NCBI GenBank assembly: GCA_047495785.1
Contig: JBLDXI010000054.1
Span: 868,001-932,000 of the forward strand
Length of the DNA stretch: 64,000 nt
Direction: 5' to 3'
DNA from: Lepidodermella squamata
Lineage: Eukaryota > Animalia > Gastrotricha
In this document: positions 1 to 64,000 of the stretch, one piece after another
Position numbering within the stretch: position 1 is the first letter of the stretch
Layout of the letters: the number at the start of each line of letters is the position of its first letter
Translations under genes and position numbers: made by a program
Notes under the pieces: model-generated
The model's database searches: none
What the model was told of the DNA's origin: nothing
Seen by the model: the letters and a program-made list of their open reading frames with translations, nothing else

Positions 1-2499
1 CGATTTCGCCGCAATCGAACTAATCTAGCCAATTTGTACGCGTTCAAAATGATCAAGTTTGTAACAACAAGCGCTATTGTCATGCTAGCAACGGATACAT
101 GAAGGGCTTCGTCGCTGGACATTTCCATCGCAGCAATTAGGACCGTGGCGATCACCATCAAGCTGCTACAGTACACCGCTTTTGCTGTCGTCCTGAGTTC
201 ATTCAACACAGCCAACGCATTATGTAAATCAGGAGCACTGCGTCGAGAATTGCGGATTCTCGGTAACGTAACTTTTCGAACAGCAAGCAACGACATTCGT
301 GATAGCATCTTGTCCTATTAAAAAAATATCACTGAATCTTATAAATGTGAAACCCCCGAAAAATAAACATACAAAAACTAGGTAAGCTCTAAAGCAGTTG
401 ATGAGAATTGCGAGAGCGTGAAAAATCCCAATGCTCAGAAGAGTACCCAGCGTAACCATGTTGTTCATATCCACTCGGCAGACGATTCGATAAAAGAGGT
501 AAGCAACACTTTCATCTAGTGAGTATTGTCTTTCGTAATTGAAATATTCGTAAAAGAAGCCTCCTGAGAGTAGGAATGCCAAGATAAGGCAAAATTGAAC
601 AAAAAACCAAGCTCGAACCTGCTTCAACTTGTTTTTCCCTTCGTGAACTAATCGATTATATTTGGCGCGGACTATCAGCAATTGCCGCCCGCGGCGAAGT
701 TTTGTGTAGAATCCAGCCGAGATGAAGGTGAGGCCCAAAGACAAGCATAAACAACTGAGCGAGCATGGCAAAACTACAAGTTTAGTGAATGTCTGTAGAG
801 TCACGACAGCTGAAATCGGATAGCATAGCATCAGCACACTGCCTATGTTGATGTAGCAATTTTCAAGCAAGAAAGTGACTCGGAATGCCGCGCGCAACCT
901 TGGACTGCCTTGATTATGAGCCAGAATGTCTAACAGTATTGAAAGAAGGCTCATTATTATTCCCAAAGTCGCAAGAGATATATGAGCCCGGAGGACATGC
1001 TCATTTGTTGCGGCGGTCGCAATAGAGATCAACCGAACTGAATCGCGAGGGGCAAGGTTCCCAGGAGACCCCCAGTTCGGACCTCCGTTTAAGAAGCCTA
1101 TTGATTGATCATCTGCTTCATAGTAAGCTACAATCGGTCTTATAGGAAGATTTTTTGCAACTGCCTTTCTGAAGACTACAGGGTTAAATCCCTTGGTATT
1201 AAGCGTAGTGCTCTGGTCGAAATTATAGACGGATTTCAACCCATTCATCGCAGTTTTGTAGACTGCTTGATTGAATGTATCCCGGAAAATACCGCCGTTC
1301 TGTTGGAAATTCAGAGAATTCAACGTCCATTCTCGGATCGTCGAGTTGAATTTATCTCTCAACGAGTTTTCAACCGCGTTAATTAGGTAACCCGAATATA
1401 GGGCGATGTCGTAGCAAAGAGGCGTGATGTTTGTCGGGTCTAAGATTTGCGCCGCATTGACGATTTTCGCCTCGATTCTGCGTGAAAATTCAGTACTAAT
1501 TAGCCCGCTTGAATCTGTATAACCTGGCCCAGCTACATCACTCATCGAACCGAAGGATACGATTAGCCAACTTTCCGCAACCTTAGCCAATATATCCCTA
1601 GTGCACCAAGATGCAACTGATTCCGGAATTTTGGCAGTTGCCGGGTCAAAACTAGCCCAGCCAGTAGCAAAATACGCGTAGCTTGGCCCAAACATGCCGA
1701 AACGATAAAACCAACACGACAACATTAGGCCGTGATCTGCGTTTGCCAGAATGATACGAGGCTCGAGATTTCGCAAGGATTTCATTGCAACTATCATTTC
1801 ATCGTTTTTGAAGTCAGTGGTAACTTTGCCGTACCATACGACCGATATATTTCGAGCAAGAAAGTGGCTCACAATCTCGCTTTCAGCATCGTTGAAAAAT
1901 GGAAGGTCCTCTGTTATTACGGCAATTTTAGTCCAGCCCATTTTAGCGGAGAAAGCAGCCATACCCTCTTGAACTGTGTAAGGCGATTTGGTCAAAGGAA
2001 AAACTGTACCGTATCGAGGCCGATTTGGGATTGAGCTGTAGAGATAGTGGGTAAGACCGAAAATGTTTAGCTTATTCATGGGCAGAGCTATTTTTAGTTG
2101 GGCAGCTGTCGAGCACCACCCCATAATGACGAGAGGGATTCGATCCTCGCTAGGCCACGTCAGCTCTTTGACCACCCGTTGCACGGCTAGCGCATCGTTG
2201 CATTCGTCATCAATCATAGATATCTGTAATTCGTAGCCGGGTAACCAAGTGTCATTTGAGTGAAGCTGGTCCAGAGCTATCTCCATCGATTTCGGGCACA
2301 GGGGCCCTATTGCATTTCCGCCGATTCGATAGTTGACATATGCCAGCATTCTTATTACTTGAGGTCTTGCTAATGATATCGGTAGGGTTGTCCTGACGTA
2401 GCTATCCATTGATGCATTTGCTAATACTCGCTGCCCCAGCGAAAATCGCACTTCAGAAAAAGCGAGAAAAACGAATGCAACTTCCATTGTAAAGAGCAT
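1..2499 (-). CDS. Class C (GABA-B-like architecture) orphan GPCR: Venus-flytrap/ANF-receptor domain + 7TM; 3' end runs off the window
   Basis: Signal-like N-terminus (ATG 2499 or 2487) and VFT motifs (WLPGYEL, DDECND, GWCS, MGWTKIAVI). Removing a 58-bp GT-AG intron (315-372) gives a last exon with LNELRTTAKAVY (similar to GABA-B LNDSKYIGMSVY) and TM6/TM7. No cysteine-rich domain. Confidence 0.8.
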
Positions 2500-4284
2500 G
2501 ATTGATAGGTTACTTGGACAAAGCAAATTTCAGTGAATCCTTGAGATTGCAGCATATAAGCTATATAAAGGAAATTCACGTTAGTTCTCAGCTACCTATA
2601 GCACATAGGCACCCCATGATTAGCGGGATTTTCGAACCAGCCTAATTGTCGAAGTTTTGTCTCTAGGTCATTTCGGATGTTCATAATATTTGAAATGCTG
2701 TAAAAACTTTCTGCACCGCCATGTTTGTCAAAATGTCGCCGGCAAAGAGAGCGCTTGCATGAGATGAGCGTGCTTCGGCGGTTTTTAGATATAACAAAAC
2801 GTGACTGGTTTGCGTCACTGGCTTGCGTCACTGGCCTGCAGGCACGTTGAGATTTTCGCTGTAAAAAAACGTATAATTTGATAGCGAAGACCCTAGGTGC
2901 GCAGGTCAGTTGTTGATGCACATCGCTCGATATCCCTCAAATAACAGATTTTCGATTTTCATAATGATTCTTAGCGAATTAGTTATGTAAAGCTGAGTTC
3001 GACATTCCACAGATAGAACAGATTTCGAAACTCAACCCAACTCACAGCCAATTCACTTTCATGACAAATTTCATGACGTACTTGTCGATACCCATACCGA
3101 TGCTAATGTGACCCACCTTGAGCGTCATTTCTGGATATTTGAAATGGATTGATTTGTAGCTCAAAATAGGCGTGTTGGTATGGGTTTCCCGATGTATTCG
3201 AGTTGCATATTTGTCATGCAAATGAGATATATAGGACAGCTGTGGTGTTCGAAATGATCAGTGAAATTGTTGTTTTTCACATGTTGGCAAGAAGGTTTGC
3301 TCAAAAGTGTATTTTCGCCCATAGAGCGAAGTAGGACCGCGGAACTGAAAGGGATAAGGAAAATCGACATTAAGGAAGCATTTATTTATTGATTTAAGAG
3401 CTTAAGTCTGCTCACAACAATGTTAATCGGGCAATCCACTCGGCAGAAAAATCAGAGTCAAATTCAGTCCGGTTCAAATTCCATTTGTCCATTTTGATAT
3501 GATAATACAAAACAACAACAAAATTGGCTCCACATTAACGTTAAAATTTTTGAGCTTCTTCGAAAGTTCAGATTCTCGTTGAGTCACAGGCATAGATTCA
3601 TTCCAGTTGGATATCGTTCATTCGTTAGAGGGAGTCGGATTTTAGGAGTACACCAAACCCAGTCAGTTCGAGCTCCCTGAGATACACCCTGAGTGGTATT
3701 TTGTTTATTTACGAAGAATTTTCGGCCAGTTTTCGGATGTTTAAAAACTAGGCCTAGAACGTTCACAGATATTTTGAATAAATGAGGATCAATTATCAGA
3801 ATCATGAGAATCAATAAATAGGTACAGCTACTTTATATTTTATAACCCCACTCTTATTGGGGACAGTATTCGCCACGCTATCTAGGTGATTGGTAACATG
3901 GTTTGGAAGTATTTCCTCGCAGGTGGTGCTAGACATAGTGTTGATCAAAGTTTCTGTTAACGCTCCAAGTGCCCGGAATTTTTCGTAATATCCCTTGTAT
4001 GTTTTCAGGAGGTCGAAAAATCTTAGAAACCGTGCGTCGAAAGCTAGCTCAGAACTGTGCGAACAATTAGAGAATAGAAAAGAGGGCGACTAGGGATCAC
4101 GAGATGGGAGGACTTCCTGAATCAAAATGTTCACACAGTATACCTCGTTTTATTCATTCAACGCTGATCATTAATCTGCTGACTATCAACAGCCTCGAGA
4201 ATGAATGTTTACGATTTTATTCCCTTCAACCAAAATTTACTATCAATTTCTCGACTAAACTGCAAGCTGCTCCTCTTGTCCGAT

Positions 4285-5810
4285 TCACTCCTCGACCTTA
4301 GCACAGGTGTACTCGTATCGGTGGTTGCCGCCAGGACCGCGCTTCAGTTGGAACTGTTGCAGCAACCTGCCGTCGGGACAGGTCGGGCGGTAGTTGGCGA
4401 GAGCAAACGTTTTGCCCTTGTGGTCGATTTCATCAGTCACATGGTTGGTAGTGGTGACCTTACCTGTGACCTGTAAACACATTTTATTAAAACAGTAGCA
4501 GTTTGAATTCTGAAATTCGCACCGAGCAGCAAGTGTAGTAGTAGGTAATTGAACCTTCGGCAATTGTGAGACGGTCGGTAACTAGGACAAATCGGTTCAG
4601 GACTTCGTTAGCTTTGCATATGACAGCTTGCCTGTCGAGAAAGTTGGTGTCGCCGTAGTAGCCAGGGGTCCAAGCGTTCTGGATTTCGCGGCACACCGGC
4701 ACCATGGGGGCAGCGCAACACGTGTACGCGTACTGGACGGTGGTTGCGCTAGGCCTGGTCAGTCCGAAGGAAGTGATATAGTTCCTCTCGGGACATTGCA
4801 CGGTCTGCAAATTGAGCTGGTACGTTTTGCCATCAGGGTCATCGGCCAGTCTGGTTTTCAGGGTGGCATTAGAGCACTTCTCGTACCACTTCGGAGCTAC
4901 ATAGAAGCAATATTTTTCAATTTAAACCTGTCTTGTGCGGATTGCAACTCACGCAGATTAATTTTAGCGCATGTGTATTCAAAGCGCACCATACCCTGGT
5001 CTACATCGCGTTGCAGGTGCCACCTCTGCATGAGCTCACCGTCCGCGCAGGCGAGATTGTGGCGGTCTAAGGTCGTCGTTTTGTTACTTTCCATGTCGTA
5101 ATCGGTTGTTGGCGCCCTGGGAATAACATCGAATTCGCCTTCAATCTGGAAATGAAAAATAAACATGTGAGATGGCGAGATGGCGCCTGATAATCTGAAC
5201 GTTTCCTGGACTCTTAGGCCTTGGCCATCAGAAACCTCCCCCAAAGTGGGGGATCTCACCACACGCTTGTTTCAGTCGAACCTCACGAGCTCGTAGGTAA
5301 ATTTGGTACACGATCTCGATACTAACCTGGCAGCATGCGTAGTTGAATCTGATCTGACTCCACAATGTGGTCAGGTGGAAGCCTTTCAGAAACTCATTCG
5401 CGTTGCACTTGATATCCTGTTTTTCGAGGGAGACAGCAGCAAAGCCATTACCATCCGTCAGGTCATTCGTAACCTGTCTGCACTTTCCGACAGACGGCGC
5501 CTTGCAGCACTTGTATTCATACTGGGCAGACGAAGCAGTCGCATTCGGAGTGAATTTGAGCTTCCACGAGGTCAAGTAGCTGCCGTCGGGGCAGTAGACA
5601 TACCGGTAATTGAGATCGTACAGCATGCCGTCGGTATTGAACGCGTCGGTCGTGCTCACTCCAGTCGAGCATTCGACGGTCTTCGCAGGGCTGACAGTTG
5701 TTTCTGAAAAGACGAAATCGACGTGAGCCTAGGAAGGATTAGAGAGACGGTAACTTACGACTAACGACAATGCCTAATGTCGCCGCGATAACAGCCAGTC
5801 TGAAAGCCAT
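4285..5810 (-). CDS. Secreted Cys-rich protein with six ~55-60 aa repeats (LDRx-x-x-C...F/WxL...YxYxCC), distantly dermatopontin/beta-prism-like; function unknown
   Basis: Signal peptide MAFRLAVIAATLGIVVS. Five exons are joined in frame by GT-AG introns 5704-5758, 5146-5326, 4897-4952 and 4471-4522. Repeats end CC, CC, CAK, CC, CC, CAK. Stop at 4285-4287. Confidence 0.85.
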
Positions 5811-6489
5811 AACCAAGGTTTTAATTGACAATTTTAATTAAAACGAAAAGCAGATGAATGACTGGATGAAAATTTGGATGATCGAGCAGCTTGAGGATGT
5901 TTATGGACAGTTTTATTTTTAACTCGTCGACAACTGAGCATACATTCTATCCGAAATTAGCTTGGTTGTGGGGGACGATGCGAAGCAATTGTTTGCTAGC
6001 ACCAGTGGTAAAATAATAATGATAATTTTTAAATATTATTCTCGAACATCCCATAGCAAATAATTTTCTTATTATTATTATTAGGCATTAATGTAAAGTC
6101 GCCCACTGCTAGTGCGATTAGGCAGCTGGCCTGAGAGTTGTTCTTAGCTTTTGAGTGCAAAACGCTGCAATTTCTGTTTTGACCTCATTCATCGACAAAC
6201 AGCCTCCATTCCCTCCTGAGCCTAGCCATGATCGCCGAGGTAGTTAGTGTAGCTGAAATCTTCATGATCCTGCTCGATAAGCTTGTTTGCAAATTGGCAT
6301 GACTGTGGTGCTAAGCATCCCATATGCGATTAAGTCACCATTTAACCACTCAATTGATTAGTGACAAAGCGCCGGTTATGGGCGACGTCATGGACGACCA
6401 AGCGCCAGCAAGGGAAATGGCGAAATCGAAGACAAGATGGACCCGGCGCAACTATGAAAATTTCTTGATCCATAGTGCGAACCATAGAC

Positions 6490-6624
6490 CATAGAGCGAA
6501 GTAGAACCGCGGAACAAAAATCGTCATAAGGGTCCCACCTGTGGTCTTTGTCTGAGCTCATCTTGCGGACCGATGGAACTGGCAGGGATAATCCCTACCA
6601 TCCCTAGCGTTACTTCGCTCTATG
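6490..6624. mobile_element. 135-bp CATAG-ended MITE forming the right end of the composite element
   Basis: CATAGAGCGAAGTAGAACCGCGGAAC at 6490 is near-identical to the end at 3320 and is paired with the TIR at 6611-6624. Partial CATAG heads at about 6471 and 6483. Confidence 0.75.
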
Positions 6625-6941
6625 TTTTCGCCTGATAAGACCTTTTCGAAAGCATTCTCGATCGATTAAAACCTCCTTCCGTTAGTTGGAGGATCAGTTA
6701 TTTGTAGGATACAGGCACCGCAACAGGCTACGCGGCGGAAACTGATGTGGCATCGTGGTTTTTCATTTCCCCCGCATTCGACGCATCAACCGGATGCATG
6801 TTTTGAATACTTAACTTGGTGATTAAAGAAGCAGACATGACACTTGGCGGAAATATATGCTATTCTGATTGTTTAAACGTTAATCAAACGTCGTTCTTGC
6901 TTCAAGTCTTTTTCGTGGTTTTACAGGAAGACAATTCAACT

Positions 6942-8156
6942 ATGGCCAATCTGACCAACTCAACGTACCCTACTGCGCGAATTGCCAACAGTGGTTGGAT
7001 CGATGTTGATTTCCCAGATCGAGGCTACGGCCGCTCGAAGCCTTATTTCGTTGCTTTCTATCACGACGTTACCGCAACGGCCACGGAAGATCGACTAGGC
7101 TGGGTCGTAGCTTGTAGCCTGGCTACTTCCCTATCCATCATCGCGTCGATCACGAATGTCGCTGTATACGTTCAACGCCGGGTGAAACTAGATTTCCTCT
7201 TTCTTACGTGCTGCCTACAAATGCGAAATGCCGTGTACGCCTGCGTGTATTGTTATGGGCTCCTAATCACGCTAAGAACAGGTTGGTGGGATGCTTCTCC
7301 TATGGCTTGTACGATCTCTCTCTGGCTTATATGGTCCTTGGGTGGGTTCGGTGTGCTCATCGTAGCTTTGATTTCATACGAAAGACGCCTCTGTATCTCA
7401 TCGAACAAGATCAACTATAAACCAAACAGCTTCAAGGTATGTCCCATAGACTATTTTTTTCAATATTGCATGAGATATTTCTCTCAGATTTGTGGTGTAA
7501 CAATTATTTTGCTGGGCTTGTGTATGCTGCTTAATGGTGTCTTCGCTTGGTGGCCATGGAACACTTTCGCTGCGAAATGGGTCAAAATAGAGGAATTAAA
7601 CACAACTCAGCCTGTTCTGATTTGCGGAAATTTCGACTATAGCTTTTATGGCGACTTTGATACATCGTTTTTGGGGGTCATGTACTACGCATCTCTGTGC
7701 GCAAGCTCTTCGTTATATTTGGGCATCAATTATTGGAAGATTTTCAAAACAATTGAACATTTGAAGAAATCTCGAAGCGGCATTACTATTCAAGCAAACG
7801 TAGTGACCTCACTTTCCTCCTTAACATTGTCAACACGGATGGCTGAATGGCACCGTAAAGAGATCTATCTGGTCAAATTGTCATTGGGGCTATTTGTACT
7901 CTTTGTTGTTACTTACATTCCTGGGTTCTGCTCGGCTTTATTAGTGGGTATGTGGCCAGTGGGTGCTTGGCGGCGGGAGTTTGCTTGGGTGAGGAAGTTT
8001 TCAATGCTCTGCATAATAGTTGGCGGGTTGATTAGTTCAGTGCTGCAGTGTATCACGCCAACTCACATCGAGTCATATTTTGATAGGCTTAACAAAGGAC
8101 GGATAAGATTGTTTTTGGCTATGACGCTTATGCGTGTGAGTCCTCGGCGTTTTTAA
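6942..8156 (+). CDS. Orphan rhodopsin-like 7TM receptor, PDRGYGR family, paralog 1 (intact)
   Basis: ATG 6942. In-frame 51-bp intron 7437-7487, at the same position as in the paralogs. Seven hydrophobic segments, ISYERR (DRY-like), TM3 Cys and ECL2 ICG Cys, TM6 YIPGF. Confidence 0.8.
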   Translation: MANLTNSTYPTARIANSGWIDVDFPDRGYGRSKPYFVAFYHDVTATATEDRLGWVVACSLATSLSIIASITNVAVYVQRRVKLDFLFLTCCLQMRNAVYACVYCYGLLITLRTGWWDASPMACTISLWLIWSLGGFGVLIVALISYERRLCISSNKINYKPNSFKVCPIDYFFQYCMRYFSQICGVTIILLGLCMLLNGVFAWWPWNTFAAKWVKIEELNTTQPVLICGNFDYSFYGDFDTSFLGVMYYASLCASSSLYLGINYWKIFKTIEHLKKSRSGITIQANVVTSLSSLTLSTRMAEWHRKEIYLVKLSLGLFVLFVVTYIPGFCSALLVGMWPVGAWRREFAWVRKFSMLCIIVGGLISSVLQCITPTHIESYFDRLNKGRIRLFLAMTLMRVSPRRF

Positions 8157-8162
8157 GCGTTT

Positions 8163-8375
8163 GGATGGAGGGAGTCGACTGACCAGTCCAGTACCACAAC
8201 AAACTGGCTGGTGTGGGTGACTGGAGGCTGGGGCGTGTCGCTTGATTCTGCTATTTCATTCGAAAGGCGTGTGTTCATTTCATCTAATAAACTGAGCTGA
8301 AAAAGTTAATCTTGACAAACTATGTAAAAAGCGGCAGGTTTTCTTGGTGGCCAGGTCACAGGTTTTCCGCTCAAT
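8163..8375 (+). pseudogene. Degenerate fragment of a PDRGYGR-family GPCR, closest to paralog 2
   Basis: Reads GWRESTDQSSTTTNWLVWVTGGWGVSLDSAISFERRVFISSNKLS*, then GFSWWPGHRFSAQ. Paralog 2 has GWWESTPEACTTTKWLIWGVGGWG...ISYERR and GFSWWPYDTFTAQ. Confidence 0.75.
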
Positions 8376-8968
8376 AAACGCTGGAAACACTAGTTAACGA
8401 GATCTGCATTTCGGAGGCAGGGATTTTAATGTCCAGGGCGATTTCGATACGTCCATCCTACCCTAGACTATTACTCAATTCGTTTCATCTCAAGAACAAG
8501 CCCTTCAATCGAACCCTCTCAGGTTTCTGCTTTGGCAGAAACGTGAAACCAACTGCAATATTTTTGGGAATATATCTAAAATCTAAAATTGAGCTTGATC
8601 TCGCTAGTCTCTCAGGAAATAAAAAAAGGCAACTTGCAAAACGATAGCTGAAAAGCAAACTTAATTCTGTTAAATTTATTTAAACGTTTTATTTCGGAAA
8701 ATCCCCAGCGAGTACCGAAGACTTTTCCCAGCTATTTTCCTCCTAGTTTTTCCTCGATTTATGGTAAGCAGAGGGGGATATATAGTTCAAATGCTAATCT
8801 TTCAGATGTCATAAAAATGCCCATATATTCCGATCTTTATTTTTACTGGCAAAAGAGAGAAATCACAAGCAGTTTCTAAAACTTTATTGAACGAAAATAT
8901 ATTTGTCGCCGGATATTATCAATGAGACCTCGCCGCAGGTTGACACATGCATGACACAGGTATAATAT

Positions 8969-10271
8969 TCAACAGTTCGAAGTAAAAAGAGGCTCCGTCT
9001 GAGATTTTTGCAAGCGAGCCGCTGATCCACTGTCAATTACAACACCAGACTTTGCTTTGAAAACGTTTAGTCTGATGCTCATAGATTTGTGTAAGAAAGC
9101 CTCCACGTGAGATGGCGTGACACATTGCAAGCAGGCGTTGAAGAACATCCCTGCGATCATGCAAAACAGCCCAAATCGCCTGGTCCACGCGAATTCAGCT
9201 TGCACGGAGCCTAGAGCCCATGTACACATGACGAACACGGAGTAAAAAGTCGGTAAATAGCTCAACACGAAAAATAGGAAAAGAGCAATTGAGAGCTTCA
9301 CGAGATAGATTTCTTTGCGCTGCCATTCAGCTAGATTCACTGATCTTCTGGGGCCGATATTTTCCCTCAAATCGCTTGAGGAGGCTCTCAATCTCATCGG
9401 ACTCCCATACGACCCTTGTCGCGAATTTTTCAATCTATCGATAGTCCTAAAGATGATGTAGTAATTCAATGCCAAATAATTTGAAGCCGCGGTGAATAGG
9501 ATGGAATAGTAGGCCAATGGTAGGATTGACGTATCGAAATCGCCGTAAATGCTGTAATCCCAATTTCCGCAGATCTGAACTGGTTGATTGTCGTTCGTAC
9601 CATTAATGATAACCCATTGAGCGGTAAATGTGTCATAAGGCCACCAGGAAAATCCAGCACTTGTTACAAGGCAAATTACTAGAAGAATGAGGCATACTGC
9701 GAAAATCTATGGAAATACACAAAAATACAAAAATCAATCGCACATTCCCAAAATCAACCTTTCCAGTGCTTGCTTTGTATTTCAGCTTATTTGAAGAGAT
9801 GCAAAGGCGTCTTTCGTAAGAAATCACAGCATCAATTTGAGCACCCCAACCTCCAACCCCCCAGATCAGCCATTTTGTTGTAGTACAGGCCTCTGGAGTA
9901 GATTCCCACCAGCCAGTGTTGAGAGTGGTCAACAGGCCGTAGCAGTAGCAGATTGTGAATACAAAGCTGCGAAAATGGAGAAAGCACGTCAGCATCAAGA
10001 AATCGCGTTTAACGCCCCGTTTGATATAGACGTAAACATTTACGATTGATGCGATTATAGTGAGGCATGATATGCTAACACAGGCTAAGGTCCATCCCAA
10101 TCTCTCACCGATGGTTGTCGAAGCAACATCGTGGTAGAAACCGACGAAAAACGGCTTAGCTCTGCCGTATCCTCTGTCTGGGATTTCAACTTCCAGCCAA
10201 GCTCCACTGATTATGTTAGCTAATGGGTAGGAAGTTGAGATGTTAATGCTCGAATTATCCGAAACGTTCAT
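8969..10271 (-). CDS. Orphan rhodopsin-like 7TM receptor, PDRGYGR family, paralog 2 (intact)
   Basis: Two exons joined by a 52-bp intron 9707-9758 give a continuous ORF (…STGK|IFAVCLILL…) homologous to paralog 1. Confidence 0.8.
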
Positions 10272-10599
10272 TTTGCTTTATTGACAGCCATTAAAATTGT
10301 AAAAAAAATCTATTGACAGGTTGAATTGTATAAAATTTTGAAAATATAGTGATCACTTCTCACCAAGAAAGTCCCGCAATAGAGCCCGTAATTTCCTGCT
10401 ACCGCAAGTGGCTGCGTTTTGGAGGCAAACGCAGTTAGTTGAGACTTATAGAGAAGAGGCTTGATCGATTGATTAAACAGCTTTACGACTTTTTTCTTTA
10501 CTACTGCGCAGTGCTATAAACAAGAAAACACAATCGACCGCTCTCATACCTTTGCACCCGCCGCCCAGGGACACCCTAGAAATAATGTTTGGACTTGGA

Positions 10600-11205
10600 C
10601 AATGCATATCGAACGTAGAATGGTGCAATGCAGTAGAGAGGACATTCAAACAGATAAAAAACGTATACAACGCTACCGCCCAAATTGGCATCGGGATTAT
10701 TTTCCTGGCAGGGATAAGGCTTTACAAATAGGCAAAGAAGCCGCTGAAATCCGAGGATTACTGCACGTGAGCAAGAATTATATAATATTCGACGATTGAT
10801 CGCTTCGCATTTGGGATATAATCGCTGTCCTCGCCGGTCGATGATTTTGAAAGCAGCGGGTGCTCAATCGATAATTATCTTACCCCAGATCACGTGTTCT
10901 GAGCAACTCCCTTCGTTATTGTTATCATAGATCATAATCATTAGGTGGTGCGAACTTCAGGTTTAATATTCAAACTCCGCGTTATAGTCATCCCTCTGTT
11001 AGGTTTGTGCATTAACATAGGTCAATCTCGAAGGAGAATCTTATTACAAAGAATATTAGAAGCTCTGAAACCTTGAGGAATGTTCATATTTCTTTCGTTC
11101 GGGATTCGATTAACCTGTGAAATTTGCAGAGAGAGTGCTTGTAAGATACAGGACATTATTCTCCGCCACACTTAAGACGTTATTGTCCGCAAGATAAATA
11201 AATAA
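10600..11205 (+). mobile_element. Degraded 3' fragment of a CR1/L2-group LINE
   Basis: Frameshifted remnants (EDIQT..RIQRY..KLASGL; IQTPRYSH..RF..NIRSSETL) resemble the LINE ORF2 C-terminus and end in a (TAAA)n tail at about 11194-11205. Confidence 0.35.
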
Positions 11206-11244
11206 TTGATAGTAAGTACTCCTCCTTAAGATTAATTCGAATTT

Positions 11245-12080
11245 TTTATTATTCAATCGATGGACCCGCTACAGTGCATTCGTTCGTATGTTTGCTACTC
11301 CTAGGGGCTAGGTTTGCTATTTGTCCGCTTTTCTTGCGTCATTCCATTGCTATCGAACTGGCAAGCGATTATTCTCGAATTCCATAGCTTGCATATGTTG
11401 CCATGGGACGAAAGCAAGTTTAGTAAACAGTTATCAGTTATCGTAGGAGCAAAGAGCAAATACAACTTTCCATCGGTGTAGCGCCGACGTGACGTTATTT
11501 TGCGCAGGAAGAATAACTTCTGAAGGAAGAACCCTGCGCGAGGGAAACTCTATCCTATTCTCAACGATTTCGAACATTTCACAAACATTATTACCGATGG
11601 CTAATTCACCGCTGAATTTTCCAGAGGGAAGCTGCTGGTATTTTCCGATTGTGAAGATGGGAATTTTAGAGTTTAAAGAAATGTTCAAGATTCCAGATTC
11701 GATTACCTCATACGTTATCTTGCCTTTCAACATTCATTTCCGCCTGCCGATAAAAAATCCCATTCGGAAATGACAGCGATCAACGCTCCATGATTCTAGC
11801 ATAAATCAAGCTATCGCAGACTTCTCCGGGCAGCGTTCGCTGGAGCGCGGCATGTGATTCGAACAGCTTGGCCCTGGCGCCTTTGAAGTTTTTCCAGGTT
11901 TGTTGGGGCCTATTGTGAAAGCGTGGTGTCACAATACATGGCGGAAAATCAGGCCATTTGCCATCACCCTGAGCGTTTTTTCGGTCGATAAATTTCGCAG
12001 CAACTCTGAGGACGAATAAGCCACATCGGGATTTGTTCGCAAATACGTTCAAGTTTTCCTTGTAGCTAAAGCCCAAGCTT
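11245..12080 (-). mobile_element. Degraded L2/Crack-like LINE 3' fragment
   Basis: Minus-strand remnants YCDT…LQRRQGQAVRITCRAP and KLWNS match the typical L2-group RT C-terminal pattern. Many stops. Confidence 0.45.
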
Positions 12081-12577
12081 TTAGAGATGAAGTTGTTTGT
12101 TGTTTTGATTGAACAGCCTTCAATTTTGATGTAAAATTTAGGCGGGAATAGGTGTTGTAGTCCGCTGGAAGGACTATCATTTGCGATTTTTCCCCAAAGA
12201 CAATGAGGCAGTTACGAGCGAGCCAATCACTAACAATCTAGTTTTTGAGAAATCTCAGAAAATGTAATATTCAGTCGCTGATATTTCAATGATTTCATTG
12301 CCAATATAATATCAAAACACCACTCTGTCGCAAAAGAAATTCTTTTTCTTATTCTTTTCAGACCCAAAGGCAATAACAAAATCTTATAGAGTAATTGAAA
12401 TTTCACAAAAGACGCCCCATTTTTCAGATGAGTCAAAACGATGAGTGTAGCTAGGTAACTCGCTATTCAGTTGAAACAACCTAATTTACATTAAGGTGGA
12501 TGAATAGCCGCACAAGAAAGCGCATTAATTTGACCATGGTCGACTCATAACAAACTGTACAATATGATAACGTAAGG

Positions 12578-14151
12578 ATGCGACTGACTTTAAAGCGAAT
12601 GTTTTTGCTCGCCATAGCTGCTACGATCGCCATTCACGCTCTGATTTCCTACTTATCAGGCGATATTCGCTCATTTTGGCACCGTCAAATCAGCAACTAT
12701 AGAAATAGCCCGCTCAGTGATAAAATTCCGCTTTATCCAGAATACGGCAACGTTAGAACTATACTTATCTGGACGAAAAGGTATACGCCCCACACAAATT
12801 ATTAAATCTCCGAAATCAGCATTGAAATTTAGATTTGGAACCATGCCGTGGAGGCTATTGGATTTTGAGATGGACCGCGAGACTATTATCATGAATCAGA
12901 ACTCGAAACAGTCGCTTTGCCGCATTACCTTCGATAAAAACGCCATTCAAACCGCCTCAGCCTTGTTATTCCACGCCTACGATACAAACCCGATGGATAT
13001 GCCACCTCACAGAGCGCCATGGCAGCGATATATCTTTTTCACAATGGAGCCACCAGAGTGGAACCAATATTTGGATTGGTCATTCCTTTCGAGTGTACGG
13101 TTCAACTGGACGATAAGCTACTCGAGAAACGCAGATATAACTATTCCTTACTGGCGCCTGGTAAAAAACGAGCACGTTCCTCCGGATCTATCGTGGCAAT
13201 TAGACTTTTTCGTCAATGATTTCCATGCAAGAACATACGACGCTGTTTGGATAGTCAGCCATTGCGAGTTGGTCATTTTTACTTTATCATTGCGAAAATT
13301 CAAATTTAAGAGCCTGGTATGATCCAAAGGGCATCGTTCAAAAGATGTATTACGCAATTTTTTTAATTATGAAAGCTGAATGCTGAAATGTTTATTTAAT
13401 TCACTATAGGACTGATGGGAAACGGGAAGCTATTGTCAAGAGACTTATCGAACTGGGGATGAAAATCGACATTTTCGGAGTATGTGCTAATCGGAGTTTT
13501 GAGGACCTATTCGATTGGAACGGCGAGTCTTTCCTAACGAACTACCGATTCTACCTCGCTTTCGAAAACGGAGTCTGCAACGATTACTACACAGAGAAGG
13601 CTGAACGAAGTATGATCGCAAGTCAACGATACGGGACTATTCCTATTGTCTACGGTGGGGCGGATTATTCGAAAATTATGCCGCCGAACTCGTTCATAAA
13701 CATTCTAGACTTTCAATCTGTTGACGAGTTCTGGAACTACGTGAAATTCCTGAAAAATCCTAGGAACAAAATGAAGCTGCAGGAATTCTACGCATGGCAT
13801 TACAATTATGAAGTCAAAGATGAGTCCTATTTAGTCGAAGTAATGAGATCGACTTGTTCGAAATTGTGGGCGTCCGATAATGAAGAATCCAAGTCTTATT
13901 CATATTTAAGTTCTACATCTTTCAGTAACTGTACATTGCCTGATATTGCAAAGCAAATCATTGAGTCCTTCGAACTATATCCCTTTTTCACTTTTGCCAC
14001 AAATTTAGCGATCTTTCGAAACAATCATTCCACGATCTTTCTTTTTGCTTTAATACTGGTTGTTGTAGTAGGTACTAAGCTATTTTTACGACGCTTCAGA
14101 GTGTTTATCGTTCGAGATATGGATAAATCATTCTCAGGCTTCCGAAAATAA
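12578..14151 (+). CDS. Alpha-1,3-fucosyltransferase (GT10) paralog 1, with extra C-terminal hydrophobic segment
   Basis: N-terminal TM; LLFH, QRYIFFTMEPP, FNWTISYSRNADI, WIVSHC; GT10 motif YRFYLAFENGVCNDYYTEK. Introns 12781-12832 and 13268-13409. Confidence 0.9.
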
Positions 14152-14329
14152 TATTCAATACCTTGATTTTAAGCAAATAAAATGAATTATTAACTACATG
14201 TGTTGATCTTTCCTCCCTGTTGAGTTGTCACCGATTCGATCTGGGTTTGGTTGGATTTGTTTATCTGGAAATACACATACAGTTGTGCCACGTGTCGCAT
14301 TTAATACTCGTCGAGCGCGTACCTAGCCG

Positions 14330-14459
14330 AAAAATATACCTCGCCGCACACACTGCGCATTGCAATTATCGATCGCGTGTCTTTCACAAGCACTTTCGGC
14401 TGTGAAAGACACGCGATCGATAATTGCAATGCGCAGTGTGTGCGGCGAGGTATATTTTT
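14330..14459. repeat. Perfect 59-bp inverted repeat with 12-nt spacer
   Basis: Arm 14330-14388 is the exact reverse complement of 14401-14459. Confidence 0.95.
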
Positions 14460-14963
14460 TTTGCTGTGTGCCAACAACGTCGCACAAGCTTTTTTTAAAC
14501 ATATATGAATACGCATTCACTTTCTGGACGTGGGCAGCAATAGCAATAGCGCACATTTGCCGGCTTACCGCTTATTCTTTATAGGTATTGTGGTATATAG
14601 TGCGGCTAAAACTACGGCTCAAAATAACCATTTGAAATTTGGGCATCGGGCATGCAATTTTGTTTACCACTTGACAAAAGCTATTTTTCTATAAAAGGAG
14701 CGCCGTGAATTCAGCGACTTAGGTGAAAGTAAGTCCCGCCCTCACGTAAAAACCCATATTTCAGAGTTACTTTAATTCATAGGTACCAAATCTTACCATT
14801 GCAAAATTATTCAGAAATAATACCAATATTTTTTCATTGTTAAAATAATTTCATTGGGCATTGGGAATATAATTCACGAAATAATTTCAATTACTCGAAA
14901 TGTTAACATTTTGACATGGGATTTTAGGGTGGAGCTTCGAAGAATACCCCGGTCCTTATAAAC

Positions 14964-15431
14964 AGTAAACAGGTTTTTAATTAAAACAAGCGTAGAAAAG
15001 CGCCCCGACCCAGGCGAACCCGGAAAACCAGACAACTGAGAACCCTTGCAAAGGGCTCCCGAAGCCGGTTTCCCGGGCCGCCAGGGCCGGGGCGCGGTTT
15101 CGACGCAAGTTCCATACTACTGGAGCTGAAAAGCAGCATAACTACCAGCTGACGAAAGATGGCTATGGCATGAAAAATCATGCGACGAACTTTTTGCATA
15201 GAGTTAATTTCAGCTCGCTATCTAATTTGCATATGCACACTTTTTGAAAATTAAAAAAAGCGATGAAATAACTCATTTTTTTCTCAGTTTATCAGTTTTT
15301 CAATCAAAAAATATTCGCGCAGTTTCAGCATAGGTTTGGCACGTGCTTATAAATTGACGCGTGAAGATTTTTGAAATGCTGGCCGCGTTGTTCAGTAATC
15401 AAAGTAAAACTTGATTAAAAACCTGTTTACT
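14964..15431. mobile_element. Possible MITE with 18-bp inverted ends and a GC-rich core
   Basis: AGTAAACAGGTTTTTAAT (14964-14981) / ATTAAAAACCTGTTTACT (15414-15431). No clear TSD. Confidence 0.45.
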
Positions 15432-16033
15432 CGATTAAAGCACCATTTACCACTAAAACCTCCTCAATATGGTTCTCACGCATAAACTATTAACATAAAT
15501 TGTACCACAAATCTAGTAAGAGTAAAATGTACTCTATGTTGACAGTTGGTGGCGCACAAAAATATCATAAATTATAATTTTTTACTGTTTTTGCCTTTAA
15601 TTTTTATAGCCATGGCTTTTATGGCGGACGCGTCTTCTATATATTTTCTGTCCTCAAACGTTTGGTTTATAGTTAGGCGGCAGATTTGAAAAATGGTTTA
15701 TATATAGGCCATGTATTCAACTGATAACGGACCAAGCTTCTTGATACTACCTTCGCTACATTTTCATAGAAGACGATAATCACGCTTTTGTAGATAAGAT
15801 AAGACCCTGTATACAGCAATACGTTTATTTATCCGGTGTTTCAAACAAGCTTTCGTATTTCAGTACAAGGTTAATAAGCTAGATTATATAAAATCGGCCT
15901 GTTAAAAATCTATGTCACTTAGCAATTAATATTGAGCTATCAGTTATAAAAAAATCCAACTTAGTTTTGAAAAATCACCTCGTGTTTTGATTTGTTAATA
16001 GGTGCATTATTTATAGCCTGAGATGTGAACCCG

Positions 16034-17481
16034 ATGCGGTTGAAGCGCTCAACATGCTTAATATTGGTGTCGGCTAAAATCGCAATCTCTTTCCTGCTAT
16101 TCAAAGCTTTCTGGCTGAAATTATCCATATGGAGTACCATCAGCGACTATCGAAATCAAGACCTACTCCAGGCAGATTTCGATGAGGCCAAAGCTATTAA
16201 AATCGACGGTTTGATAAAGACGAAAACTATACTCACATGGACTGGAAGGTAAGCAAGGTTGATTTGTCTTTTGAAAACTTTTCATTGGAAAATCTCAGAT
16301 TTGGCGGGAAACCTTGGAACTATATGGGTGTCGAAATTAGAGACGGATATATCGTCCCCTCAAATGAAAAAGACCCTATAAACGCTAGAAGATGCATGAT
16401 CACTAGCAACCGATCTTTTCTAAATGAATCATCCGCAGTAATATTTCATGCTTTCGACATTAATCCCTACGACATGCCTCCGAAACGAGCGCCATGGCAA
16501 CGCTACGTCTTTTTCCACATGGAGCCGCCAGAAATAGCTAGAGATGAAGTTAATTGGCAATTCGTCTCTCATATCGGCTTTAATTTAACAATGAGTTACT
16601 CGAAAGCAGCTGATATCCAGGTCCAATACCTCAAAATAATTGAAGCGCATAAATATGGCGTGGATCAAAAAATCAACGGATTTGTCGATAATTTCGCAAA
16701 ACGGCCCTTCGACGCGTTTTGGATGGTCAGCCACTGCAGATCGGAGGGCTACCGAGAAGACTTAGTCGCCGAGATGATTCAGAATGGTTTGGCTGTCAAA
16801 GTTCACGGGCGATGCGCTGGCGAGCGTTTCGACGATTATTGGGATAACGGCGGCGACAAAATTCTGCCCGATCATAGATTTTATCTTTCATTGGAGAGCG
16901 GGTTCTGTGATGATTACGCCACGGAGAAGGCCGAGCATGGTATTTCTGCTAGTCTTGATTACGGCCTTATCCCTGTGGTTTACGGGAAAGCTAACTATAC
17001 CTCTCTCCTTCCGCCTGGATCTTTCATAAATGTCGCAGATTTCAAAAATATCGAAGAATTAGTCAATTACCTAAAATTCCTATCAAAACCTGAAAATCGA
17101 GAGAAATTGTTCGATTTCTTTCAGTGGCACAAGAAACACCAGGTTTTGAACAGCTTATACCATGTCGAAGGAATGAAAGCGCTTTGTAGCAAAATTTGGT
17201 CGGAAAATCTTTCTGACCCCCAAAGCTATGATTTCATCAATGAAAATACATTCAGTAACTGCACGGTGCCGGACTTAGTCAGCTCAGTTCGCGATAGAAG
17301 GTGGACTTTCTATTACCCGTTTTTCTCGCTGTGGACTAATATAAAGATTTTCGCTATGGCTCATCGAATTTTTCTTATTTGTATGCTGATCGTCTTTATG
17401 GCTGTTATCTTCGCCAAAACTGGTCTTTGTCTAAAAATTGTTGCATTCCGGGCTCGAGTAGCCGGTGTGAGATGGAGGTGA
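16034..17481 (+). CDS. Alpha-1,3-fucosyltransferase (GT10) paralog 2, with extra C-terminal hydrophobic segment
   Basis: ATG 16034. A 50-bp intron at 16249-16298 matches intron 1 of paralog 1. Motif HRFYLSLESGFCDDYATEK. Lacks the second intron of paralog 1. Confidence 0.88.
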
Positions 17482-17720
17482 TTTTTCTATTCAATAAAAA
17501 TGAAATAATATATTTCAACCCATTCACGGTTAATTTTTGACGCGATCAATATAGTTTTGTTGACGAGTTAAAGTGTTAAAAAGCAGCAGTTTTAAGAGCG
17601 CGCACGGTGCATTCAGCCGACTTGAATAGCCACGTGCTCGAGTACCATCTGCTGCGTACATTTAGCATCACGTTTCATTTACAAGGAAAAAAAAACAAAC
17701 GGCTTTTTAAGGTACTTACT

Positions 17721-19661
17721 ATGCCTGCCGAGGCTGCGATATGGAGCGTTGTTGTGTCTTTCCTCTTCGGCTGTGGCCTAGCCTTTCTAGCCGGTGCTAC
17801 GGAAGTTGCGCACTCCCTCGCCATCACCCACGCTCTGCGCCTTAAAACAGCATGTGGCCTAGTTACCGTCTTCACATTCCTAGGCTCAGTCCTCGGCGGA
17901 TCAGTCATCGCTCGGTCGACAGTCAGGCAATTCACGCCGATTAGCAATATTGAAAGCGATGAGCTACGAAGCATTTCCTACATGACAGCCCTTGTTGCTA
18001 CCTGGGTGTACCCTATCATCGAAAGGATTTACAAAAAAATCGCAGCGAAGCGGGGGCGAAATGTGAAGAACGACTTTTCAGCCGCATTTCTACCCAACTC
18101 AGCCGCAACTTATTGCCTTCTTGGGTCTTTAATCGGATCAAACCTTGTCTCAGAGGTAGCTGGACTAACGAGTTCAGCCGAACACCCTGGGAGTAAAGAG
18201 AATCTCATAAGTATGGTTTTCTACCTACTTGCCTCGTTTTTCGGCGCTCCGATTATTGCAGGGCTGATTTCAGCCGGGACTTTTTACATACTTCAAAATT
18301 TCGTCCTACCAGCCTCGGCGCCTAAAGAAGGCCTTAACCACAAGCAGAGAAGAAAACGAGTTGCTTTACTCGCCTGTTTTGTCTACTTTATAATCCCGGC
18401 TTTGATTTGTTACGCAACGCTAAATGGCGGCCCATTAGGCCACGCGTTTGAGCTAACTTTCGACCCTATCACCTCCCTTCCAGACTGGGTGCTGAAAGCT
18501 CTGTTCAGCCTAGGTTTCGGCCTGTTATCTTGCGGGGCCTGTCATTTCGTGATTGCGCCTCGTTTGGAGAAACATATCGTTAACAAGTCGGTTTTCATGA
18601 TGAAAAGGGGTGAGCTGATCAAGGATGCAAAGCCTCGGAGGCCAGCCGAGATACCAATGCTGAAAATCGACTCGTCGTCCCCCTCAACTTCCCGACCCCT
18701 GAGATCTGCCTTGAAGAATCCAATTTCAAACAAGTTAAGCAGCGTGAATTCCCACTCATTATCTGCACCTACTGATGAGTCTGTAGATCCTGTATCTACC
18801 GACTATTCCTTCCACCGATCTCGAACTCCGAGTCCGTCCCTACCAGACCTACCCATCATACCCCCTTTCATCGACCATAGTATCTCAGTTATGGAGGATG
18901 AGATAAAGAACGAGAATCCTATTCATAACACTAGGGAAAAAGATAATGGGGCGAAACGATTCATATTCCTCCTAATGTCTATGACTTGTTTCAACTCATT
19001 TGCCCAGGGCACGAATATGATAGGATGCATCAGTGGTCCTATAATAGCGGCCTTCAAATTCGCCCACCTCGAAAATCTCAATACTGGCGTGCCCAAAGTC
19101 AATATCAGCTCATTTAATGAAACCTATCGCCATCACTACGACACTGAAGCGTTTCTAGCTGTTGACTACAATGAGTGGTGGATTTTGATGTTGGTTTCGG
19201 GCAGTTTGTCTATTGGCTTGTGGATTTTCGGTCGGCAGTTCATTGACCGGGAGAGGCTGGCGAGGCGGCAGAGTTTGATCCGAACCCCCGGCCAGACTTC
19301 AATGACGCGATTTTGCAGCGAGTTCGGGGCGGTTGTGACTGTTCTAGCGGCTACTCTAGCCCGAGTTCCTGTCAGCTTTCTCCACTGTAAAAGCTCATCA
19401 ACTTTCACTGCGACATATCTCTTCGCCGAGCAGAGGGTTGTTCGAGACAAAACTCGCATGGCCCCGGTTGCTGAGGTTAAGAAGCCTACATTTTGGCGGC
19501 AGATCCTCCTGAAATGCGTGTTCTTCTCGTGGCCTCTGACTGTGACTTCAAGTCTCGGCATTGGCGCGTTGTTGATGATTGTAATTGGTCGTGTTTACTT
19601 TCAACTGCTGCCTATTCTGCAAAGTCAAATCATATCCACATCAGCGAGGAATGTTCATTGA
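17721..19661 (+). CDS. SLC20/PiT family phosphate-transporter-like protein with degenerate signature motifs
   Basis: Intronless. Two PHO4-like halves (AGATEVAHS…ACGLVTVFTFLGSVLGG; FNSFAQGTNMIG…GLWIFG…VPVSFLHC…SWPLTV) flank a large Ser/Pro-rich loop. Confidence 0.8.
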   Translation: MPAEAAIWSVVVSFLFGCGLAFLAGATEVAHSLAITHALRLKTACGLVTVFTFLGSVLGGSVIARSTVRQFTPISNIESDELRSISYMTALVATWVYPIIERIYKKIAAKRGRNVKNDFSAAFLPNSAATYCLLGSLIGSNLVSEVAGLTSSAEHPGSKENLISMVFYLLASFFGAPIIAGLISAGTFYILQNFVLPASAPKEGLNHKQRRKRVALLACFVYFIIPALICYATLNGGPLGHAFELTFDPITSLPDWVLKALFSLGFGLLSCGACHFVIAPRLEKHIVNKSVFMMKRGELIKDAKPRRPAEIPMLKIDSSSPSTSRPLRSALKNPISNKLSSVNSHSLSAPTDESVDPVSTDYSFHRSRTPSPSLPDLPIIPPFIDHSISVMEDEIKNENPIHNTREKDNGAKRFIFLLMSMTCFNSFAQGTNMIGCISGPIIAAFKFAHLENLNTGVPKVNISSFNETYRHHYDTEAFLAVDYNEWWILMLVSGSLSIGLWIFGRQFIDRERLARRQSLIRTPGQTSMTRFCSEFGAVVTVLAATLARVPVSFLHCKSSSTFTATYLFAEQRVVRDKTRMAPVAEVKKPTFWRQILLKCVFFSWPLTVTSSLGIGALLMIVIGRVYFQLLPILQSQIISTSARNVH

Positions 19662-20587
19662 TAAATTTATGTTTACGGAAATAATAAAAGGTTTCTGATT
19701 TGATCGGTATTGAGCTTTTTGAAGTTTTCTGAAGGGATATTTCATCAGAAGAACATTTTCTCTTGGAGTAAACCTATCAAACGTTGAAAGTGAAAGAAGG
19801 GTTTACCTTTCGCCAAGAATGGGCCCCAAAGCGTGCAAAAATGATCTTCAAGATGTATATTTAGGCTGATCACGTTTTAAATTATTTGAAGTCGTGAAGT
19901 CACAATGTTAGTTTGAGGATGAATCGAGACTGCTGAAAGAAAACATTCTGATGTGTTTTCCTCTGAAAAAGTATGTTGGTTAGGCAATCGAGGAGGTCAC
20001 CCCTCGCAATTTTAATGTGCTCCCGCTCAATCACTATAACAGTTTGATTAACTATCCAAATTAGATGTAACACGAAGATCAGCCAGACATGTTGGACTTT
20101 TTCCAGATAAGGAATCGTCAGGTTGTTTGCGGACGTACTCATTAAATATTATAGCGTCTGCGAATTTTCATTGCGCTGGTTATGATGACATTAGGGACGA
20201 GGTCGTTTCGAGCTCGTTATCAGAACTAATATACCTGTTTTGATTCGTGTTTTCAATTAAGCTACCCCGAAGAGTGCGCGAGCCGCAGTGGTATGTCGAG
20301 GAAGTAAGCGAAAATGCACCTATTTCGCTATCAACGCCATCCCACATTTTTCAAAGCGACGTCACTTCATTCTTTGAACTAGGTGTTTTTCTGTCTCCAT
20401 TCAGACAAAATTGTAATTTCCATCTGAGAAAAGTAGTTGATTTTCTTAATGTGTCTACAAGGACGCACGTGATCTTGCATACCTGTAGGCGGCGGATATT
20501 TCAGGATAACACCTGTTTTTTCGATTAGCTTTGATTATACAGATAACTGAATATTCCTACATACTGACAACTTCATTCAGACCGACG

Positions 20588-22924
20588 ATGGCTAAGATTC
20601 TACTATTAGCTTCTTTACTGGGACTTGCTGTGAACTCAGCTACCCCGAGTAAGCCTTTAACCGTCGAAATGCTGAACCTGGCTCCTTTCGCAGTGATAGA
20701 CCCTCGTCAAGCCCAGGCTGTGATGTTAGCCTCCCAGTTGGTTGTCGATCACGTGAATGTAAGAAGCGACATTCTGCCGAATTATCAACTCCAACTTACC
20801 TTTCGAGACGAAATGCTGGGAAATGCAGCTGCTCGCCGCATTATCGACTTCCGAAGAGAAATCGACGGTAATACTAGCTTCATTCAATCACCCATAGTCG
20901 TCGGCCCTGCGATTTCAACCGGCTGTAAAGCTATTGGGCCGATTTTGGGCTACGTTAATACCGTTGCAATGTCAACGCTATGCTCAGCTCCGTTCCTCGC
21001 TGAGCACAGCCGTTATCCCAATCTTTACCTTTCCATTGCTACTGGGAAGACAACAGCTTTAGCCATTCTTCGATTTATAAGGGAGGTTGGCCGTTGGTCT
21101 AGATTCGCGATCCTTTCCACATCATCTAACGCAAACGACTACGACACAGCTTTCTTCCTGCATGACCGAGCTGTAGCTCTGGGATTCACTGTACCTTGGT
21201 TCAACATGGTCACAGACATTGATTCCGAGGCAATAACATCACTCAAGGACAGTGGGTTGAGAATTATCGTGCTCAGCACTGGGGGCTTTGCTTTGTTCAG
21301 CAAATTCATGTGTGAGGCCTTCAAAGTTGGAATGACAGGACCAAGATACGTCTTCATAGCTATGACCGCAGCTTTTTCAATGGCTCCTTCACCAGGCTGC
21401 AGCATGAACGAAATGCGCTTGCAATGGGAGCAAACGTTCTACTTCGGCTATACGTCCAAACCGGAGAATTACTCAACGGTAACTGATTTGGGGTATACAG
21501 CAGCTGATTTTGAGGCTGAACTTATGAAAAGGATGAATGTGGCCACTACTGACTTGTTTTCAATGGCGTACACAGCACATGATACGGTTTTAAAGGCTGT
21601 GATGGCACTTCACAATACTGAGCTCGAACTCAAATGGCGGTACAATTTGACCCTAAGTGATTACAAGAGCGATCCAGAAAAAATTGCTAGAATCGCGAGT
21701 GAGTCATCACTCAATTCGAAGGTTGTAGGCGTTCGGGTTGGATTGATGTCCTATGCTTCTAATGGAAATTTGCAAGGGGATATCCAAGCGATTTCGCAAT
21801 GGACGCAGTTTGACGGGATGCAAAATTATGCATTGGTTAAACAACGGTCTGACGACTTTGCCTATGAAACATTCTCGCTTCAAATCCTGAGGCCATTCAA
21901 CTGGAAATCGGGTAAACTTCCTATTGACCAACCGAGGCTAGAAGTTGAGGAAAAACGGCTTCCCAACGGAATTTTCACGGCTGCAGTGGTTTTCGGAGGA
22001 GTTTTCTCATTTTGTCAACTCGCGGGGGTGATTTGGATTGGCGTTCACTGCAAGTATAGTTCCATCTTCTTTCCTTCCACAAAGATTGTTGGGTTACTCG
22101 GCAGTTTGATCCTGAACTCATCAGCAATTCTTTTTGCTATCGATAGGGTTGTGGATAACATAATTCCCTTCATTTCATCAATTGCAACTCTCTGTATTGG
22201 CGTATCACTCATCTTCAGCGCAGTTTCAATGCGTGTTTTGGTACTTGTTCGCGTTCTACGCTCATCGAACGTTAGACGAAGCGCAAGAATGAGCATTGCC
22301 CCGACTTACATCCATTCAACAAGACCGACCCATCCTAGAGAAAGCCTGAGAAGAGAATCAGGCCTGAGAAGGGATTCAGTAATGACATTCGAATCGAGGA
22401 GATCGATCAGTATCACGCGTGAATTATGGCAGCACATGGATAAAACAGCTGCTATCTCGACCATTCCCCTGGTTCTTGCTTCAGTTTTACTAGCGACCGT
22501 TTGGTTTGCTAGCCAGGACACCAATTGTCGATCGAGCATGTTAGGAAATCGTGTTTACTCGGAAGAGCTTGATATGATTAAGGAGACTCGAGTCGTTATA
22601 TGCTTCACCCCTAACATGACTGCATTCATGCTGGCAATAGGTTGCCTTCAACTGACAGTACTTGCAATAGGGGCTATCTCCGCTTACCAGATGAACCAGG
22701 TCAAAAAATTATGGAAAAATGTACCTGAATTCGCGATGACTTGTTTGGGGGTTGTAAATTCGTCGACGCTGTACGCGGCCGCTGTTCTTATCACTCTGGT
22801 TCTATCAAACAGTTTGATTGAACAACAGATGGCGATTCTTTTTTCGATATTAGTACTTTCGATTTCATCCTCCTTAACTTGGATTTCACCGGCGCTGCGG
22901 AAGTTCAACATTACTGAACCCTAA
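20588..22924 (+). CDS. Class C (GABA-B-like) orphan GPCR, subfamily A copy 1
   Basis: Signal peptide from ATG 20588; VNVRSDILPNYQL, VVGPAISTGC, WSRFAIL; 7TM with a very short C-tail. Intronless. Paralog of 60925-63237. Confidence 0.85.
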   Translation: MAKILLLASLLGLAVNSATPSKPLTVEMLNLAPFAVIDPRQAQAVMLASQLVVDHVNVRSDILPNYQLQLTFRDEMLGNAAARRIIDFRREIDGNTSFIQSPIVVGPAISTGCKAIGPILGYVNTVAMSTLCSAPFLAEHSRYPNLYLSIATGKTTALAILRFIREVGRWSRFAILSTSSNANDYDTAFFLHDRAVALGFTVPWFNMVTDIDSEAITSLKDSGLRIIVLSTGGFALFSKFMCEAFKVGMTGPRYVFIAMTAAFSMAPSPGCSMNEMRLQWEQTFYFGYTSKPENYSTVTDLGYTAADFEAELMKRMNVATTDLFSMAYTAHDTVLKAVMALHNTELELKWRYNLTLSDYKSDPEKIARIASESSLNSKVVGVRVGLMSYASNGNLQGDIQAISQWTQFDGMQNYALVKQRSDDFAYETFSLQILRPFNWKSGKLPIDQPRLEVEEKRLPNGIFTAAVVFGGVFSFCQLAGVIWIGVHCKYSSIFFPSTKIVGLLGSLILNSSAILFAIDRVVDNIIPFISSIATLCIGVSLIFSAVSMRVLVLVRVLRSSNVRRSARMSIAPTYIHSTRPTHPRESLRRESGLRRDSVMTFESRRSISITRELWQHMDKTAAISTIPLVLASVLLATVWFASQDTNCRSSMLGNRVYSEELDMIKETRVVICFTPNMTAFMLAIGCLQLTVLAIGAISAYQMNQVKKLWKNVPEFAMTCLGVVNSSTLYAAAVLITLVLSNSLIEQQMAILFSILVLSISSSLTWISPALRKFNITEP

Positions 22925-24293
22925 AGTACGGGTGAACCGCTGAATGTAAGATATTATCACATTCCATGTAATATTTTTTGAAATTTGACGTTGTACAGAG
23001 GTCATGTTCGTCCGTTTTATCGCCGGAAAAGCATTCCGGTGCATTTGTCCAAAAATAAACAAAAACTGTCCTTTCGGTTAGATAGGAAAAGCTTCCCGAA
23101 GATTCGAGATTTTTCGGGATTTACTATTTTCAAGACTATACAGTTAAATACTAGGGTGCTAATCGATTTCATTAACGTGCTTAAAAGGTTCCTGGATTCA
23201 GGACAGATCTTTTCCTCTCTCGAAACTCGAGCTATCGAGCAAAATCTGAATTATTTGCGGGCTGTGTCTCGTGTCTTGCAAGTTCGAAATTTCGGAGCAG
23301 TACGAAAAGCTTATCGAAAAAAGGTTGAATCAACAATTTTTATTCTCGAAATCACGGGTATACTTAGAGACGAAGGCTATGGCGCGCTTCCGATTTCCGT
23401 TTTCCCCTGTTCGAAACGTGCTTCTATATTCATTAGGTACAGAGAACAGACACGAATCTCGACTCTGTGAGATGTTCAAGCTGTCGCTGCTACTCTTACA
23501 AGAAGTTTTTTGTGAAACAGAATGGCTGAAATCCTACTTCGTGCATTGTTGAGTCTATCGAAAAACGATTCGATGAGAGTTGGCGTGATACACTGAAGAA
23601 CAGCGCTCATCAGCGCGCCGTTTATAATGCAGAGAACGGTCAACTTCCTAACCCAGGGTAACTCAACAGTCCACGAGCCGAGTGACCACATGGTTACTGA
23701 TAAGCATGAACAGAACCCTGGAATGTAGCTGATGACAAACATTATGAACAACGACAACGAAATTTTGACTAGATAAATCTCTTTACGCTGCCATTCTGCT
23801 AAGCCAGCTGCTGATCTTGCAGTGGAGTACAGGGATGTACCGTCATTTGGGGCAAAATGAACTTTTGGGGCTAATTGGCCAAAAATTGAGGTTTTCACAT
23901 TTTTATCGATAGCTCAAAAACTACAAGATAAAACTTCACAAAAATTTACGGGGACGATTATCAACAAGCCTTTTACAAGCCTGTAAATTTTCAGCCAGGT
24001 ATGTCCCGGAATGAGGTCACAGCATGTTGTTGTTTAAAGGTGAGTTTGGGGAGGTAAAAACGACTCCTCTAAATTGAATTACCTGGAGCCAATCACGAGG
24101 TTTGATGTTCAGATGAAATTTTTTCCTTCGACCATTTTCGTCGTAGATGACAGCAAAAAAAACCGCGACCCCAGGCGATGCACAGGTATGGCTAGGTGAT
24201 TGTGGCCAAATTACCCCATGGAAAACTCAATGATGGGGGCTAATTGGCCACCCTTATCCTTATAATGGGTTTTTAATATTTGATGATTGTGAG

Positions 24294-24386
24294 GGTTGAA
24301 TGGTCGAGTGGTTGTGATGCGTCATCAGAGCTTGCGAGTGATCTGATGAGCGACGGTTCGAATCCTCATAAAGTAGCATTTTTTTT
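24294..24386 (+). ncRNA. tRNA-like Pol III cassette (SINE-head-like) in the left MITE arm
   Basis: A box TGGTCGAGTGG (24301-24311), B box GGTTCGAATCC (24355-24365), hairpin TCATCAGA/TCTGATGA between them, T8 run 24379-24386. No acceptor stem, so not a functional tRNA. Confidence 0.55.
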
Positions 24387-24592
24387 GCTACGCATTTAAT
24401 TTTTTAATTTTTTCTGTTAATTTTCCATTTTAATTATTCTACTAACACCACGTATCCCAGGCATTTCTTTTGTTCGGGAGGCGTTTAAAAGTTGCTCAGC
24501 AGTAAAACTATCAGAAAAAACGGAGAAACTAATTAAAAATTATTAGTAAAATGGACAATTGAAACCAAAAAATTAAAAATTAAATGCGTAGC

Positions 24593-24683
24593 AAAAAAAA
24601 TGCTACTTTATGAGGATTCGAACCGTCGCTCATCAGATCACTCAAGTTCTGATGACGCATCACAACCACTCGACCATTCAACC
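24593..24683 (-). ncRNA. Mirror-image tRNA-like Pol III cassette in the right MITE arm
   Basis: On the minus strand: A box 24666-24676, B box 24614-24624, T8 run 24593-24600. Confidence 0.55.
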
Positions 24684-26732
24684 CTCACAATCATCAAATA
24701 TTAAAAACCCATTATAAGGATAAGGGTGGCCAATTAGCCCCAAAACACCTGTCCAATTTGCCCCAAACCTGGGGCAAAATGAGCTTCCTATAAAATCGGA
24801 ATCAGGACCCTCTGAAACGTGTAAAAATGCGAAAAAAACAGGGGGTCATTTTTTTCCCGCGGCCATTTTGCCCCAATTTACGGTAGTGGTCCCTTGAGCG
24901 GTATAGCCGACTCGAGATTTCTTCAAACGGTCTATGGTTTTGAAAATCTTCCAATAGTTCATCCCCAGGTAGCTTGCAGAACTTGAGAATAGGGTGAAGT
25001 AAAACAGGACGTTGAAAAAGGTGGTGTCAAAGTCTCCTATGAGGCTGTAGTCGAAATCCCCGCAGATCAGAACAGGTTCAGTTGAGTTTCGTTCCTCAAT
25101 TATAAGCAATTTAGCTGAAAACGTATGGTATGGCCACCACGAAAATACAGCACTGTAAAGCATACTCAAACAGAGCAGAAGGAAAGTTACACCCAGTATC
25201 TAAGAGGAAGACAAAGGATAAGGTAAGCTGGAAAAAATTAATGAAATTTCACCTTGAAGCTGTTTGGCTTATAGTTAATCTTGTTGGATGAGATGCAGAG
25301 ACGTCTTTCGTATGAAATCGAAGCTTCAATAAGCAAACCAAACCCACCCGAGCCCCAAACCAGCCAAAGGGACATCGAACAGGCCATAGGGGAAGCTTCC
25401 CACCAGCCTGTTCTTAGGGTGACTAATAGCCCATAGCTATACGAACATGCGAAGATAATATCGCGAATGTGAAGACAGCATGTGAGAATGAGGAAGTCGC
25501 GTTTCACCCGACGTTGAATATACACGATAACGTTAGCGATTGAGGCGATGATTGTGAGGCTAGTGATGATAACGCTTGCAGCAGCCCATCCTATTCGATC
25601 ATCGATGGTTTTTGAAGCGACGTCATGGTAAAAAGAAACAAAGTACGGCTTTGATCGGCCGTAGCCTCGATCAGGCAAATCGACATCGATCCAACCGCCA
25701 TTGAGCACTCGAGCTATCGGATAGCTTGAGTTTGTTGTATTGTTCATTATGTGTTGATAATAGTTCAAAAAGCAGATTCGCCGTAAACTGTAAAAGATGA
25801 CACGGTTAGTGATTGCAGCTACGGCGGAAACTTCTATCGTGTTTCAAACATCTGATATATGCGTGCCTCTAGCATCATCTCCCTTTTCTCCTACCCATCG
25901 AGCAGTATAAAATGGGGAATTGTCATGGGAACGAAATCTAAATTGGGAATCTTACAATCCCTCGATAGCAAATGCAAATGCAGTAATCCCTCGATTCTGT
26001 GCATTTTAAATCGATCTATTTCAAAAAGGGAAATACAAACTAATTTTTTCTAAGCAGATGATCGGTGCCACCTTCTTAATTTGTGAGGCCTCCAGTTTTT
26101 TCATCTTTTGGCAATCACCTTTCTGATATTTCCGAACGAGCCTGGGTGGTAGCGTCGAGTTCCAATGATTCAGGTTGCGATCTTGGATCTCGGAGCTGCG
26201 AGGGATGGACAACATATTTTTGCTGTATTTGGCAAAATGACCAGTCAAGATGACAAGAAAAACTAAGAAAGCAAACTTAGAATCTTTGAGTGAACAAGAG
26301 CTAATAATTATGAATCACTATGAATGCACTTTTTGCGAAGTGATGATTCATAATTTTTGCAAAAAGATCACTAAGATCTAAGACTCAATTCCCTTCAAGT
26401 CTCAAGTCAACATACTTTTTGCCGTTTTGTGGAAAACACAAAAAATTAGCTAAAGCTCTCCTTTTACTTGATAAAGGTCATAAATTTAATAGGACGTGAA
26501 CAAATTTGTTACTAAACTTTATTTCGAGAAATAAATGCTGCAACCGGGTTGGGAGAAATTTATACTTGGATAAATGATCATGTTCTTTGGTCTACTGAAT
26601 GCCGTTAAAGAAAGCAACGTTTCTGTTAGAGTTTAAAAGTTTAAATGATTCACAAGAAGGCTAACAAGAAGGAAGAATTAACGTATTTGTCAGTAAACGT
26701 TTGAGTAAATTGCGGCTGCCTGGATCAAGCGT

Positions 26733-27918
26733 TCACAATTTTTTCATCGGTGTTGAGGATGGAAAAATCTTTGTTGCGGCAGCATGACCCTTATTATTTT
26801 GCAAGAACTGATACAGCTTGAGCATCGCAAACGAAACAAAGCAATGGTCGAAATGCATGATAACATTCTCCATATTGCAGTGCCATCCGTCGAGAAAGCC
26901 CATGAAAGTGAACGCACAAGTTGCATGCATATTCAAATCCGGTTCTTCTGTCAAAAGCTCCACGGCAACCGAAGGAGCGTTGAAGCCCTTATTAACGTGG
27001 TGCATCAGACGATGCCAGCCGGCAAACAAGGTAGCCAATATACCAATGCGAGCTACTCGGAGTGACATCTTGCTAGCCTCCTGGCCTGTTGCAGCTTGCC
27101 AAATTTTCGGCAATAGCGGGCATAATGAAAATAAACCCAAGAGGAGCAGAGCTACAAGTGAATTAAATTAGGATTTCAGTAGTGGAAATTCGAAATTGAG
27201 AAATCTTACAGCATATTACCGTGCCAATGTAGGACTCGGTGATATATAGTAGTTCGAGGATACGATCTTCCACTCGGCCATCGGGTAGTTTTGTTACTAG
27301 CTGGTGAATACCATCTGAAAATTCACCACATGCCTCACAGCGGAACAATGCCAGCGAAAAAACGGCCAGTGTTCCCGATAGTATAACGACCAAACCACTG
27401 AAAATTCGACTTGATGAAACATGCAAGTAGCCATTCTCAGGCGTGGACGCTGCATATCGAATCATCGGCTCCCACACAATGGCTAGAGCAAGAATTTCTT
27501 GATATGACGTCGTAGCAGTTTTCACGAATTTGACAAGAAAAAAGAAGAAAATGCACAAAGTTTGGCCCGCCAGGCCTTTGTAGCGGACGATGTGCGACTC
27601 CTGTCGAAATAACTCAAGGCTCCTGTTGAAACTGAAAAAAATCATGACCCTCAAGAGCTTCCGTAGAACTCCGAAAAACTGATACGTGACTTGCCATCCA
27701 AGATGGCATTCGCTGAATTCTTCGTCCCATTGTGAAGATATTTTGCGAAGTTGAGCTGTGACACTGCGCGCTGCAACTATGCAAGTCATAGCTACAACAG
27801 CAGCTTCCGTTGGTTCGATCACCCCATGCAAAACAAGCCTATACGGCCAGTCATCGCACCCATCGGCGAAGCAGTAACAAGGACGCAGACTTATCGTGCT
27901 ATTAACTTCGATTTTCAT
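26733..27918 (-). CDS. Uncharacterised multi-pass membrane protein, weakly PQ-loop/KDEL-receptor-like
   Basis: A 58-bp intron 27152-27209 joins the two ORFs in frame. A probable in-frame intron ends at 27623 (GC donor at 27694 or GT donor at 27685). Several TM segments. Motifs KGLAGQTL and LCPLLPKIWQ…SKMSL only loosely resemble PQ-loop repeats. Confidence 0.5.
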
Positions 27919-28962
27919 TATAGATATTGCTGAAATGAATGAAATGTATACACTATTTTCTATTTTTTACTGTTAAACTTGTAGCGAAGCGATAAGGCAC
28001 GTGCGAACAAAACAATGTAACTGATTTTTTGTAATTAATTTCGCACGTAATCAAAATTTGATCAATTATCACTAATTCATAGAAAATCTTAATTCTTATC
28101 AGAGATTTTCGTGAGGTTTAACCGGATTCAAGAAACGAGGCGTGCTTTTGTGAAGGAAATGCTTGCCTTGTTTAACACTATCAATTTCCAAAGCGAAGTT
28201 ATGAGCCATTTTCGGCACGTTTCCATCCCGCTGTTATTCGGCCATTTCAATCTGATGGGGATGATCTCCACCACTTAACTGATACCACGGTGGCACCAAC
28301 GTTCATTCAAATATGGATTAGGAAATATGGACATCGCAACACGGGAACAGAAAATTAATATCATAAATCATAACGTTGGCTATTGCGGAATAGTCCACGT
28401 CCAACCAAAACCTTTTGAAATATCGAGTAACATATTTTTAATAAAAAGTAAAAATACCGAAAGAAATCCTGTTCGGCTATGATTGGAGGTCACAATATAT
28501 GCAAGGATATTTTTTCACTGATTGGCTTTATCGCGCAATAGGAAAAGGTGGTTGTGAATATCTTACAAATGTGAAAATCCACTCAAGTCCACATGCGCCT
28601 TTCCCACGCAGAAAACACCTCTTCTTTTCTCTGATCTCATAATTACACTCATAATTACCCTCAATACTCGTTTTCACTAGGAAAAGTGTATTGTAGGACA
28701 ATCGGAGCGCCATAACGACACAAGAATGTGTTAATTAGTCAATTATCTGGAACGGGCAGAACCCATTCATTCATCGATTTTGACCACAATTGCCGCTGCA
28801 TTGGCAAACATGAAACATGTATTTTTAATATACAGGAATCCGATTTCCTATGCATGTGATACGCTACGGGAGGCTGAAATGCCGAGTAACAATAATCATG
28901 CTTTGTTTGAGCAGCAATTTGCGTTGCCCCTGGCCCCGTTCTAGGAGACGCCATTCGAAATA

Positions 28963-30137
28963 ATGTATCTCTTGATCGTTCTTTTTCGCCTCGCAGTCGC
29001 TGATGACCTTGACATTATAGAACCGTTAAGCGTCGATCTACTCAGGAAATGCCCATTACTATCTAAACAGACCTATGCACCCAACTGCACAAACGCTGCT
29101 GCTTGCTCGCCGATGATGGTGCAACCAAACATGAAACTAGCAAGATTCCACGATATCAGCGACGTTGAAGAGTCGTTCAAACTGTCTGGCTTTCTCAATC
29201 TGCAATGGCAGATATCTTGCGAGGGAATATCAGTCAAGGATAACATAACCTTCTTCAGCTGGGAGAACATCATCTGGCAACCCCATGTCATTCATAAGAA
29301 CACAGTTGATGGCAATGGAATGGAGGGGTACGACAATTACTTATTTGTCCAGCAAATTCCCGGCACGAAAACGCTGCAGTTCGGGGCATTCTTTATCGGC
29401 GTATTCAACTCTATTTGCGATTTGGACCTGCAAATGTTCCCGTTTGATACCCAGGAATGCTTCATTGAGTTCGCGCTACTCGAAGACCCCTCAGCTGTGT
29501 TATTCGATCAAGCTGAACTGGCTGATATTTCTACGATTGATTACGTTGGAGATGACAGAGAATGGAAAATACTGAGAGGAAGTGCTGCTTTAGATCAGTG
29601 GCATAACTTAAGCGCAGTGGTCAGGTAATACTTAGCAATCAATCTGAATTATGCTCCTGAAAGTTTCTTTCACTCAGGTTCACTTTCGTGTTCAAACGAG
29701 ATCCTACGTACTACGTCAATAACCTGATGATCCCTACGTCTCTTCTATCAGGCCTGGGGGTTGCCGCGTTTTTCCTTGAACCAGATGAAGCTGATAGATC
29801 GATTTTTGTAGTCACGATCATGTTAGCCCTCATGGTTTCTGCCGATACTGTGCTGAGTTATGTTCCAGTCAAACCTATTCGAATGTTGTTATGCAATTTC
29901 ACCCACTTGCTATCCTTGCTATGCTGGATCATCACTATCTATGACATGGCGATTTGCCACTTCTTCAAATCGAAGACGCTGTTGAAAAGGGAAGTCAAAG
30001 TAGCCCCATCATCATCAACAAGTGGCAGCGCCACTATCACTATTGGGCGACTTCTAGACATCATTGTTGGAGTTACAGCTGCTCTGGCCTATATTGGCAT
30101 TAATTGCTACGGCATTATTGCAGCTACGAATAATTAA
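28963..30137 (+). CDS. Divergent Cys-loop ligand-gated ion channel subunit
   Basis: Signal peptide, IWQPHV, Cys-loop CDLDLQMFPFDTQEC. Intron 29625-29677 is followed by FKRDPTYYVNNLMIP (pre-M1/M1) and four TMs with a short M3-M4 loop. Confidence 0.88.
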
Positions 30138-30903
30138 ACCAGCGTGTACCAATGTTAAGATGCCATATTATTTATATATTTGTTCAAAGTATTCCGTGAA
30201 TGCAGTGAATGAAAATCCGAAGTAGTGCGAAGTAGGATCCGGGAGCTGAGGTGTTTTCTACTTGATTTCTATGACCCAGCCCAAGAAACCAAAGGGTAAC
30301 CCCTGTGGTTCTTTCAGCCTTCCTCTGAACCCCTACACCCTGCTTTGGATTAAACCTGGATCTTGTGGATTTCCGAGTAGAGACACGGGTGTTGCCAAGA
30401 GAAATCGGCTAAGAGAATGCACTGACGCTACTCAGTCTTCCGCGTCTTCTGTAGGACTGTTTGAAATTTTATTAAAAATCGAGCATTCATAGTGTGAAAA
30501 GTAGTGGGTAATGGCGAAAAAATTGAAATATAAAAATAAAGGAATTTGATCATCCATTCCAACAGTCGGATCTATTACGGTTGCCGAAATATCGGAAAGT
30601 CCATCGATAAACAAAATCGACACAAATAAAACAAACATTCATATTTGGGTTGTAACACAGCTAAAAATTCAAAAAGATGATTTTCTACAAAGCACTCATA
30701 ATTGTCACATGAAATTATGAAATCAGCGCGATAGGACTTCTGAAAAAATATCGAAATCTAGTGTTTTTTCTTCCTGGATGAGAAATTTTACTCTTCCATG
30801 GTGCAATATTACTCGTCACGGAATTATGATTCAGAATTATATACATTTAGTGAGCTAACAAGATGAGTAAAGTGGTAAAGTAGCCATGGTCCAGCGATTT
30901 CAG

Positions 30904-32463
30904 TCATGGGCGAATTATATTGAAATCGGCACAGAAGTCGTAGCATTTATTGTCGCGAATACACCCACATTTTCGTTCTTCGAAAATGGGTATAGTGGGA
31001 AAATTAAATCGAATCGAGAATCACTCACTGTATTGGCATCTGGGCGGTTTGTATGGAGGTACGCATGTGCACTGATCTGGCCCAGTGCATGTTCCGCCAT
31101 TCATGCATGGTTCGGCACATATTCCTACAATTCAAAAAGGTCTGCTGAAGGGCTCAAATTGATGAAAATCAAACCTAAGCATTGTTCGCCAGTGTAGCCA
31201 GGCATGCAGGTGCATTGGTAATTCAAGGGGTTAGCTAGGTTGCTAGTACAGGTGTTGGGCAGACAGTTAGGGGAGCATTTTACACCTGGGCACAAAACTG
31301 TCATTCAAGCTTCCAATGTGAAGCAAATTACTGTTGATGAATTCGCACTGATTGCTCAGCGTCACCAATTGACTGTTGTTGATAGCTTCCCTTTGGAAGG
31401 AGAAGCAGGCTGCATTTATTGTTCCGTAGTTGAGCGGAGCGACCACGCTGGGTATGATCGGAATAGAAAAATATGTTAATACATACTGAGGTATTATTGA
31501 AATGTAAGCTCATGTTTAATGGTAGCGTGTGAAATGAATTGGAGTGACAGGTAGAAACGGCCACGATTGGCCACGTTTCTGAGTAATCCAAATCGTTCTT
31601 CTATTGTGTTCGTCCCGACTAAATTTTCTAAGAATTTGAATAAAGTCGAACATTTATAAGGAGATAATCTATATTCCTTGTATTTCTACGAATACATGTC
31701 AATCTACGCAACCCGAGGCAAAACATTAAATGTTTAGGGAGCCTCATTCTGATTTAGAAATTGTAGGCTACAAAGATTTCGCTGTCTGAAGCGTTCAAAA
31801 AGCCCCATAACTAACTCAATAGGCCGAGAATGTCACTTACCGAGTTCCTATTTTTATTGAATTCAAAGCCGTAGCACTTCCGATGAAACCAGGGAAGTCA
31901 GACTTGCCACAGAATAGAATCGATGAATTCGTTGTTTTGTTGAATGATATCGCAACGAATTGCCACGTGGTTAGCGGGCAGGGAACTATCACCCCTGTTG
32001 AATTGCCCGATGCGTAGCAGGTAACATGAGTTGCGTTCACCTGCCAACAACCTGCTCCCACTGCCATCCCAGTAACTGCATACTCGAATAGTGGACAGTT
32101 ATAGTTTAGGCAAAACGATTTGAGCCAAATGCCAATTGTAAATGACGTGCTTCCACCGAATGCAGAACTTGAGAAATAGACATTGCTGTTATTGTCATTG
32201 CGATTCAGTGATTTGGCGCCAGTGTCATAAGTAAATGGGCCGTCGGTGTCGTATATAGACCCCAAGTAATTGGCTTGTATTAGCCCACTGAAATTAGACC
32301 CGCTGATATCGTTTTTACCCCAAAATCCATTCAAAGGCCAGTATCCGATAGTATTCGGAATATTCGCAGAAACGATGTTGTTTCTTAGTTGCTGGACAAT
32401 CGACTGCGCTAAGCACGTCTGATACAGATTCAATAAAGCGAAAATAATTACCGTCTTAATCAT
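30904..32463 (-). CDS. Secreted LamG/ConA-like + 2 EGF + short Cys-rich tail protein, copy A
   Basis: Signal peptide; IGYWPLNG, SFTIGIWLK, WQFVAISF (LamG-like). Spliced exons give CSPNCLPNTC…CTCMPGYTGEQC, CAEPCMNGGTCTGPDQCTC…RC and KCGCIRDNKCYDFC. Stop at 30904-30906. Confidence 0.85.
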
Positions 32464-32606
32464 TTTCAATGATTGAAATGGTAGTGATTGGAGTAAAATG
32501 CGCCATTTTTAGTTCGCTTTTTTCCAGGCATTTATGTCAGAGCCTCAATTTACCTAGACGTAGTTGATCGATATTCACAACAAAAGATATTTATCAACAA
32601 AAACGT

Positions 32607-32630
32607 GTCGCTAGCAGTTGCCATAACAGG
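32607..32630. promoter_or_regulatory. Conserved upstream block with RFX/X-box-like half-sites
   Basis: GT(T/C)GCTA(GC/TT)AGTTGCCATAACAGG lies about 120-165 bp upstream of all three LamG-EGF copies (also 50407-50430 and 56674-56697). Confidence 0.35.
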
Positions 32631-32855
32631 AGAAAATATATGTCTACTAAGAACCTGAAACCATACCGAGCCTCCCCGAATCGATGCCCGAATCATTTCA
32701 AACCAAATGATAATATCGCTAATTATTCATTGTCCGTTAAAACTGGCATGCCTGGAGGATTAGGCTTTCACTCACTATTGATCCTTTCATCTCGGCACAA
32801 AACTGGTTCAGTGTTACGACGAGAGACAATAAAGTGTGTCTTGAGCTGCTCCATT

Positions 32856-33226
32856 GGGTCCCCTACAGAGCAGCAGGCTTAAAAGCAGGGCAAACGCACT
32901 AAACAGTCCTCCCAGCAGGCGCTCAGGCTTAGCCTCTGATTTTCAACTAATGGACTAACATAATGGCCAGCCATTCCAGCCACACCAAAAATTGAGGAGC
33001 ATAAGTCATGAAAATTCCGTAATGTAGCTCAGACCTCAATTTGGTCGAAAAAGCCAATTTTCGAGAATTTTCCAAAATTCATAAGCCGGGCCCTTACAGT
33101 TACGATGAGCCCATATTCAGAAAATTACGCCGATTTTATCGTAATTAATTCGATTTACTGTTGCGTGGCGTTTGCACCGCTTTTGAGTTTATCCTGCTTT
33201 GAAGCTTGCTGCTCTGTGGGGGACCC
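32856..33226. mobile_element. 371-bp MITE with GG termini and 8-bp TSD (Merlin-like)
   Basis: TSD GCTCCATT at 32848-32855 and 33227-33234; about 40-bp imperfect TIRs GGGTCCCC(T/C)ACAGAGCAGCA…; not present at the corresponding position of the duplicate (about 57030). Confidence 0.85.
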
Positions 33227-34047
33227 GCTCCATTGCTTGGGAAGCTAAATTGCTATGATTCTTCCACAGGTTTTTTTCGAATTCTTCGAAGATTGAGGCA
33301 GCTTCAAATCTATGCAACATGTCGTACACGTGCTAAAAGTTACTGTCTGATTTTTTATTAATTGTCTATACTCTCCTCTCACTCCTGTCTCACTCATGGT
33401 TGGAAAATTTAAAAAAAGATCTGAAGCCAGTTTTGAACCTGTTTTGAACAGACCATGCGAGTCCCGCGCATACGATAACACCGCGATAATGTACTCTTTA
33501 TTATATTGCTCTCGACCCAGCGCACAGTAATATAGATGTCCCCAGAATCATGTCATTGCCGTTGCCGCGGAAAATACGTGAGAACGCAGGCGAAAAGGCT
33601 TTAAGCTAATTAATAAGAGAACCTTTTTCGCACTTCGCGGCGCTTTACGTCTTTTCTTCCTCGTCGCAAACATATTCAAGGATTGCACTTTAAATGGTCT
33701 ACATGTGGGGCCGGTTGATGTTGTTGATGCGGAGTATACGTGGGTTACGTGGGCGAATGATTTCAAGCTAATTACAGTAAAGGTAAGCTATCGTTCTGAA
33801 AGAGCGATCGCATCCTTCAAAACGACGGTATCGAAACCGTTCCCCACCGCTCGAGCTAATTGGTGACGTGCTTTCCGACACCTGGAAAAACGATAGGTGA
33901 CTAGTTGAGTTTGAAGTTTGACGGGTCGAGAATATGTTAATGGAATCCAGCGAAAATTAGCACAACAACCCTTGCGATCATACAACTCGGTGAATTAGTC
34001 TTATCACTTCATCAGTTCGCAATATTTTCGTGAAATTTAAAAGGGCT

Positions 34048-36297
34048 ATGAACAAATTGCTTCTACTTTTTACACTGATACATAGCGCAGTTACTGAGAA
34101 CCAGAATGATCTAGTTATTCTAACCCAGCTGCCCGCCTTATTCGACAGATGCCGTTTCGCTGTAAATCTCGTCGGAGAAATCGTCAACGAGCGTAAATTG
34201 CTGCCCGGCTACCGAGTGAAATTCATGCACACAGAGGAGATATTTTACACTGCTAACACTGCAGCAGAGGGTGTTAAATTCATCGACCAATACATTCCCT
34301 CAAGCAATAACTACAAATCTCCGATAAGCATTGGCCCAATCGTTACGCCAGGTTGTAAAGCTTGGGGGTCGATCGCAAATCACATGAATATGGTGATGAT
34401 AGCCGGGTCTTGCACGGCTCCGAGCCAGACAGCTAGACGCGATCTTTACCCTAACATGTACAGAGTTCGAGGCCCGATAGAGCTAGGCCTGGTTACTCGG
34501 CTTCATTTCGTCAAGCAATTCACGCCATGGAGAAAGTTGGCAATTATCGTGGATTTGAGCAACGCATTTTCTGTTCAAAGTGGGATTCTATTTAATGGTA
34601 TCGCCACGGCTAACGGGATTAACGTCCAACTTTTCGAGGCATTTCTTGATCTCAACGGTGACTTCATGCAACTTCTTAAAAAGCAAGACATCAGAATCTT
34701 CACATTAGAAACTTCAGAAACGTTAGTATCGCAACTCTTTCTATGTGAGGCGTTCAAAAGCGGGATAACAGGGCGCCGTTTTATCTTCCTTATCCCATCT
34801 GTTGCTTTTTTCGACCCATCGCCTGGTCAGAGCTACCCAAGTGGCTGCTCAAGGGAGAATTACATCGAGCAATTGAAATCAGTGATTGTTGTTGGTTCTA
34901 TCGATGCTGCTCCTGTAGCTTCATCCCGAATGGACGCAATAGGCAACACTCAATCCGGTTTCGAGAAAATCTTATCGGAACGAGCGCAAAATCTATCGAG
35001 ATTAGGCGAATCTCTACGCACCGCATGCTACGACGCAGCTCTTCAAGCCATCATCGCACTTAATGAGACCGAGAAAAACCTATCAAAGTTAAATATGAGC
35101 CTGAAAGATTACCAGAAAAATCCGGAGCTCGTTATGAAGATTGCGAACCAAACAACTAGTTCGATTCGTTACGAAAGCTTGAGATTCAGCAACTTTCATT
35201 ACTCGAGCCGCGGAGAGTGGGACTACGAGCCTCAGGCTGTTATGACGTGGCAACAAGGCAAAGGCTTGATTGTTCGATACGTCGGAACTGTGCTAACGAA
35301 TACAACAAATTTCAACGAGCCAAATATAATTTCGTTCACAGCAATTGAAACACTCGATCCAGCTTCGATGCCTCGAGACTCGCCGGCTATTATTACTGTG
35401 ATTATGGGAGAGCCATTGTCCGTTTACGTCATTCTAACAATTGCTGCAATCGGCTTGTTCTCTTCCCAAGCTGCTTTCATGGCCAAGGGGCATATTGTCG
35501 ATGTGAAGAATCGAAAAGACGTGGCGAGGAATGCACTTTCACTTATAAGCTATTTCTGTCTGTCTTTGTCTGTCCCGCTGATTTCTACGCCATTCTATTT
35601 ACGCTCGAATGCGGTTTGTAATGTAGCGATTGTTTTTATCGTCGGTGGCGTTTCTTCGTTCATAATTGGCATAGTCATTAGGGTCATAAATTACTACGCA
35701 GTGCTGCGACGTCACAACAATATTCGACGTAGGCGAGAGCCTCATATGAATTCATTAGCCACATATTCGTCTTTCCAATCAGTTCAACCCGAAAGACCTC
35801 ATCTTGAAATTGACGTTGAAATTGGAAATGTTCGCCAAGCTGTACTTACGCTCATCTATACGGCTATTAATCTCGCAATCGTCTTAGCTTGGTTGATTGC
35901 GGACCCAGTATATGCCGATTTAGTTTCGGATTCTTTTGATCTCTACGATGAAGTTGCGGACGCTTACACAATAAGGCAATGGAAGATATGCCGATCAAAG
36001 CGAGCTTCTGCCTGGGCGGGAACTCTTGTCACTCTGAACTTTGCTTTGATTCTACTTGGCTTGATTTTTGTGCTGAAATTACAAGCCATGTTGCGGGATT
36101 TAAAAACAAATCCGGTTGTACAATTGGTTAATTTTTCGATGGCATTCACAGCAACCTTGTTCTGCGCATCTGCTGCTATTGGCTACATAATGGCACCTAG
36201 TTTTCAATATGACACCATATTATCTGTATTCTTGCTTGTAACTTCGGCATCGCACAGCTTAATGCTTCGAATACGTTATATTCCTATTTCGCGTTGA
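34048..36297 (+). CDS. Class C (GABA-B-like) orphan GPCR, subfamily B copy 1
   Basis: Signal peptide from ATG 34048; LLPGYRV, RRDLYPNMYRV, WRKLAII, ACYDAAL; 7TM with WLIADP; minimal C-tail; intronless. Confidence 0.85.
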   Translation: MNKLLLLFTLIHSAVTENQNDLVILTQLPALFDRCRFAVNLVGEIVNERKLLPGYRVKFMHTEEIFYTANTAAEGVKFIDQYIPSSNNYKSPISIGPIVTPGCKAWGSIANHMNMVMIAGSCTAPSQTARRDLYPNMYRVRGPIELGLVTRLHFVKQFTPWRKLAIIVDLSNAFSVQSGILFNGIATANGINVQLFEAFLDLNGDFMQLLKKQDIRIFTLETSETLVSQLFLCEAFKSGITGRRFIFLIPSVAFFDPSPGQSYPSGCSRENYIEQLKSVIVVGSIDAAPVASSRMDAIGNTQSGFEKILSERAQNLSRLGESLRTACYDAALQAIIALNETEKNLSKLNMSLKDYQKNPELVMKIANQTTSSIRYESLRFSNFHYSSRGEWDYEPQAVMTWQQGKGLIVRYVGTVLTNTTNFNEPNIISFTAIETLDPASMPRDSPAIITVIMGEPLSVYVILTIAAIGLFSSQAAFMAKGHIVDVKNRKDVARNALSLISYFCLSLSVPLISTPFYLRSNAVCNVAIVFIVGGVSSFIIGIVIRVINYYAVLRRHNNIRRRREPHMNSLATYSSFQSVQPERPHLEIDVEIGNVRQAVLTLIYTAINLAIVLAWLIADPVYADLVSDSFDLYDEVADAYTIRQWKICRSKRASAWAGTLVTLNFALILLGLIFVLKLQAMLRDLKTNPVVQLVNFSMAFTATLFCASAAIGYIMAPSFQYDTILSVFLLVTSASHSLMLRIRYIPISR

Positions 36298-36693
36298 AGC
36301 ACCCTCACGATTGATGATTGATGGCATAAGTTGCTTAGATATTCTATGGCGATGCATTTTTATAAAATAAATGAAATAAATTCCCTGGAACCTTAAAGTT
36401 TTCCGGTTATCCACCGGTAATCTTGTCTTCGTTACCTGCTCTTTGTAAAAAGTAAAAAGGATACCCCTCAATCCATTCCATACTTCGCAGAGCTACAGCA
36501 TGTTACGATTAGAAATTGACGAAATGCGACCCTTTTTATTTCGATTTTTCACTTTTCATGCAGCATGCAAGATGCCTGCTGAAATATTATCGAAGCTCAT
36601 TGCGAGAGACAGAAGCAGGAGCTTTGCGATATGAGAAGAATTAGACATACTCCGCGACAGCAGCTGTTCCTAGGAAATGTTGCCACAATCGAT

Positions 36694-37915
36694 TTAATGA
36701 CGACGAGGTTCCACGCGCCCACGAGTCAACGTCATCGAAAACTTTTTCCGTCCTTTGTTGAGCCTATCAAAAAATGACTCGATATGAGTCGGCGTGATAC
36801 ACTGCAGCACTGAACTGATCAACCCGCCGGCCATAATGCTGAGCATTGCCAGCTTTCTTATCCAAGCAAACTCCGCCCGCCATGCACCCAGTGACCACAT
36901 ACTAACCAAGAAAGTCGAGATGAATCCTGGAATGTAACTGATGACAAAGAGTATGAATAATCCCAACGACATTTTGACGAGATATATCTCTTTCCTCTGC
37001 CATTCGGCCAGGCGGGCCACGGATTTCAAGGTGGCATAAAGGGAGGTAGGGCTAGCTTGAACAGTAAATCCGCCTCGAGATTTCTTCAAATGGTCAATGG
37101 TTTTGAAAATCTTCCAATAATTGATCCCCAAATATAACGAAGAGCTCGCGAATAATGACGCGTAGTACACGACGCCTAAGAAAGTTGTGTCGAAATCGCC
37201 ATAGAAGCTGTAATCGAAATTTCCACAAATTTGAACAGGCTGAGTTTTGTTAAATTCCTCCATTATGACCCATTTCGCAGTGAAAGTGTTCCATGGCCAC
37301 CAAGCGAAGATACCATTAAGCAGCATACACAAGCCCAGCAAAAGAAGAGTTACCCCACAAATCTCCGGGAAAATTATTGTCGAGTATTGGTTAAAAAATG
37401 ATGAAACCTTAAACTTACCTTGAAACTGTTTGGTTTATATAGTTGATTTTGTGAGACGAGATGCAGAGGCGCCTTTCGTACGAAATTGAAGCTGTGATGA
37501 GTAAACCGAACCCACCCATCGACCATATGAGCCACAAAGACGTCGTACATGCTAAAGGATCTGCCTCCCACCAACCTGTTTTAAGAGTAATCAAGAGCCC
37601 ATAACAATACGTACAGGCAAAAACGCCATCTCGAACGTGTAAGCAACAGGTGAGAATGAGAAAATCGATCTTAACCCTGCGTTGGACATAAACGATGACA
37701 TTTGTGATTGACGCGATGATCGACAGACAGGTGATAAGGTAACAAGCAACAACCCAACCTAGCCGGTCTTCCATGGCCGTTGTGGTGACGTCGTGGTAGA
37801 AAGAAATGAAATAAGGCTTTGATCGTCCGTAGCCTCGATCTGGCAAGTCGACATCGATCCAACCCCCGTTGGCTACCCGAGCTATTGGGTACGTTGAATG
37901 GGTTTGATTTTTCAT
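36694..37915 (-). pseudogene. PDRGYGR-family GPCR paralog 4 with a +2 frameshift
   Basis: AACTATATAAACC at about 37432-37444, versus AACTATAAACC in paralog 1, shifts the frame just before intron 37363-37418. The acceptor is GAG rather than YAG. Could be an assembly error. Confidence 0.7.
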
Positions 37916-39005
37916 TAGCTAGTCTTTAGAAAATAGTTCTGTATATGATTCGCACGGTAAACCGAATGTCAGAAACGATTTCTAGACTGATTTTGAGCGA
38001 CATTCCTGCTTTTAGTATCCTGTTATTTACGGCGACTACTCTTTTGCGTTTTGCTAAGAGACTCTTCCGGCTTACGGCTCATGCAAACTGATGCTTTTCT
38101 GATGCATTTGAAATGAAATTATTTTACTATAACTCTTGAAAATATTGTTCATCTCAAAGCCACTGTGACAATTGCAATCCGTGACTATATTTGGATTGTC
38201 TGATGCACAACTCTAAGTCTGCTGGTTCATCCATAGCTTGGAAATTTGAGTAAACAAAATACTAGAGGGCGATTTCCGAAGGTCTCCGTCCATAAAGTTT
38301 CAATGTTAAAAAAATGCATCGATTGGTCCGGTCGAAGTGTAAAGTGGATGCGTAGTGATCTCGCGACATACGCGACTGACTGTTTCCTGTTCTTCAACTC
38401 ACTTAACCTTGCTTTTCCCAGGTGACATGCGGCACGTTTCTCGTAACAACACTCAGAATTATCGTGACGCATGTTTTTCAAGCGCCACATTTGCCGAACC
38501 TTGAGACCGACCACGGCATATTTCGATTCAAACGTCGGTGGCCAAGAGTTCTAGCTTCAAAAACCTGATGTTAATTTAATGAAAATGGAGCATTTATTAT
38601 AAGAAAATAATGGCAGAAATGGATTTTATTTTAAAACAGCGATCCGATCCAATGAGAAAATAATTAAATTTATGGTGGATAACATACCGTAGTTACCGAA
38701 ATATAAGCCCCCACTCGTTTAGAAGCCTGTCTCGATTAGAAGCCTAGGTAAATTGAAATTCGTCGATGCATAGTCCTATCTCGAATAGTAGAAAGCTGTT
38801 GGTTTTATTGTTTCAAAACGAAAATAAAAGCACCGGCCACGATTGGGCTTTGGGCGCATCAGAAATATCGTTATAATAATATCGTATAATATACTAGAAA
38901 AGACGGGCGCGCGTACCGCGCGCCTCGTATGTTACTAATTGGCGTATACTTGTTATTTCCAAATTAAGCAGATTAAAGCGGAAGAAGGGTGTTGAAAAAC
39001 TTTTT

Positions 39006-42000
39006 TTATTTACAAAAAACTTCACGGTACACAATGTTCCGAGTAATCGGCAATTCAGTCGCTGGCCACTTCTTCACATAGCAGTAGAGATTTCGCGGGT
39101 CGGTGACGCGTGATAAGGCAACGTACAACTGTCCGTGGGAGAAAACCTCACTGCGATGCAGAGAAAGACCAACGAACTGAAAAGTTTGTCCCTGACTTTT
39201 GTTAATTGAGCAGCAGAAAGCTAACCGCACCGGAAACTGGCGGCGGCGAATAGCGATCGGCACTCCCTCTTGGTCTGAGATCAAAGGAATTCTCGGAATT
39301 TGAGCCAAATTGCCAGCGCAGGCCCCAGTCAATATGCGAGCTTCCAAGACGTTCTGGCGCATGCGGGTAATAGTCAGCCGCGTGCCATTACAAAGGCCGG
39401 ATGAGGGGTCCAGGTTGCGCAGCAACATGATGGGCGCGCCGATCTTTAAAGTCAGCCGATGAGGAGGAAGACTGGGCGGGGTGAAACTGTTGAGAACTTC
39501 TGTGGGATAGAAAGGCTTGAGATTCGGGTTCTCGACGGAATCGCAACTCAGGAAGACCTGTTCTTGTTCGGGGACGGAGCGCAATATCTGGAAAAAGACA
39601 ATGTTGGTAATGGCAACAACAGACCGCCGACAAATTCCTACCTCAGCGTTAAGGGCATCCACCTCGTCGTTACGTGCGGCAAGGATACATCGTTCCGACA
39701 AATATTGAGGTCTGCGATAGCCGCTTTTTACGTCACCATAAACGGAGTTTATCAGGTCGGAAAGCCTTTCGACACAATTAATCGGTTCCGGGAGGGAAAT
39801 CGTTTCAAGATGAAGTGGATCGGGTCCTTTAGCGACACCGTCCCCAACCGACAATAGCCAAGGTGCGAAAGAGGAAACCGCAGGGTCGGTAACGACGCGC
39901 ATGTTTTGACTCAGAGTGAGCTGTTTCACGCGATGCCAGAAAACCGATCGGGTTAAACACTGCTCAACGATTTTATGACGACCGCCTTTAGGCACAACAG
40001 GCAAGCACTGCCTGAAATCTCCGCCAATAACCGTCGTAATGCCTGTGGTGTGAAGTGGAGAAAGTTATTGAAGGAGATTTTAGTAAGTAGTAAACCTACC
40101 ACCAAAAAGAGCGTCGTTCTTCCGGATGTCTTGTAGTGTTCTGTTGACAGCTTCGAAAGTGTACCGACTCATCATGGGTCCTTCATCCCATACGATGAGC
40201 TTAGCGCGCCTGATGAGCTCAGCAACGGAACTGCGTACAGATATGGCACATGTCGATGATTCATGAATGTTGATTGGTATTTTGAATCGATAGTGCGCCG
40301 TTTTACCACCTGTCAATAGCAGAGCTGCTATGCCTGATGAAGCACACGCGAGAGCAACATGACCTTCAGAGCGAACCTAAATAAAGACAACAAATTACTT
40401 GAACCGTTATGATATAACATCAAGAAATACTACCTTAGCCAGAAGCAAGTTGAATAAGAATGTTTTGCCGCAGCCGCCATGAGCATTTAGCATGAAAACT
40501 TGGGGATCATCATTGAAGATGGCATTTTCAATGGCATCCCTCGCAACACGCTGGTCGTTATTTAAGAGTTCGGACTTTTCATTAACGAAAACCTTCAATG
40601 ATTCTCGATCGTAATCGGTCTCTTCACGCAAAACTGCAGCGGTAACCAAGTCATTGTTGACCAATGGCATGTCTGGAAAATCGGACAACGATTTCCCGTG
40701 TTGATTCAGACAATTTTCGATTTCGGAAAGGGCTTTGTTCCGCACGTAATCGGAAACGAAGGTCAAATTTTCGGCATACATGAAGTCTTCGCATAAGTTA
40801 ACTTCGAACTGCTGCCAAATGTTCTGAGGATTTGTCGGATTGCTGTACAGCAGATGCGTAGCAAAGAGACGTCTCAGTTGGACAGGCATTTGAAATTGGC
40901 ATGCCTCTATCATGCTGTGTTCGACTTCGTCCTCGTTCTCGACCAAATGACGCGCTCTGCAAGCGTCTAGGAACGTAGGGTGAAGGACTCCATCATGTGT
41001 TCGCAGGTCCTCATAGGATACTGGCCCTTTAACGACATGCAGGAGCAGTCGAAGATGATACAAATCACTGGTGGGTGGACACGTAAAAATGCGTAGTGCA
41101 TCTGGCGGGTGATGAAACTCCGGAAATTTTACTTTACCACCGCCACAGCACAGCTTGAAGACGGGAAAAGCTTTCGAACCACTACTCTTCTCGTCGAGCC
41201 AAAATTTGGCGCCGCAATGATTGCATAGGTAGTTCATGCCACCGAGATTGTGAGTTTCGGTGTCATCGGAAACCAATCCTTTCCGAGCAAGTCTGTATGT
41301 TCTTTTGGATGGTCGACGAACAGCTTCTTCCGCCTCTTGACCTAAATATCAGAAAGTAATTAGTAAAAATAATATTCATCGGGGTTGAGGCTTACCAGGG
41401 TCAAAGGTGGGATGAATTTCTTCATCATCAATTGAGCGTTGAAGCATTTCGAAAATTTCAGGAGGAAGATGCTCATCTTCATCAACATTACTGATAATCT
41501 CTGGCGGCTGTCGGTTTTCACTGTTGGGCCGTCGAGGTACTTGTTGTACAGGTCGCGGCGAAGCCAGCGGTGACAAAACAGACACTGGGCGTATCACTTG
41601 ACGCATTGTTGGTCGAATCGGAGTAGATGAGAGGCTTGCAGACCTTGCTCGGGGAGGAGGTGCAGGCGATGATGGATGGTAGATTTCAAAATATCGAGGC
41701 GGAGCCCAGATTGGTGGGCTGCATAAGTCTGGAGAACCTATTTATGCATTTTCAGATAACGAAGTTCATGGATTCTTGTGTAGAAATATTACTCGATGAT
41801 CTAACAGGCGTGAAAGAAGGAGTTGATATCAAGCGGGCAACAGGTAACGGGCGGATATGACGGACTGGTGGTGTTGCCAACACGGGTGCTTGCGGCGGAA
41901 GTCGGGAAGGGCCTAAATGTAATTAATTTGAGAAACACAGTTAGTAGGTAAATGAACTAACCGGGAACAGGTGACATAAACGCTTGCCGCACTGCAAAGA

Positions 42001-42232
42001 ACGATTTGGGTTTTATCAATGATTACTGCTTGCAAATTCTCAAACCTGAAACATTAGAGGTGGATGGTCGGTTTGGTGGTTCAGAAGGAGAGCGCTCATT
42101 TCTGGCTGGGGGCTTTGTCACATTGCTCTCAGAGTTAGAACGACTTGTTCGCTGTGCCTGTTGGTCTTTCCGCTTCTTAGCACGATAGGCGTCGCCAGCT
42201 TCTGTGAGTGTCGGCTTACGTTTCCGACCCAT
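39006..42232 (-). CDS. Helitron-derived protein: low-complexity N-terminus + CxxC/CC module + PIF1-family helicase; HUH/Rep domain absent
   Basis: Seven GT-AG introns (41992-42045, 41913-41961, 41738-41792, 41342-41395, 40377-40433, 40043-40099, 39588-39641) give one open frame. Motifs GGCGKTF, ASSGIAA, IVWDEGPM, GGDFRQCLPV, LCNGTRL, INKSQGQT, FSHGQLYVALSRV. Confidence 0.85.
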
Positions 42233-42866
42233 AAACTATAGGTTAGCAGATTATAACTTCACTCTAATGACTGAAATAAGACAAATTAAGGCATATAACG
42301 GAGTAAGGATTCCAATCTTTTTGACTCGATCATCAGAGAATCGGAGAATCAAAGCTAAGATTAAAAGTTGAAATCGGAGATACCTCTCTCCGGCTCAATA
42401 ATTGCTGTAATTTTATTGTGACAGATGTTAATAAAGCAGTTTTACGGGTGAGACGATTGTTTATTCTTTTATTAAAACACATCAGAAGAACAGTTATTTC
42501 TGAATTGAGAATGCGGGAGCAGGGTTGTTCAACAGCTGCGACCGGGTTGACCGCCGGCGAGAAACTGCTTAGGAAAACACTGCGAAAAATGCTTTTCAAC
42601 CGCATTAAATGCATTTAATGTTTATTAGTAATTTCATTTATTGAAAAAAAATAATATTTAATATTTAATCGTTTTTATTTCATCCCTGCAAAGTTTATCC
42701 GAAGTCTTCTTACGTTTGTTATGTTGTTAATAATAAATGTAATATAGCACAGTATGGTACCACACACACAAAAATATCATAGGCAGAGGTAGTTTTTTCC
42801 AGAGTGATGCTCAGAGTAATATTTATTCACATTTTTTATTAATATTGCCGATATAGTTGGTCAAGA

Positions 42867-45800
42867 TTAGGTAGATGGAATAGGCGGATATGTATGCAAT
42901 TTTAGAGTCATCCGGTAATTGTAGGCGAGGGATAGTAATTTCGATAAATGTGCAGAGCCGCTAGATTCACAGCAAATTATAGAATTAATTATGTCAGTTT
43001 TATCAGGTTTCATTTCAGCGTTATTTATATTATGTAGATACGGCAAGTAGTTGCATTCTAGGTATAGGTGAGTTAAAAGTTCTACTGAGTCAGCGAAGCT
43101 ATTTAGAGATAGGACGGGATTGTTACTATTTTTATAGCAGAAAATACATCTAAGGCCGAAGTTATTTATATAGCAAAACGGTTTATGAATGGAATTAGTT
43201 CTAATCATAGCTAGCGTTTGGATATTTTTAAGTGACCAGAAAGCTTGCCGCGTACTCGAGTACATTAGTAGTTTGTCAAATTTTTCTTCAGAGTAAACAG
43301 GATTTTGATAGAGCGATTTTAGAGAAGAGGCCGTCGACAATTTGTCATTTTCGACCCATTTCTCATACCATCTCTCAAGCAGGGCTAGGCCCTCAAATTT
43401 AGATGTAGCATTGAAAATTTCTTTTCCGCCCAGTTTTTCAACATCTTCTGGTAAATTTTTGAAGATATGTTTATATAGATTTTTGTTTGAGTCAATTATT
43501 TCGAAAGCTGTCTTCAGCAGTATATGGTTGTCCTCGAATTTGAGTTTAAGAAAGTGACGTATAGCTGCTTTAGTGAGGATTAGGCTTGGAGGGTCTAGGT
43601 AGAATTCACGTTTCACGAGCTCGTCTCTCGCCGCGGCGGGAATTCGGCAGAGCTGTTTTACGAAATGAGTATTGAAAGGAAAAATTTTGGCCTTTTTTGA
43701 TTGACCCCAAAATCCTCCAGCATAGGAATAGTTGCTAACCAGATAGGAATTATAGAGAAGGTGAAACGTTTTGGGTGGTAGATATGTGGTGAACCGATCG
43801 ATCATGTTGGGTATAAAAGCGGCAATTCGTTTCGCATTCGCATTGACAACCTCCACCATTTTATCAAAATTCAAATTATTAGTAAAATAAACTCCTAGGT
43901 ATTTAAATTCTTTAACTCTTTCGAGTTGTTCGCCGTTTAGATAAAATTTTAGTTGATTATTCTCAACAAATTTCTTTTCAAAAATCAAGATTTTTGTTTT
44001 ATCGACGTTAATTATTAATGAATTTTCTTCAGCATAAGCTACTAGCTCATCCAGGAGGCTCTGCAGCTGCTCAGCGCTTTCTGCCAGTAGGACCAAGTCA
44101 TCGGCGTATAGGATTGCCAAGACTACATATTCACCGAAGGTCAAGCCAGGGAAAACTTTCATTAGGAAAGGAATGAGATCGTTTATAAAAATTGAAAACA
44201 AAAGTGGTGATAATGGGTCACCCTGTCGGACTCCCACGTTTGACTTTATTGGCTTATCGAATAGAATAGTCGATTTCATTCTAAGCAGCAATGTATTGTC
44301 GGCATACATGTTCCTAATGACCTCAATAAAGGACAAAGGCAGTCCTATTTTTCTAAGCTTCTTCATTAAGAGAGCACGGCTAATTTTGTCGAACGCATTT
44401 GAAAAATCTACGAAGGCTGTGTATATTTTCTTTTTCCTAGTAAGGTAATAAGCCACGATGGCGTAGAATAGAGTACACGCATCTACTGTGCCTATTTTTG
44501 GCGTGAATCCGAACTGTTCGGGTCGCAAAATCTTTTTAGCCGTGCACCATTCTCGCAAGCGTTTCTCTAGGATACTTGAAAATATTTTGGAAAATACTGA
44601 CAGAAGTGAGATAGGTCTATAATTTTTAGGATCTAATCGGCTGTTTTTCTTATAAATAGGGATCAGCAATGCTTTACGCCAGCATTCTGGGTATTCGCCC
44701 GTTTCAAGGATCTTAGTATATAGAACTGCTAGGAAGGGATATAAACCCCGTTTACAGCCGTCTAATTTCAGACATTCGTAGTCAATTTGGTCTATTCCGG
44801 CGCAGGAACTAGAATTAGATTTAGATATAATAAACTCTATTTCTTCTATTGATACTGGTTTTACGAGAGCTAGGTCATGTGGGTCGTTCGTAACCCGTGC
44901 TACAACTGCTGGCGACGCGGGGCTGACAGGTCCCGTTGTTGAGGCTGTGAACAGCTGGCTGAAAAAACTAATTATTTCTGTGGCATCAGGCAAATCAACG
45001 TTGGTTTCTATGCTCTTCAGACGGTCGAGTTCTTTGGCAAGTTTGAAAAAATCAGACGGGTGTGTTTCGAGTAAGTCGGCAAATTCTACGGCTTCCGCCT
45101 TCAGGCTGTCCTCAAGCTGTTCTTTTTTCAAGCGGAGTAACTGCTTGTATTCTACTTCGTGTTTATCCATCTCAGCTTTATATAGCGAGTTTGAAGGATG
45201 TCTAGTAGCTAGTTTCCTAGATTTTCTAACTATTTCACGTTTGATTTGGCATTCGCCGTCAAAAAACGATACATGCTCTGAGTTTTCTTGCCTCTGTTTT
45301 TTGAAGTATAGAGCTTTTTTACCCGTTTTATATAGCTTAAGGATTAGCGAATTCAGGGTATCGTTGCGTTCGCGCTCATCGACCTCGAACCTTTCCCACA
45401 GCGATGCGAAATAACTCTTGTTAACCCGAAAATCAACCTGATGACCAGAGATATCCTCCTCGCTATTCCCAATGTTAAGCTCGGTGTTCAAAGTCAGACA
45501 GATCGCGTAGTGATCAGAGATCCCCTCACCTAAAATTACTTCGAAATCATGAATTTTTTCGAACAGAGTCTCGGAGGCAAGCGCGTAGTCGACTACAGTG
45601 AAAGCTTGTTTATGATTGTCCCCCAATTTTTTATGCGTAAATTCGCCAAATTCATCCGAGGTTGTCGTACCGTTGACAATATAGAGACCCATTTCATCTA
45701 GTTTTTCGAAAAAGAAGTTACGATTGGAGGTACTCGATTTTGATAGTTCCATATCTCTCGATTTTCTGGGCGGTATTTGATTGTGAAAAAAATTAATATT

Positions 45801-46433
45801 TCGGTCTAGTGGTTCAAAAGATTTATTAATGTTGCCCGTTCGTATGTTCAAATCGCCCATCATAATAATTTCGATTTTTTTGGGGTTAGCGAGGTTTTCA
45901 ATGCGAATTTGAGATTGAATTTCTGTGATTTTGTTTATTGCCTCGGACCATAATTTTTTAAAACGACCTTGAGCTTTTTTAGGTTTAGAGTTAGGATTAG
46001 TGTGAGATTTTCGCCGCTCTTTTTCGATTTTTTCAGATTTTTCAGGTAATATGTAGCAAAAGGCAATTATCATAATTGAATCCTTTAGTTCAAGTTTGAG
46101 GACAACCAAGTAGCTTGATTTGAAAAGCAAGGTCAAAATTGATTTTAAAGAACTGTGAATATATATAATTATACCTCCAGACAAACTTCTACCTCTCGAT
46201 GCGGCAAGTTTTTTAGCTGGGGAATGAATTACATAAAAATCTTTACGTAAAAGCGGAGGCACCAATTTGGCATCATGCCACGTTTCCAATAGGGCGACGA
46301 CTAGATATTTCTTAAGCAAATAAATAATATCCGGATATGATTCTAACCTAAATTTAAAGATATTCCAGGCAACAAAAGATATCAGTTTAACAGTCAAGTC
46401 AAAATCTAGAGAGGTGCTTGTAACATTCATCAT
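42867..46433 (-). CDS. LINE ORF2: APE endonuclease + reverse transcriptase + C-terminal CCHC
   Basis: WNI, ETW, GDLN, VVDY, SDH; YRPISLL, QFGF, FVDFSNAFD, GVRQGDPLSPLLF, YADD, FKYLG; CIFC…HLYLEC. Confidence 0.95.
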   Translation of the reverse strand: MMNVTSTSLDFDLTVKLISFVAWNIFKFRLESYPDIIYLLKKYLVVALLETWHDAKLVPPLLRKDFYVIHSPAKKLAASRGRSLSGGIIIYIHSSLKSILTLLFKSSYLVVLKLELKDSIMIIAFCYILPEKSEKIEKERRKSHTNPNSKPKKAQGRFKKLWSEAINKITEIQSQIRIENLANPKKIEIIMMGDLNIRTGNINKSFEPLDRNINFFHNQIPPRKSRDMELSKSSTSNRNFFFEKLDEMGLYIVNGTTTSDEFGEFTHKKLGDNHKQAFTVVDYALASETLFEKIHDFEVILGEGISDHYAICLTLNTELNIGNSEEDISGHQVDFRVNKSYFASLWERFEVDERERNDTLNSLILKLYKTGKKALYFKKQRQENSEHVSFFDGECQIKREIVRKSRKLATRHPSNSLYKAEMDKHEVEYKQLLRLKKEQLEDSLKAEAVEFADLLETHPSDFFKLAKELDRLKSIETNVDLPDATEIISFFSQLFTASTTGPVSPASPAVVARVTNDPHDLALVKPVSIEEIEFIISKSNSSSCAGIDQIDYECLKLDGCKRGLYPFLAVLYTKILETGEYPECWRKALLIPIYKKNSRLDPKNYRPISLLSVFSKIFSSILEKRLREWCTAKKILRPEQFGFTPKIGTVDACTLFYAIVAYYLTRKKKIYTAFVDFSNAFDKISRALLMKKLRKIGLPLSFIEVIRNMYADNTLLLRMKSTILFDKPIKSNVGVRQGDPLSPLLFSIFINDLIPFLMKVFPGLTFGEYVVLAILYADDLVLLAESAEQLQSLLDELVAYAEENSLIINVDKTKILIFEKKFVENNQLKFYLNGEQLERVKEFKYLGVYFTNNLNFDKMVEVVNANAKRIAAFIPNMIDRFTTYLPPKTFHLLYNSYLVSNYSYAGGFWGQSKKAKIFPFNTHFVKQLCRIPAAARDELVKREFYLDPPSLILTKAAIRHFLKLKFEDNHILLKTAFEIIDSNKNLYKHIFKNLPEDVEKLGGKEIFNATSKFEGLALLERWYEKWVENDKLSTASSLKSLYQNPVYSEEKFDKLLMYSSTRQAFWSLKNIQTLAMIRTNSIHKPFCYINNFGLRCIFCYKNSNNPVLSLNSFADSVELLTHLYLECNYLPYLHNINNAEMKPDKTDIINSIICCESSGSAHLSKLLSLAYNYRMTLKLHTYPPIPST

Positions 46434-46498
46434 ACAGTTCTTACTTGGCGCCGATGGAGCAGTTTTCAAGCTTTCATTTCGTGGCCGGTTGTTTGCAG

Positions 46499-47569
46499 CT
46501 ATTGGAACGACGGCCGTTGGAGCGACGGCCGTTGATGACTGCGCCTCGTCACGAACGAGGGTCGTTGCTGGAATTCAGGTTCGCCATAGTTGTCCTCGTC
46601 GCCGAAGTCGTTGTTGAGAGGCGGTGCGTTGTAGTTGTAGTCCCATCCCGGGCCGCCATAGGCCGTGTTAGGCGGCGGAGGCGGCGGCGGAGGTGCGTGT
46701 TGGTTGAACGGGCGTTCGTTTCGGTTGAAGTTCACATCTTGTTGGGGCTGTTGAGGTGGTGCCGTGCCGTAGTTCCGGTTCCCTATTCCGAGCTGGTTGT
46801 TGGTGTTGCCATTCGGTTGTTGCTGACCGCTGTTTCCGCCGCGCCACTGGCCGGCGTAGCCATTGCCTTGTCGCTGTTGTTGCGGTGGCTGTTGGCGTTG
46901 GTTCGCAGCGGCCTGGCGTGCTTCGTTCGCCTTAGCGCGGTTCGACCATCGGTCGGGCTTCGGCTGGTGGGCGGCGTTATCCGCAAGCTGCTCGACTTTT
47001 CCAATGGCTGATTTGAAAACGTAAGTCCCAAACCCCTGTGTGATCAACGTGTTGCCGGTGATTTTGTAGTTGATGTCGGGAGAGTTGTTGTTTTCGTCCT
47101 TGACAATATCGTTGAGTTTACTATTCAGTGCCTTCCGGATTGTCTGTTTGTGCGGAGGGAGGTAGCGCGACACCCAGATGCCGCGGGCAAGATGCCTGCG
47201 GTTTTCAAACTGCAGTGTCGAGTAGACACAGGAAACCGCCTCCGGCGCAAGTGTCACATGTATTTGACGGTTAATCAAGGTACCTTCCGCGTTTCTGCGA
47301 GGGGGTCCGAATCGCTGGCAAGTCATCGGTACGTTGCAAAGCATCGGTACCGCCTCGTATACCTTGTCGATTAGAAGTTCCTCGGATTCGCGGGCGGTTT
47401 CGGGAATGCCTCCAACGAGCAGCGAAGCTCGCCACACATGACCTTCTATACGACTGGTTCTTCTTGCCAGATCGCTGGCAGCCAATTTAAGCTCCTTGAC
47501 CTCTGCCTTCAGTTCGTCGACTTCTGCCCTTAGCTGGGCGATTTGAGCCTCCTCATTGACTTGTTCCAT
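46499..47569 (-). CDS. LINE ORF1: coiled coil + RRM-like region + Q/N/G/P-rich tail
   Basis: Heptad-like N-terminus, LLVGGIPE motif, …RFG…R.IHV; lies directly upstream of ORF2 on the same strand. Confidence 0.8.
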   Translation of the reverse strand: MEQVNEEAQIAQLRAEVDELKAEVKELKLAASDLARRTSRIEGHVWRASLLVGGIPETARESEELLIDKVYEAVPMLCNVPMTCQRFGPPRRNAEGTLINRQIHVTLAPEAVSCVYSTLQFENRRHLARGIWVSRYLPPHKQTIRKALNSKLNDIVKDENNNSPDINYKITGNTLITQGFGTYVFKSAIGKVEQLADNAAHQPKPDRWSNRAKANEARQAAANQRQQPPQQQRQGNGYAGQWRGGNSGQQQPNGNTNNQLGIGNRNYGTAPPQQPQQDVNFNRNERPFNQHAPPPPPPPPNTAYGGPGWDYNYNAPPLNNDFGDEDNYGEPEFQQRPSFVTRRSHQRPSLQRPSFQ

Positions 47570-48397
47570 TGAGAGATTATTAGTGTAGATGAATAGAGTG
47601 TGGTAGCACGCGATTTAATTCGCGAAAAAAGGCAAGTTGCTTTTAAAACGAAAAAAGCTCGAATAGTAGCCTAGGCTACTACGGCACGTGTGCTCTGCTG
47701 CGCTGAACGGTATTTAAAAACGAAAGATGCCTGAAGATATGTAATAATCTACTGTTTATGATGATTTTAGTGAAGGCTTTCCTTATTAGTCTTGATTTCC
47801 AGCTATTAGACGACCTAGCTAATAACTAATAATGAATACTTTGATGAGTTTTGAGATTGAAAGACGGAAAGTAACGTCAGGTCTCCGTTGCATAAGCCTA
47901 TCTCAAATAGAAGCCTAGTCTTGAATAGAAGCCTACTTTTCCCCATTTTTCGAGGTATCATTTTTGTATAAGCCCGTGTTAGTATTTCGGTAACTACGGT
48001 ATTTTAGTTTGACAGTCCAAGCTTGATGATATCAAGATAGTCAAGTTCAACCGATAAATAGCAATTCGAAAAGAAACACAACGGTATATTTGGGTTTTAG
48101 AGCTAGAAATTCCAAAAAGAGGATTTTCTACCAGGAAAGACTGAATATATTGCATAACAGGCCCAAAGCGTGCGTGATAAGCGATATGATTTTTGAACAT
48201 TTCCATAATACCAATCGGAAACAAATATTGAATAGTGCTTGTTTTCTTCCTGGGTGAGAAACTTTGTTCTGTTGCAAGTGCGATATTATTTTTGGATTAA
48301 TCACTGAAATCCTTATTATTCACGATGGTTATACATTCTATTGAGTTAACAATACCCGTAAATTAAAGTGTAGGTAGCCATGGTCCAGAGATGTCAG

Positions 48398-50287
48398 TCA
48401 TGGGCGAATAATATTGAAATCGGCGCAGAAGTCGTAATATTTATTGTCGCGAATACAGCCGCATTTTCGTGTTATTGGAAAACAAAACGATAGGCTAGAG
48501 TGAAAACAAAATTCAATTCGATTCACTCACTGTATTGGCATCTTGGCGGTTTGTATGGAGGTACGCAGGTGCACTGATCTGGCCCAGTGCACGTCCCGCC
48601 ATTCATGCATGGTTCGGTGCATATCCCTACAATTCAACACAAGATCTACTGAAAACGGCTCAAATTTATGAAAATCAAACCCAAGCATTGTTCGCCAGAG
48701 TAGCCAGGCTTGCAGGTGCATTGGTAATTCCCGGTGGTGGTTAGGTTGCCAGTACAGGTGTTGGGCAGACAGTTTGGGGAGCATTTTATACCTGGGCACA
48801 AAACTGTAATCCAAGCTTCCAATGTGGAGAAAATTACTGTTGATGAGTTCGCACTGGTTGCTCAGCGTCACCAACTGAGTGATGTTGAGAGCCTCCCTTT
48901 GGAAGGAGAAGCAGGCGACATTTATTGTTCCGTAGACGAGTGGAGAGATCTGCTGGGGATGATCGAAAGAGAGAAATATGTTATTACTTCACGATCATTG
49001 AAAATGGCTTCTGTTAACCCTTTCGCGGTCGAATTTTTCATCTGTAGAAAACCAAGCATACTTGGAAAGAGGGCTATCGCCTGATTGTTAAAAGCCACAG
49101 GTCATTGTTTTGCGATGTACGGGTGGGAAGTACCAGGTCAGCGAAGGCAGTTTTTAAGATCTCAAATGAAAACAATCAAAAAAAATATTCAATAACATTT
49201 TGCTACCGGAGTTTCCTAGCAACTAAACCGATTCGGACGAAAGCGATCACGTTTGAAATGAAAATGAGAAATCAAGTGATTCATAAATTGAGAACGAAAA
49301 TTTTCGAAATTTCAGCAAAACTTTTTTTTAAAAAAGAATGTACTTCCCAAATCTGCTAGGAACTAGGAAGTGAGCGGACCCATTTTTGGGACTGCTCAGA
49401 GGGGGCACGCCACCCTCGTACTCTGCCCCGTAACCCCGGAAAACTGCCACTACAAAGCACTTCGAGTCAGGAGCATGCAGAAGTACGTATCGAATGTGTT
49501 TTGGGAAATGTGCTACCGGTTCGAAGTGCCATTAATAACGCAAACATGCGTGTTTCCCGTTTCTCTTGTATGGTCCAAAGTTTTCGCCCTTCAAAGGGTT
49601 CGCGAACTCCAACCGCGCCATATAATAACTAATGCCACGCGCTGAAATTGTCACCTACCGAATTCCTATTTTTATCGAACTCCCAAGGGTAGTACTTTCG
49701 CTGAAACCAGTGAAGTAAGACTTGCCACAGAATAGAACCGATGAATTCGTTGTTTTGTTGAATGATATCGCAACGAATTGCCACGTAGTTAGGGGGCAAG
49801 GAATTTCCACACTGTTCGAAGTCCCAGAGGCGTAGCATTTAACATGGGTCGCATTTATCTGCCAACAACCTGCTGACACTGTTGCTGTTCCAACAGTAAT
49901 ACTCTCAAATAGAGGACAGTAATAGTTGGGGCAAAATGATTTTAGCCAAATGCCGATTGTGAACAACGTGCTTCCACTCAATGCAAGATTTGTGAAAGCA
50001 ACGTAGCTGCCACTGCCATTACGATTCAGTGATATGGCGCCAGTGTCATAAGTAAACGGCCCATCAGCGTCGAATATAGACCCCGTGAAACTTGCTTGTA
50101 GTAGCCCACTGAAATTAGACCCACTGACATCGTTTTTACCCCAAAATCCATTCAAAGGCCAGTATCCGATAGTATTCGGAATATTCGCGGCAGCGATGCT
50201 GTTTCGAAGTTGCTGGACAATCGATTGCGCTGAGCACGACTGATGCAGACAGAACAATAATGCGAAAACTGTTATTGTTATAATCAT
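48398..50287 (-). pseudogene. LamG-EGF copy B, probably degenerate downstream of exon 1
   Basis: Exon 1 is intact. Exon 2 is 1 nt shorter than in copies A and C (18 vs 19 nt before TAC), the last acceptor has AG>AA at about 48472, and the tail has a Cys>Tyr change. Confidence 0.65.
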
Positions 50288-50781
50288 TTTTGGATATCCA
50301 AAATACTTTTTAGTCGTTTTTTAGTTCGCTTTTGCTCTAGCGCCTCACTTTTCCAAGACGTAGTTGGGCGATATTCAGAACAAAATAGTTTTATCAACAA
50401 AAACGTGTTGCTAGCAGTTGCCATAACAGGGGAATATGTCTGCTGTCAACCCCGCACTATTTCAGCCTTGAACGAGTATCCTTGCCTATGAGGGGAAATA
50501 ATTTACAACCCGAACTTCCCAATCGATGATGCCAGTGCGCATCGCCTTCTGACTGTCTATCATATTAACAGAATTAACAAATTGTAATTTTTGACAATCG
50601 ATATAACGCCTAGAACCTAGATGCTAGATGTCATTCCAAACCTGACGAAAATAATTTATTTTCCATCCGCTGAAATGACTGTATATTCTTTGGAATATAT
50701 TTTTCGCGAATTAAATTTCATCCTTTATTATGAATCCTTTTATTTTGGTGCAATGAGATTTAACCTGGTCCATTGTCAACG

Positions 50782-51646
50782 TTGGGGCCCGAGTCCGTAT
50801 TCGGTCCGTACGCGCTCCGGCCGGCCCGTACGCACATTGATTTGACACTCCGCGCTCGGACCGCTTTAAAACATGCCGTATGCGACGTTTACTGTAAATT
50901 TTACAGGTTCGGAAGAATCACGCTCCACCGCACACGGGCTTGCCAAGGTGTTGGCCCGAGCACGGCGGAGAACAATGGTAGTAGTATCAGTATAGTCCCC
51001 TAGCGGGGCGCACTGCCTCCTCGCATGCTCTCCTCCGCTGGTCCCGGTCCCTGGCCAAGACCTGAGCCGAACCCCAGCTCAGCCCCATGCGCGCAGGTCA
51101 TTTTCAATGGTGGCCCGCCATGTAGTTTTTGGCCGCCCCACCGCCCGGCTGCCCTGTGGCGTCCACCGAAGGGCAACTCGGGGAGTGCGCCTGGCATCCA
51201 TTCGCAGCACATGCCCCAGCCAGCGAAGTCGACGGAGTCTGATCTTGTCCGATAGAGGGCGACATTTGCAAACGCGGTGGAGCTCCGCATTCGAAACGAT
51301 CCTCGGCCAGAAGATGCCTTGGATTCGTCGGAGGCATCTGTTGTGGAAGGCATCAAGCCTCCTTACGTCAACCCCCAACTCCCGCCAGCACTCCGAGCCA
51401 TATAATGCGGGGAACAGCATTTTTAGGCTGGGACTTGATAAAGTTATCGGGTAGTGCGTTGGTTGTAGGATCACCCAAGCCCCAAGCCCGGCGGCCCGAG
51501 TGTGGCGCGTGTGAGCGCCTAACAATAAAACTGGTTCCCATTGTTCTCCGCCATGCTTGGGCCAACACCTTGAAAGCGGCCCGAGCGCGGAGTGGAAAAT
51601 GCTGTTCCCCGACCGCATACGGGCCGAATCCGGGCTCGGACCCCAA
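50782..51646. mobile_element. Degenerate GC-rich foldback/MITE with long imperfect inverted arms
   Basis: TTGGGGCCCGAGTCCGTATTCGG…CACTCCGCGCTCGGACCGCTTT and CAAGGTGTTGGCCCGAGCACGGCGGAGAACAATGG are mirrored at about 51538-51646. Confidence 0.7.
50978..51420 (-). mobile_element. 5'-truncated RTE-clade LINE fragment inside the foldback element
   Basis: LYGSECW…FHNRCLRRI…ISN/VSN…RRLRWLGHVLRM…GRPKTTW, ending in a short (ACT)n-like tail. Confidence 0.88.
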
Positions 51647-52888
51647 TATCTAGATGAGAGAAAATAAAAACGTTCTTGAGCCTCTTTTTCTTCTAGCAAG
51701 ACATGCGAAAACTATTCCAGCGTGGTATAGAGTTTCGCAGGCGAAAGATTTCAAGCTGATTGAGATAATGACATCGAACTAAATGAGCGATCCCGCAATC
51801 TTGCATCTTCCAAATCGAAATCAGCGAACCCGTTCAGCGACGATCGAGCTCATTTCTGGCGCAATGTGCTTCCTGACACATTCCACTATAACAAGTTCCA
51901 AAACTTCTCAAAATGTACCCCCCATCCCTCTCCCCTCACTCTGAAAGTCGCACACTGCCTGCTCGCATTTTTTCGGGTTCGGAGAAAATAATAGCCATGA
52001 TTATTATCCTATAAAATCGGGTAAAAATTCAGCGCTTGCAGCGCTTCCCAAAGGAAAATTCAGATAATAATTTAGAATTTGTTAACCAGAGGACACAATT
52101 GTTTATGAGGAAATGGTGAATTATATTGCAAAATATCATGGCAAGACTGCCATTCATACACATTGTGGAACCACTCAAAAGTCCAATCCTGACGCACACG
52201 CCTATTGGTCAATCGATCGTTGCTATGACTCCCGGATGAAATAGCAACAATAAAGTGACCAATCAGCGTGCGCGCCAAGGTTCAACTTTTAAGTGGATCC
52301 ACAATGCAAAAGTTTCGAGAGGTTTTCATAGTGAAAATTCTTCGCATAAAATAATTCCCCACCAACGAAACGGAAAATAGACAAGTCCAATTTCGACATT
52401 TAAAGTGGAAATTAAAAATGGAATTTTTATAACGAGCCTAATTCGTCTTACCCATGCAACTGAAACTGACGAAATTGTAGACATTAAGTTGTTTCCGCAA
52501 TCCGACTTAATCCATGCCGTCACGGCCAACTGATTTCAACGACGAATTCGAATTTCGCATCCGGCCACGGTGTATTCGAATCCAGTTCCGATGGCTGACA
52601 TCGCGACATATAAAAATCTTTACCTGTTATCACGAAATGTGGCAGGGACAAGTCGCTTTAACGGTAAATTGCTCGCGCGATAAGTTCTCTAAACAGCTTC
52701 TTGCTTCTGTGTGTATAGATGAAAATGAGTGCAATAGGTATCATGAATGAATGAAAATGACGTAATTAGAAATAAAAGATTCGTCATCAGTAATCACCAT
52801 CGAGAAAAAAGTGACTCAAGCTAAAATTGTGATCTGCATTCTTAAATCGAGTGCTTCTGAAAACGGAAGCAATCTCCGTTTTTCGCTG

Positions 52889-53094
52889 AATTTTGCATGC
52901 ATATAGAACGCGAGCTGCTCTTTCAAGTGGTATAAGATTTGAGGTGGGCAATTTCTGCTCAGTCTTGATCTCATCATGAAACCATAGTGATAAGAAGTTG
53001 TTGTATCGTAACAACGGCTGGGTTCTGGGTTGCCTACCTCAAATCTTATACCACGCGAAAGGAGCAGCTCCCGTTCTATATGCATGCAAAATTT
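52889..53094. repeat. Imperfect inverted repeat with ~63-bp arms
   Basis: AATTTTGCATGCATATAGAACG…GTGGTATAAGATTTGAGGTGGGCAA (52889-52951) is mirrored at 53030-53094. Confidence 0.8.
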
Positions 53095-54640
53095 AATGTC
53101 AACAACTTGTTCACATTGCTTTAGCGTTTTCACCATTTCACCGTCAACCCCCAGGAACAACGGTGAACATTTTTTCCTGCTTGTGTTTCCTTTTTGTTCG
53201 CTATGCTTCGTTGCGTTTCAGATCAAGGAACTACGTCAAAGTAACGCAGCTGTTCCACTTTGTTCGGAGTCGTCGATCGACACTGTGTAGGCGAACAATT
53301 CTCGCCCATGTTTGGCGTTGTTTTTATTGAAAACCAGGCAGTGCTCAGTGGTCGCACCGGTCTGGGGAGTGTTGGAAAGAGAAATCGGACCAAACAGAGA
53401 CACGGGGTGATGTGTTGGCAAGAGGAATCGGCCTTAGAATGCGCTGACGCTTCTCAGTCTTCCACTTCTTTTACGAATGATCTTCACCATGTATATCATG
53501 CTGATCAATCGAGCTTTCGAAGATAACGTTGCCGATAGACCGCTTTGAAAGAGTCGAAAGGTTTCGTGGGGCGGGAAAGGATAAAACCACTCGGGACGCC
53601 GGGTGCGAGGATTCCGTGACAACTCTTAAAACGTGAATTAGTTTATCTTTCTATTCAACCTTCGCTTTATCCTTCTTGCGTCACCTTGCTTTGCCTATAC
53701 AGTGGCAACGTGCATAGGGTATGCTAGTGTGGTTCTAGTGAGGCACGGGTACAACGCTCGCGTTTTTACATGAATTTGTGCTCACGACATCAGCGTCCGA
53801 CCGAAGTTGCTGGGTAAAATTCGAATTTCGGCATTCGAGTACAAGGTGAAACGCTTGCTTGAGGCTCACAATGCGGCGCACGTGTGCAGTAACCCACCAT
53901 CACTTCCTCCCCGCCATCAGAAGCGCCTCCGAAAACCGGGTTTGCGGCTGGAACAACAGCTTTCAGCATTATCGAGCCGCCTGTTTTCCACGCGCCACAT
54001 TCGCCTGATTACTGTGAGCGACCGCAGGGCATATTCCGGATCAGAAGACTGTTAGGAATTCAAAAATTATTGTTTTCTTCGAGCTTCCAAAATTTAAAAA
54101 GCAATAAAAAGCAATGCTGTTAAAAAAATTAATAAAAAATCCTGAAATTTAATCTAAATTCAAGTAAAAATAGAGCATTTATTTAGTGCGAAAAAGAGTG
54201 GGAATTGGCGGAAAAAGTTGAAATAAAAGAAATGTTTGATGAGAAAAGAAAGGAATTTAACGTGGGATAAAATATTTTCCATCGCAACAGTCTGATCGAT
54301 TACGGTCGTCGAGATATAAACGTTCTAACGATAAACAACACTTCACAAAAAAAACAAGCATTCATATTGGGATTGCAACACAGTAAAAAATTCAAAAAGA
54401 TGACTTTCTACATAAAATATTGACCAAAAATCAATAAATTAATCGCGATAAGACTTCTGAAAAATGATTAGCGAAAAAATATTGAATCGTGTTGTTATTC
54501 TTCCTGGGTGAGAAATGTTACTGCTCCATGGTCCGATTCCCCGTTATGTTTGGAATTAGGATTCAAGATAATTATATACATTTTAGTGCGCTAACAAGAT
54601 CCGTAAAGTGGTGTAAGTAGCCATGGTCCAGCGATTCCAG

Positions 54641-56542
54641 TCATGGGCGAACGATATTGAAATCGGCGCAGAAGTCGTAGCATTTATTGTCGCGAATGCA
54701 GCCGCATTTTCGTGCTTCGAAAAGGAGTACAGTGGAAAAAAATTAAATTAAGTCTCGAATCACTGACTGTATTGGCATCTGGGCGGTTTGTATGGAGGTA
54801 CGCATGTGCACTGATCTGGTCCAGTGCATGTCCCACCATTCATGCAAGGTTCGGCACATATTCCTACAATTCAAAACGTTCTGCTGAAGGGCTCAAATTT
54901 ATGAAATTCAAACCCAAGCATTGATCACCAGTGTAGCCAGGCCTGCAGGTGCATTGGTAATTCCCGGTGGTCGTTAGGTTGCCAGTACAGGTGTTGGGCA
55001 GACAGTTAGGGGAGCATTTCATACCTGGGCAAAAAGCTGACATTCAATCTTGAAAGGTGGAACTTGCAAATTACTGTTGATGAGTTCGCACTGATTGCTC
55101 AGCGTCACCAACTGAGTGTCGTTGAGAGCTTCCCTTTGGAAGGAGAAGCAGGCGACATCTATTTTTCCGTAGCTGAATGGATAGACCAAGCTAAGGATGA
55201 TCGGAATGAAATGAATTAAAGAAACAGGTAGAAACGGCCACGATTGGGTATTGGGTCTCTTTTATTCCTTGAGAAAAGCGAACTTTAATTGGAGACAGAA
55301 CGAAACCCAGACAATTGAAGAATCGCTTATCCACTTTATAATATGAATCTTTGACAAAACCATTTGGACTACACAGCAACCTTAGAGGAGTACTAACCAA
55401 CCAGAAGAAAACGGCGGATTGGTTGGATCTGGGTTTCGTTCTGGCTTCAGTCAGGTTCTAAATCGAATTCGCCGTTGGTAGGCGTTCAGTCTTTTTTCTA
55501 AGCCTATGCTTGGAACAGGTCCAAAGGCCGGATTCAGCTAGTTGTGACTCCAATGAAAGAATATTGGCTCTTCTGGCTGGTTAGTCTTCTTCAAACGTTT
55601 CTGTGTAGTCCAAAAGGTTTTGCTGAAAAGTAGATCAGCGATTCTTCTATTGTATTCGTCCCAAAAATTTGCTATGGATTCCAATAAAGTCGAACAGTCA
55701 TGAGGAGATCAAAATTCCGCCCATTTCTACGAATACATTCCCATCTATCCAGCCCGAAGGAAGAAAAGAACACGCGGCTACTTGACTTCAGCGGCAAAAC
55801 ATTAAAAACTTCGGGAGCCTCATTCTGGTGTAGAAATTGTAGGCTACAAAGATTTCGCTCTCTGAAGCGTTCAAAAAGCCCCATAACTAACTCAATAGGC
55901 TGAGAATGTTACTTACCGAGCTCCTATTTTAATTGAACTGACAGTTGTAGCACTTCCGTTAAAACCAGGGAAGGCAGACTTGCCACAGAATATAATCGAT
56001 GAATTCTTTGTTCCACTGAAAGCCATCGCAATGAATTGCCACGTGGCTAGCGGGCAGGGAATTACCACCCCTGTTGAATTGCCCGATGCGTAGCAAATAA
56101 TATGACTCGCGTTCACCTGCCAACAACCTGCTCCCAGTATTGGCGTTGTAACTGTTGCAAACTCGAATAGTGGACAGTTATAGTTGAGGCAAACCGATTT
56201 GAGCCAAATGCCGATTGTAAATGACGTGCTTCCACTGAATGCAGAACTTGAGAAAGAGATATAGGTGCTATTGTCAATGCGATTCAGGGATTTGGCGCCA
56301 GTGTCATAAGTAAATGGGCCGTCGGCGTCGAATAAAGACCCGGCGAAATTGGGTTGGATTAGCCCACTGAAATTAGACCCGCTGACATCGTTTTTACCCC
56401 AAAATCCATTCAGAGGCCAGTATCCGATAGTATTCGGAATATTCGCAGAAACGATGTTGTTTCTTAGTTGCTGAACAATCAACTGTGCAAAGCACGTCTG
56501 ATGCACGAAGAACAATGCGAAAATTATTATTGTCTTAATCAT
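54641..56542 (-). CDS. Secreted LamG + 2 EGF protein, copy C (intact)
   Basis: Same five-exon structure and phases as copy A; stop at 54641-54643. Confidence 0.85.
55311..55651. repeat. Old foldback element in intron 1 of copy C
   Basis: CAATTGAAGAATCGCTTATCCACTT and CAAAACCATTTGGACTACACAG are mirrored at about 55595-55651. Mostly absent from copy A. Confidence 0.6.
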
Positions 56543-57197
56543 TTCCAGGGATCGAAATTATGGGAAAACGTGTCGCTTTTTTGTTCGCCTTTGCAGCCAT
56601 TTTTCCAGCGCCTCACTTTACCAAGACGTAGTTGATCGATACACACACCAAATATTGTTATCAACATAAACGTGTTGCTATTAGTTGCCATAACAGGGCT
56701 ATTCGGATATCTCTGCTGTGAACGTTCAACTATTTGAGTCTCAAATGAGTATACTTACAATAAACTCCGAATCGATGTCAGCGCGCAGCGCCACTGACCG
56801 CCCGTCATATTAAATGAGTTAACATGTGTGATGGCAATCAATATTACAACACCATGTCATTTCAAACCTAACGATAACATCGCTAATTATTTATTTTCCT
56901 GTAAAATGAAATACCCGGATTTTTGTATTGGGTTTCGCGAATTGAATTCCATCGTGAATTATTAATTATTCATCTCGGCACTTAGCGATTCAACCGTGTC
57001 GAGACGAGAGATGTTGTCTTGAGCTGCTCAGAGCGGGAGGCCAGCTTCGCACCCTGGTCTGCTTCAAAGAACCACGGGGACGGGGGGTTACAAAAGGCCT
57101 TGTGATTAAAACGAAGCTAAACCGAAGTGTAATAAAAGTGATATTGCTCTCTATGTTTCCAGAATTTTGTTCCTTCTTTTGAGGCATGCCATTGGGG

Positions 57198-57550
57198 TGT
57201 GTCTTTTTTTCCGACCAATGTCTTATTTCATCCGACAACTAAAAATGTGACTGAAATCGTCCGACATGAAAATGTCGATTTTCTCGATTTTCCCCATTTT
57301 CGATTTTTCCGTAGTGGCATACCCCTTTTATGCACCCTATTTTAGCCCCTGAACCGGCTGAATTATATGGCGAAAGATATTCGAGATCCAAGAGGACGTG
57401 ATCCGAGTAGAGTAGACACTTTTTTACTGTGAGTTTTTGAAAAATTAAAAAAGCAAGTCGGCTGATTTTAGTCACATTTTTGGTTGTCGGATGAAATAAG
57501 ACATTGGTCGGAAAAAAAGACATTGGTCGGATGAAAAAAGTTTTCCCCTG
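57198..57550. mobile_element. Palindromic MITE remnant with TCCGAC repeats and one CAGGGG end (hAT-like)
   Basis: Inverted arms of about 65 bp (about 57198-57264 / 57457-57522). The right terminus is …TTTTCCCCTG; the left terminus was not found. Confidence 0.6.
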
Positions 57551-58054
57551 CAATTGCCGTTGCAGCGAGTTAAACGAGATTTAAGCCGTCGAAAGATTTT
57601 CAGCTAATTAAGAAGGGTAAAACATTCGCAACCGACCGCCCACTTCGCATCACTTTTCATTGCCTTCACTTTAGTGAGCAAGCAGATGATGCCGCTAGCA
57701 TTTTCTTCGTGTGAGGCAGGAGAATGCTGTTGTAGCGGAGTATACGTGGGTTACGTGGGCGAAAGATTTCAAGCTAGTTATAATGAAGGTAATGCCATCG
57801 TTCTGAATGAGCGTTCACGTACTCTTGCATCGACAGTATCGACCCCGTTCGACGACGGTTGAGCTGATTGTCGACAGGCGCTACGTGCTTTCACACGCGG
57901 AAAAACGGTGGGTGAAAGTTTTAAGGGTAAAATATTTTGATGGAATTTAACGAAAATTAGCACAACACACATTGCGATGGCACGCCTCGTATCTCGGTGA
58001 ATTAGTCTCACCAGTGCATCATTTTGCAATATTTTTATGGAATTTAAAAGGGGA

Positions 58055-60301
58055 ATGAACAAATTGCTTCTACTTTTGACAGTGCTACATCGCGCAAGTA
58101 CTCAGAACCAGAGCGATTTGGTGATTCTAACCCAGCTGCCCTCCTTTTTTGACAGATGCCGTTTCGTTGTAAATCTGGTCGGAGAAATCGTCAACGAACG
58201 TAACTTACTGCCCGGCTACCGCGTCGAATTCTTGCACAAAGATGAACTAGTTTACACTGCCAACGCCGCAGCAGAGGGTGTTAAATTCATCGACAAAATC
58301 ATGCCATCAGTCAATACCTACAAATCTCCGATAACCGTCAGCTCAATCGTTACGGCTGGTTGTAAATCTTGGGGATCAATTGCGCATCATATGAACATGG
58401 TAATGATAGCCGGGTCTTGCACTACTCCAAGTCTTACAGCTAGACGCGATCTTTACCCTAACATGTACAGAGTTCGAGGTCCAATAGAGCTAAGCATGGT
58501 TACTCGTCTTCATTTCATCAAGCAATTCACGCCATGGAGAAAGTTGGCAATTATCGTGGACTTGAGCAACGTATTTTCCGTTCAAAGTGGGATACTATTT
58601 AATGGTATTGCCACAGCTAACGGGATTAACGTCCAACTTTTCGAGGCTTTTCTTGATCTCAATGGTGACTTCATGCAACTTCTTAAAAAGCATGACGTCA
58701 GAATTTTCGTATTGGAAACCTCAGAATCGGCAGTTGCACAGCTTTTTCTATGTGAGGCTTTCAAAATCGGTATAACGGGCCGTCGCTTCACGTTTTTTAT
58801 TCCATCTGTTGCTTTTTTCGACCCATCGCCAGGTCAGAGCTACCCAAGTGGTTGTTCGAGGGACAATTACGTCGAGCAATTGAAATCCGTGATTATCGTT
58901 GGCTCTATCGATGCTGCGCCTGTTGCTCCATCCCGAATGGACGCGTTAGGCAACACTCAATTAGAGGTCGATAGAATCATAGCAGAACGAGGGCGAAATC
59001 TGTCTAAATCAGGCGAATCTCTTCGCACTGGCTGCTACGACGCAGCTCTACAAGCCATTGTCGCACTCAATGAAACCGAGAAAAAATTATCGGCGCTCAA
59101 CATGAGCCTAAAGGATTACCAGAAATATCCGGAGCTTGTTATGAAGATTGCGAACCAAACAACTAGTTCGATTCGTTACGAAAGCTTGAGGTTCAGCGAT
59201 TTTCATTACTCGAGCCGTTTGGAGTGGGACTACGAGCCTCAGGCTGTCATGACGTGGCAACAAGGCAAAGGCTTAGTTGTTCGATACGTCGGAACTGTGC
59301 GAGCTAATACAACAAATTTTAACGAGGCTAACATCGTTTCATTCACAGAAGTTCAACGAATCGACCCAGCTTCGATGCCTCGAGACTCGCCTGCTATTGT
59401 TACTGTGATTACGGGAGAGCCACTGCCCGTTTACGTCATTCTAACGGTTGCTGCAATCAGCTTGTTCTCTGTTCAGGCTGTTTTCGTGGGCAAGGGGCAT
59501 ATTACCGATAGAAAGAAACGAAAAGATGTGTCGAGGAATTTACTGTCACTCATCAGCTATTCATGCCTGGCTTTGTCCGTGCCGTTGATATCTACGCCAT
59601 TTTATTTACGCTCGAATGCGGTTTGTAACATAGCGATTGTTGTTATCACCTTTGGTATTTCTTCGTTCATAATTGGCATAGTCATTAGGGTTATAAATTA
59701 CTACTTTGTGCTTCGACGTTACAATAGCTTGAGACGTGAGCGAGAGCCTCATATGAATTCATTCGCCACCGCTTCCTCTTTCCAATCAGTCGAGTCCGAA
59801 AAACCTCAACTAATCAACGTTGAAATTGGAAAGGTTCGCCAAGCTGTACTTACGCTCATCTATACGGCTATTAATCTCGCAATCGTCTTAGGCTGGTTAG
59901 TTTCGGACCCAGTTTCTGCTGATTTAGTTTCGGATTCAATTGATCTCTACGATGAAGTTGCGGATGCTTACACGAAAAGGCAATGGAAGATATGCCAATC
60001 TAAGCGGGCATCTGCCTGGGCGGGAGCTCTCGTCGTTTTGAACTTCGCCGTGATTCTAATTGGCCTGTTTTTTGTGCTAAAATTACAAGCCATGTTGCGG
60101 AATTTGAAAACGCATCCAGTTGTAACGTTGGTTAATTTCTCGATGGCAATCACAGCAACATTGTTCTGCGCATCAGCTGCCATTGGTTACATCATGGCAC
60201 CTAGTTTTCAATATGACACTATTTTATCTGTGTTTTTGCTTGTAACTTCGGCATCACACAGCTTATTGCTTCGAATGCGTTATATCAAGATTTGGCGTTG
60301 A
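58055..60301 (+). CDS. Class C (GABA-B-like) orphan GPCR, subfamily B copy 2
   Basis: Close paralog of 34048-36297; intact ORF; start at ATG 58055 or 58037. Confidence 0.85.
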   Translation: MNKLLLLLTVLHRASTQNQSDLVILTQLPSFFDRCRFVVNLVGEIVNERNLLPGYRVEFLHKDELVYTANAAAEGVKFIDKIMPSVNTYKSPITVSSIVTAGCKSWGSIAHHMNMVMIAGSCTTPSLTARRDLYPNMYRVRGPIELSMVTRLHFIKQFTPWRKLAIIVDLSNVFSVQSGILFNGIATANGINVQLFEAFLDLNGDFMQLLKKHDVRIFVLETSESAVAQLFLCEAFKIGITGRRFTFFIPSVAFFDPSPGQSYPSGCSRDNYVEQLKSVIIVGSIDAAPVAPSRMDALGNTQLEVDRIIAERGRNLSKSGESLRTGCYDAALQAIVALNETEKKLSALNMSLKDYQKYPELVMKIANQTTSSIRYESLRFSDFHYSSRLEWDYEPQAVMTWQQGKGLVVRYVGTVRANTTNFNEANIVSFTEVQRIDPASMPRDSPAIVTVITGEPLPVYVILTVAAISLFSVQAVFVGKGHITDRKKRKDVSRNLLSLISYSCLALSVPLISTPFYLRSNAVCNIAIVVITFGISSFIIGIVIRVINYYFVLRRYNSLRREREPHMNSFATASSFQSVESEKPQLINVEIGKVRQAVLTLIYTAINLAIVLGWLVSDPVSADLVSDSIDLYDEVADAYTKRQWKICQSKRASAWAGALVVLNFAVILIGLFFVLKLQAMLRNLKTHPVVTLVNFSMAITATLFCASAAIGYIMAPSFQYDTILSVFLLVTSASHSLLLRMRYIKIWR

Positions 60302-60924
60302 AGCACCCTCACGGTTGATAACCTTCAAGGCCGATCTTTATTAGCTGTCCCATTGTGAAAAATTATTATGTGATGAAATAAAAATGAAGCTAACAGCTTC
60401 TGTCTCCCCTTGTACTGTAAAAACCTTTATGTTTTAAGCCTGTCACGCGCTGAGACAAGGGGGATCCATTGCATTCCTAGGCGGGACGCGGGACATCATT
60501 TCCGAAGTCCATTCAAAACTGTTAGGGAACCAGATACCTGAAATTCATGGGCTATGGGGGTATGCATCATGGCTGAACCTCGGTTCCTTTAGGCGGTCGT
60601 TATCAAAATATGAGGTCATCAGCAAGGAATTTCGAGTGACTGTTTTATTTATAAATGTCTGTTTTTTTAAATCACGATCTTAGCATTCTTTTGTAGAGTC
60701 AAGAGTGACAATACAGGTTTTTTCTAAATGCCGATAAAATTTGTCAAAAAAATTGAAAACTTAGGCCATAAGTTTCCGCTCCGACATCCGATTGAGAAAG
60801 CTTTTAGAGAAATAATACTTAAGTTTCCTGAAATGCATGCAGACCTAGCTCACATGACATCCTCATAGTCAAAATCTCATCCTCGAGTCAATCTTCCCAC
60901 GAAGTTATTCATTTATAGCAAGAA

Positions 60925-63237
60925 ATGAACTGTATATTTCCCTGCGTCTTTATAGCTGCCCAAGTACTTTTGATTGATTGCAAGACGATTCAAATACTCC
61001 ACTTAGCTCCGTTAGCTGTTTTGGAACCGAAAACCGCGCAGTCCGTGCTGGTCACCTCGCAGCTGGTTGCTGAGAAAGTCAACGCGAGAAACGACATTCT
61101 ACCCGGCTACAACATCGAGGTAACAGTGCGAGATGACCGTCTGGGCGCGAATTCCGCCAAGCAAATCATCGAATTCCGACGAGAGTCTGATTCAAATCCA
61201 AACGTGACGCAATCTCCAATTGTTGTAGGACCAGCTATTTCAACTGGCTGTAAGGCTGTTGGCCCAATACTAAGCGAAATCAATACAATTGTAATCTCAA
61301 CCCTTTGCTCAGCCCCGTCGTTATCAGACCGTAGTCGCCAGCCTTTGTTGTACCTTTCAGTTGCGACCAGTAAGACAACAGCTCTTGGGATACTTCGATT
61401 TATCGCTGACATTGGTAAGTGGTCACGTTTCGGGATACTTTCGAGCTCATTGAATGCTAACGACTACGGCACAGCTTTCTTCCTGCATGACCGTGCTTAT
61501 GAATCAGGATTTGTTGTTCCCTGGCTCACAATGGTGACTGAAGTAGATTCAGACGTTGTGGCTACATTTCAGAAGAGCGGATTGAGAATTTTGGTGATCA
61601 GTAGCGGTAATGCAGTTTTAGCCAACAAATTCCTATGTGATGCCTTCAAAATAGGAATATCTGGCCCTAGATACGTGTTTCTAATGTTCAATGACGCATT
61701 TTCTCTGAACCCAGTTCCAGGCTGCTTTAAGGAGGAGCTGTATACCCAGCTGAGGCAATCTTTCTACTTTGGCTATTCAACTAAACCTAACAACTACTCA
61801 ACGGTAACTGATCTAGGGTATAATGGGGCTGATTTTGATGCTGAGCTCATGAAGCGGATGAATGTGCCTACGACTGATTCCTTTTCCATGGCCTACACAA
61901 CTCATGATACATTACTGAAAGCTGTGATGATTCTACACAGAACTGAGCTCGAACTCAAGAAGCGTTACAACATGACCCTGAGCGACTACACGAACAATCC
62001 ATACGTAGTGGCTAAAATCGCGAATGACTCAGTCCTAACTTCGAAGGTTATTGGGATTCGTGTTGGGCTAATGGCCTATTCACCTGATGGACAACCTCTT
62101 GGGGATATTCAAACTGTAGCTCATTGGACCAATGAGAAAGGCCTCCAAAACATCGCATTCATCCGTCAGGATTCAGATAGGTTCACCTATGAGAGTTTTA
62201 GCCTCAAAGCTGTCAGCCGCATAAGGTGGATTACTGGTAACCCTCCGATTGACCACCCTACTTTAGGACGGATTGATAAGCGTCTGCCAGAAGGCGTTTT
62301 CCCGGCTGCAATTGTTTTCTGCTGCATTTCAACGCTTCTTCAAATTTTCGGAATGATTGCAGTCCTTATAGGACGGAATTCAAGAATTTCTCAGTTAGCA
62401 TGGGCTAAATTCTTTGGATTTTTCGGATGTCTAGTTCTAAATGCTTCTGCTTTGCTATTCGCTGTTGATAGGGGTATTGGAAGTGAGAAGATTGCAATAT
62501 TCTCGATTGTTACCTTGTTCATTGGGCTCACAATTGTATTCGCCTTTTTGGCAGCTCGAGTGATTTTGGTTCTCCAATTCGTAAGGTTCTCGAAGCGGAA
62601 GAGATCACGCACGACCCTAAAATCTAGCATGACTCTCACAGCCACACACAGGAGCCAAGGGTCATTTGAACGGGGCCGTAGCTTGGAGACTCCTCCTGAA
62701 CTGATGACTGATACCATTCAAGTGATTTTAAACTCAGAAACCTGGGCTAGAATGGACAAATCTGCTGTGAACGTCATTTTCGCTCTACTTTTCATCGTTT
62801 CCATTGTTCTCACTGGCTGGTTTGCAAGTCAAGACATGGCTTGTCACTCAGACGTTCTAGGCAAACCTGTTTACGATGAAGCACGAGACGTGATCGATGA
62901 AACTAGGGTACTAAGTTGTTCCACGTCTAATGCGAGCAGTTTCCTATTGGCATTGGGCAGTCTTCATGTTTTGATCCTATTCATAGCAGCCTACGCTTCA
63001 TATTTATTGACGAAAATTCGAGGGATAGCGAAAGCAATTCCTGACTTGAGTTATTGCCGACTAGGTGTAGCGAATGCTGCTATAATTTATTTGGCAGCGA
63101 TTCTCATATTTCTCATCTTGTCCGACAGCGCTATCGAGCAGCAAATTGCTTTGATATTCTGCGCTATTGCTCTGTCGCTGAGCACTTCTCTAACCTGGAT
63201 CATCCCGATGGTGTCACGCGGAAAAACAGGAAGTTGA
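60925..63237 (+). CDS. Class C (GABA-B-like) orphan GPCR, subfamily A copy 2
   Basis: Paralog of 20588-22924 (QSPIVVGPAISTGCKA, NYSTVTDLGY); intronless. Confidence 0.85.
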   Translation: MNCIFPCVFIAAQVLLIDCKTIQILHLAPLAVLEPKTAQSVLVTSQLVAEKVNARNDILPGYNIEVTVRDDRLGANSAKQIIEFRRESDSNPNVTQSPIVVGPAISTGCKAVGPILSEINTIVISTLCSAPSLSDRSRQPLLYLSVATSKTTALGILRFIADIGKWSRFGILSSSLNANDYGTAFFLHDRAYESGFVVPWLTMVTEVDSDVVATFQKSGLRILVISSGNAVLANKFLCDAFKIGISGPRYVFLMFNDAFSLNPVPGCFKEELYTQLRQSFYFGYSTKPNNYSTVTDLGYNGADFDAELMKRMNVPTTDSFSMAYTTHDTLLKAVMILHRTELELKKRYNMTLSDYTNNPYVVAKIANDSVLTSKVIGIRVGLMAYSPDGQPLGDIQTVAHWTNEKGLQNIAFIRQDSDRFTYESFSLKAVSRIRWITGNPPIDHPTLGRIDKRLPEGVFPAAIVFCCISTLLQIFGMIAVLIGRNSRISQLAWAKFFGFFGCLVLNASALLFAVDRGIGSEKIAIFSIVTLFIGLTIVFAFLAARVILVLQFVRFSKRKRSRTTLKSSMTLTATHRSQGSFERGRSLETPPELMTDTIQVILNSETWARMDKSAVNVIFALLFIVSIVLTGWFASQDMACHSDVLGKPVYDEARDVIDETRVLSCSTSNASSFLLALGSLHVLILFIAAYASYLLTKIRGIAKAIPDLSYCRLGVANAAIIYLAAILIFLILSDSAIEQQIALIFCAIALSLSTSLTWIIPMVSRGKTGS

Positions 63238-63597
63238 ACAGACAGCAGACATAGTTTATGCTACATGACATAGTTTGCTAAAAACTTCCGTTGAAGCTTT
63301 CGTGCAACGTCTTTACTTCATTTCATGACTTTTGAACATTTTTTGATAGATTTTTAATTCTTAAAACAGAAATTTTGATAACCAACTTACTCATTGAGTT
63401 ACTCATTAGGTTGTTCCAAAATCAGATATAGGATCCTCTGCGAACAAATTAATCTCGCACAATGCTTTGACAATACAAAATACAAAATAAAAGGAATCCC
63501 AATACTTTTTTCTATGAAAATAGGCTTCGTTCATAGATCGCGAAAAGTTGTGAGCAGCAACTCTACGATATGTGACCAGTGACCAGTCATCTATCTA

Positions 63598-63795
63598 CCG
63601 TATTACCGCGCTTTGAGTGTCATGCCACTATAAAGTGAAACATGATTTTTGACCCCTTTTGAATTTCCTCGATTATAGTGGCACCTAATGTTTTGCATTA
63701 AAATTCAATCTGGCATGTCACTATAAACGGGGCATAGTGACATGCCACTGTAAAACGAGCTATAGTGGCATGACACTCAAAGCGCGGTAATACGG
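63598..63795. mobile_element. 198-bp TA-flanked MITE with perfect 35-bp TIRs
   Basis: TA|CCGTATTACCGCGCTTTGAGTGTCATGCCACTATA … mirrored ACGG|TA, with internal ATG(C/T)CACT(A/G)TA repeats. Confidence 0.92.
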
Positions 63796-64000
63796 TAAAT
63801 CAGAAAAAACTCGAAAGAGGCTGAGTCTGTTTTGAGGGCATGGAAAATGACGCGTATAGTGATCCCCGACAGTTCTCGAGAAGCTCCGTGGACTAATTGG
63901 TTAATGTCTATTTGAAACATTTCACTAGAAAAAATGTATAGATTCTATTGATAAAATCGGAATAATTGTACTGAACTCAAGAACTAATTTTGGCACTCGA

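Follow-up and report, generated by a model that had tools for sequence, protein, structure and literature searches.

The window, i.e. the whole 64-kb stretch of DNA that was analysed, contains near its left end a five-exon gene that is enclosed, together with a complete MITE, by perfect TIRs and an 8-bp direct duplication. Two runs were compared with it: the public run X1, taken as Logan contigs, with a depth that is roughly quantitative and a sample that may be the window's own source and is thus not independent, and the RNA run X2, whose organism label differs from that of the window. The neighbours in the window comprise Neur_chan_LBD, class C GPCRs and a PHO4 ORF. With the dermatopontin-like fold of the gene product described below, Neur_chan_LBD and the class C GPCRs make an animal genome, or that of a close relative, plausible. 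The nearest Atlas clusters of the PHO4 ORF, however, are plant/algal and giant-virus clusters, and protein searches with this ORF and with the flanking GPCR ORF returned no match. The gene family of the right flank has paralogs in the window, with a similarity that begins 300 bp from the insertion site. The features of the locus are the following:

3312-3319, no strand: left copy of the target-site duplication (TSD), TTTTCGCC, directly adjoining the outer left terminus
3320-3375, forward strand: outer left end, corresponding to the initial ~56 bp of the typical MITE version (TIR at 3320-3333; family similarity ends at about 3370-3375)
3376-4290, no strand: filler without a gene (essentially no RNA depth; no Pfam family in its ORFs)
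4285-5810, reverse strand: CDS of the cargo gene in five exons (5810-5759, 5703-5327, 5145-4953, 4896-4523 and 4470-4285)
5811-6470, reverse strand: 5' UTR and ~0.6 kb of upstream sequence (depth 385-527 versus 97-120 in flank contigs)
6471-6489, forward strand: two partial look-alikes of the left terminus (CATAGTGCGAAC and CATAGAC), in the same orientation and adjoining the inner MITE
6490-6624, forward strand: complete 135-bp MITE (TIRs at 6490-6503 and 6611-6624), which forms the outer right end
6625-6632, no strand: right copy of the TSD, TTTTCGCC, directly adjoining the outer right terminus

The terminal sequence CATAGAGCGAAGTA is found at exactly three places in the window, twice on the forward strand (3320-3333 and 6490-6503) and once on the reverse strand (6611-6624), against a chance expectation of ~0.3 matches even with two mismatches permitted. 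The initial annotation had described perfect 14-bp TIRs at 3320 and 6624 with the same flanking 8-mer, and both were located exactly. This 8-mer, TTTTCGCC, occurs 8 times in the window versus ~4 expected, and the probability of meeting it by chance at both exact abutting positions is ~4^-8 = 1.5e-5 per end pair, with two end pairs possible. The duplication is present only outside the outer ends; the complete MITE at 6490-6624 carries CCATAGAC on its left flank versus TTTTCGCC on its right, as had been claimed for it. With regard to the other members of the family, loose ends of X1 at 3320, 3323 and 6621 show a flank agreement of 0.43-0.45, which reveals heterogeneous flanks. Because the copies of the MITE family have varied flanks, TTTTCGCC is a target duplication and not part of the element sequence. 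Moreover, the X1 contig of the left junction presents no branching at the insertion boundary. The outer termini and the perfect 8-bp direct duplication reflect one transposase-type integration, the product of which now spans 3320-6624.

The inner MITE is short, has perfect 14-bp TIRs and contains no ORF with a Pfam match. It belongs to a family of tens to hundreds of copies as shown by X1 contigs, with a depth that suggests ~100-300. The depth at the right arm of the MITE reaches ~31,000 (position 6590) versus ~100 in the flanks, and its arms lie on dozens of X1 contigs. Ordinary copies are recognised by the many X1 contigs that join ~3366-3372 to ~6533-6569, and 17 loose ends of X1 lie behind position 3370. 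The left fragment (3320-3375) has 13 extra bases relative to the inner MITE. The two left ends, at 3320 and 6490, are distinguished by a single substitution and a 13-bp indel and thus come from different source copies. Two neighbouring MITEs had been proposed, but the left partner turned out to be a fragment of 56 bp that belongs to another subfamily version and has no right end. The subterminal motif AGGGAT, with a background of 0.04 per 70 nt, lies at element position 31 in the outer left arm and at positions 20 and 29 from the terminus in the right arm, where its reverse complement follows at 36. The left arm of the inner MITE has no AGGGAT, the 13-bp segment that holds the motif being missing there. 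If AGGGAT were a transposase binding site, one might guess that the outer left end is the preferred partner of the right end. The stretch 6471-6489 was also considered as an excision footprint, a reading that was dropped since both partial termini have the left-end orientation. Further MITE copies, cargo copies or a paralogous empty site were not found within the 64-kb window. A metagenome scan with a 20-mer of the right arm gave a sole match, inside a bacterial helicase-like ORF, which is attributable to chance.

As to the superfamily, the 2011 tabulation of Yuan and Wessler reportedly gives 7-8 bp TSDs and a CANRG-type terminus for the P superfamily. The terminus CATAG presumably fits this P-type pattern and not the hAT pattern YARNG, and the one TSD instance, at 8 bp, lies within the P-superfamily range. 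Membership in the P superfamily would rest on this single duplication and on a terminal consensus; the assignment is putative, and hAT or other families with 8-bp TSDs may also come into question. The element resembles P-superfamily MITEs in its 8-bp TSD and in its place of insertion, which is promoter-side, between divergent genes that lie a short distance apart. In the sequence analysed, no related THAP or P-type transposase element with such ends was identified.

The product of the cargo gene is 393 aa long, has a signal peptide and contains 20 cysteines; its two halves resemble each other. All four introns have GT..AG borders, three of them confirmed by spliced RNA contigs, and the transcript start is placed at ~5859 by an RNA contig that carries a template-switch adapter there. 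None of the ORFs of at least 50 aa inside the element matches a Pfam family, and thus none matches a transposase. The complete five-exon gene that had been placed between the outer ends stands as an intact gene model. The cargo exons have no Pfam match either: Pfam DERM (PF14704) was not significant, with one remote homologue at E = 0.04. A structure model of the protein (pLDDT 86.7) gave dermatopontins, Millepora cytotoxin-1 and Limulus hemagglutinin as top Swiss-Prot fold matches (TM 0.44-0.51, probability 0.77-0.99, E >= 0.07), and its Atlas feature matches, at 0.92-0.95, are to clusters containing DERM. The fold search of PDB returned nothing significant (best E-value 0.47), and a protein search with the exon-4 domain retrieved remote relatives only, at no more than 42% identity. 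From the predicted model, the cargo looks like a secreted protein with a dermatopontin-like fold.

Transcripts in X2 appear to come from a sibling of the cargo gene. The RNA contigs match the cargo CDS at ~99.6% identity (1-2 differences per ~550 nt) and have three of the four predicted introns spliced out. The positions at which they differ from the window include 4637 and 5852. At 4291, five bases short of the window stop codon, they part completely from the window sequence and continue to an end of their own (KVENEGCVA*). This alternative 3' end is absent from the whole 64-kb window, which rules it out as a further exon of the window gene. On the 3' flank in the window, the RNA depth is 0.75 in 4086-4239 and 0 further left. 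The native polyA region claimed in the initial annotation is accordingly not borne out, given that near-identical expressed transcripts have another 3' end from 4291 on. The same holds for the relocation of an intact gene cassette: the cargo gene appears from its sequence to be a young duplicate, diverged by ~0.4% from its expressed sibling, and to have been copied and not relocated, with a sibling similarity that stops at 4291, inside the cargo. This break could stem from a strain difference, or from a change in the sibling copy that has nothing to do with the capture.

The contig depths point in a similar direction. Exact or near-exact X1 contigs of the interior have a depth of 237-343, versus 96.6 and 120.1 in two junction/flank contigs, i.e. 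2-3.5 times as much, and the depth is uneven inside the cargo gene (84 at position 4637). Within the filler, the stretches at ~3410-3530 and ~3700-3780 are repeated about 8-12 times in the genome, and 3743-4058 is a near-exact stretch at ~2-2.5 times the flank depth. As the sibling similarity stops inside the cargo at 4291, the interior of the element looks like a mosaic rather than a contiguous donor segment, a picture that is drawn from one RNA run and contig depth.

Taken in order, the element consists of a 56-bp left-end fragment, ~0.9 kb of partly repetitive filler, the gene duplicate with ~0.6 kb of upstream sequence, and a complete MITE; the duplicate extends from five bases short of the stop codon to the end of these ~0.6 kb. 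The locus is a genuine instance of a known process, in which a cut-and-paste transposon captures a gene, and the interpretation first given to the locus is, as a whole, partly supported. We consider 3320-6624, with its 3,305 bp, to be a non-autonomous cut-and-paste element of chimeric (Pack-type or compound) make-up that arose when a gap at MITE ends was aberrantly repaired, with a probability of roughly 0.5. After a transposase-made break at a MITE, the terminal repeats would have primed the synthesis of DNA on a template. From one end, copying would have taken in an ectopic MITE upstream of the parental gene and continued through that gene; a template switch would have followed, and the product would have been joined to a short left-end tract, which would have provided working left and right ends. 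The 8-bp duplication might then date from an initial simple insertion of a MITE at this site, with the element built in place, or from a subsequent transposition of the completed compound element by a transposase that is encoded elsewhere and acts in trans, and these two origins seem about equally likely.

The initial annotation had proposed a true composite element, or macrotransposon. In this case, a fractured left MITE and a nearby complete MITE in direct orientation would have bracketed contiguous host DNA at a donor locus, and a transposase acting in trans would have used the outer ends and inserted the whole 3.3 kb at TTTTCGCC. We consider this the main alternative, if a rather unlikely one. 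It would account for the perfect outer TIRs and 8-bp TSD around an inner MITE whose own flanks do not match, and for the derivation of the two left ends from different copies. The lack of AGGGAT in the inner left arm would push a transposase to the outer end, and the depth of the whole interior, filler included, at no less than about twice that of the flanks, would agree with a unit that is present as a whole more than once. Furthermore, macrotransposition and compound elements have been documented for Ac/Ds (PMC3260210, PMC4270019). However, the left partner amounts to just 56 bp without a right end, and a sibling similarity that ends at 4291 inside the cargo is unexpected for a contiguous donor segment. 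With ~100-300 copies over at most 213 Mb of X1 contigs, two independent insertions within 3.3 kb are unlikely unless there was local hopping, and a second copy with a different TSD was not seen in the 64-kb window. Moreover, the same structure can arise in place, without transposition of a unit, if a simple MITE insertion is followed by an aberrant gap repair in which an ectopic MITE is copied together with its flank. It is likewise doubtful, if conceivable, that the compound element is currently mobile in trans and occupies several sites, with a different 8-bp TSD at each, thereby duplicating a complete promoter-bearing and intron-containing host gene around the genome, with the loss of AGGGAT committing the transposase to the outer end.

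An assembly artefact, in which the locus would be a simple MITE and the cargo would have been threaded in from another MITE-bounded locus, is very improbable. The short-read contigs break inside the MITE ends, the X1 contigs stopping 28-30 bases inside both of them, so that they do not physically join flanks and cargo, a link found in the window assembly only. On the other hand, the window is contiguous across the element and without N, a long-read assembly could not be misled by a repeat as short as 56-135 bp, and a structure of fragment, cargo and MITE must still exist somewhere; most of the sampled words at the junction of left fragment and filler (4/6) are present in X1. Finally, a resident gene flanked by two unrelated MITE insertions, with matching 8-mers that are a coincidence or a preferred target, is hardly credible: TTTTCGCC is somewhat over-represented in the window, but the 8/8 match at both abutting positions, a left fragment without a right end or TSD of its own, an inner MITE likewise without its own TSD, the heterogeneous flanks of other family copies, a 3' end unlike that of the expressed copy and an interior at multi-copy depth all argue against it.

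The closest known systems include elements of maize, where gene capture, filler DNA and compound Ds elements have been documented (PMC3260210). The hAT compound Ds-l4-483 and the gene-carrying Ds2 / Ds-l4 elements (PMC3260210) likewise have a regular short non-autonomous element at one end, trapped extraneous transcribed or genic DNA with introns, and a truncated duplicate end that closes the structure; perfect TIRs, an 8-bp TSD outside and the lack of an internal transposase are also common to them and the present element. In Ds-l4-483, the inner complete element is flanked by the same TSD, which is thus present in three copies, whereas here the other flank of the inner MITE differs. In addition, the truncated end of Ds-l4-483 duplicates the same element, whereas the two left ends found here are different versions. 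The cargo in the maize elements is a gene fragment in a plant host; here it is an ORF-intact gene in a non-plant host.

Composite insertions with a macrotransposon structure have also been documented (Zhang et al. 2014, PMC4270019). In Ac/Ds macrotransposons and Composite Insertions (Huang and Dooner 2008, cited in PMC3260210; PMC4270019), host DNA is enclosed, as also seems to be the case here, between the ends of two copies of which one is fractured, with an 8-bp TSD and the potential to move again as a unit. The Ac/Ds cases were followed genetically with known donor alleles, whereas here no donor, second copy or active transposase was seen in the 64-kb window, and the interior looks like a mosaic. 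With regard to plant Pack-MULE and Pack-type elements and to Turmoil-1 of C. elegans (PMC2572040), the likeness lies in a non-autonomous TIR element with a DNA-level copy of a host gene that keeps its introns, with a parental gene that persists elsewhere or, in the present case, appears to do so. The element described here is bounded by TIRs and a TSD, has no transposase and has a host-gene interior with introns kept, as is typical of the Pack-type. Pack elements usually carry gene fragments, which are often chimeric, and have long TIRs and 9-10 bp TSDs, in contrast to the 14-bp TIRs and 8-bp TSD found here. Compared with them, the reading frame is nearly complete, six codons being replaced by one, and the element also takes in ~0.6 kb from the promoter side.

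The element does not reveal a new mechanism. In plants, many reports describe cut-and-paste transposons that duplicate whole genes at the DNA level, namely Pack-MULEs, compound Ds elements and macrotransposons, but such duplication has rarely been documented outside them; a paper from 2008 still held the transduplication of protein-coding genes to be unknown in animals (PMC2572040). The capture event appears to be young, judging by the perfect termini and TSD and the ~0.4% divergence from the expressed sibling, and the captured copy keeps its open reading frame, all of its splice sites and its promoter side. The case is thus a potentially clean test of alternative end use against aberrant gap repair, and of the creation of functional gene duplicates. 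If the mobile compound unit were true, it would be a natural gene-duplicating macrotransposon of a P-like family outside plants.

The element at 3320-6624 is real and statistically solid. In the 64-kb window, whose sequence contains no N, the 14-mer CATAGAGCGAAGTA is found at exactly three sites, namely 3320-3333 (+), 6490-6503 (+) and 6611-6624 (-), where about 0.3 matches are expected even with two mismatches tolerated. The outer termini are each adjoined by the octamer TTTTCGCC (3312-3319 and 6625-6632), a duplication of exactly 8 bp; the octamer is present 8 times in the window versus about 4 expected, and the chance of its falling at both exact abutting sites is about 1.5e-5 per end pair, with two pairs possible. 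The sequence bears out the perfect 14-bp termini and shared flanking octamer that the initial annotation had placed at 3320 and 6624, as well as its second left end at 6490, which completes an inner MITE of 135 bp (6490-6624) whose left flank, CCATAGAC, differs from the right flank and is unlike the target-site duplication (TSD). Together, the outer ends and the TSD show one transposase-type integration. The single 8-bp TSD and a terminus that presumably fits the P-superfamily terminal pattern suggest that the element may belong to this superfamily; hAT may be its superfamily instead.

Contigs from three public runs were aligned to positions 2700-7300 of the window. In X1, a public run whose Logan contigs provide DNA depth, the junction-crossing contigs have depths of 96.6 (2700-3347) and 120.1 (6595-7043); depth reaches about 31,000 on the MITE right arm, and the 154-base bin 3316-3469, which contains the left arm, has a mean of about 3,200. 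Many X1 contigs link ~3366-3372 to ~6533-6569, with 3-36 other letters in between, and are ordinary family copies of about 150 bp. The flanks of family copies beyond 3320, 3323 and 6621 are heterogeneous (agreement 0.43-0.45) and differ from TTTTCGCC. The terminal sequences are those of a real high-copy MITE family, and the octamer, which the initial annotation had considered might flank most copies, lies outside the family sequence.

The surroundings of the element include clustered class C GPCR ORFs:
229-2526 (-), first receptor ORF
20531-22921 (+), second receptor ORF
34030-36294 (+), third receptor ORF
58037-60298 (+), fourth receptor ORF
60925-63234 (+), fifth receptor ORF
These ORFs carry ANF_receptor, and three of them 7tm_3 too, uninterrupted over 750-800 aa; for the first, a search of 5.8 billion proteins returned zero relatives. 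The ORF directly to the right of the element (6816-8156) matches no Pfam family and belongs to a family that is multicopy within the window, with copies that are 65-79% identical in DNA and interleaved with the receptors:
6948-8106, family copy
36744-37909 (-), family copy
24893-25735 (-), family copy
23530-23799 (-), family copy
9297-10209 (-), family copy
Two family-10 fucosyltransferase genes are also present (12717-14148 (+) and 16237-17478 (+)), the first of which is split into N-terminal and C-terminal ORFs and is therefore interrupted by either a frameshift or an intron. The ORF 17607-19658 (+) encodes a PHO4 phosphate transporter whose closest clusters in a protein atlas are plant/algal and Nucleocytoviricota (giant-virus), unusual neighbours for an animal gene; a word-based protein search with it gave no match at E <= 1e-20. 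Pieces of PIF1-type helicase ORFs, which may be what is left of a Helitron, are found beside a 1200-aa ORF that includes a reverse-transcriptase domain (39009-41276 (-), 42870-46469 (-)), and the ORF 28963-29625 (+) encodes the ligand-binding domain of a Cys-loop receptor (Neur_chan_LBD, E = 2.6e-11). This last domain, the class C GPCRs and the dermatopontin-like fold of the cargo described below make the animal genome of the initial annotation plausible, and the affinities of the PHO4 gene keep that reading from being firm.

With regard to the two left ends, the outer one differs from the inner MITE left arm by one substitution and 13 additional bases; since the outer version is the one to which the majority of family copies align, the inner MITE is the version with a deletion. 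Family similarity of the outer left end stops at about 3370-3375, and behind 3370, 17 contigs continue with different sequence. The 13-base segment deleted from the inner left arm contains AGGGAT. The outer left arm has this hexamer at position 31 and the right arm at positions 20 and 29, with its reverse complement at 36; the inner left arm has none (background 0.04 per 70 nt). We infer from this distribution that AGGGAT is a putative subterminal motif for transposase binding and that the left end of the inner MITE may be weakened, so that the right end would tend to pair with the outer left one. Directly adjoining the inner MITE, at 6471-6489, are two partial left-terminus look-alikes in the same orientation (CATAGTGCGAAC, 10/12; CATAGAC, 6/7); 12-mers with two mismatches to the terminus number only four on both strands of the window. 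A left-plus-right excision footprint was rejected for this stretch, as both look-alikes have the left-terminus orientation.

The cargo is a minus-strand gene with the following gene model:
5810-5759 (-), exon 1
5703-5327 (-), exon 2
5145-4953 (-), exon 3
4896-4523 (-), exon 4
4470-4285 (-), exon 5
Its product has 393 aa, a signal peptide, 20 Cys and two mutually similar halves. The introns (55, 181, 56 and 52 nt) are all GT..AG, and those of 55, 181 and 52 nt are confirmed by spliced RNA contigs from X2, a public RNA run, which match the gene with 1-2 differences per ~550 nt. One RNA contig terminates at 5859 in adapter-like sequence that we take to be a template-switch cDNA adapter, which places the transcript start near 5859. 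X2 contigs over 4967-5703 also represent expressed paralogs of ~83% identity, one beginning MSFTLAV, and the gene is therefore a member of a small expressed family. No ORF of at least 50 aa within 3320-6624 matches any Pfam family; the element is thus devoid of a transposase, as had been proposed.

A Pfam search of the cargo protein found nothing. A full HMMER search returned 448 remote relatives with at most 42% identity, a dinoflagellate transcript and metagenome proteins among them, and the domain alignment presents the recurring motif YLDRH..V.C ... I.Y.Y.C. A repeat of ~55 aa with that motif as its consensus (4523-4894 (-)), which has no Pfam model, unites ~450 remote relatives (including P0001-P0150), among them a dinoflagellate transcript of 1325 aa that has 11 repeats, and proteins encoded on long metagenome contigs. 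The AlphaFold model of the exon-4 domain (pLDDT 86.7) has dermatopontins, Millepora cytotoxin-1 and Limulus hemagglutinin as its best Swiss-Prot fold matches (TM 0.44-0.51, probability 0.77-0.99, weak E-values), and a protein atlas search of the cargo likewise points in the dermatopontin direction; a PDB fold search with the model gave no significant match. We call the protein dermatopontin-like by predicted fold, a label for the fold and not for family membership.

The near-identical RNA contigs diverge from the window at 4291, five bases ahead of the window stop codon, and are unrelated to it beyond this point, encoding NEGCVA-stop versus E-stop in the window. This alternative 3' end is absent from the entire 64-kb window, RNA depth over the window's own cargo 3' flank is essentially zero, and at 4637 and 5852 the window letter differs from that in all RNA contigs; the gene being expressed is therefore probably a sibling located elsewhere in the genome. 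By this comparison, the window copy appears to lack the 3' UTR and the final six codons of the native gene, and the gene appears to be a young duplicate within a mosaic interior. Exact or near-exact X1 interior contigs, each with 0-3 differences from the window, have 2-3.5 times the flank depth:
3743-4058, interior contig, X1 depth 237
4295-4619, interior contig, X1 depth 343
5206-5677, interior contig, X1 depth 300
5680-5995, interior contig, X1 depth 284
flank and junction contigs, X1 depth 97-120
One contig begins at 4295, near the 4291 break. The filler (3376-4290) contains two repetitive stretches, ~3410-3530 and ~3700-3780, which occur ~8-12 times in X1 contigs; in other copies, CATAGC is added after 3440. 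An empty allele is not seen in X1, whose left-junction contig is unbranched at the insertion boundary, a weak sign given that Logan contigs drop rare variants. What had been claimed as an intact cassette that was relocated is better understood as a near-complete gene that was duplicated.

The reading that we favour, at a probability of roughly one half, is a Pack-type or compound element built by capture through aberrant gap repair, along either of two routes of about even standing. In one, repair would have taken place at another site, from which the compound element then transposed to the present one. In the other, a simple MITE would have inserted at TTTTCGCC and been excised; the right break end, with terminal-repeat sequence, would have primed on an ectopic MITE upstream of the parental gene, and synthesis would have run through this MITE, its flank CCATAGAC and the promoter into the gene as far as 4291 before a template switch. 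At the left break end, ~56 bp would have been copied from a typical family member, and both products would then have been joined. The latter route would account for all that is seen, i.e. a TSD that is intact, a left end that is truncated, the 4291 break, a complete inner MITE whose left flank is foreign and the two left-end versions, and requires no unit transposition.

A simple macrotransposon, in which contiguous host DNA is mobilised by two ends that neighbour each other at a donor locus, is a clearly less probable alternative. The single transposase-type integration is compatible with it, but the similarity break inside the cargo, a left partner that is only a fragment and the uneven interior copy numbers favour a repair-built element by either route. 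The filler, at about twice the flank depth, equally fits multiple copies of the whole unit or a donor locus of its own. Two MITE ends acting together, as in the composite P-like transposon first proposed, are one of two live options, with the anatomy favouring repair. An assembly artefact is improbable (four of six sampled words at the junction of left fragment and filler are present in X1), coincidence slightly more so, and explanations other than those named take up the rest.

Among described systems, the closest architecture is that of the compound Ds-l4-483 of maize and the gene-carrying Ds2 and Ds-l4 (PMC3260210), followed by Ac/Ds macrotransposons and Composite Insertions (PMC4270019), with a general resemblance to Pack-type transduplication. 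A related non-plant report is that on Turmoil-1 of C. elegans, and its authors noted that, at the time, no transduplication of protein-coding genes was known from animals (PMC2572040). The element is a further example of an already described kind of gene capture, and its value lies in being a young event in which the captured gene has an intact ORF and its promoter side.

What the first reader, a model, noticed from the sequence alone, without database searches (positions are those of the whole stretch)
24236..24741. DNA-transposon MITE carrying two convergent, complete Pol III transcription cassettes
Seen: each arm of the ~175-bp internal palindrome has TTATAAT about 30 bp upstream, a consensus A box (TGGTCGAGTGG), an 8-bp hairpin in place of the anticodon arm, a perfect B box (GGTTCGAATCC) and a T8 run that also lies in a GTAGCA/TGCTAC hairpin. 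The arms differ by only a few changes, including a 2-bp indel in the hairpin loop. Established: A box + B box + T run is a type-2 Pol III unit, and TFIIIC sites can act as chromatin barriers. Inference: a cut-and-paste element captured and mirrored a tRNA-derived SINE head, and now spreads a ~90-nt RNA gene pair or insulator. Read-through from the host GPCR promoter would also give a long dsRNA hairpin.
Basis: partly seen in the sequence, partly recalled or inferred. Interest (0 to 1): 0.75.

Follow-up and report, generated by a model that had tools for sequence, protein, structure and literature searches.

The report
Pogo transposon carrying tRNA-like modules
This is a young 1-kb cut-and-paste (pogo-type) jumping element that has landed in a receptor gene; like its enzyme-coding parent and sister families it carries worn-out serine-tRNA genes whose promoter and stop signals alone have stayed intact, so the transposon lineage probably uses them.

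Summary
Window 24236-24741 is a 506-bp palindrome, and each arm carries an A box, a B box, correct spacing and a T8 run.

The boundaries are wrong. All 26 full copies share conserved flanks. The mobile unit is window 23838-24885 (1048 bp), with TA duplications and 20-bp inverted ends, at roughly 35-50 copies. Two copies are identical.

It is a non-autonomous derivative of a pogo (DDE_1) transposon with one intact copy in the genome. That parent carries one such unit about 200 bp from its 3' end, pointing inward. So do a sister autonomous element (52% amino-acid identity) and two further short families.

Five unit versions share serine-tRNA gene geometry. Their boxes match the genome's own tRNA-Ser at 20-22 of 22 positions, but only 37-41% elsewhere. 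Within the older sister family, nearly all box changes fall on degenerate consensus positions. This points to selection for TFIIIC/Pol III binding.

No free-standing SINE copy was found, and no tRNA finder accepts the units. Transcription and function are untested.

The parts
23838..24885 (+). Whole non-autonomous pogo-type element (1048 bp including a TA at each end)
   Evidence: Homology among 26 copies starts and stops here, and the flanks differ between copies.
23838..23839 (.). TA, left copy of the target-site duplication
   Evidence: TA is present at both ends of every complete copy, next to unrelated flanks.
24884..24885 (.). TA, right copy of the target-site duplication
23840..23859 (+). 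Left terminal inverted repeat (CCGTCATTTGGGGCAAAATG)
   Evidence: (I5), 10 and 18: 103 genomic matches against 0 for the reversed control.
24864..24883 (-). Right terminal inverted repeat (CCGTAAATTGGGGCAAAATG on the minus strand)
23863..23881 (+). Subterminal motif TTTTGGGGCTAATTGGCCA, a likely transposase-binding repeat. The same motif marks both outer ends of the palindrome.
   Evidence: I6, 100% complementary to 24727-24745. The same inverted pair is present in the autonomous element.
24236..24437 (+). Left arm of the internal palindrome, an inverted copy of the right subterminal region
24438..24541 (.). Loop of the palindrome. It is the most variable part and is inverted in three copies.
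24542..24741 (-). Right arm of the palindrome. Window 24659-24885, which overlaps its outer part, is 97.8% identical to the 3' end of the autonomous element.
24260..24266 (+). TATA-like TTATAAT, 34 nt before the left A box
24301..24311 (+). A box of the left unit (TGGTCGAGTGG)
24322..24349 (+). 8-bp hairpin where a tRNA would have its anticodon and variable arms
24355..24365 (+). B box of the left unit (GGTTCGAATCC)
24379..24386 (+). T8 Pol III terminator of the left unit, in the loop of a 6-bp hairpin
24666..24676 (-). A box of the right unit
24614..24624 (-). B box of the right unit
24593..24600 (-). T8 terminator of the right unit
24711..24717 (-). TATA-like TTATAAT of the right unit
24886..25169 (-). 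Upstream half of the interrupted host coding exon (rhodopsin-type receptor-like gene)
   Evidence: The neighbouring N-terminal exon scores 0.95 to 7tm_1 clusters.
23476..23837 (-). Downstream half of the interrupted host exon
   Evidence: Removing the element and one TA gives one 225-codon open frame across the site.

Best explanation
Shown. Window 23838-24885 is a very recent insertion of a 1048-bp non-autonomous pogo-type (Tc1/mariner/pogo superfamily) DNA transposon into a coding exon of a receptor gene. Its ends match a single intact 4420-bp autonomous element elsewhere in the genome, which encodes a 633-aa DDE_1 transposase. That parent, a sister autonomous element and at least two other short families each carry, about 200 bp inside the 3' end and pointing inward, a degenerate gene derived from a serine tRNA. 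In these units only the internal Pol III promoter (A box and B box at tRNA-Ser spacing) and the T-run terminator are kept. In this family the 3' subterminal segment, unit included, was duplicated in inverted orientation, which gives the 506-bp palindrome with two convergent units.

Inferred. The boxes are held by selection acting on the transposon lineage because they bind TFIIIC/Pol III.

Guess. The most likely benefit is a nucleosome-free, silencing-resistant patch next to the transposase-binding repeats, which keeps the element's end accessible. A short (~85-95 nt) Pol III RNA is probably made as well.
For: Boundaries, TA duplication and inverted ends.

Autonomous partner: 633-aa ORF with Pfam DDE_1 (E = 1.6e-17); ends 84% (left 408 nt) and 97.8% (right 227 nt) identical to this element.

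The unit occupies the same subterminal position in the C15 parent and the C3 sister, which share 52% amino-acid identity. It is also present in family 2 (at least 29 units) and family 3.

Geometry equals class II tRNA-Ser: A box at position 8, 43-45 nt to the B box, T-run 11-14 nt after the B box.

Box identity to the genome's own tRNA-Ser is 20-22 of 22, against 37-41% elsewhere (Fisher p = 1e-7 to 3e-5). Between units it is 19-22 of 22 against 21-51%.

Beyond the terminal ~145 nt, the boxes are the only exact collinear 11-mers shared between lineages.

Family-2 copies were retrieved without reference to the box in question:
- The A box fits the consensus in 27 of 28 copies.
- B-box changes are T9>C (5 copies, an N position), G6>A (2 copies, an R position) and only 2 singletons at conserved positions.
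- The 32-nt body varies at about 18 columns.

In this family the one recurrent B-box change (A8>T in L024 and L025, mirrored in both arms) is also at an N position.

The family is active now: two copies are 100% identical and 13 are at least 97% identical.
Against: - There is no expression, Pol III or TFIIIC occupancy data; none could be obtained here.
- Within this family the boxes are no quieter than the body between them (8 events over 60 sites against 10 over 84). The copies are too young to tell.
- The alignments used for box statistics are anchored by the boxes themselves, and family 2 was first found by a box pattern.
- Each short family's unit body differs from that of its extant autonomous partner, with homology breaking at or near the unit. 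The units may therefore be swapped by recombination rather than descend vertically.
- The third autonomous relative (C4, a decayed copy) has no unit.
- None of 80 related pogo loci from metagenomes has one.
- The genome is packed with tRNA genes, so capture is easy.
Confidence: 0.6

Rival explanations
1. Neutral passenger. A tRNA-Ser gene or pseudogene was picked up once by the ancestral pogo element and is simply decaying. The boxes look conserved only because they are the part one searches and aligns by.
For: ARAGORN and Rfam reject every unit as a tRNA. The genome holds hundreds of tRNA-Ser genes. The C4 relative lacks the unit. Within-family data for this element show no box-specific quiet.
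Against: The two autonomous units were found by position, not by box search. They keep 19 of 22 box positions while the rest is at 27%, which is chance level. Family-2 copies down to 77-86% overall identity mostly keep both boxes exact, and the substitutions concentrate on the degenerate N/R positions of the Pol III consensus. The T-run is kept in all five versions at the right distance.
Confidence: 0.15
2. Repeated gene conversion or template switching with the very abundant genomic tRNA-Ser genes, or with units of other transposons, keeps refreshing the boxes without any selection for function.
For: Homology between each short family and its autonomous partner breaks exactly at or near the unit. 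The MITE1/parent break lies right after the A box, as expected for recombination through shared boxes. tRNA-Ser genes are present in hundreds of copies.
Against: Conversion from real tRNA-Ser genes would also restore the stems and anticodon arm, yet non-box identity to tRNA-Ser is only 37-41%. The five bodies differ from one another and from every tRNA. The body of this family's unit occurs nowhere outside the family, and the parent's unit occurs nowhere else at all.
Confidence: 0.08
3. The relevant feature is the long palindrome, not the Pol III units. Read-through transcripts fold into a ~200-bp hairpin that is diced into small RNAs against the parent transposon, as with the maize Mu killer locus (recalled from memory).
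For: A near-perfect 200-bp hairpin, -332.8 kcal/mol. The arm's outer ~80 nt, through the A box, match the autonomous element's 3' end within a 97.8%-identical stretch. This copy lies inside a transcribed-looking gene.
Against: The hairpin covers only non-coding subterminal DNA, not the transposase gene. It does not explain why single-unit families and the autonomous elements keep the boxes. Each arm's T8 would stop Pol III transcription. Palindromic copies are also the most recently amplified ones, so silencing of the family is not evident.
Confidence: 0.1
4. One reading: a MITE captured the head of a tRNA-derived SINE and mirrored it.
For: The units have a SINE-head-like layout.
Against: No free-standing copy of the unit turned up; every scored hit lies inside a copy of this element. 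The unit is present at the same place in the autonomous pogo elements. No LINE-type tail and no variable-length duplications were seen.
Confidence: 0.03

Closest known systems
pogo/Tigger-type DNA transposons and their short non-autonomous derivatives (MITE-like elements)
   Same: TA target duplication, short inverted ends with repeated subterminal motifs, and an autonomous partner with HTH_psq plus DDE_1 transposase. Only the ends are shared between the short and long forms.
   Different: It carries a conserved Pol III-type module next to the 3' subterminal repeats. No such module was seen in 80 related pogo loci from other sources or in the papers I could search. At 1048 bp it is larger than a classic MITE.
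tRNA-derived SINE heads (type-2 Pol III units)
   Same: A box, B box, tRNA-like spacing and T-run, with a degenerate tRNA body.
   Different: It moves as DNA between pogo ends with TA duplications. There is no LINE-derived tail and no free-standing copy.
tDNA / TFIIIC-site (ETC) and B2-SINE chromatin barriers (established knowledge, recalled from memory, not tested here)
   Same: This is the proposed working principle: B-box-bound TFIIIC keeps a nucleosome-free patch and blocks the spread of silencing.
   Different: Here the site would serve the transposon rather than the host. No chromatin data exist.
Harbinger-type elements with paired tRNA-like units in the same genome (earlier scan note s1-391777), and TIR elements carrying tRNA clusters (s1-404896, s1-393986, s1-373988, s1-384333)
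   Same: Same genome; DNA transposons carrying tRNA-type units. For the Harbinger family, box and terminator conservation across related families was reported.
   Different: Different superfamily (pogo, TA duplication). The units point inward, and the autonomous parent has a single unit at the 3' end only. I did not re-examine those loci.
Dada DNA transposons, which insert into tRNA and snRNA genes (recalled from memory)
   Same: A DNA transposon lineage tied to small Pol III/snRNA genes.
   Different: Those elements target such genes. Here no tRNA gene lies within 1.5-3 kb of any of 36 insertions; the element carries the unit instead.

Membership tests
Tc1/mariner/pogo superfamily, non-autonomous element | TA target-site duplication | tested here: met
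   TA at both ends of all complete copies, with unrelated flanks.
Tc1/mariner/pogo superfamily, non-autonomous element | Terminal inverted repeats shared with an autonomous element that encodes a pogo (DDE_1) transposase | tested here: met
   L034:201-4620 has the same ends and a 633-aa ORF with PF03184 (E = 1.6e-17). Homologues carry HTH_psq plus DDE_1.
Tc1/mariner/pogo superfamily, non-autonomous element | No transposase of its own; many dispersed copies | tested here: met
   The element holds no transposase-sized ORF; ORFs overlapping 23838-24885 only run in from the host exon. There are 26 full copies plus fragments, and 103 end matches.
MITE in the strict sense | Size below roughly 800 bp | tested here: not met
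   The element is 1048 bp. The 506-bp palindrome never occurs without the outer parts.
Type-2 Pol III gene (tRNA-type promoter) | A box TRGCNNAGTGG | tested here: met
   TGGTCGAGTGG, 10 of 11 (T at the C position); perfect in the C3 and family-3 versions.
Type-2 Pol III gene (tRNA-type promoter) | B box GGTTCGANNCC, 30-60 nt after the A box | tested here: met
   GGTTCGAATCC, 43 nt (left arm) and 41 nt (right arm) after the A box.
Type-2 Pol III gene (tRNA-type promoter) | Run of at least 4 T as terminator shortly after the B box | tested here: met
   T8 starting 13 nt after the B box in both arms.
Type-2 Pol III gene (tRNA-type promoter) | Transcription by Pol III / TFIIIC occupancy | not testable with these tools
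tRNA gene | Cloverleaf recognised by tRNA finders | tested here: not met
   ARAGORN finds none. Rfam gives no tRNA hit even at E up to 10. The acceptor and T stems do not pair.
SINE | Free-standing retroposed copies without transposon ends | tested here: not met
   All scored hits of the 101-nt unit lie within copies of this element. Only 40 of 95 candidates were scored.

The most novel reading that the evidence does not exclude
In this animal, cut-and-paste transposons of unrelated superfamilies (pogo here; Harbinger and others in earlier scan notes) have each taken up a stripped-down tRNA gene and keep only its TFIIIC/Pol III-binding parts. This would be a portable anti-silencing or accessibility module that the element needs in order to keep moving. 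It would be a new class of cis-acting accessory for DNA transposons.
Probability: 0.3. Interest if true: 0.85.

Novelty: new variant of a known kind. Interest (0 to 1): 0.62.

Why it matters
DNA transposons are thought to need only their ends and a transposase. Here a lineage has kept a Pol III promoter-plus-terminator module through a divergence that left its transposases about 52% identical, and through several rounds of short-element formation. That suggests TFIIIC/Pol III binding helps a cut-and-paste element persist, for example by resisting silencing.

It would also give a natural, compact and mobile "barrier" element, and a directly testable system: an active family, one intact parent, and box variants already present in nature.

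The window copy is in addition a clean example of a fresh gene-breaking insertion.

Tried and rejected
- tRNA and Rfam searches on all unit versions gave no tRNA call. The only Rfam hits were weak plant-miRNA and sRNA matches typical of AT-rich hairpins.
- A search for free-standing SINE copies found none.
- The idea that insertions home to tRNA genes was rejected: there are no tRNA genes within 1.5-3 kb of 36 copies.
- Looking for the module in related pogo elements elsewhere: 80 metagenome loci (291 kb) have none, though many of those contigs are short.
Box statistics for those families therefore rest on the sequences printed by pattern searches, counted by eye.
- Five literature searches for a pogo or MITE element with a tRNA-like Pol III module returned nothing relevant.
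- The within-family conservation test for this element lacked power and showed no box-specific effect.
- The branching order of the three autonomous lineages is unresolved, so whether the C4 copy lost the unit or never had it cannot be decided.
- The host exon read across the excised site was only checked for an open frame in a script. I did not send it to any search because it has no reference.
Full report
**1. The observation**

The sequence at window 24236-24741 is as described. A repeat search gives two arm segments, 24236-24334/24643-24741 (99% complementary) and 24336-24437/24542-24643 (91%), around a 104-nt loop. As RNA the 506 nt fold into one hairpin of -332.8 kcal/mol, z = -43.

- **Left arm (+ strand):** TTATAAT (24260-24266), A box TGGTCGAGTGG (24301-24311), an 8-bp stem (24322-24329/24342-24349), B box GGTTCGAATCC (24355-24365), and T8 (24379-24386) in the loop of a GTAGCA/TGCTAC hairpin.
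- **Right arm (- strand):** the mirror image, differing by a 2-bp indel and one base in the hairpin loop.

An A-box-core/B-box pattern occurs twice in the 64-kb window against 0.00 expected from shuffles. These are the only two B-box matches in the window, and both have an A box and a T-run.

**2. The boundaries are wrong**

A search of the window's own 121-Mb assembly found 26 full-length copies of the palindrome at 89-100% identity. In every one the DNA on both sides is also conserved.

Homology among copies ends only at window 23838 and 24885, beyond which the flanks are unrelated. The element is therefore 1048 bp. It has 20-bp imperfect inverted ends (CCGTCATTTGGGGCAAAATG / CCGTAAATTGGGGCAAAATG) and a TA on each side, the target duplication of the Tc1/mariner/pogo superfamily.

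The end sequence occurs 103 times in the genome, with 0 matches for the reversed control. That means roughly 35-50 elements including fragments. Two copies (this one and one on contig C24) are 100% identical over all 1048 bp, and 13 are at least 97% identical. The family has moved very recently.

**3. The parent**

Pairs of ends at unusual distances led to one 4420-bp element (L034:201-4620). It has an intact 633-aa ORF that matches Pfam DDE_1 (E = 1.6e-17). Its homologues elsewhere carry HTH_psq plus DDE_1, the pogo type, but are at most 45% identical.

The short element shares its left 408 nt (84% identity) and right 227 nt (97.8%) with this parent. The parent is single-copy.

About 200 bp from its 3' end the parent carries one unit of the same kind, pointing inward and convergent with the transposase gene. 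It reads A box TGGTCGAGTGG, 45 nt, B box GGTTCGAGTCC, 13 nt, T8.

The palindrome of the short element is thus an inverted duplication of the parent-type 3' subterminal segment. Its outer ends coincide with a repeated motif (GGGGCTAATTGGCC). That motif also occurs near both ends of the parent and is probably a transposase-binding repeat.

**4. The module is a lineage trait**

- **Sister autonomous element on C3** (622-aa ORF, 52% identical). At the same position it has A box TGGCCGAGTGG, 43 nt of unrelated sequence, B box GGTTCAAATCC and T7.
- **Family 2.** A ~945-bp short family with TA duplications, built on the C3-type ends, carries one unit. It has a tRNA-Ser(AGA)-like anticodon loop (CTAGAAA), A box TGGTCGAGTGG, B box GGTTCGAGTCC and T7, in at least 29 copies.
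- **Family 3.** A third short family with C3-type subterminal motifs has A box TGGCCGAGTGG, 44 nt of yet another body, B box GGTTCGATTCC and a T-run.
- **Third autonomous relative on C4.** This copy is decayed, with a stop in the transposase, and has no unit.

The three autonomous lineages form one clade (100/100 support) on a long branch apart from 14 outside pogo proteins. Their internal order is unresolved. None of 80 related pogo loci from metagenomes (291 kb) carries an A+B+T unit.

**5. Origin from tRNA-Ser and selective retention of the boxes**

Aligned with the genome's own tRNA-Ser(AGA), (CGA) and (GCU) genes, all units share the class II tRNA layout. The A box starts at position 8, the B box at position 61, and the T-run falls where a tRNA gene's terminator sits.

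| Comparison | Box positions | Elsewhere | Fisher p |
|---|---|---|---|
| Units vs the genome's tRNA-Ser | 20-22 of 22 | 37-41% | 1e-7 to 3e-5 |
| Units vs each other | 19-22 of 22 | 21-51% | not given |

Between lineages, the only exact collinear 11-mers beyond the terminal ~145 nt are the boxes.

The acceptor and T stems no longer pair, and neither ARAGORN nor Rfam calls any unit a tRNA.

*Caveat.* The boxes anchor these alignments, and family 2 was first found by a box pattern. The two autonomous units, however, were found by position.

**6.

*This family.* The copies are too young. Variable sites number 7 of 60 in the A box, B box and T-run against 96 of 342 elsewhere in the arms (p = 0.006). 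But the body between the boxes is equally quiet, with 10 events over 84 sites. The one recurrent B-box change (A8>T in L024 and L025, mirrored in both arms) is at an N position of the consensus.

*Family 2* (copies 77-100% identical). I retrieved units by anchors outside the box being tested.
- **A box** (retrieved via the subterminal motif). It fits the consensus in 27 of 28 copies. The changes are G6>A at an N position, T4>C toward the consensus, and one T1>C. The 49 nt just upstream vary at 12 or more columns.
- **B box** (retrieved via a body anchor plus T6). Changes are T9>C in five copies (N position), G6>A in two (R position), and only two singletons at conserved positions. The 32-nt body varies at about 18 columns and the 14 nt after the B box at 8 or more.

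These counts were made by eye from printed matches, because no more genome DNA could be fetched. Substitutions confined to the degenerate positions of the Pol III consensus are what selection for TFIIIC binding predicts.

**7. A complication**

Each short family's unit body differs from that of its extant autonomous partner.
- This element is 98% identical to its parent for 221 nt from the end, up to and including the A box. Identity then drops to about 45%, with the B box and T8 kept.
- Family 2 is 97.6% identical to the C3 element for 169 nt and breaks about 25 nt before the A box.

The units therefore behave as exchangeable modules. Either the direct parents are lost, or recombination between units occurs through the shared boxes. 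This weakens a strict "vertical conservation" argument. It does not explain why only promoter and terminator survive in every version.

**8. What it is not**

- **Not a SINE capture.** All scored hits of the 101-nt unit lie inside copies of this element.
- **Not tRNA-targeted.** No tRNA gene lies within 1.5-3 kb of 36 insertions of families 1 and 2.

**9. Context of the window copy**

The element lies in a minus-strand gene. Removing it together with one TA joins ORFs 25169-24886 and 23837-23476 into one 225-codon open frame. The upstream exon (25768-25238) resembles rhodopsin-type receptors by language-model features (0.95), although Pfam gave no hit. This is a fresh, gene-breaking exon insertion. 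The joined frame was only inspected in a script and was not searched further, since it has no reference.

**10. Mechanism**

- **Shown:** the structure, the family relations, and the retention of the boxes.
- **Inferred:** the boxes bind TFIIIC/Pol III, and this benefits the transposon.
- **Best guess** (about 0.3 on its own): a TFIIIC-bound, nucleosome-free patch beside the transposase-binding repeats keeps the end accessible and resists silencing. This rests on the established barrier activity of tDNAs, ETC sites and B2 SINEs, recalled from memory.

The hairpin/small-RNA reading is possible for palindromic copies but cannot explain the single-unit families.

**11. Comparison and novelty**

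The element is a member of the pogo group (features tested: TA duplication, shared ends, DDE_1 parent). It is larger than a strict MITE. It has a type-2 Pol III gene layout but is neither a tRNA gene nor a SINE.

Literature searches found no pogo or MITE with such a module; absence in that library is not proof.

Earlier notes of this scan (unchecked by me) report Harbinger elements with outward-pointing tRNA-like units whose boxes are conserved (s1-391777). They also report several TIR elements loaded with tRNA genes in the same genome, probably the gastrotrich Lepidodermella squamata (s1-393973). The present case adds a second superfamily, a parent/derivative series, and unbiased box statistics.

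**12. Limits**

Noticed in passing
window 23476-25169 (minus strand): The element interrupts a coding exon of a rhodopsin-type receptor-like gene. Excising it with one TA restores a 225-codon frame. An identical copy lies on contig C24, so the insertion is very recent and may still be polymorphic.
   Followed up: partly
L014, L016, L018 (G000:C15:4893600-4894641, C13:2120136-2121177, C28:1200105-1201146): In three copies the central loop of the palindrome is inverted relative to the outer parts, as expected from flip recombination between the arms.
   Followed up: partly
L028 (C13:3061309-3062190), L029 (C48:451677-452560), L037 (C26:938469-938973), L036 (C74:1182876-1183272): Shorter derivatives exist: two copies have lost the loop and are near-perfect hairpins, one 505-bp copy has a single arm and unit, and one copy is 397 bp.
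   Followed up: partly
L043 (G000:C21:2613924-2615146): A partial family-2 copy (first 283 nt) lies head to head with a full inverted copy. This gives a second, independent pair of convergent tRNA-like units, and may show how such palindromes start.
   Followed up: no
L033 (C13:1590118-1594023) and L027 (C74:1116316-1119179): Two copies of the element carry nested insertions in the loop. One has a 796-aa reverse-transcriptase ORF (Pfam RVT_1). The other is a 1.8-kb insert with two 158-aa ORFs of unknown kind.
   Followed up: no
G000:C3:1420841-1421001, C7:1620810-1620970, C105:84939-85090, C78:25548-25697, C13:780379-780554: A third short family with C3-type subterminal motifs and its own tRNA-like unit (perfect A and B boxes). 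The C13 copy has lost the A box by deletion.
   Followed up: partly
L133 (G000:C1:4720000-4727000); arrays on C1 4.72-5.18 Mb, C9 5.41-5.65 Mb, C10 2.37-2.73 Mb: There are 15 different tRNA genes in 7 kb, and tRNA-Ser genes recur every 3.5-6 kb over hundreds of kb. These are the tandem multi-tRNA arrays already noted elsewhere in this scan.
   Followed up: no
window 20531-22924 (+): An intronless 797-aa ORF with an ANF_receptor ligand-binding domain followed by transmembrane-rich sequence (class C receptor-like), just upstream of the interrupted gene.
   Followed up: no
family-2 units listed: The first pair of the anticodon-like stem occurs as G.T, G-C or A-T but never A.C. This is a weak hint that the RNA fold matters.
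   Followed up: no
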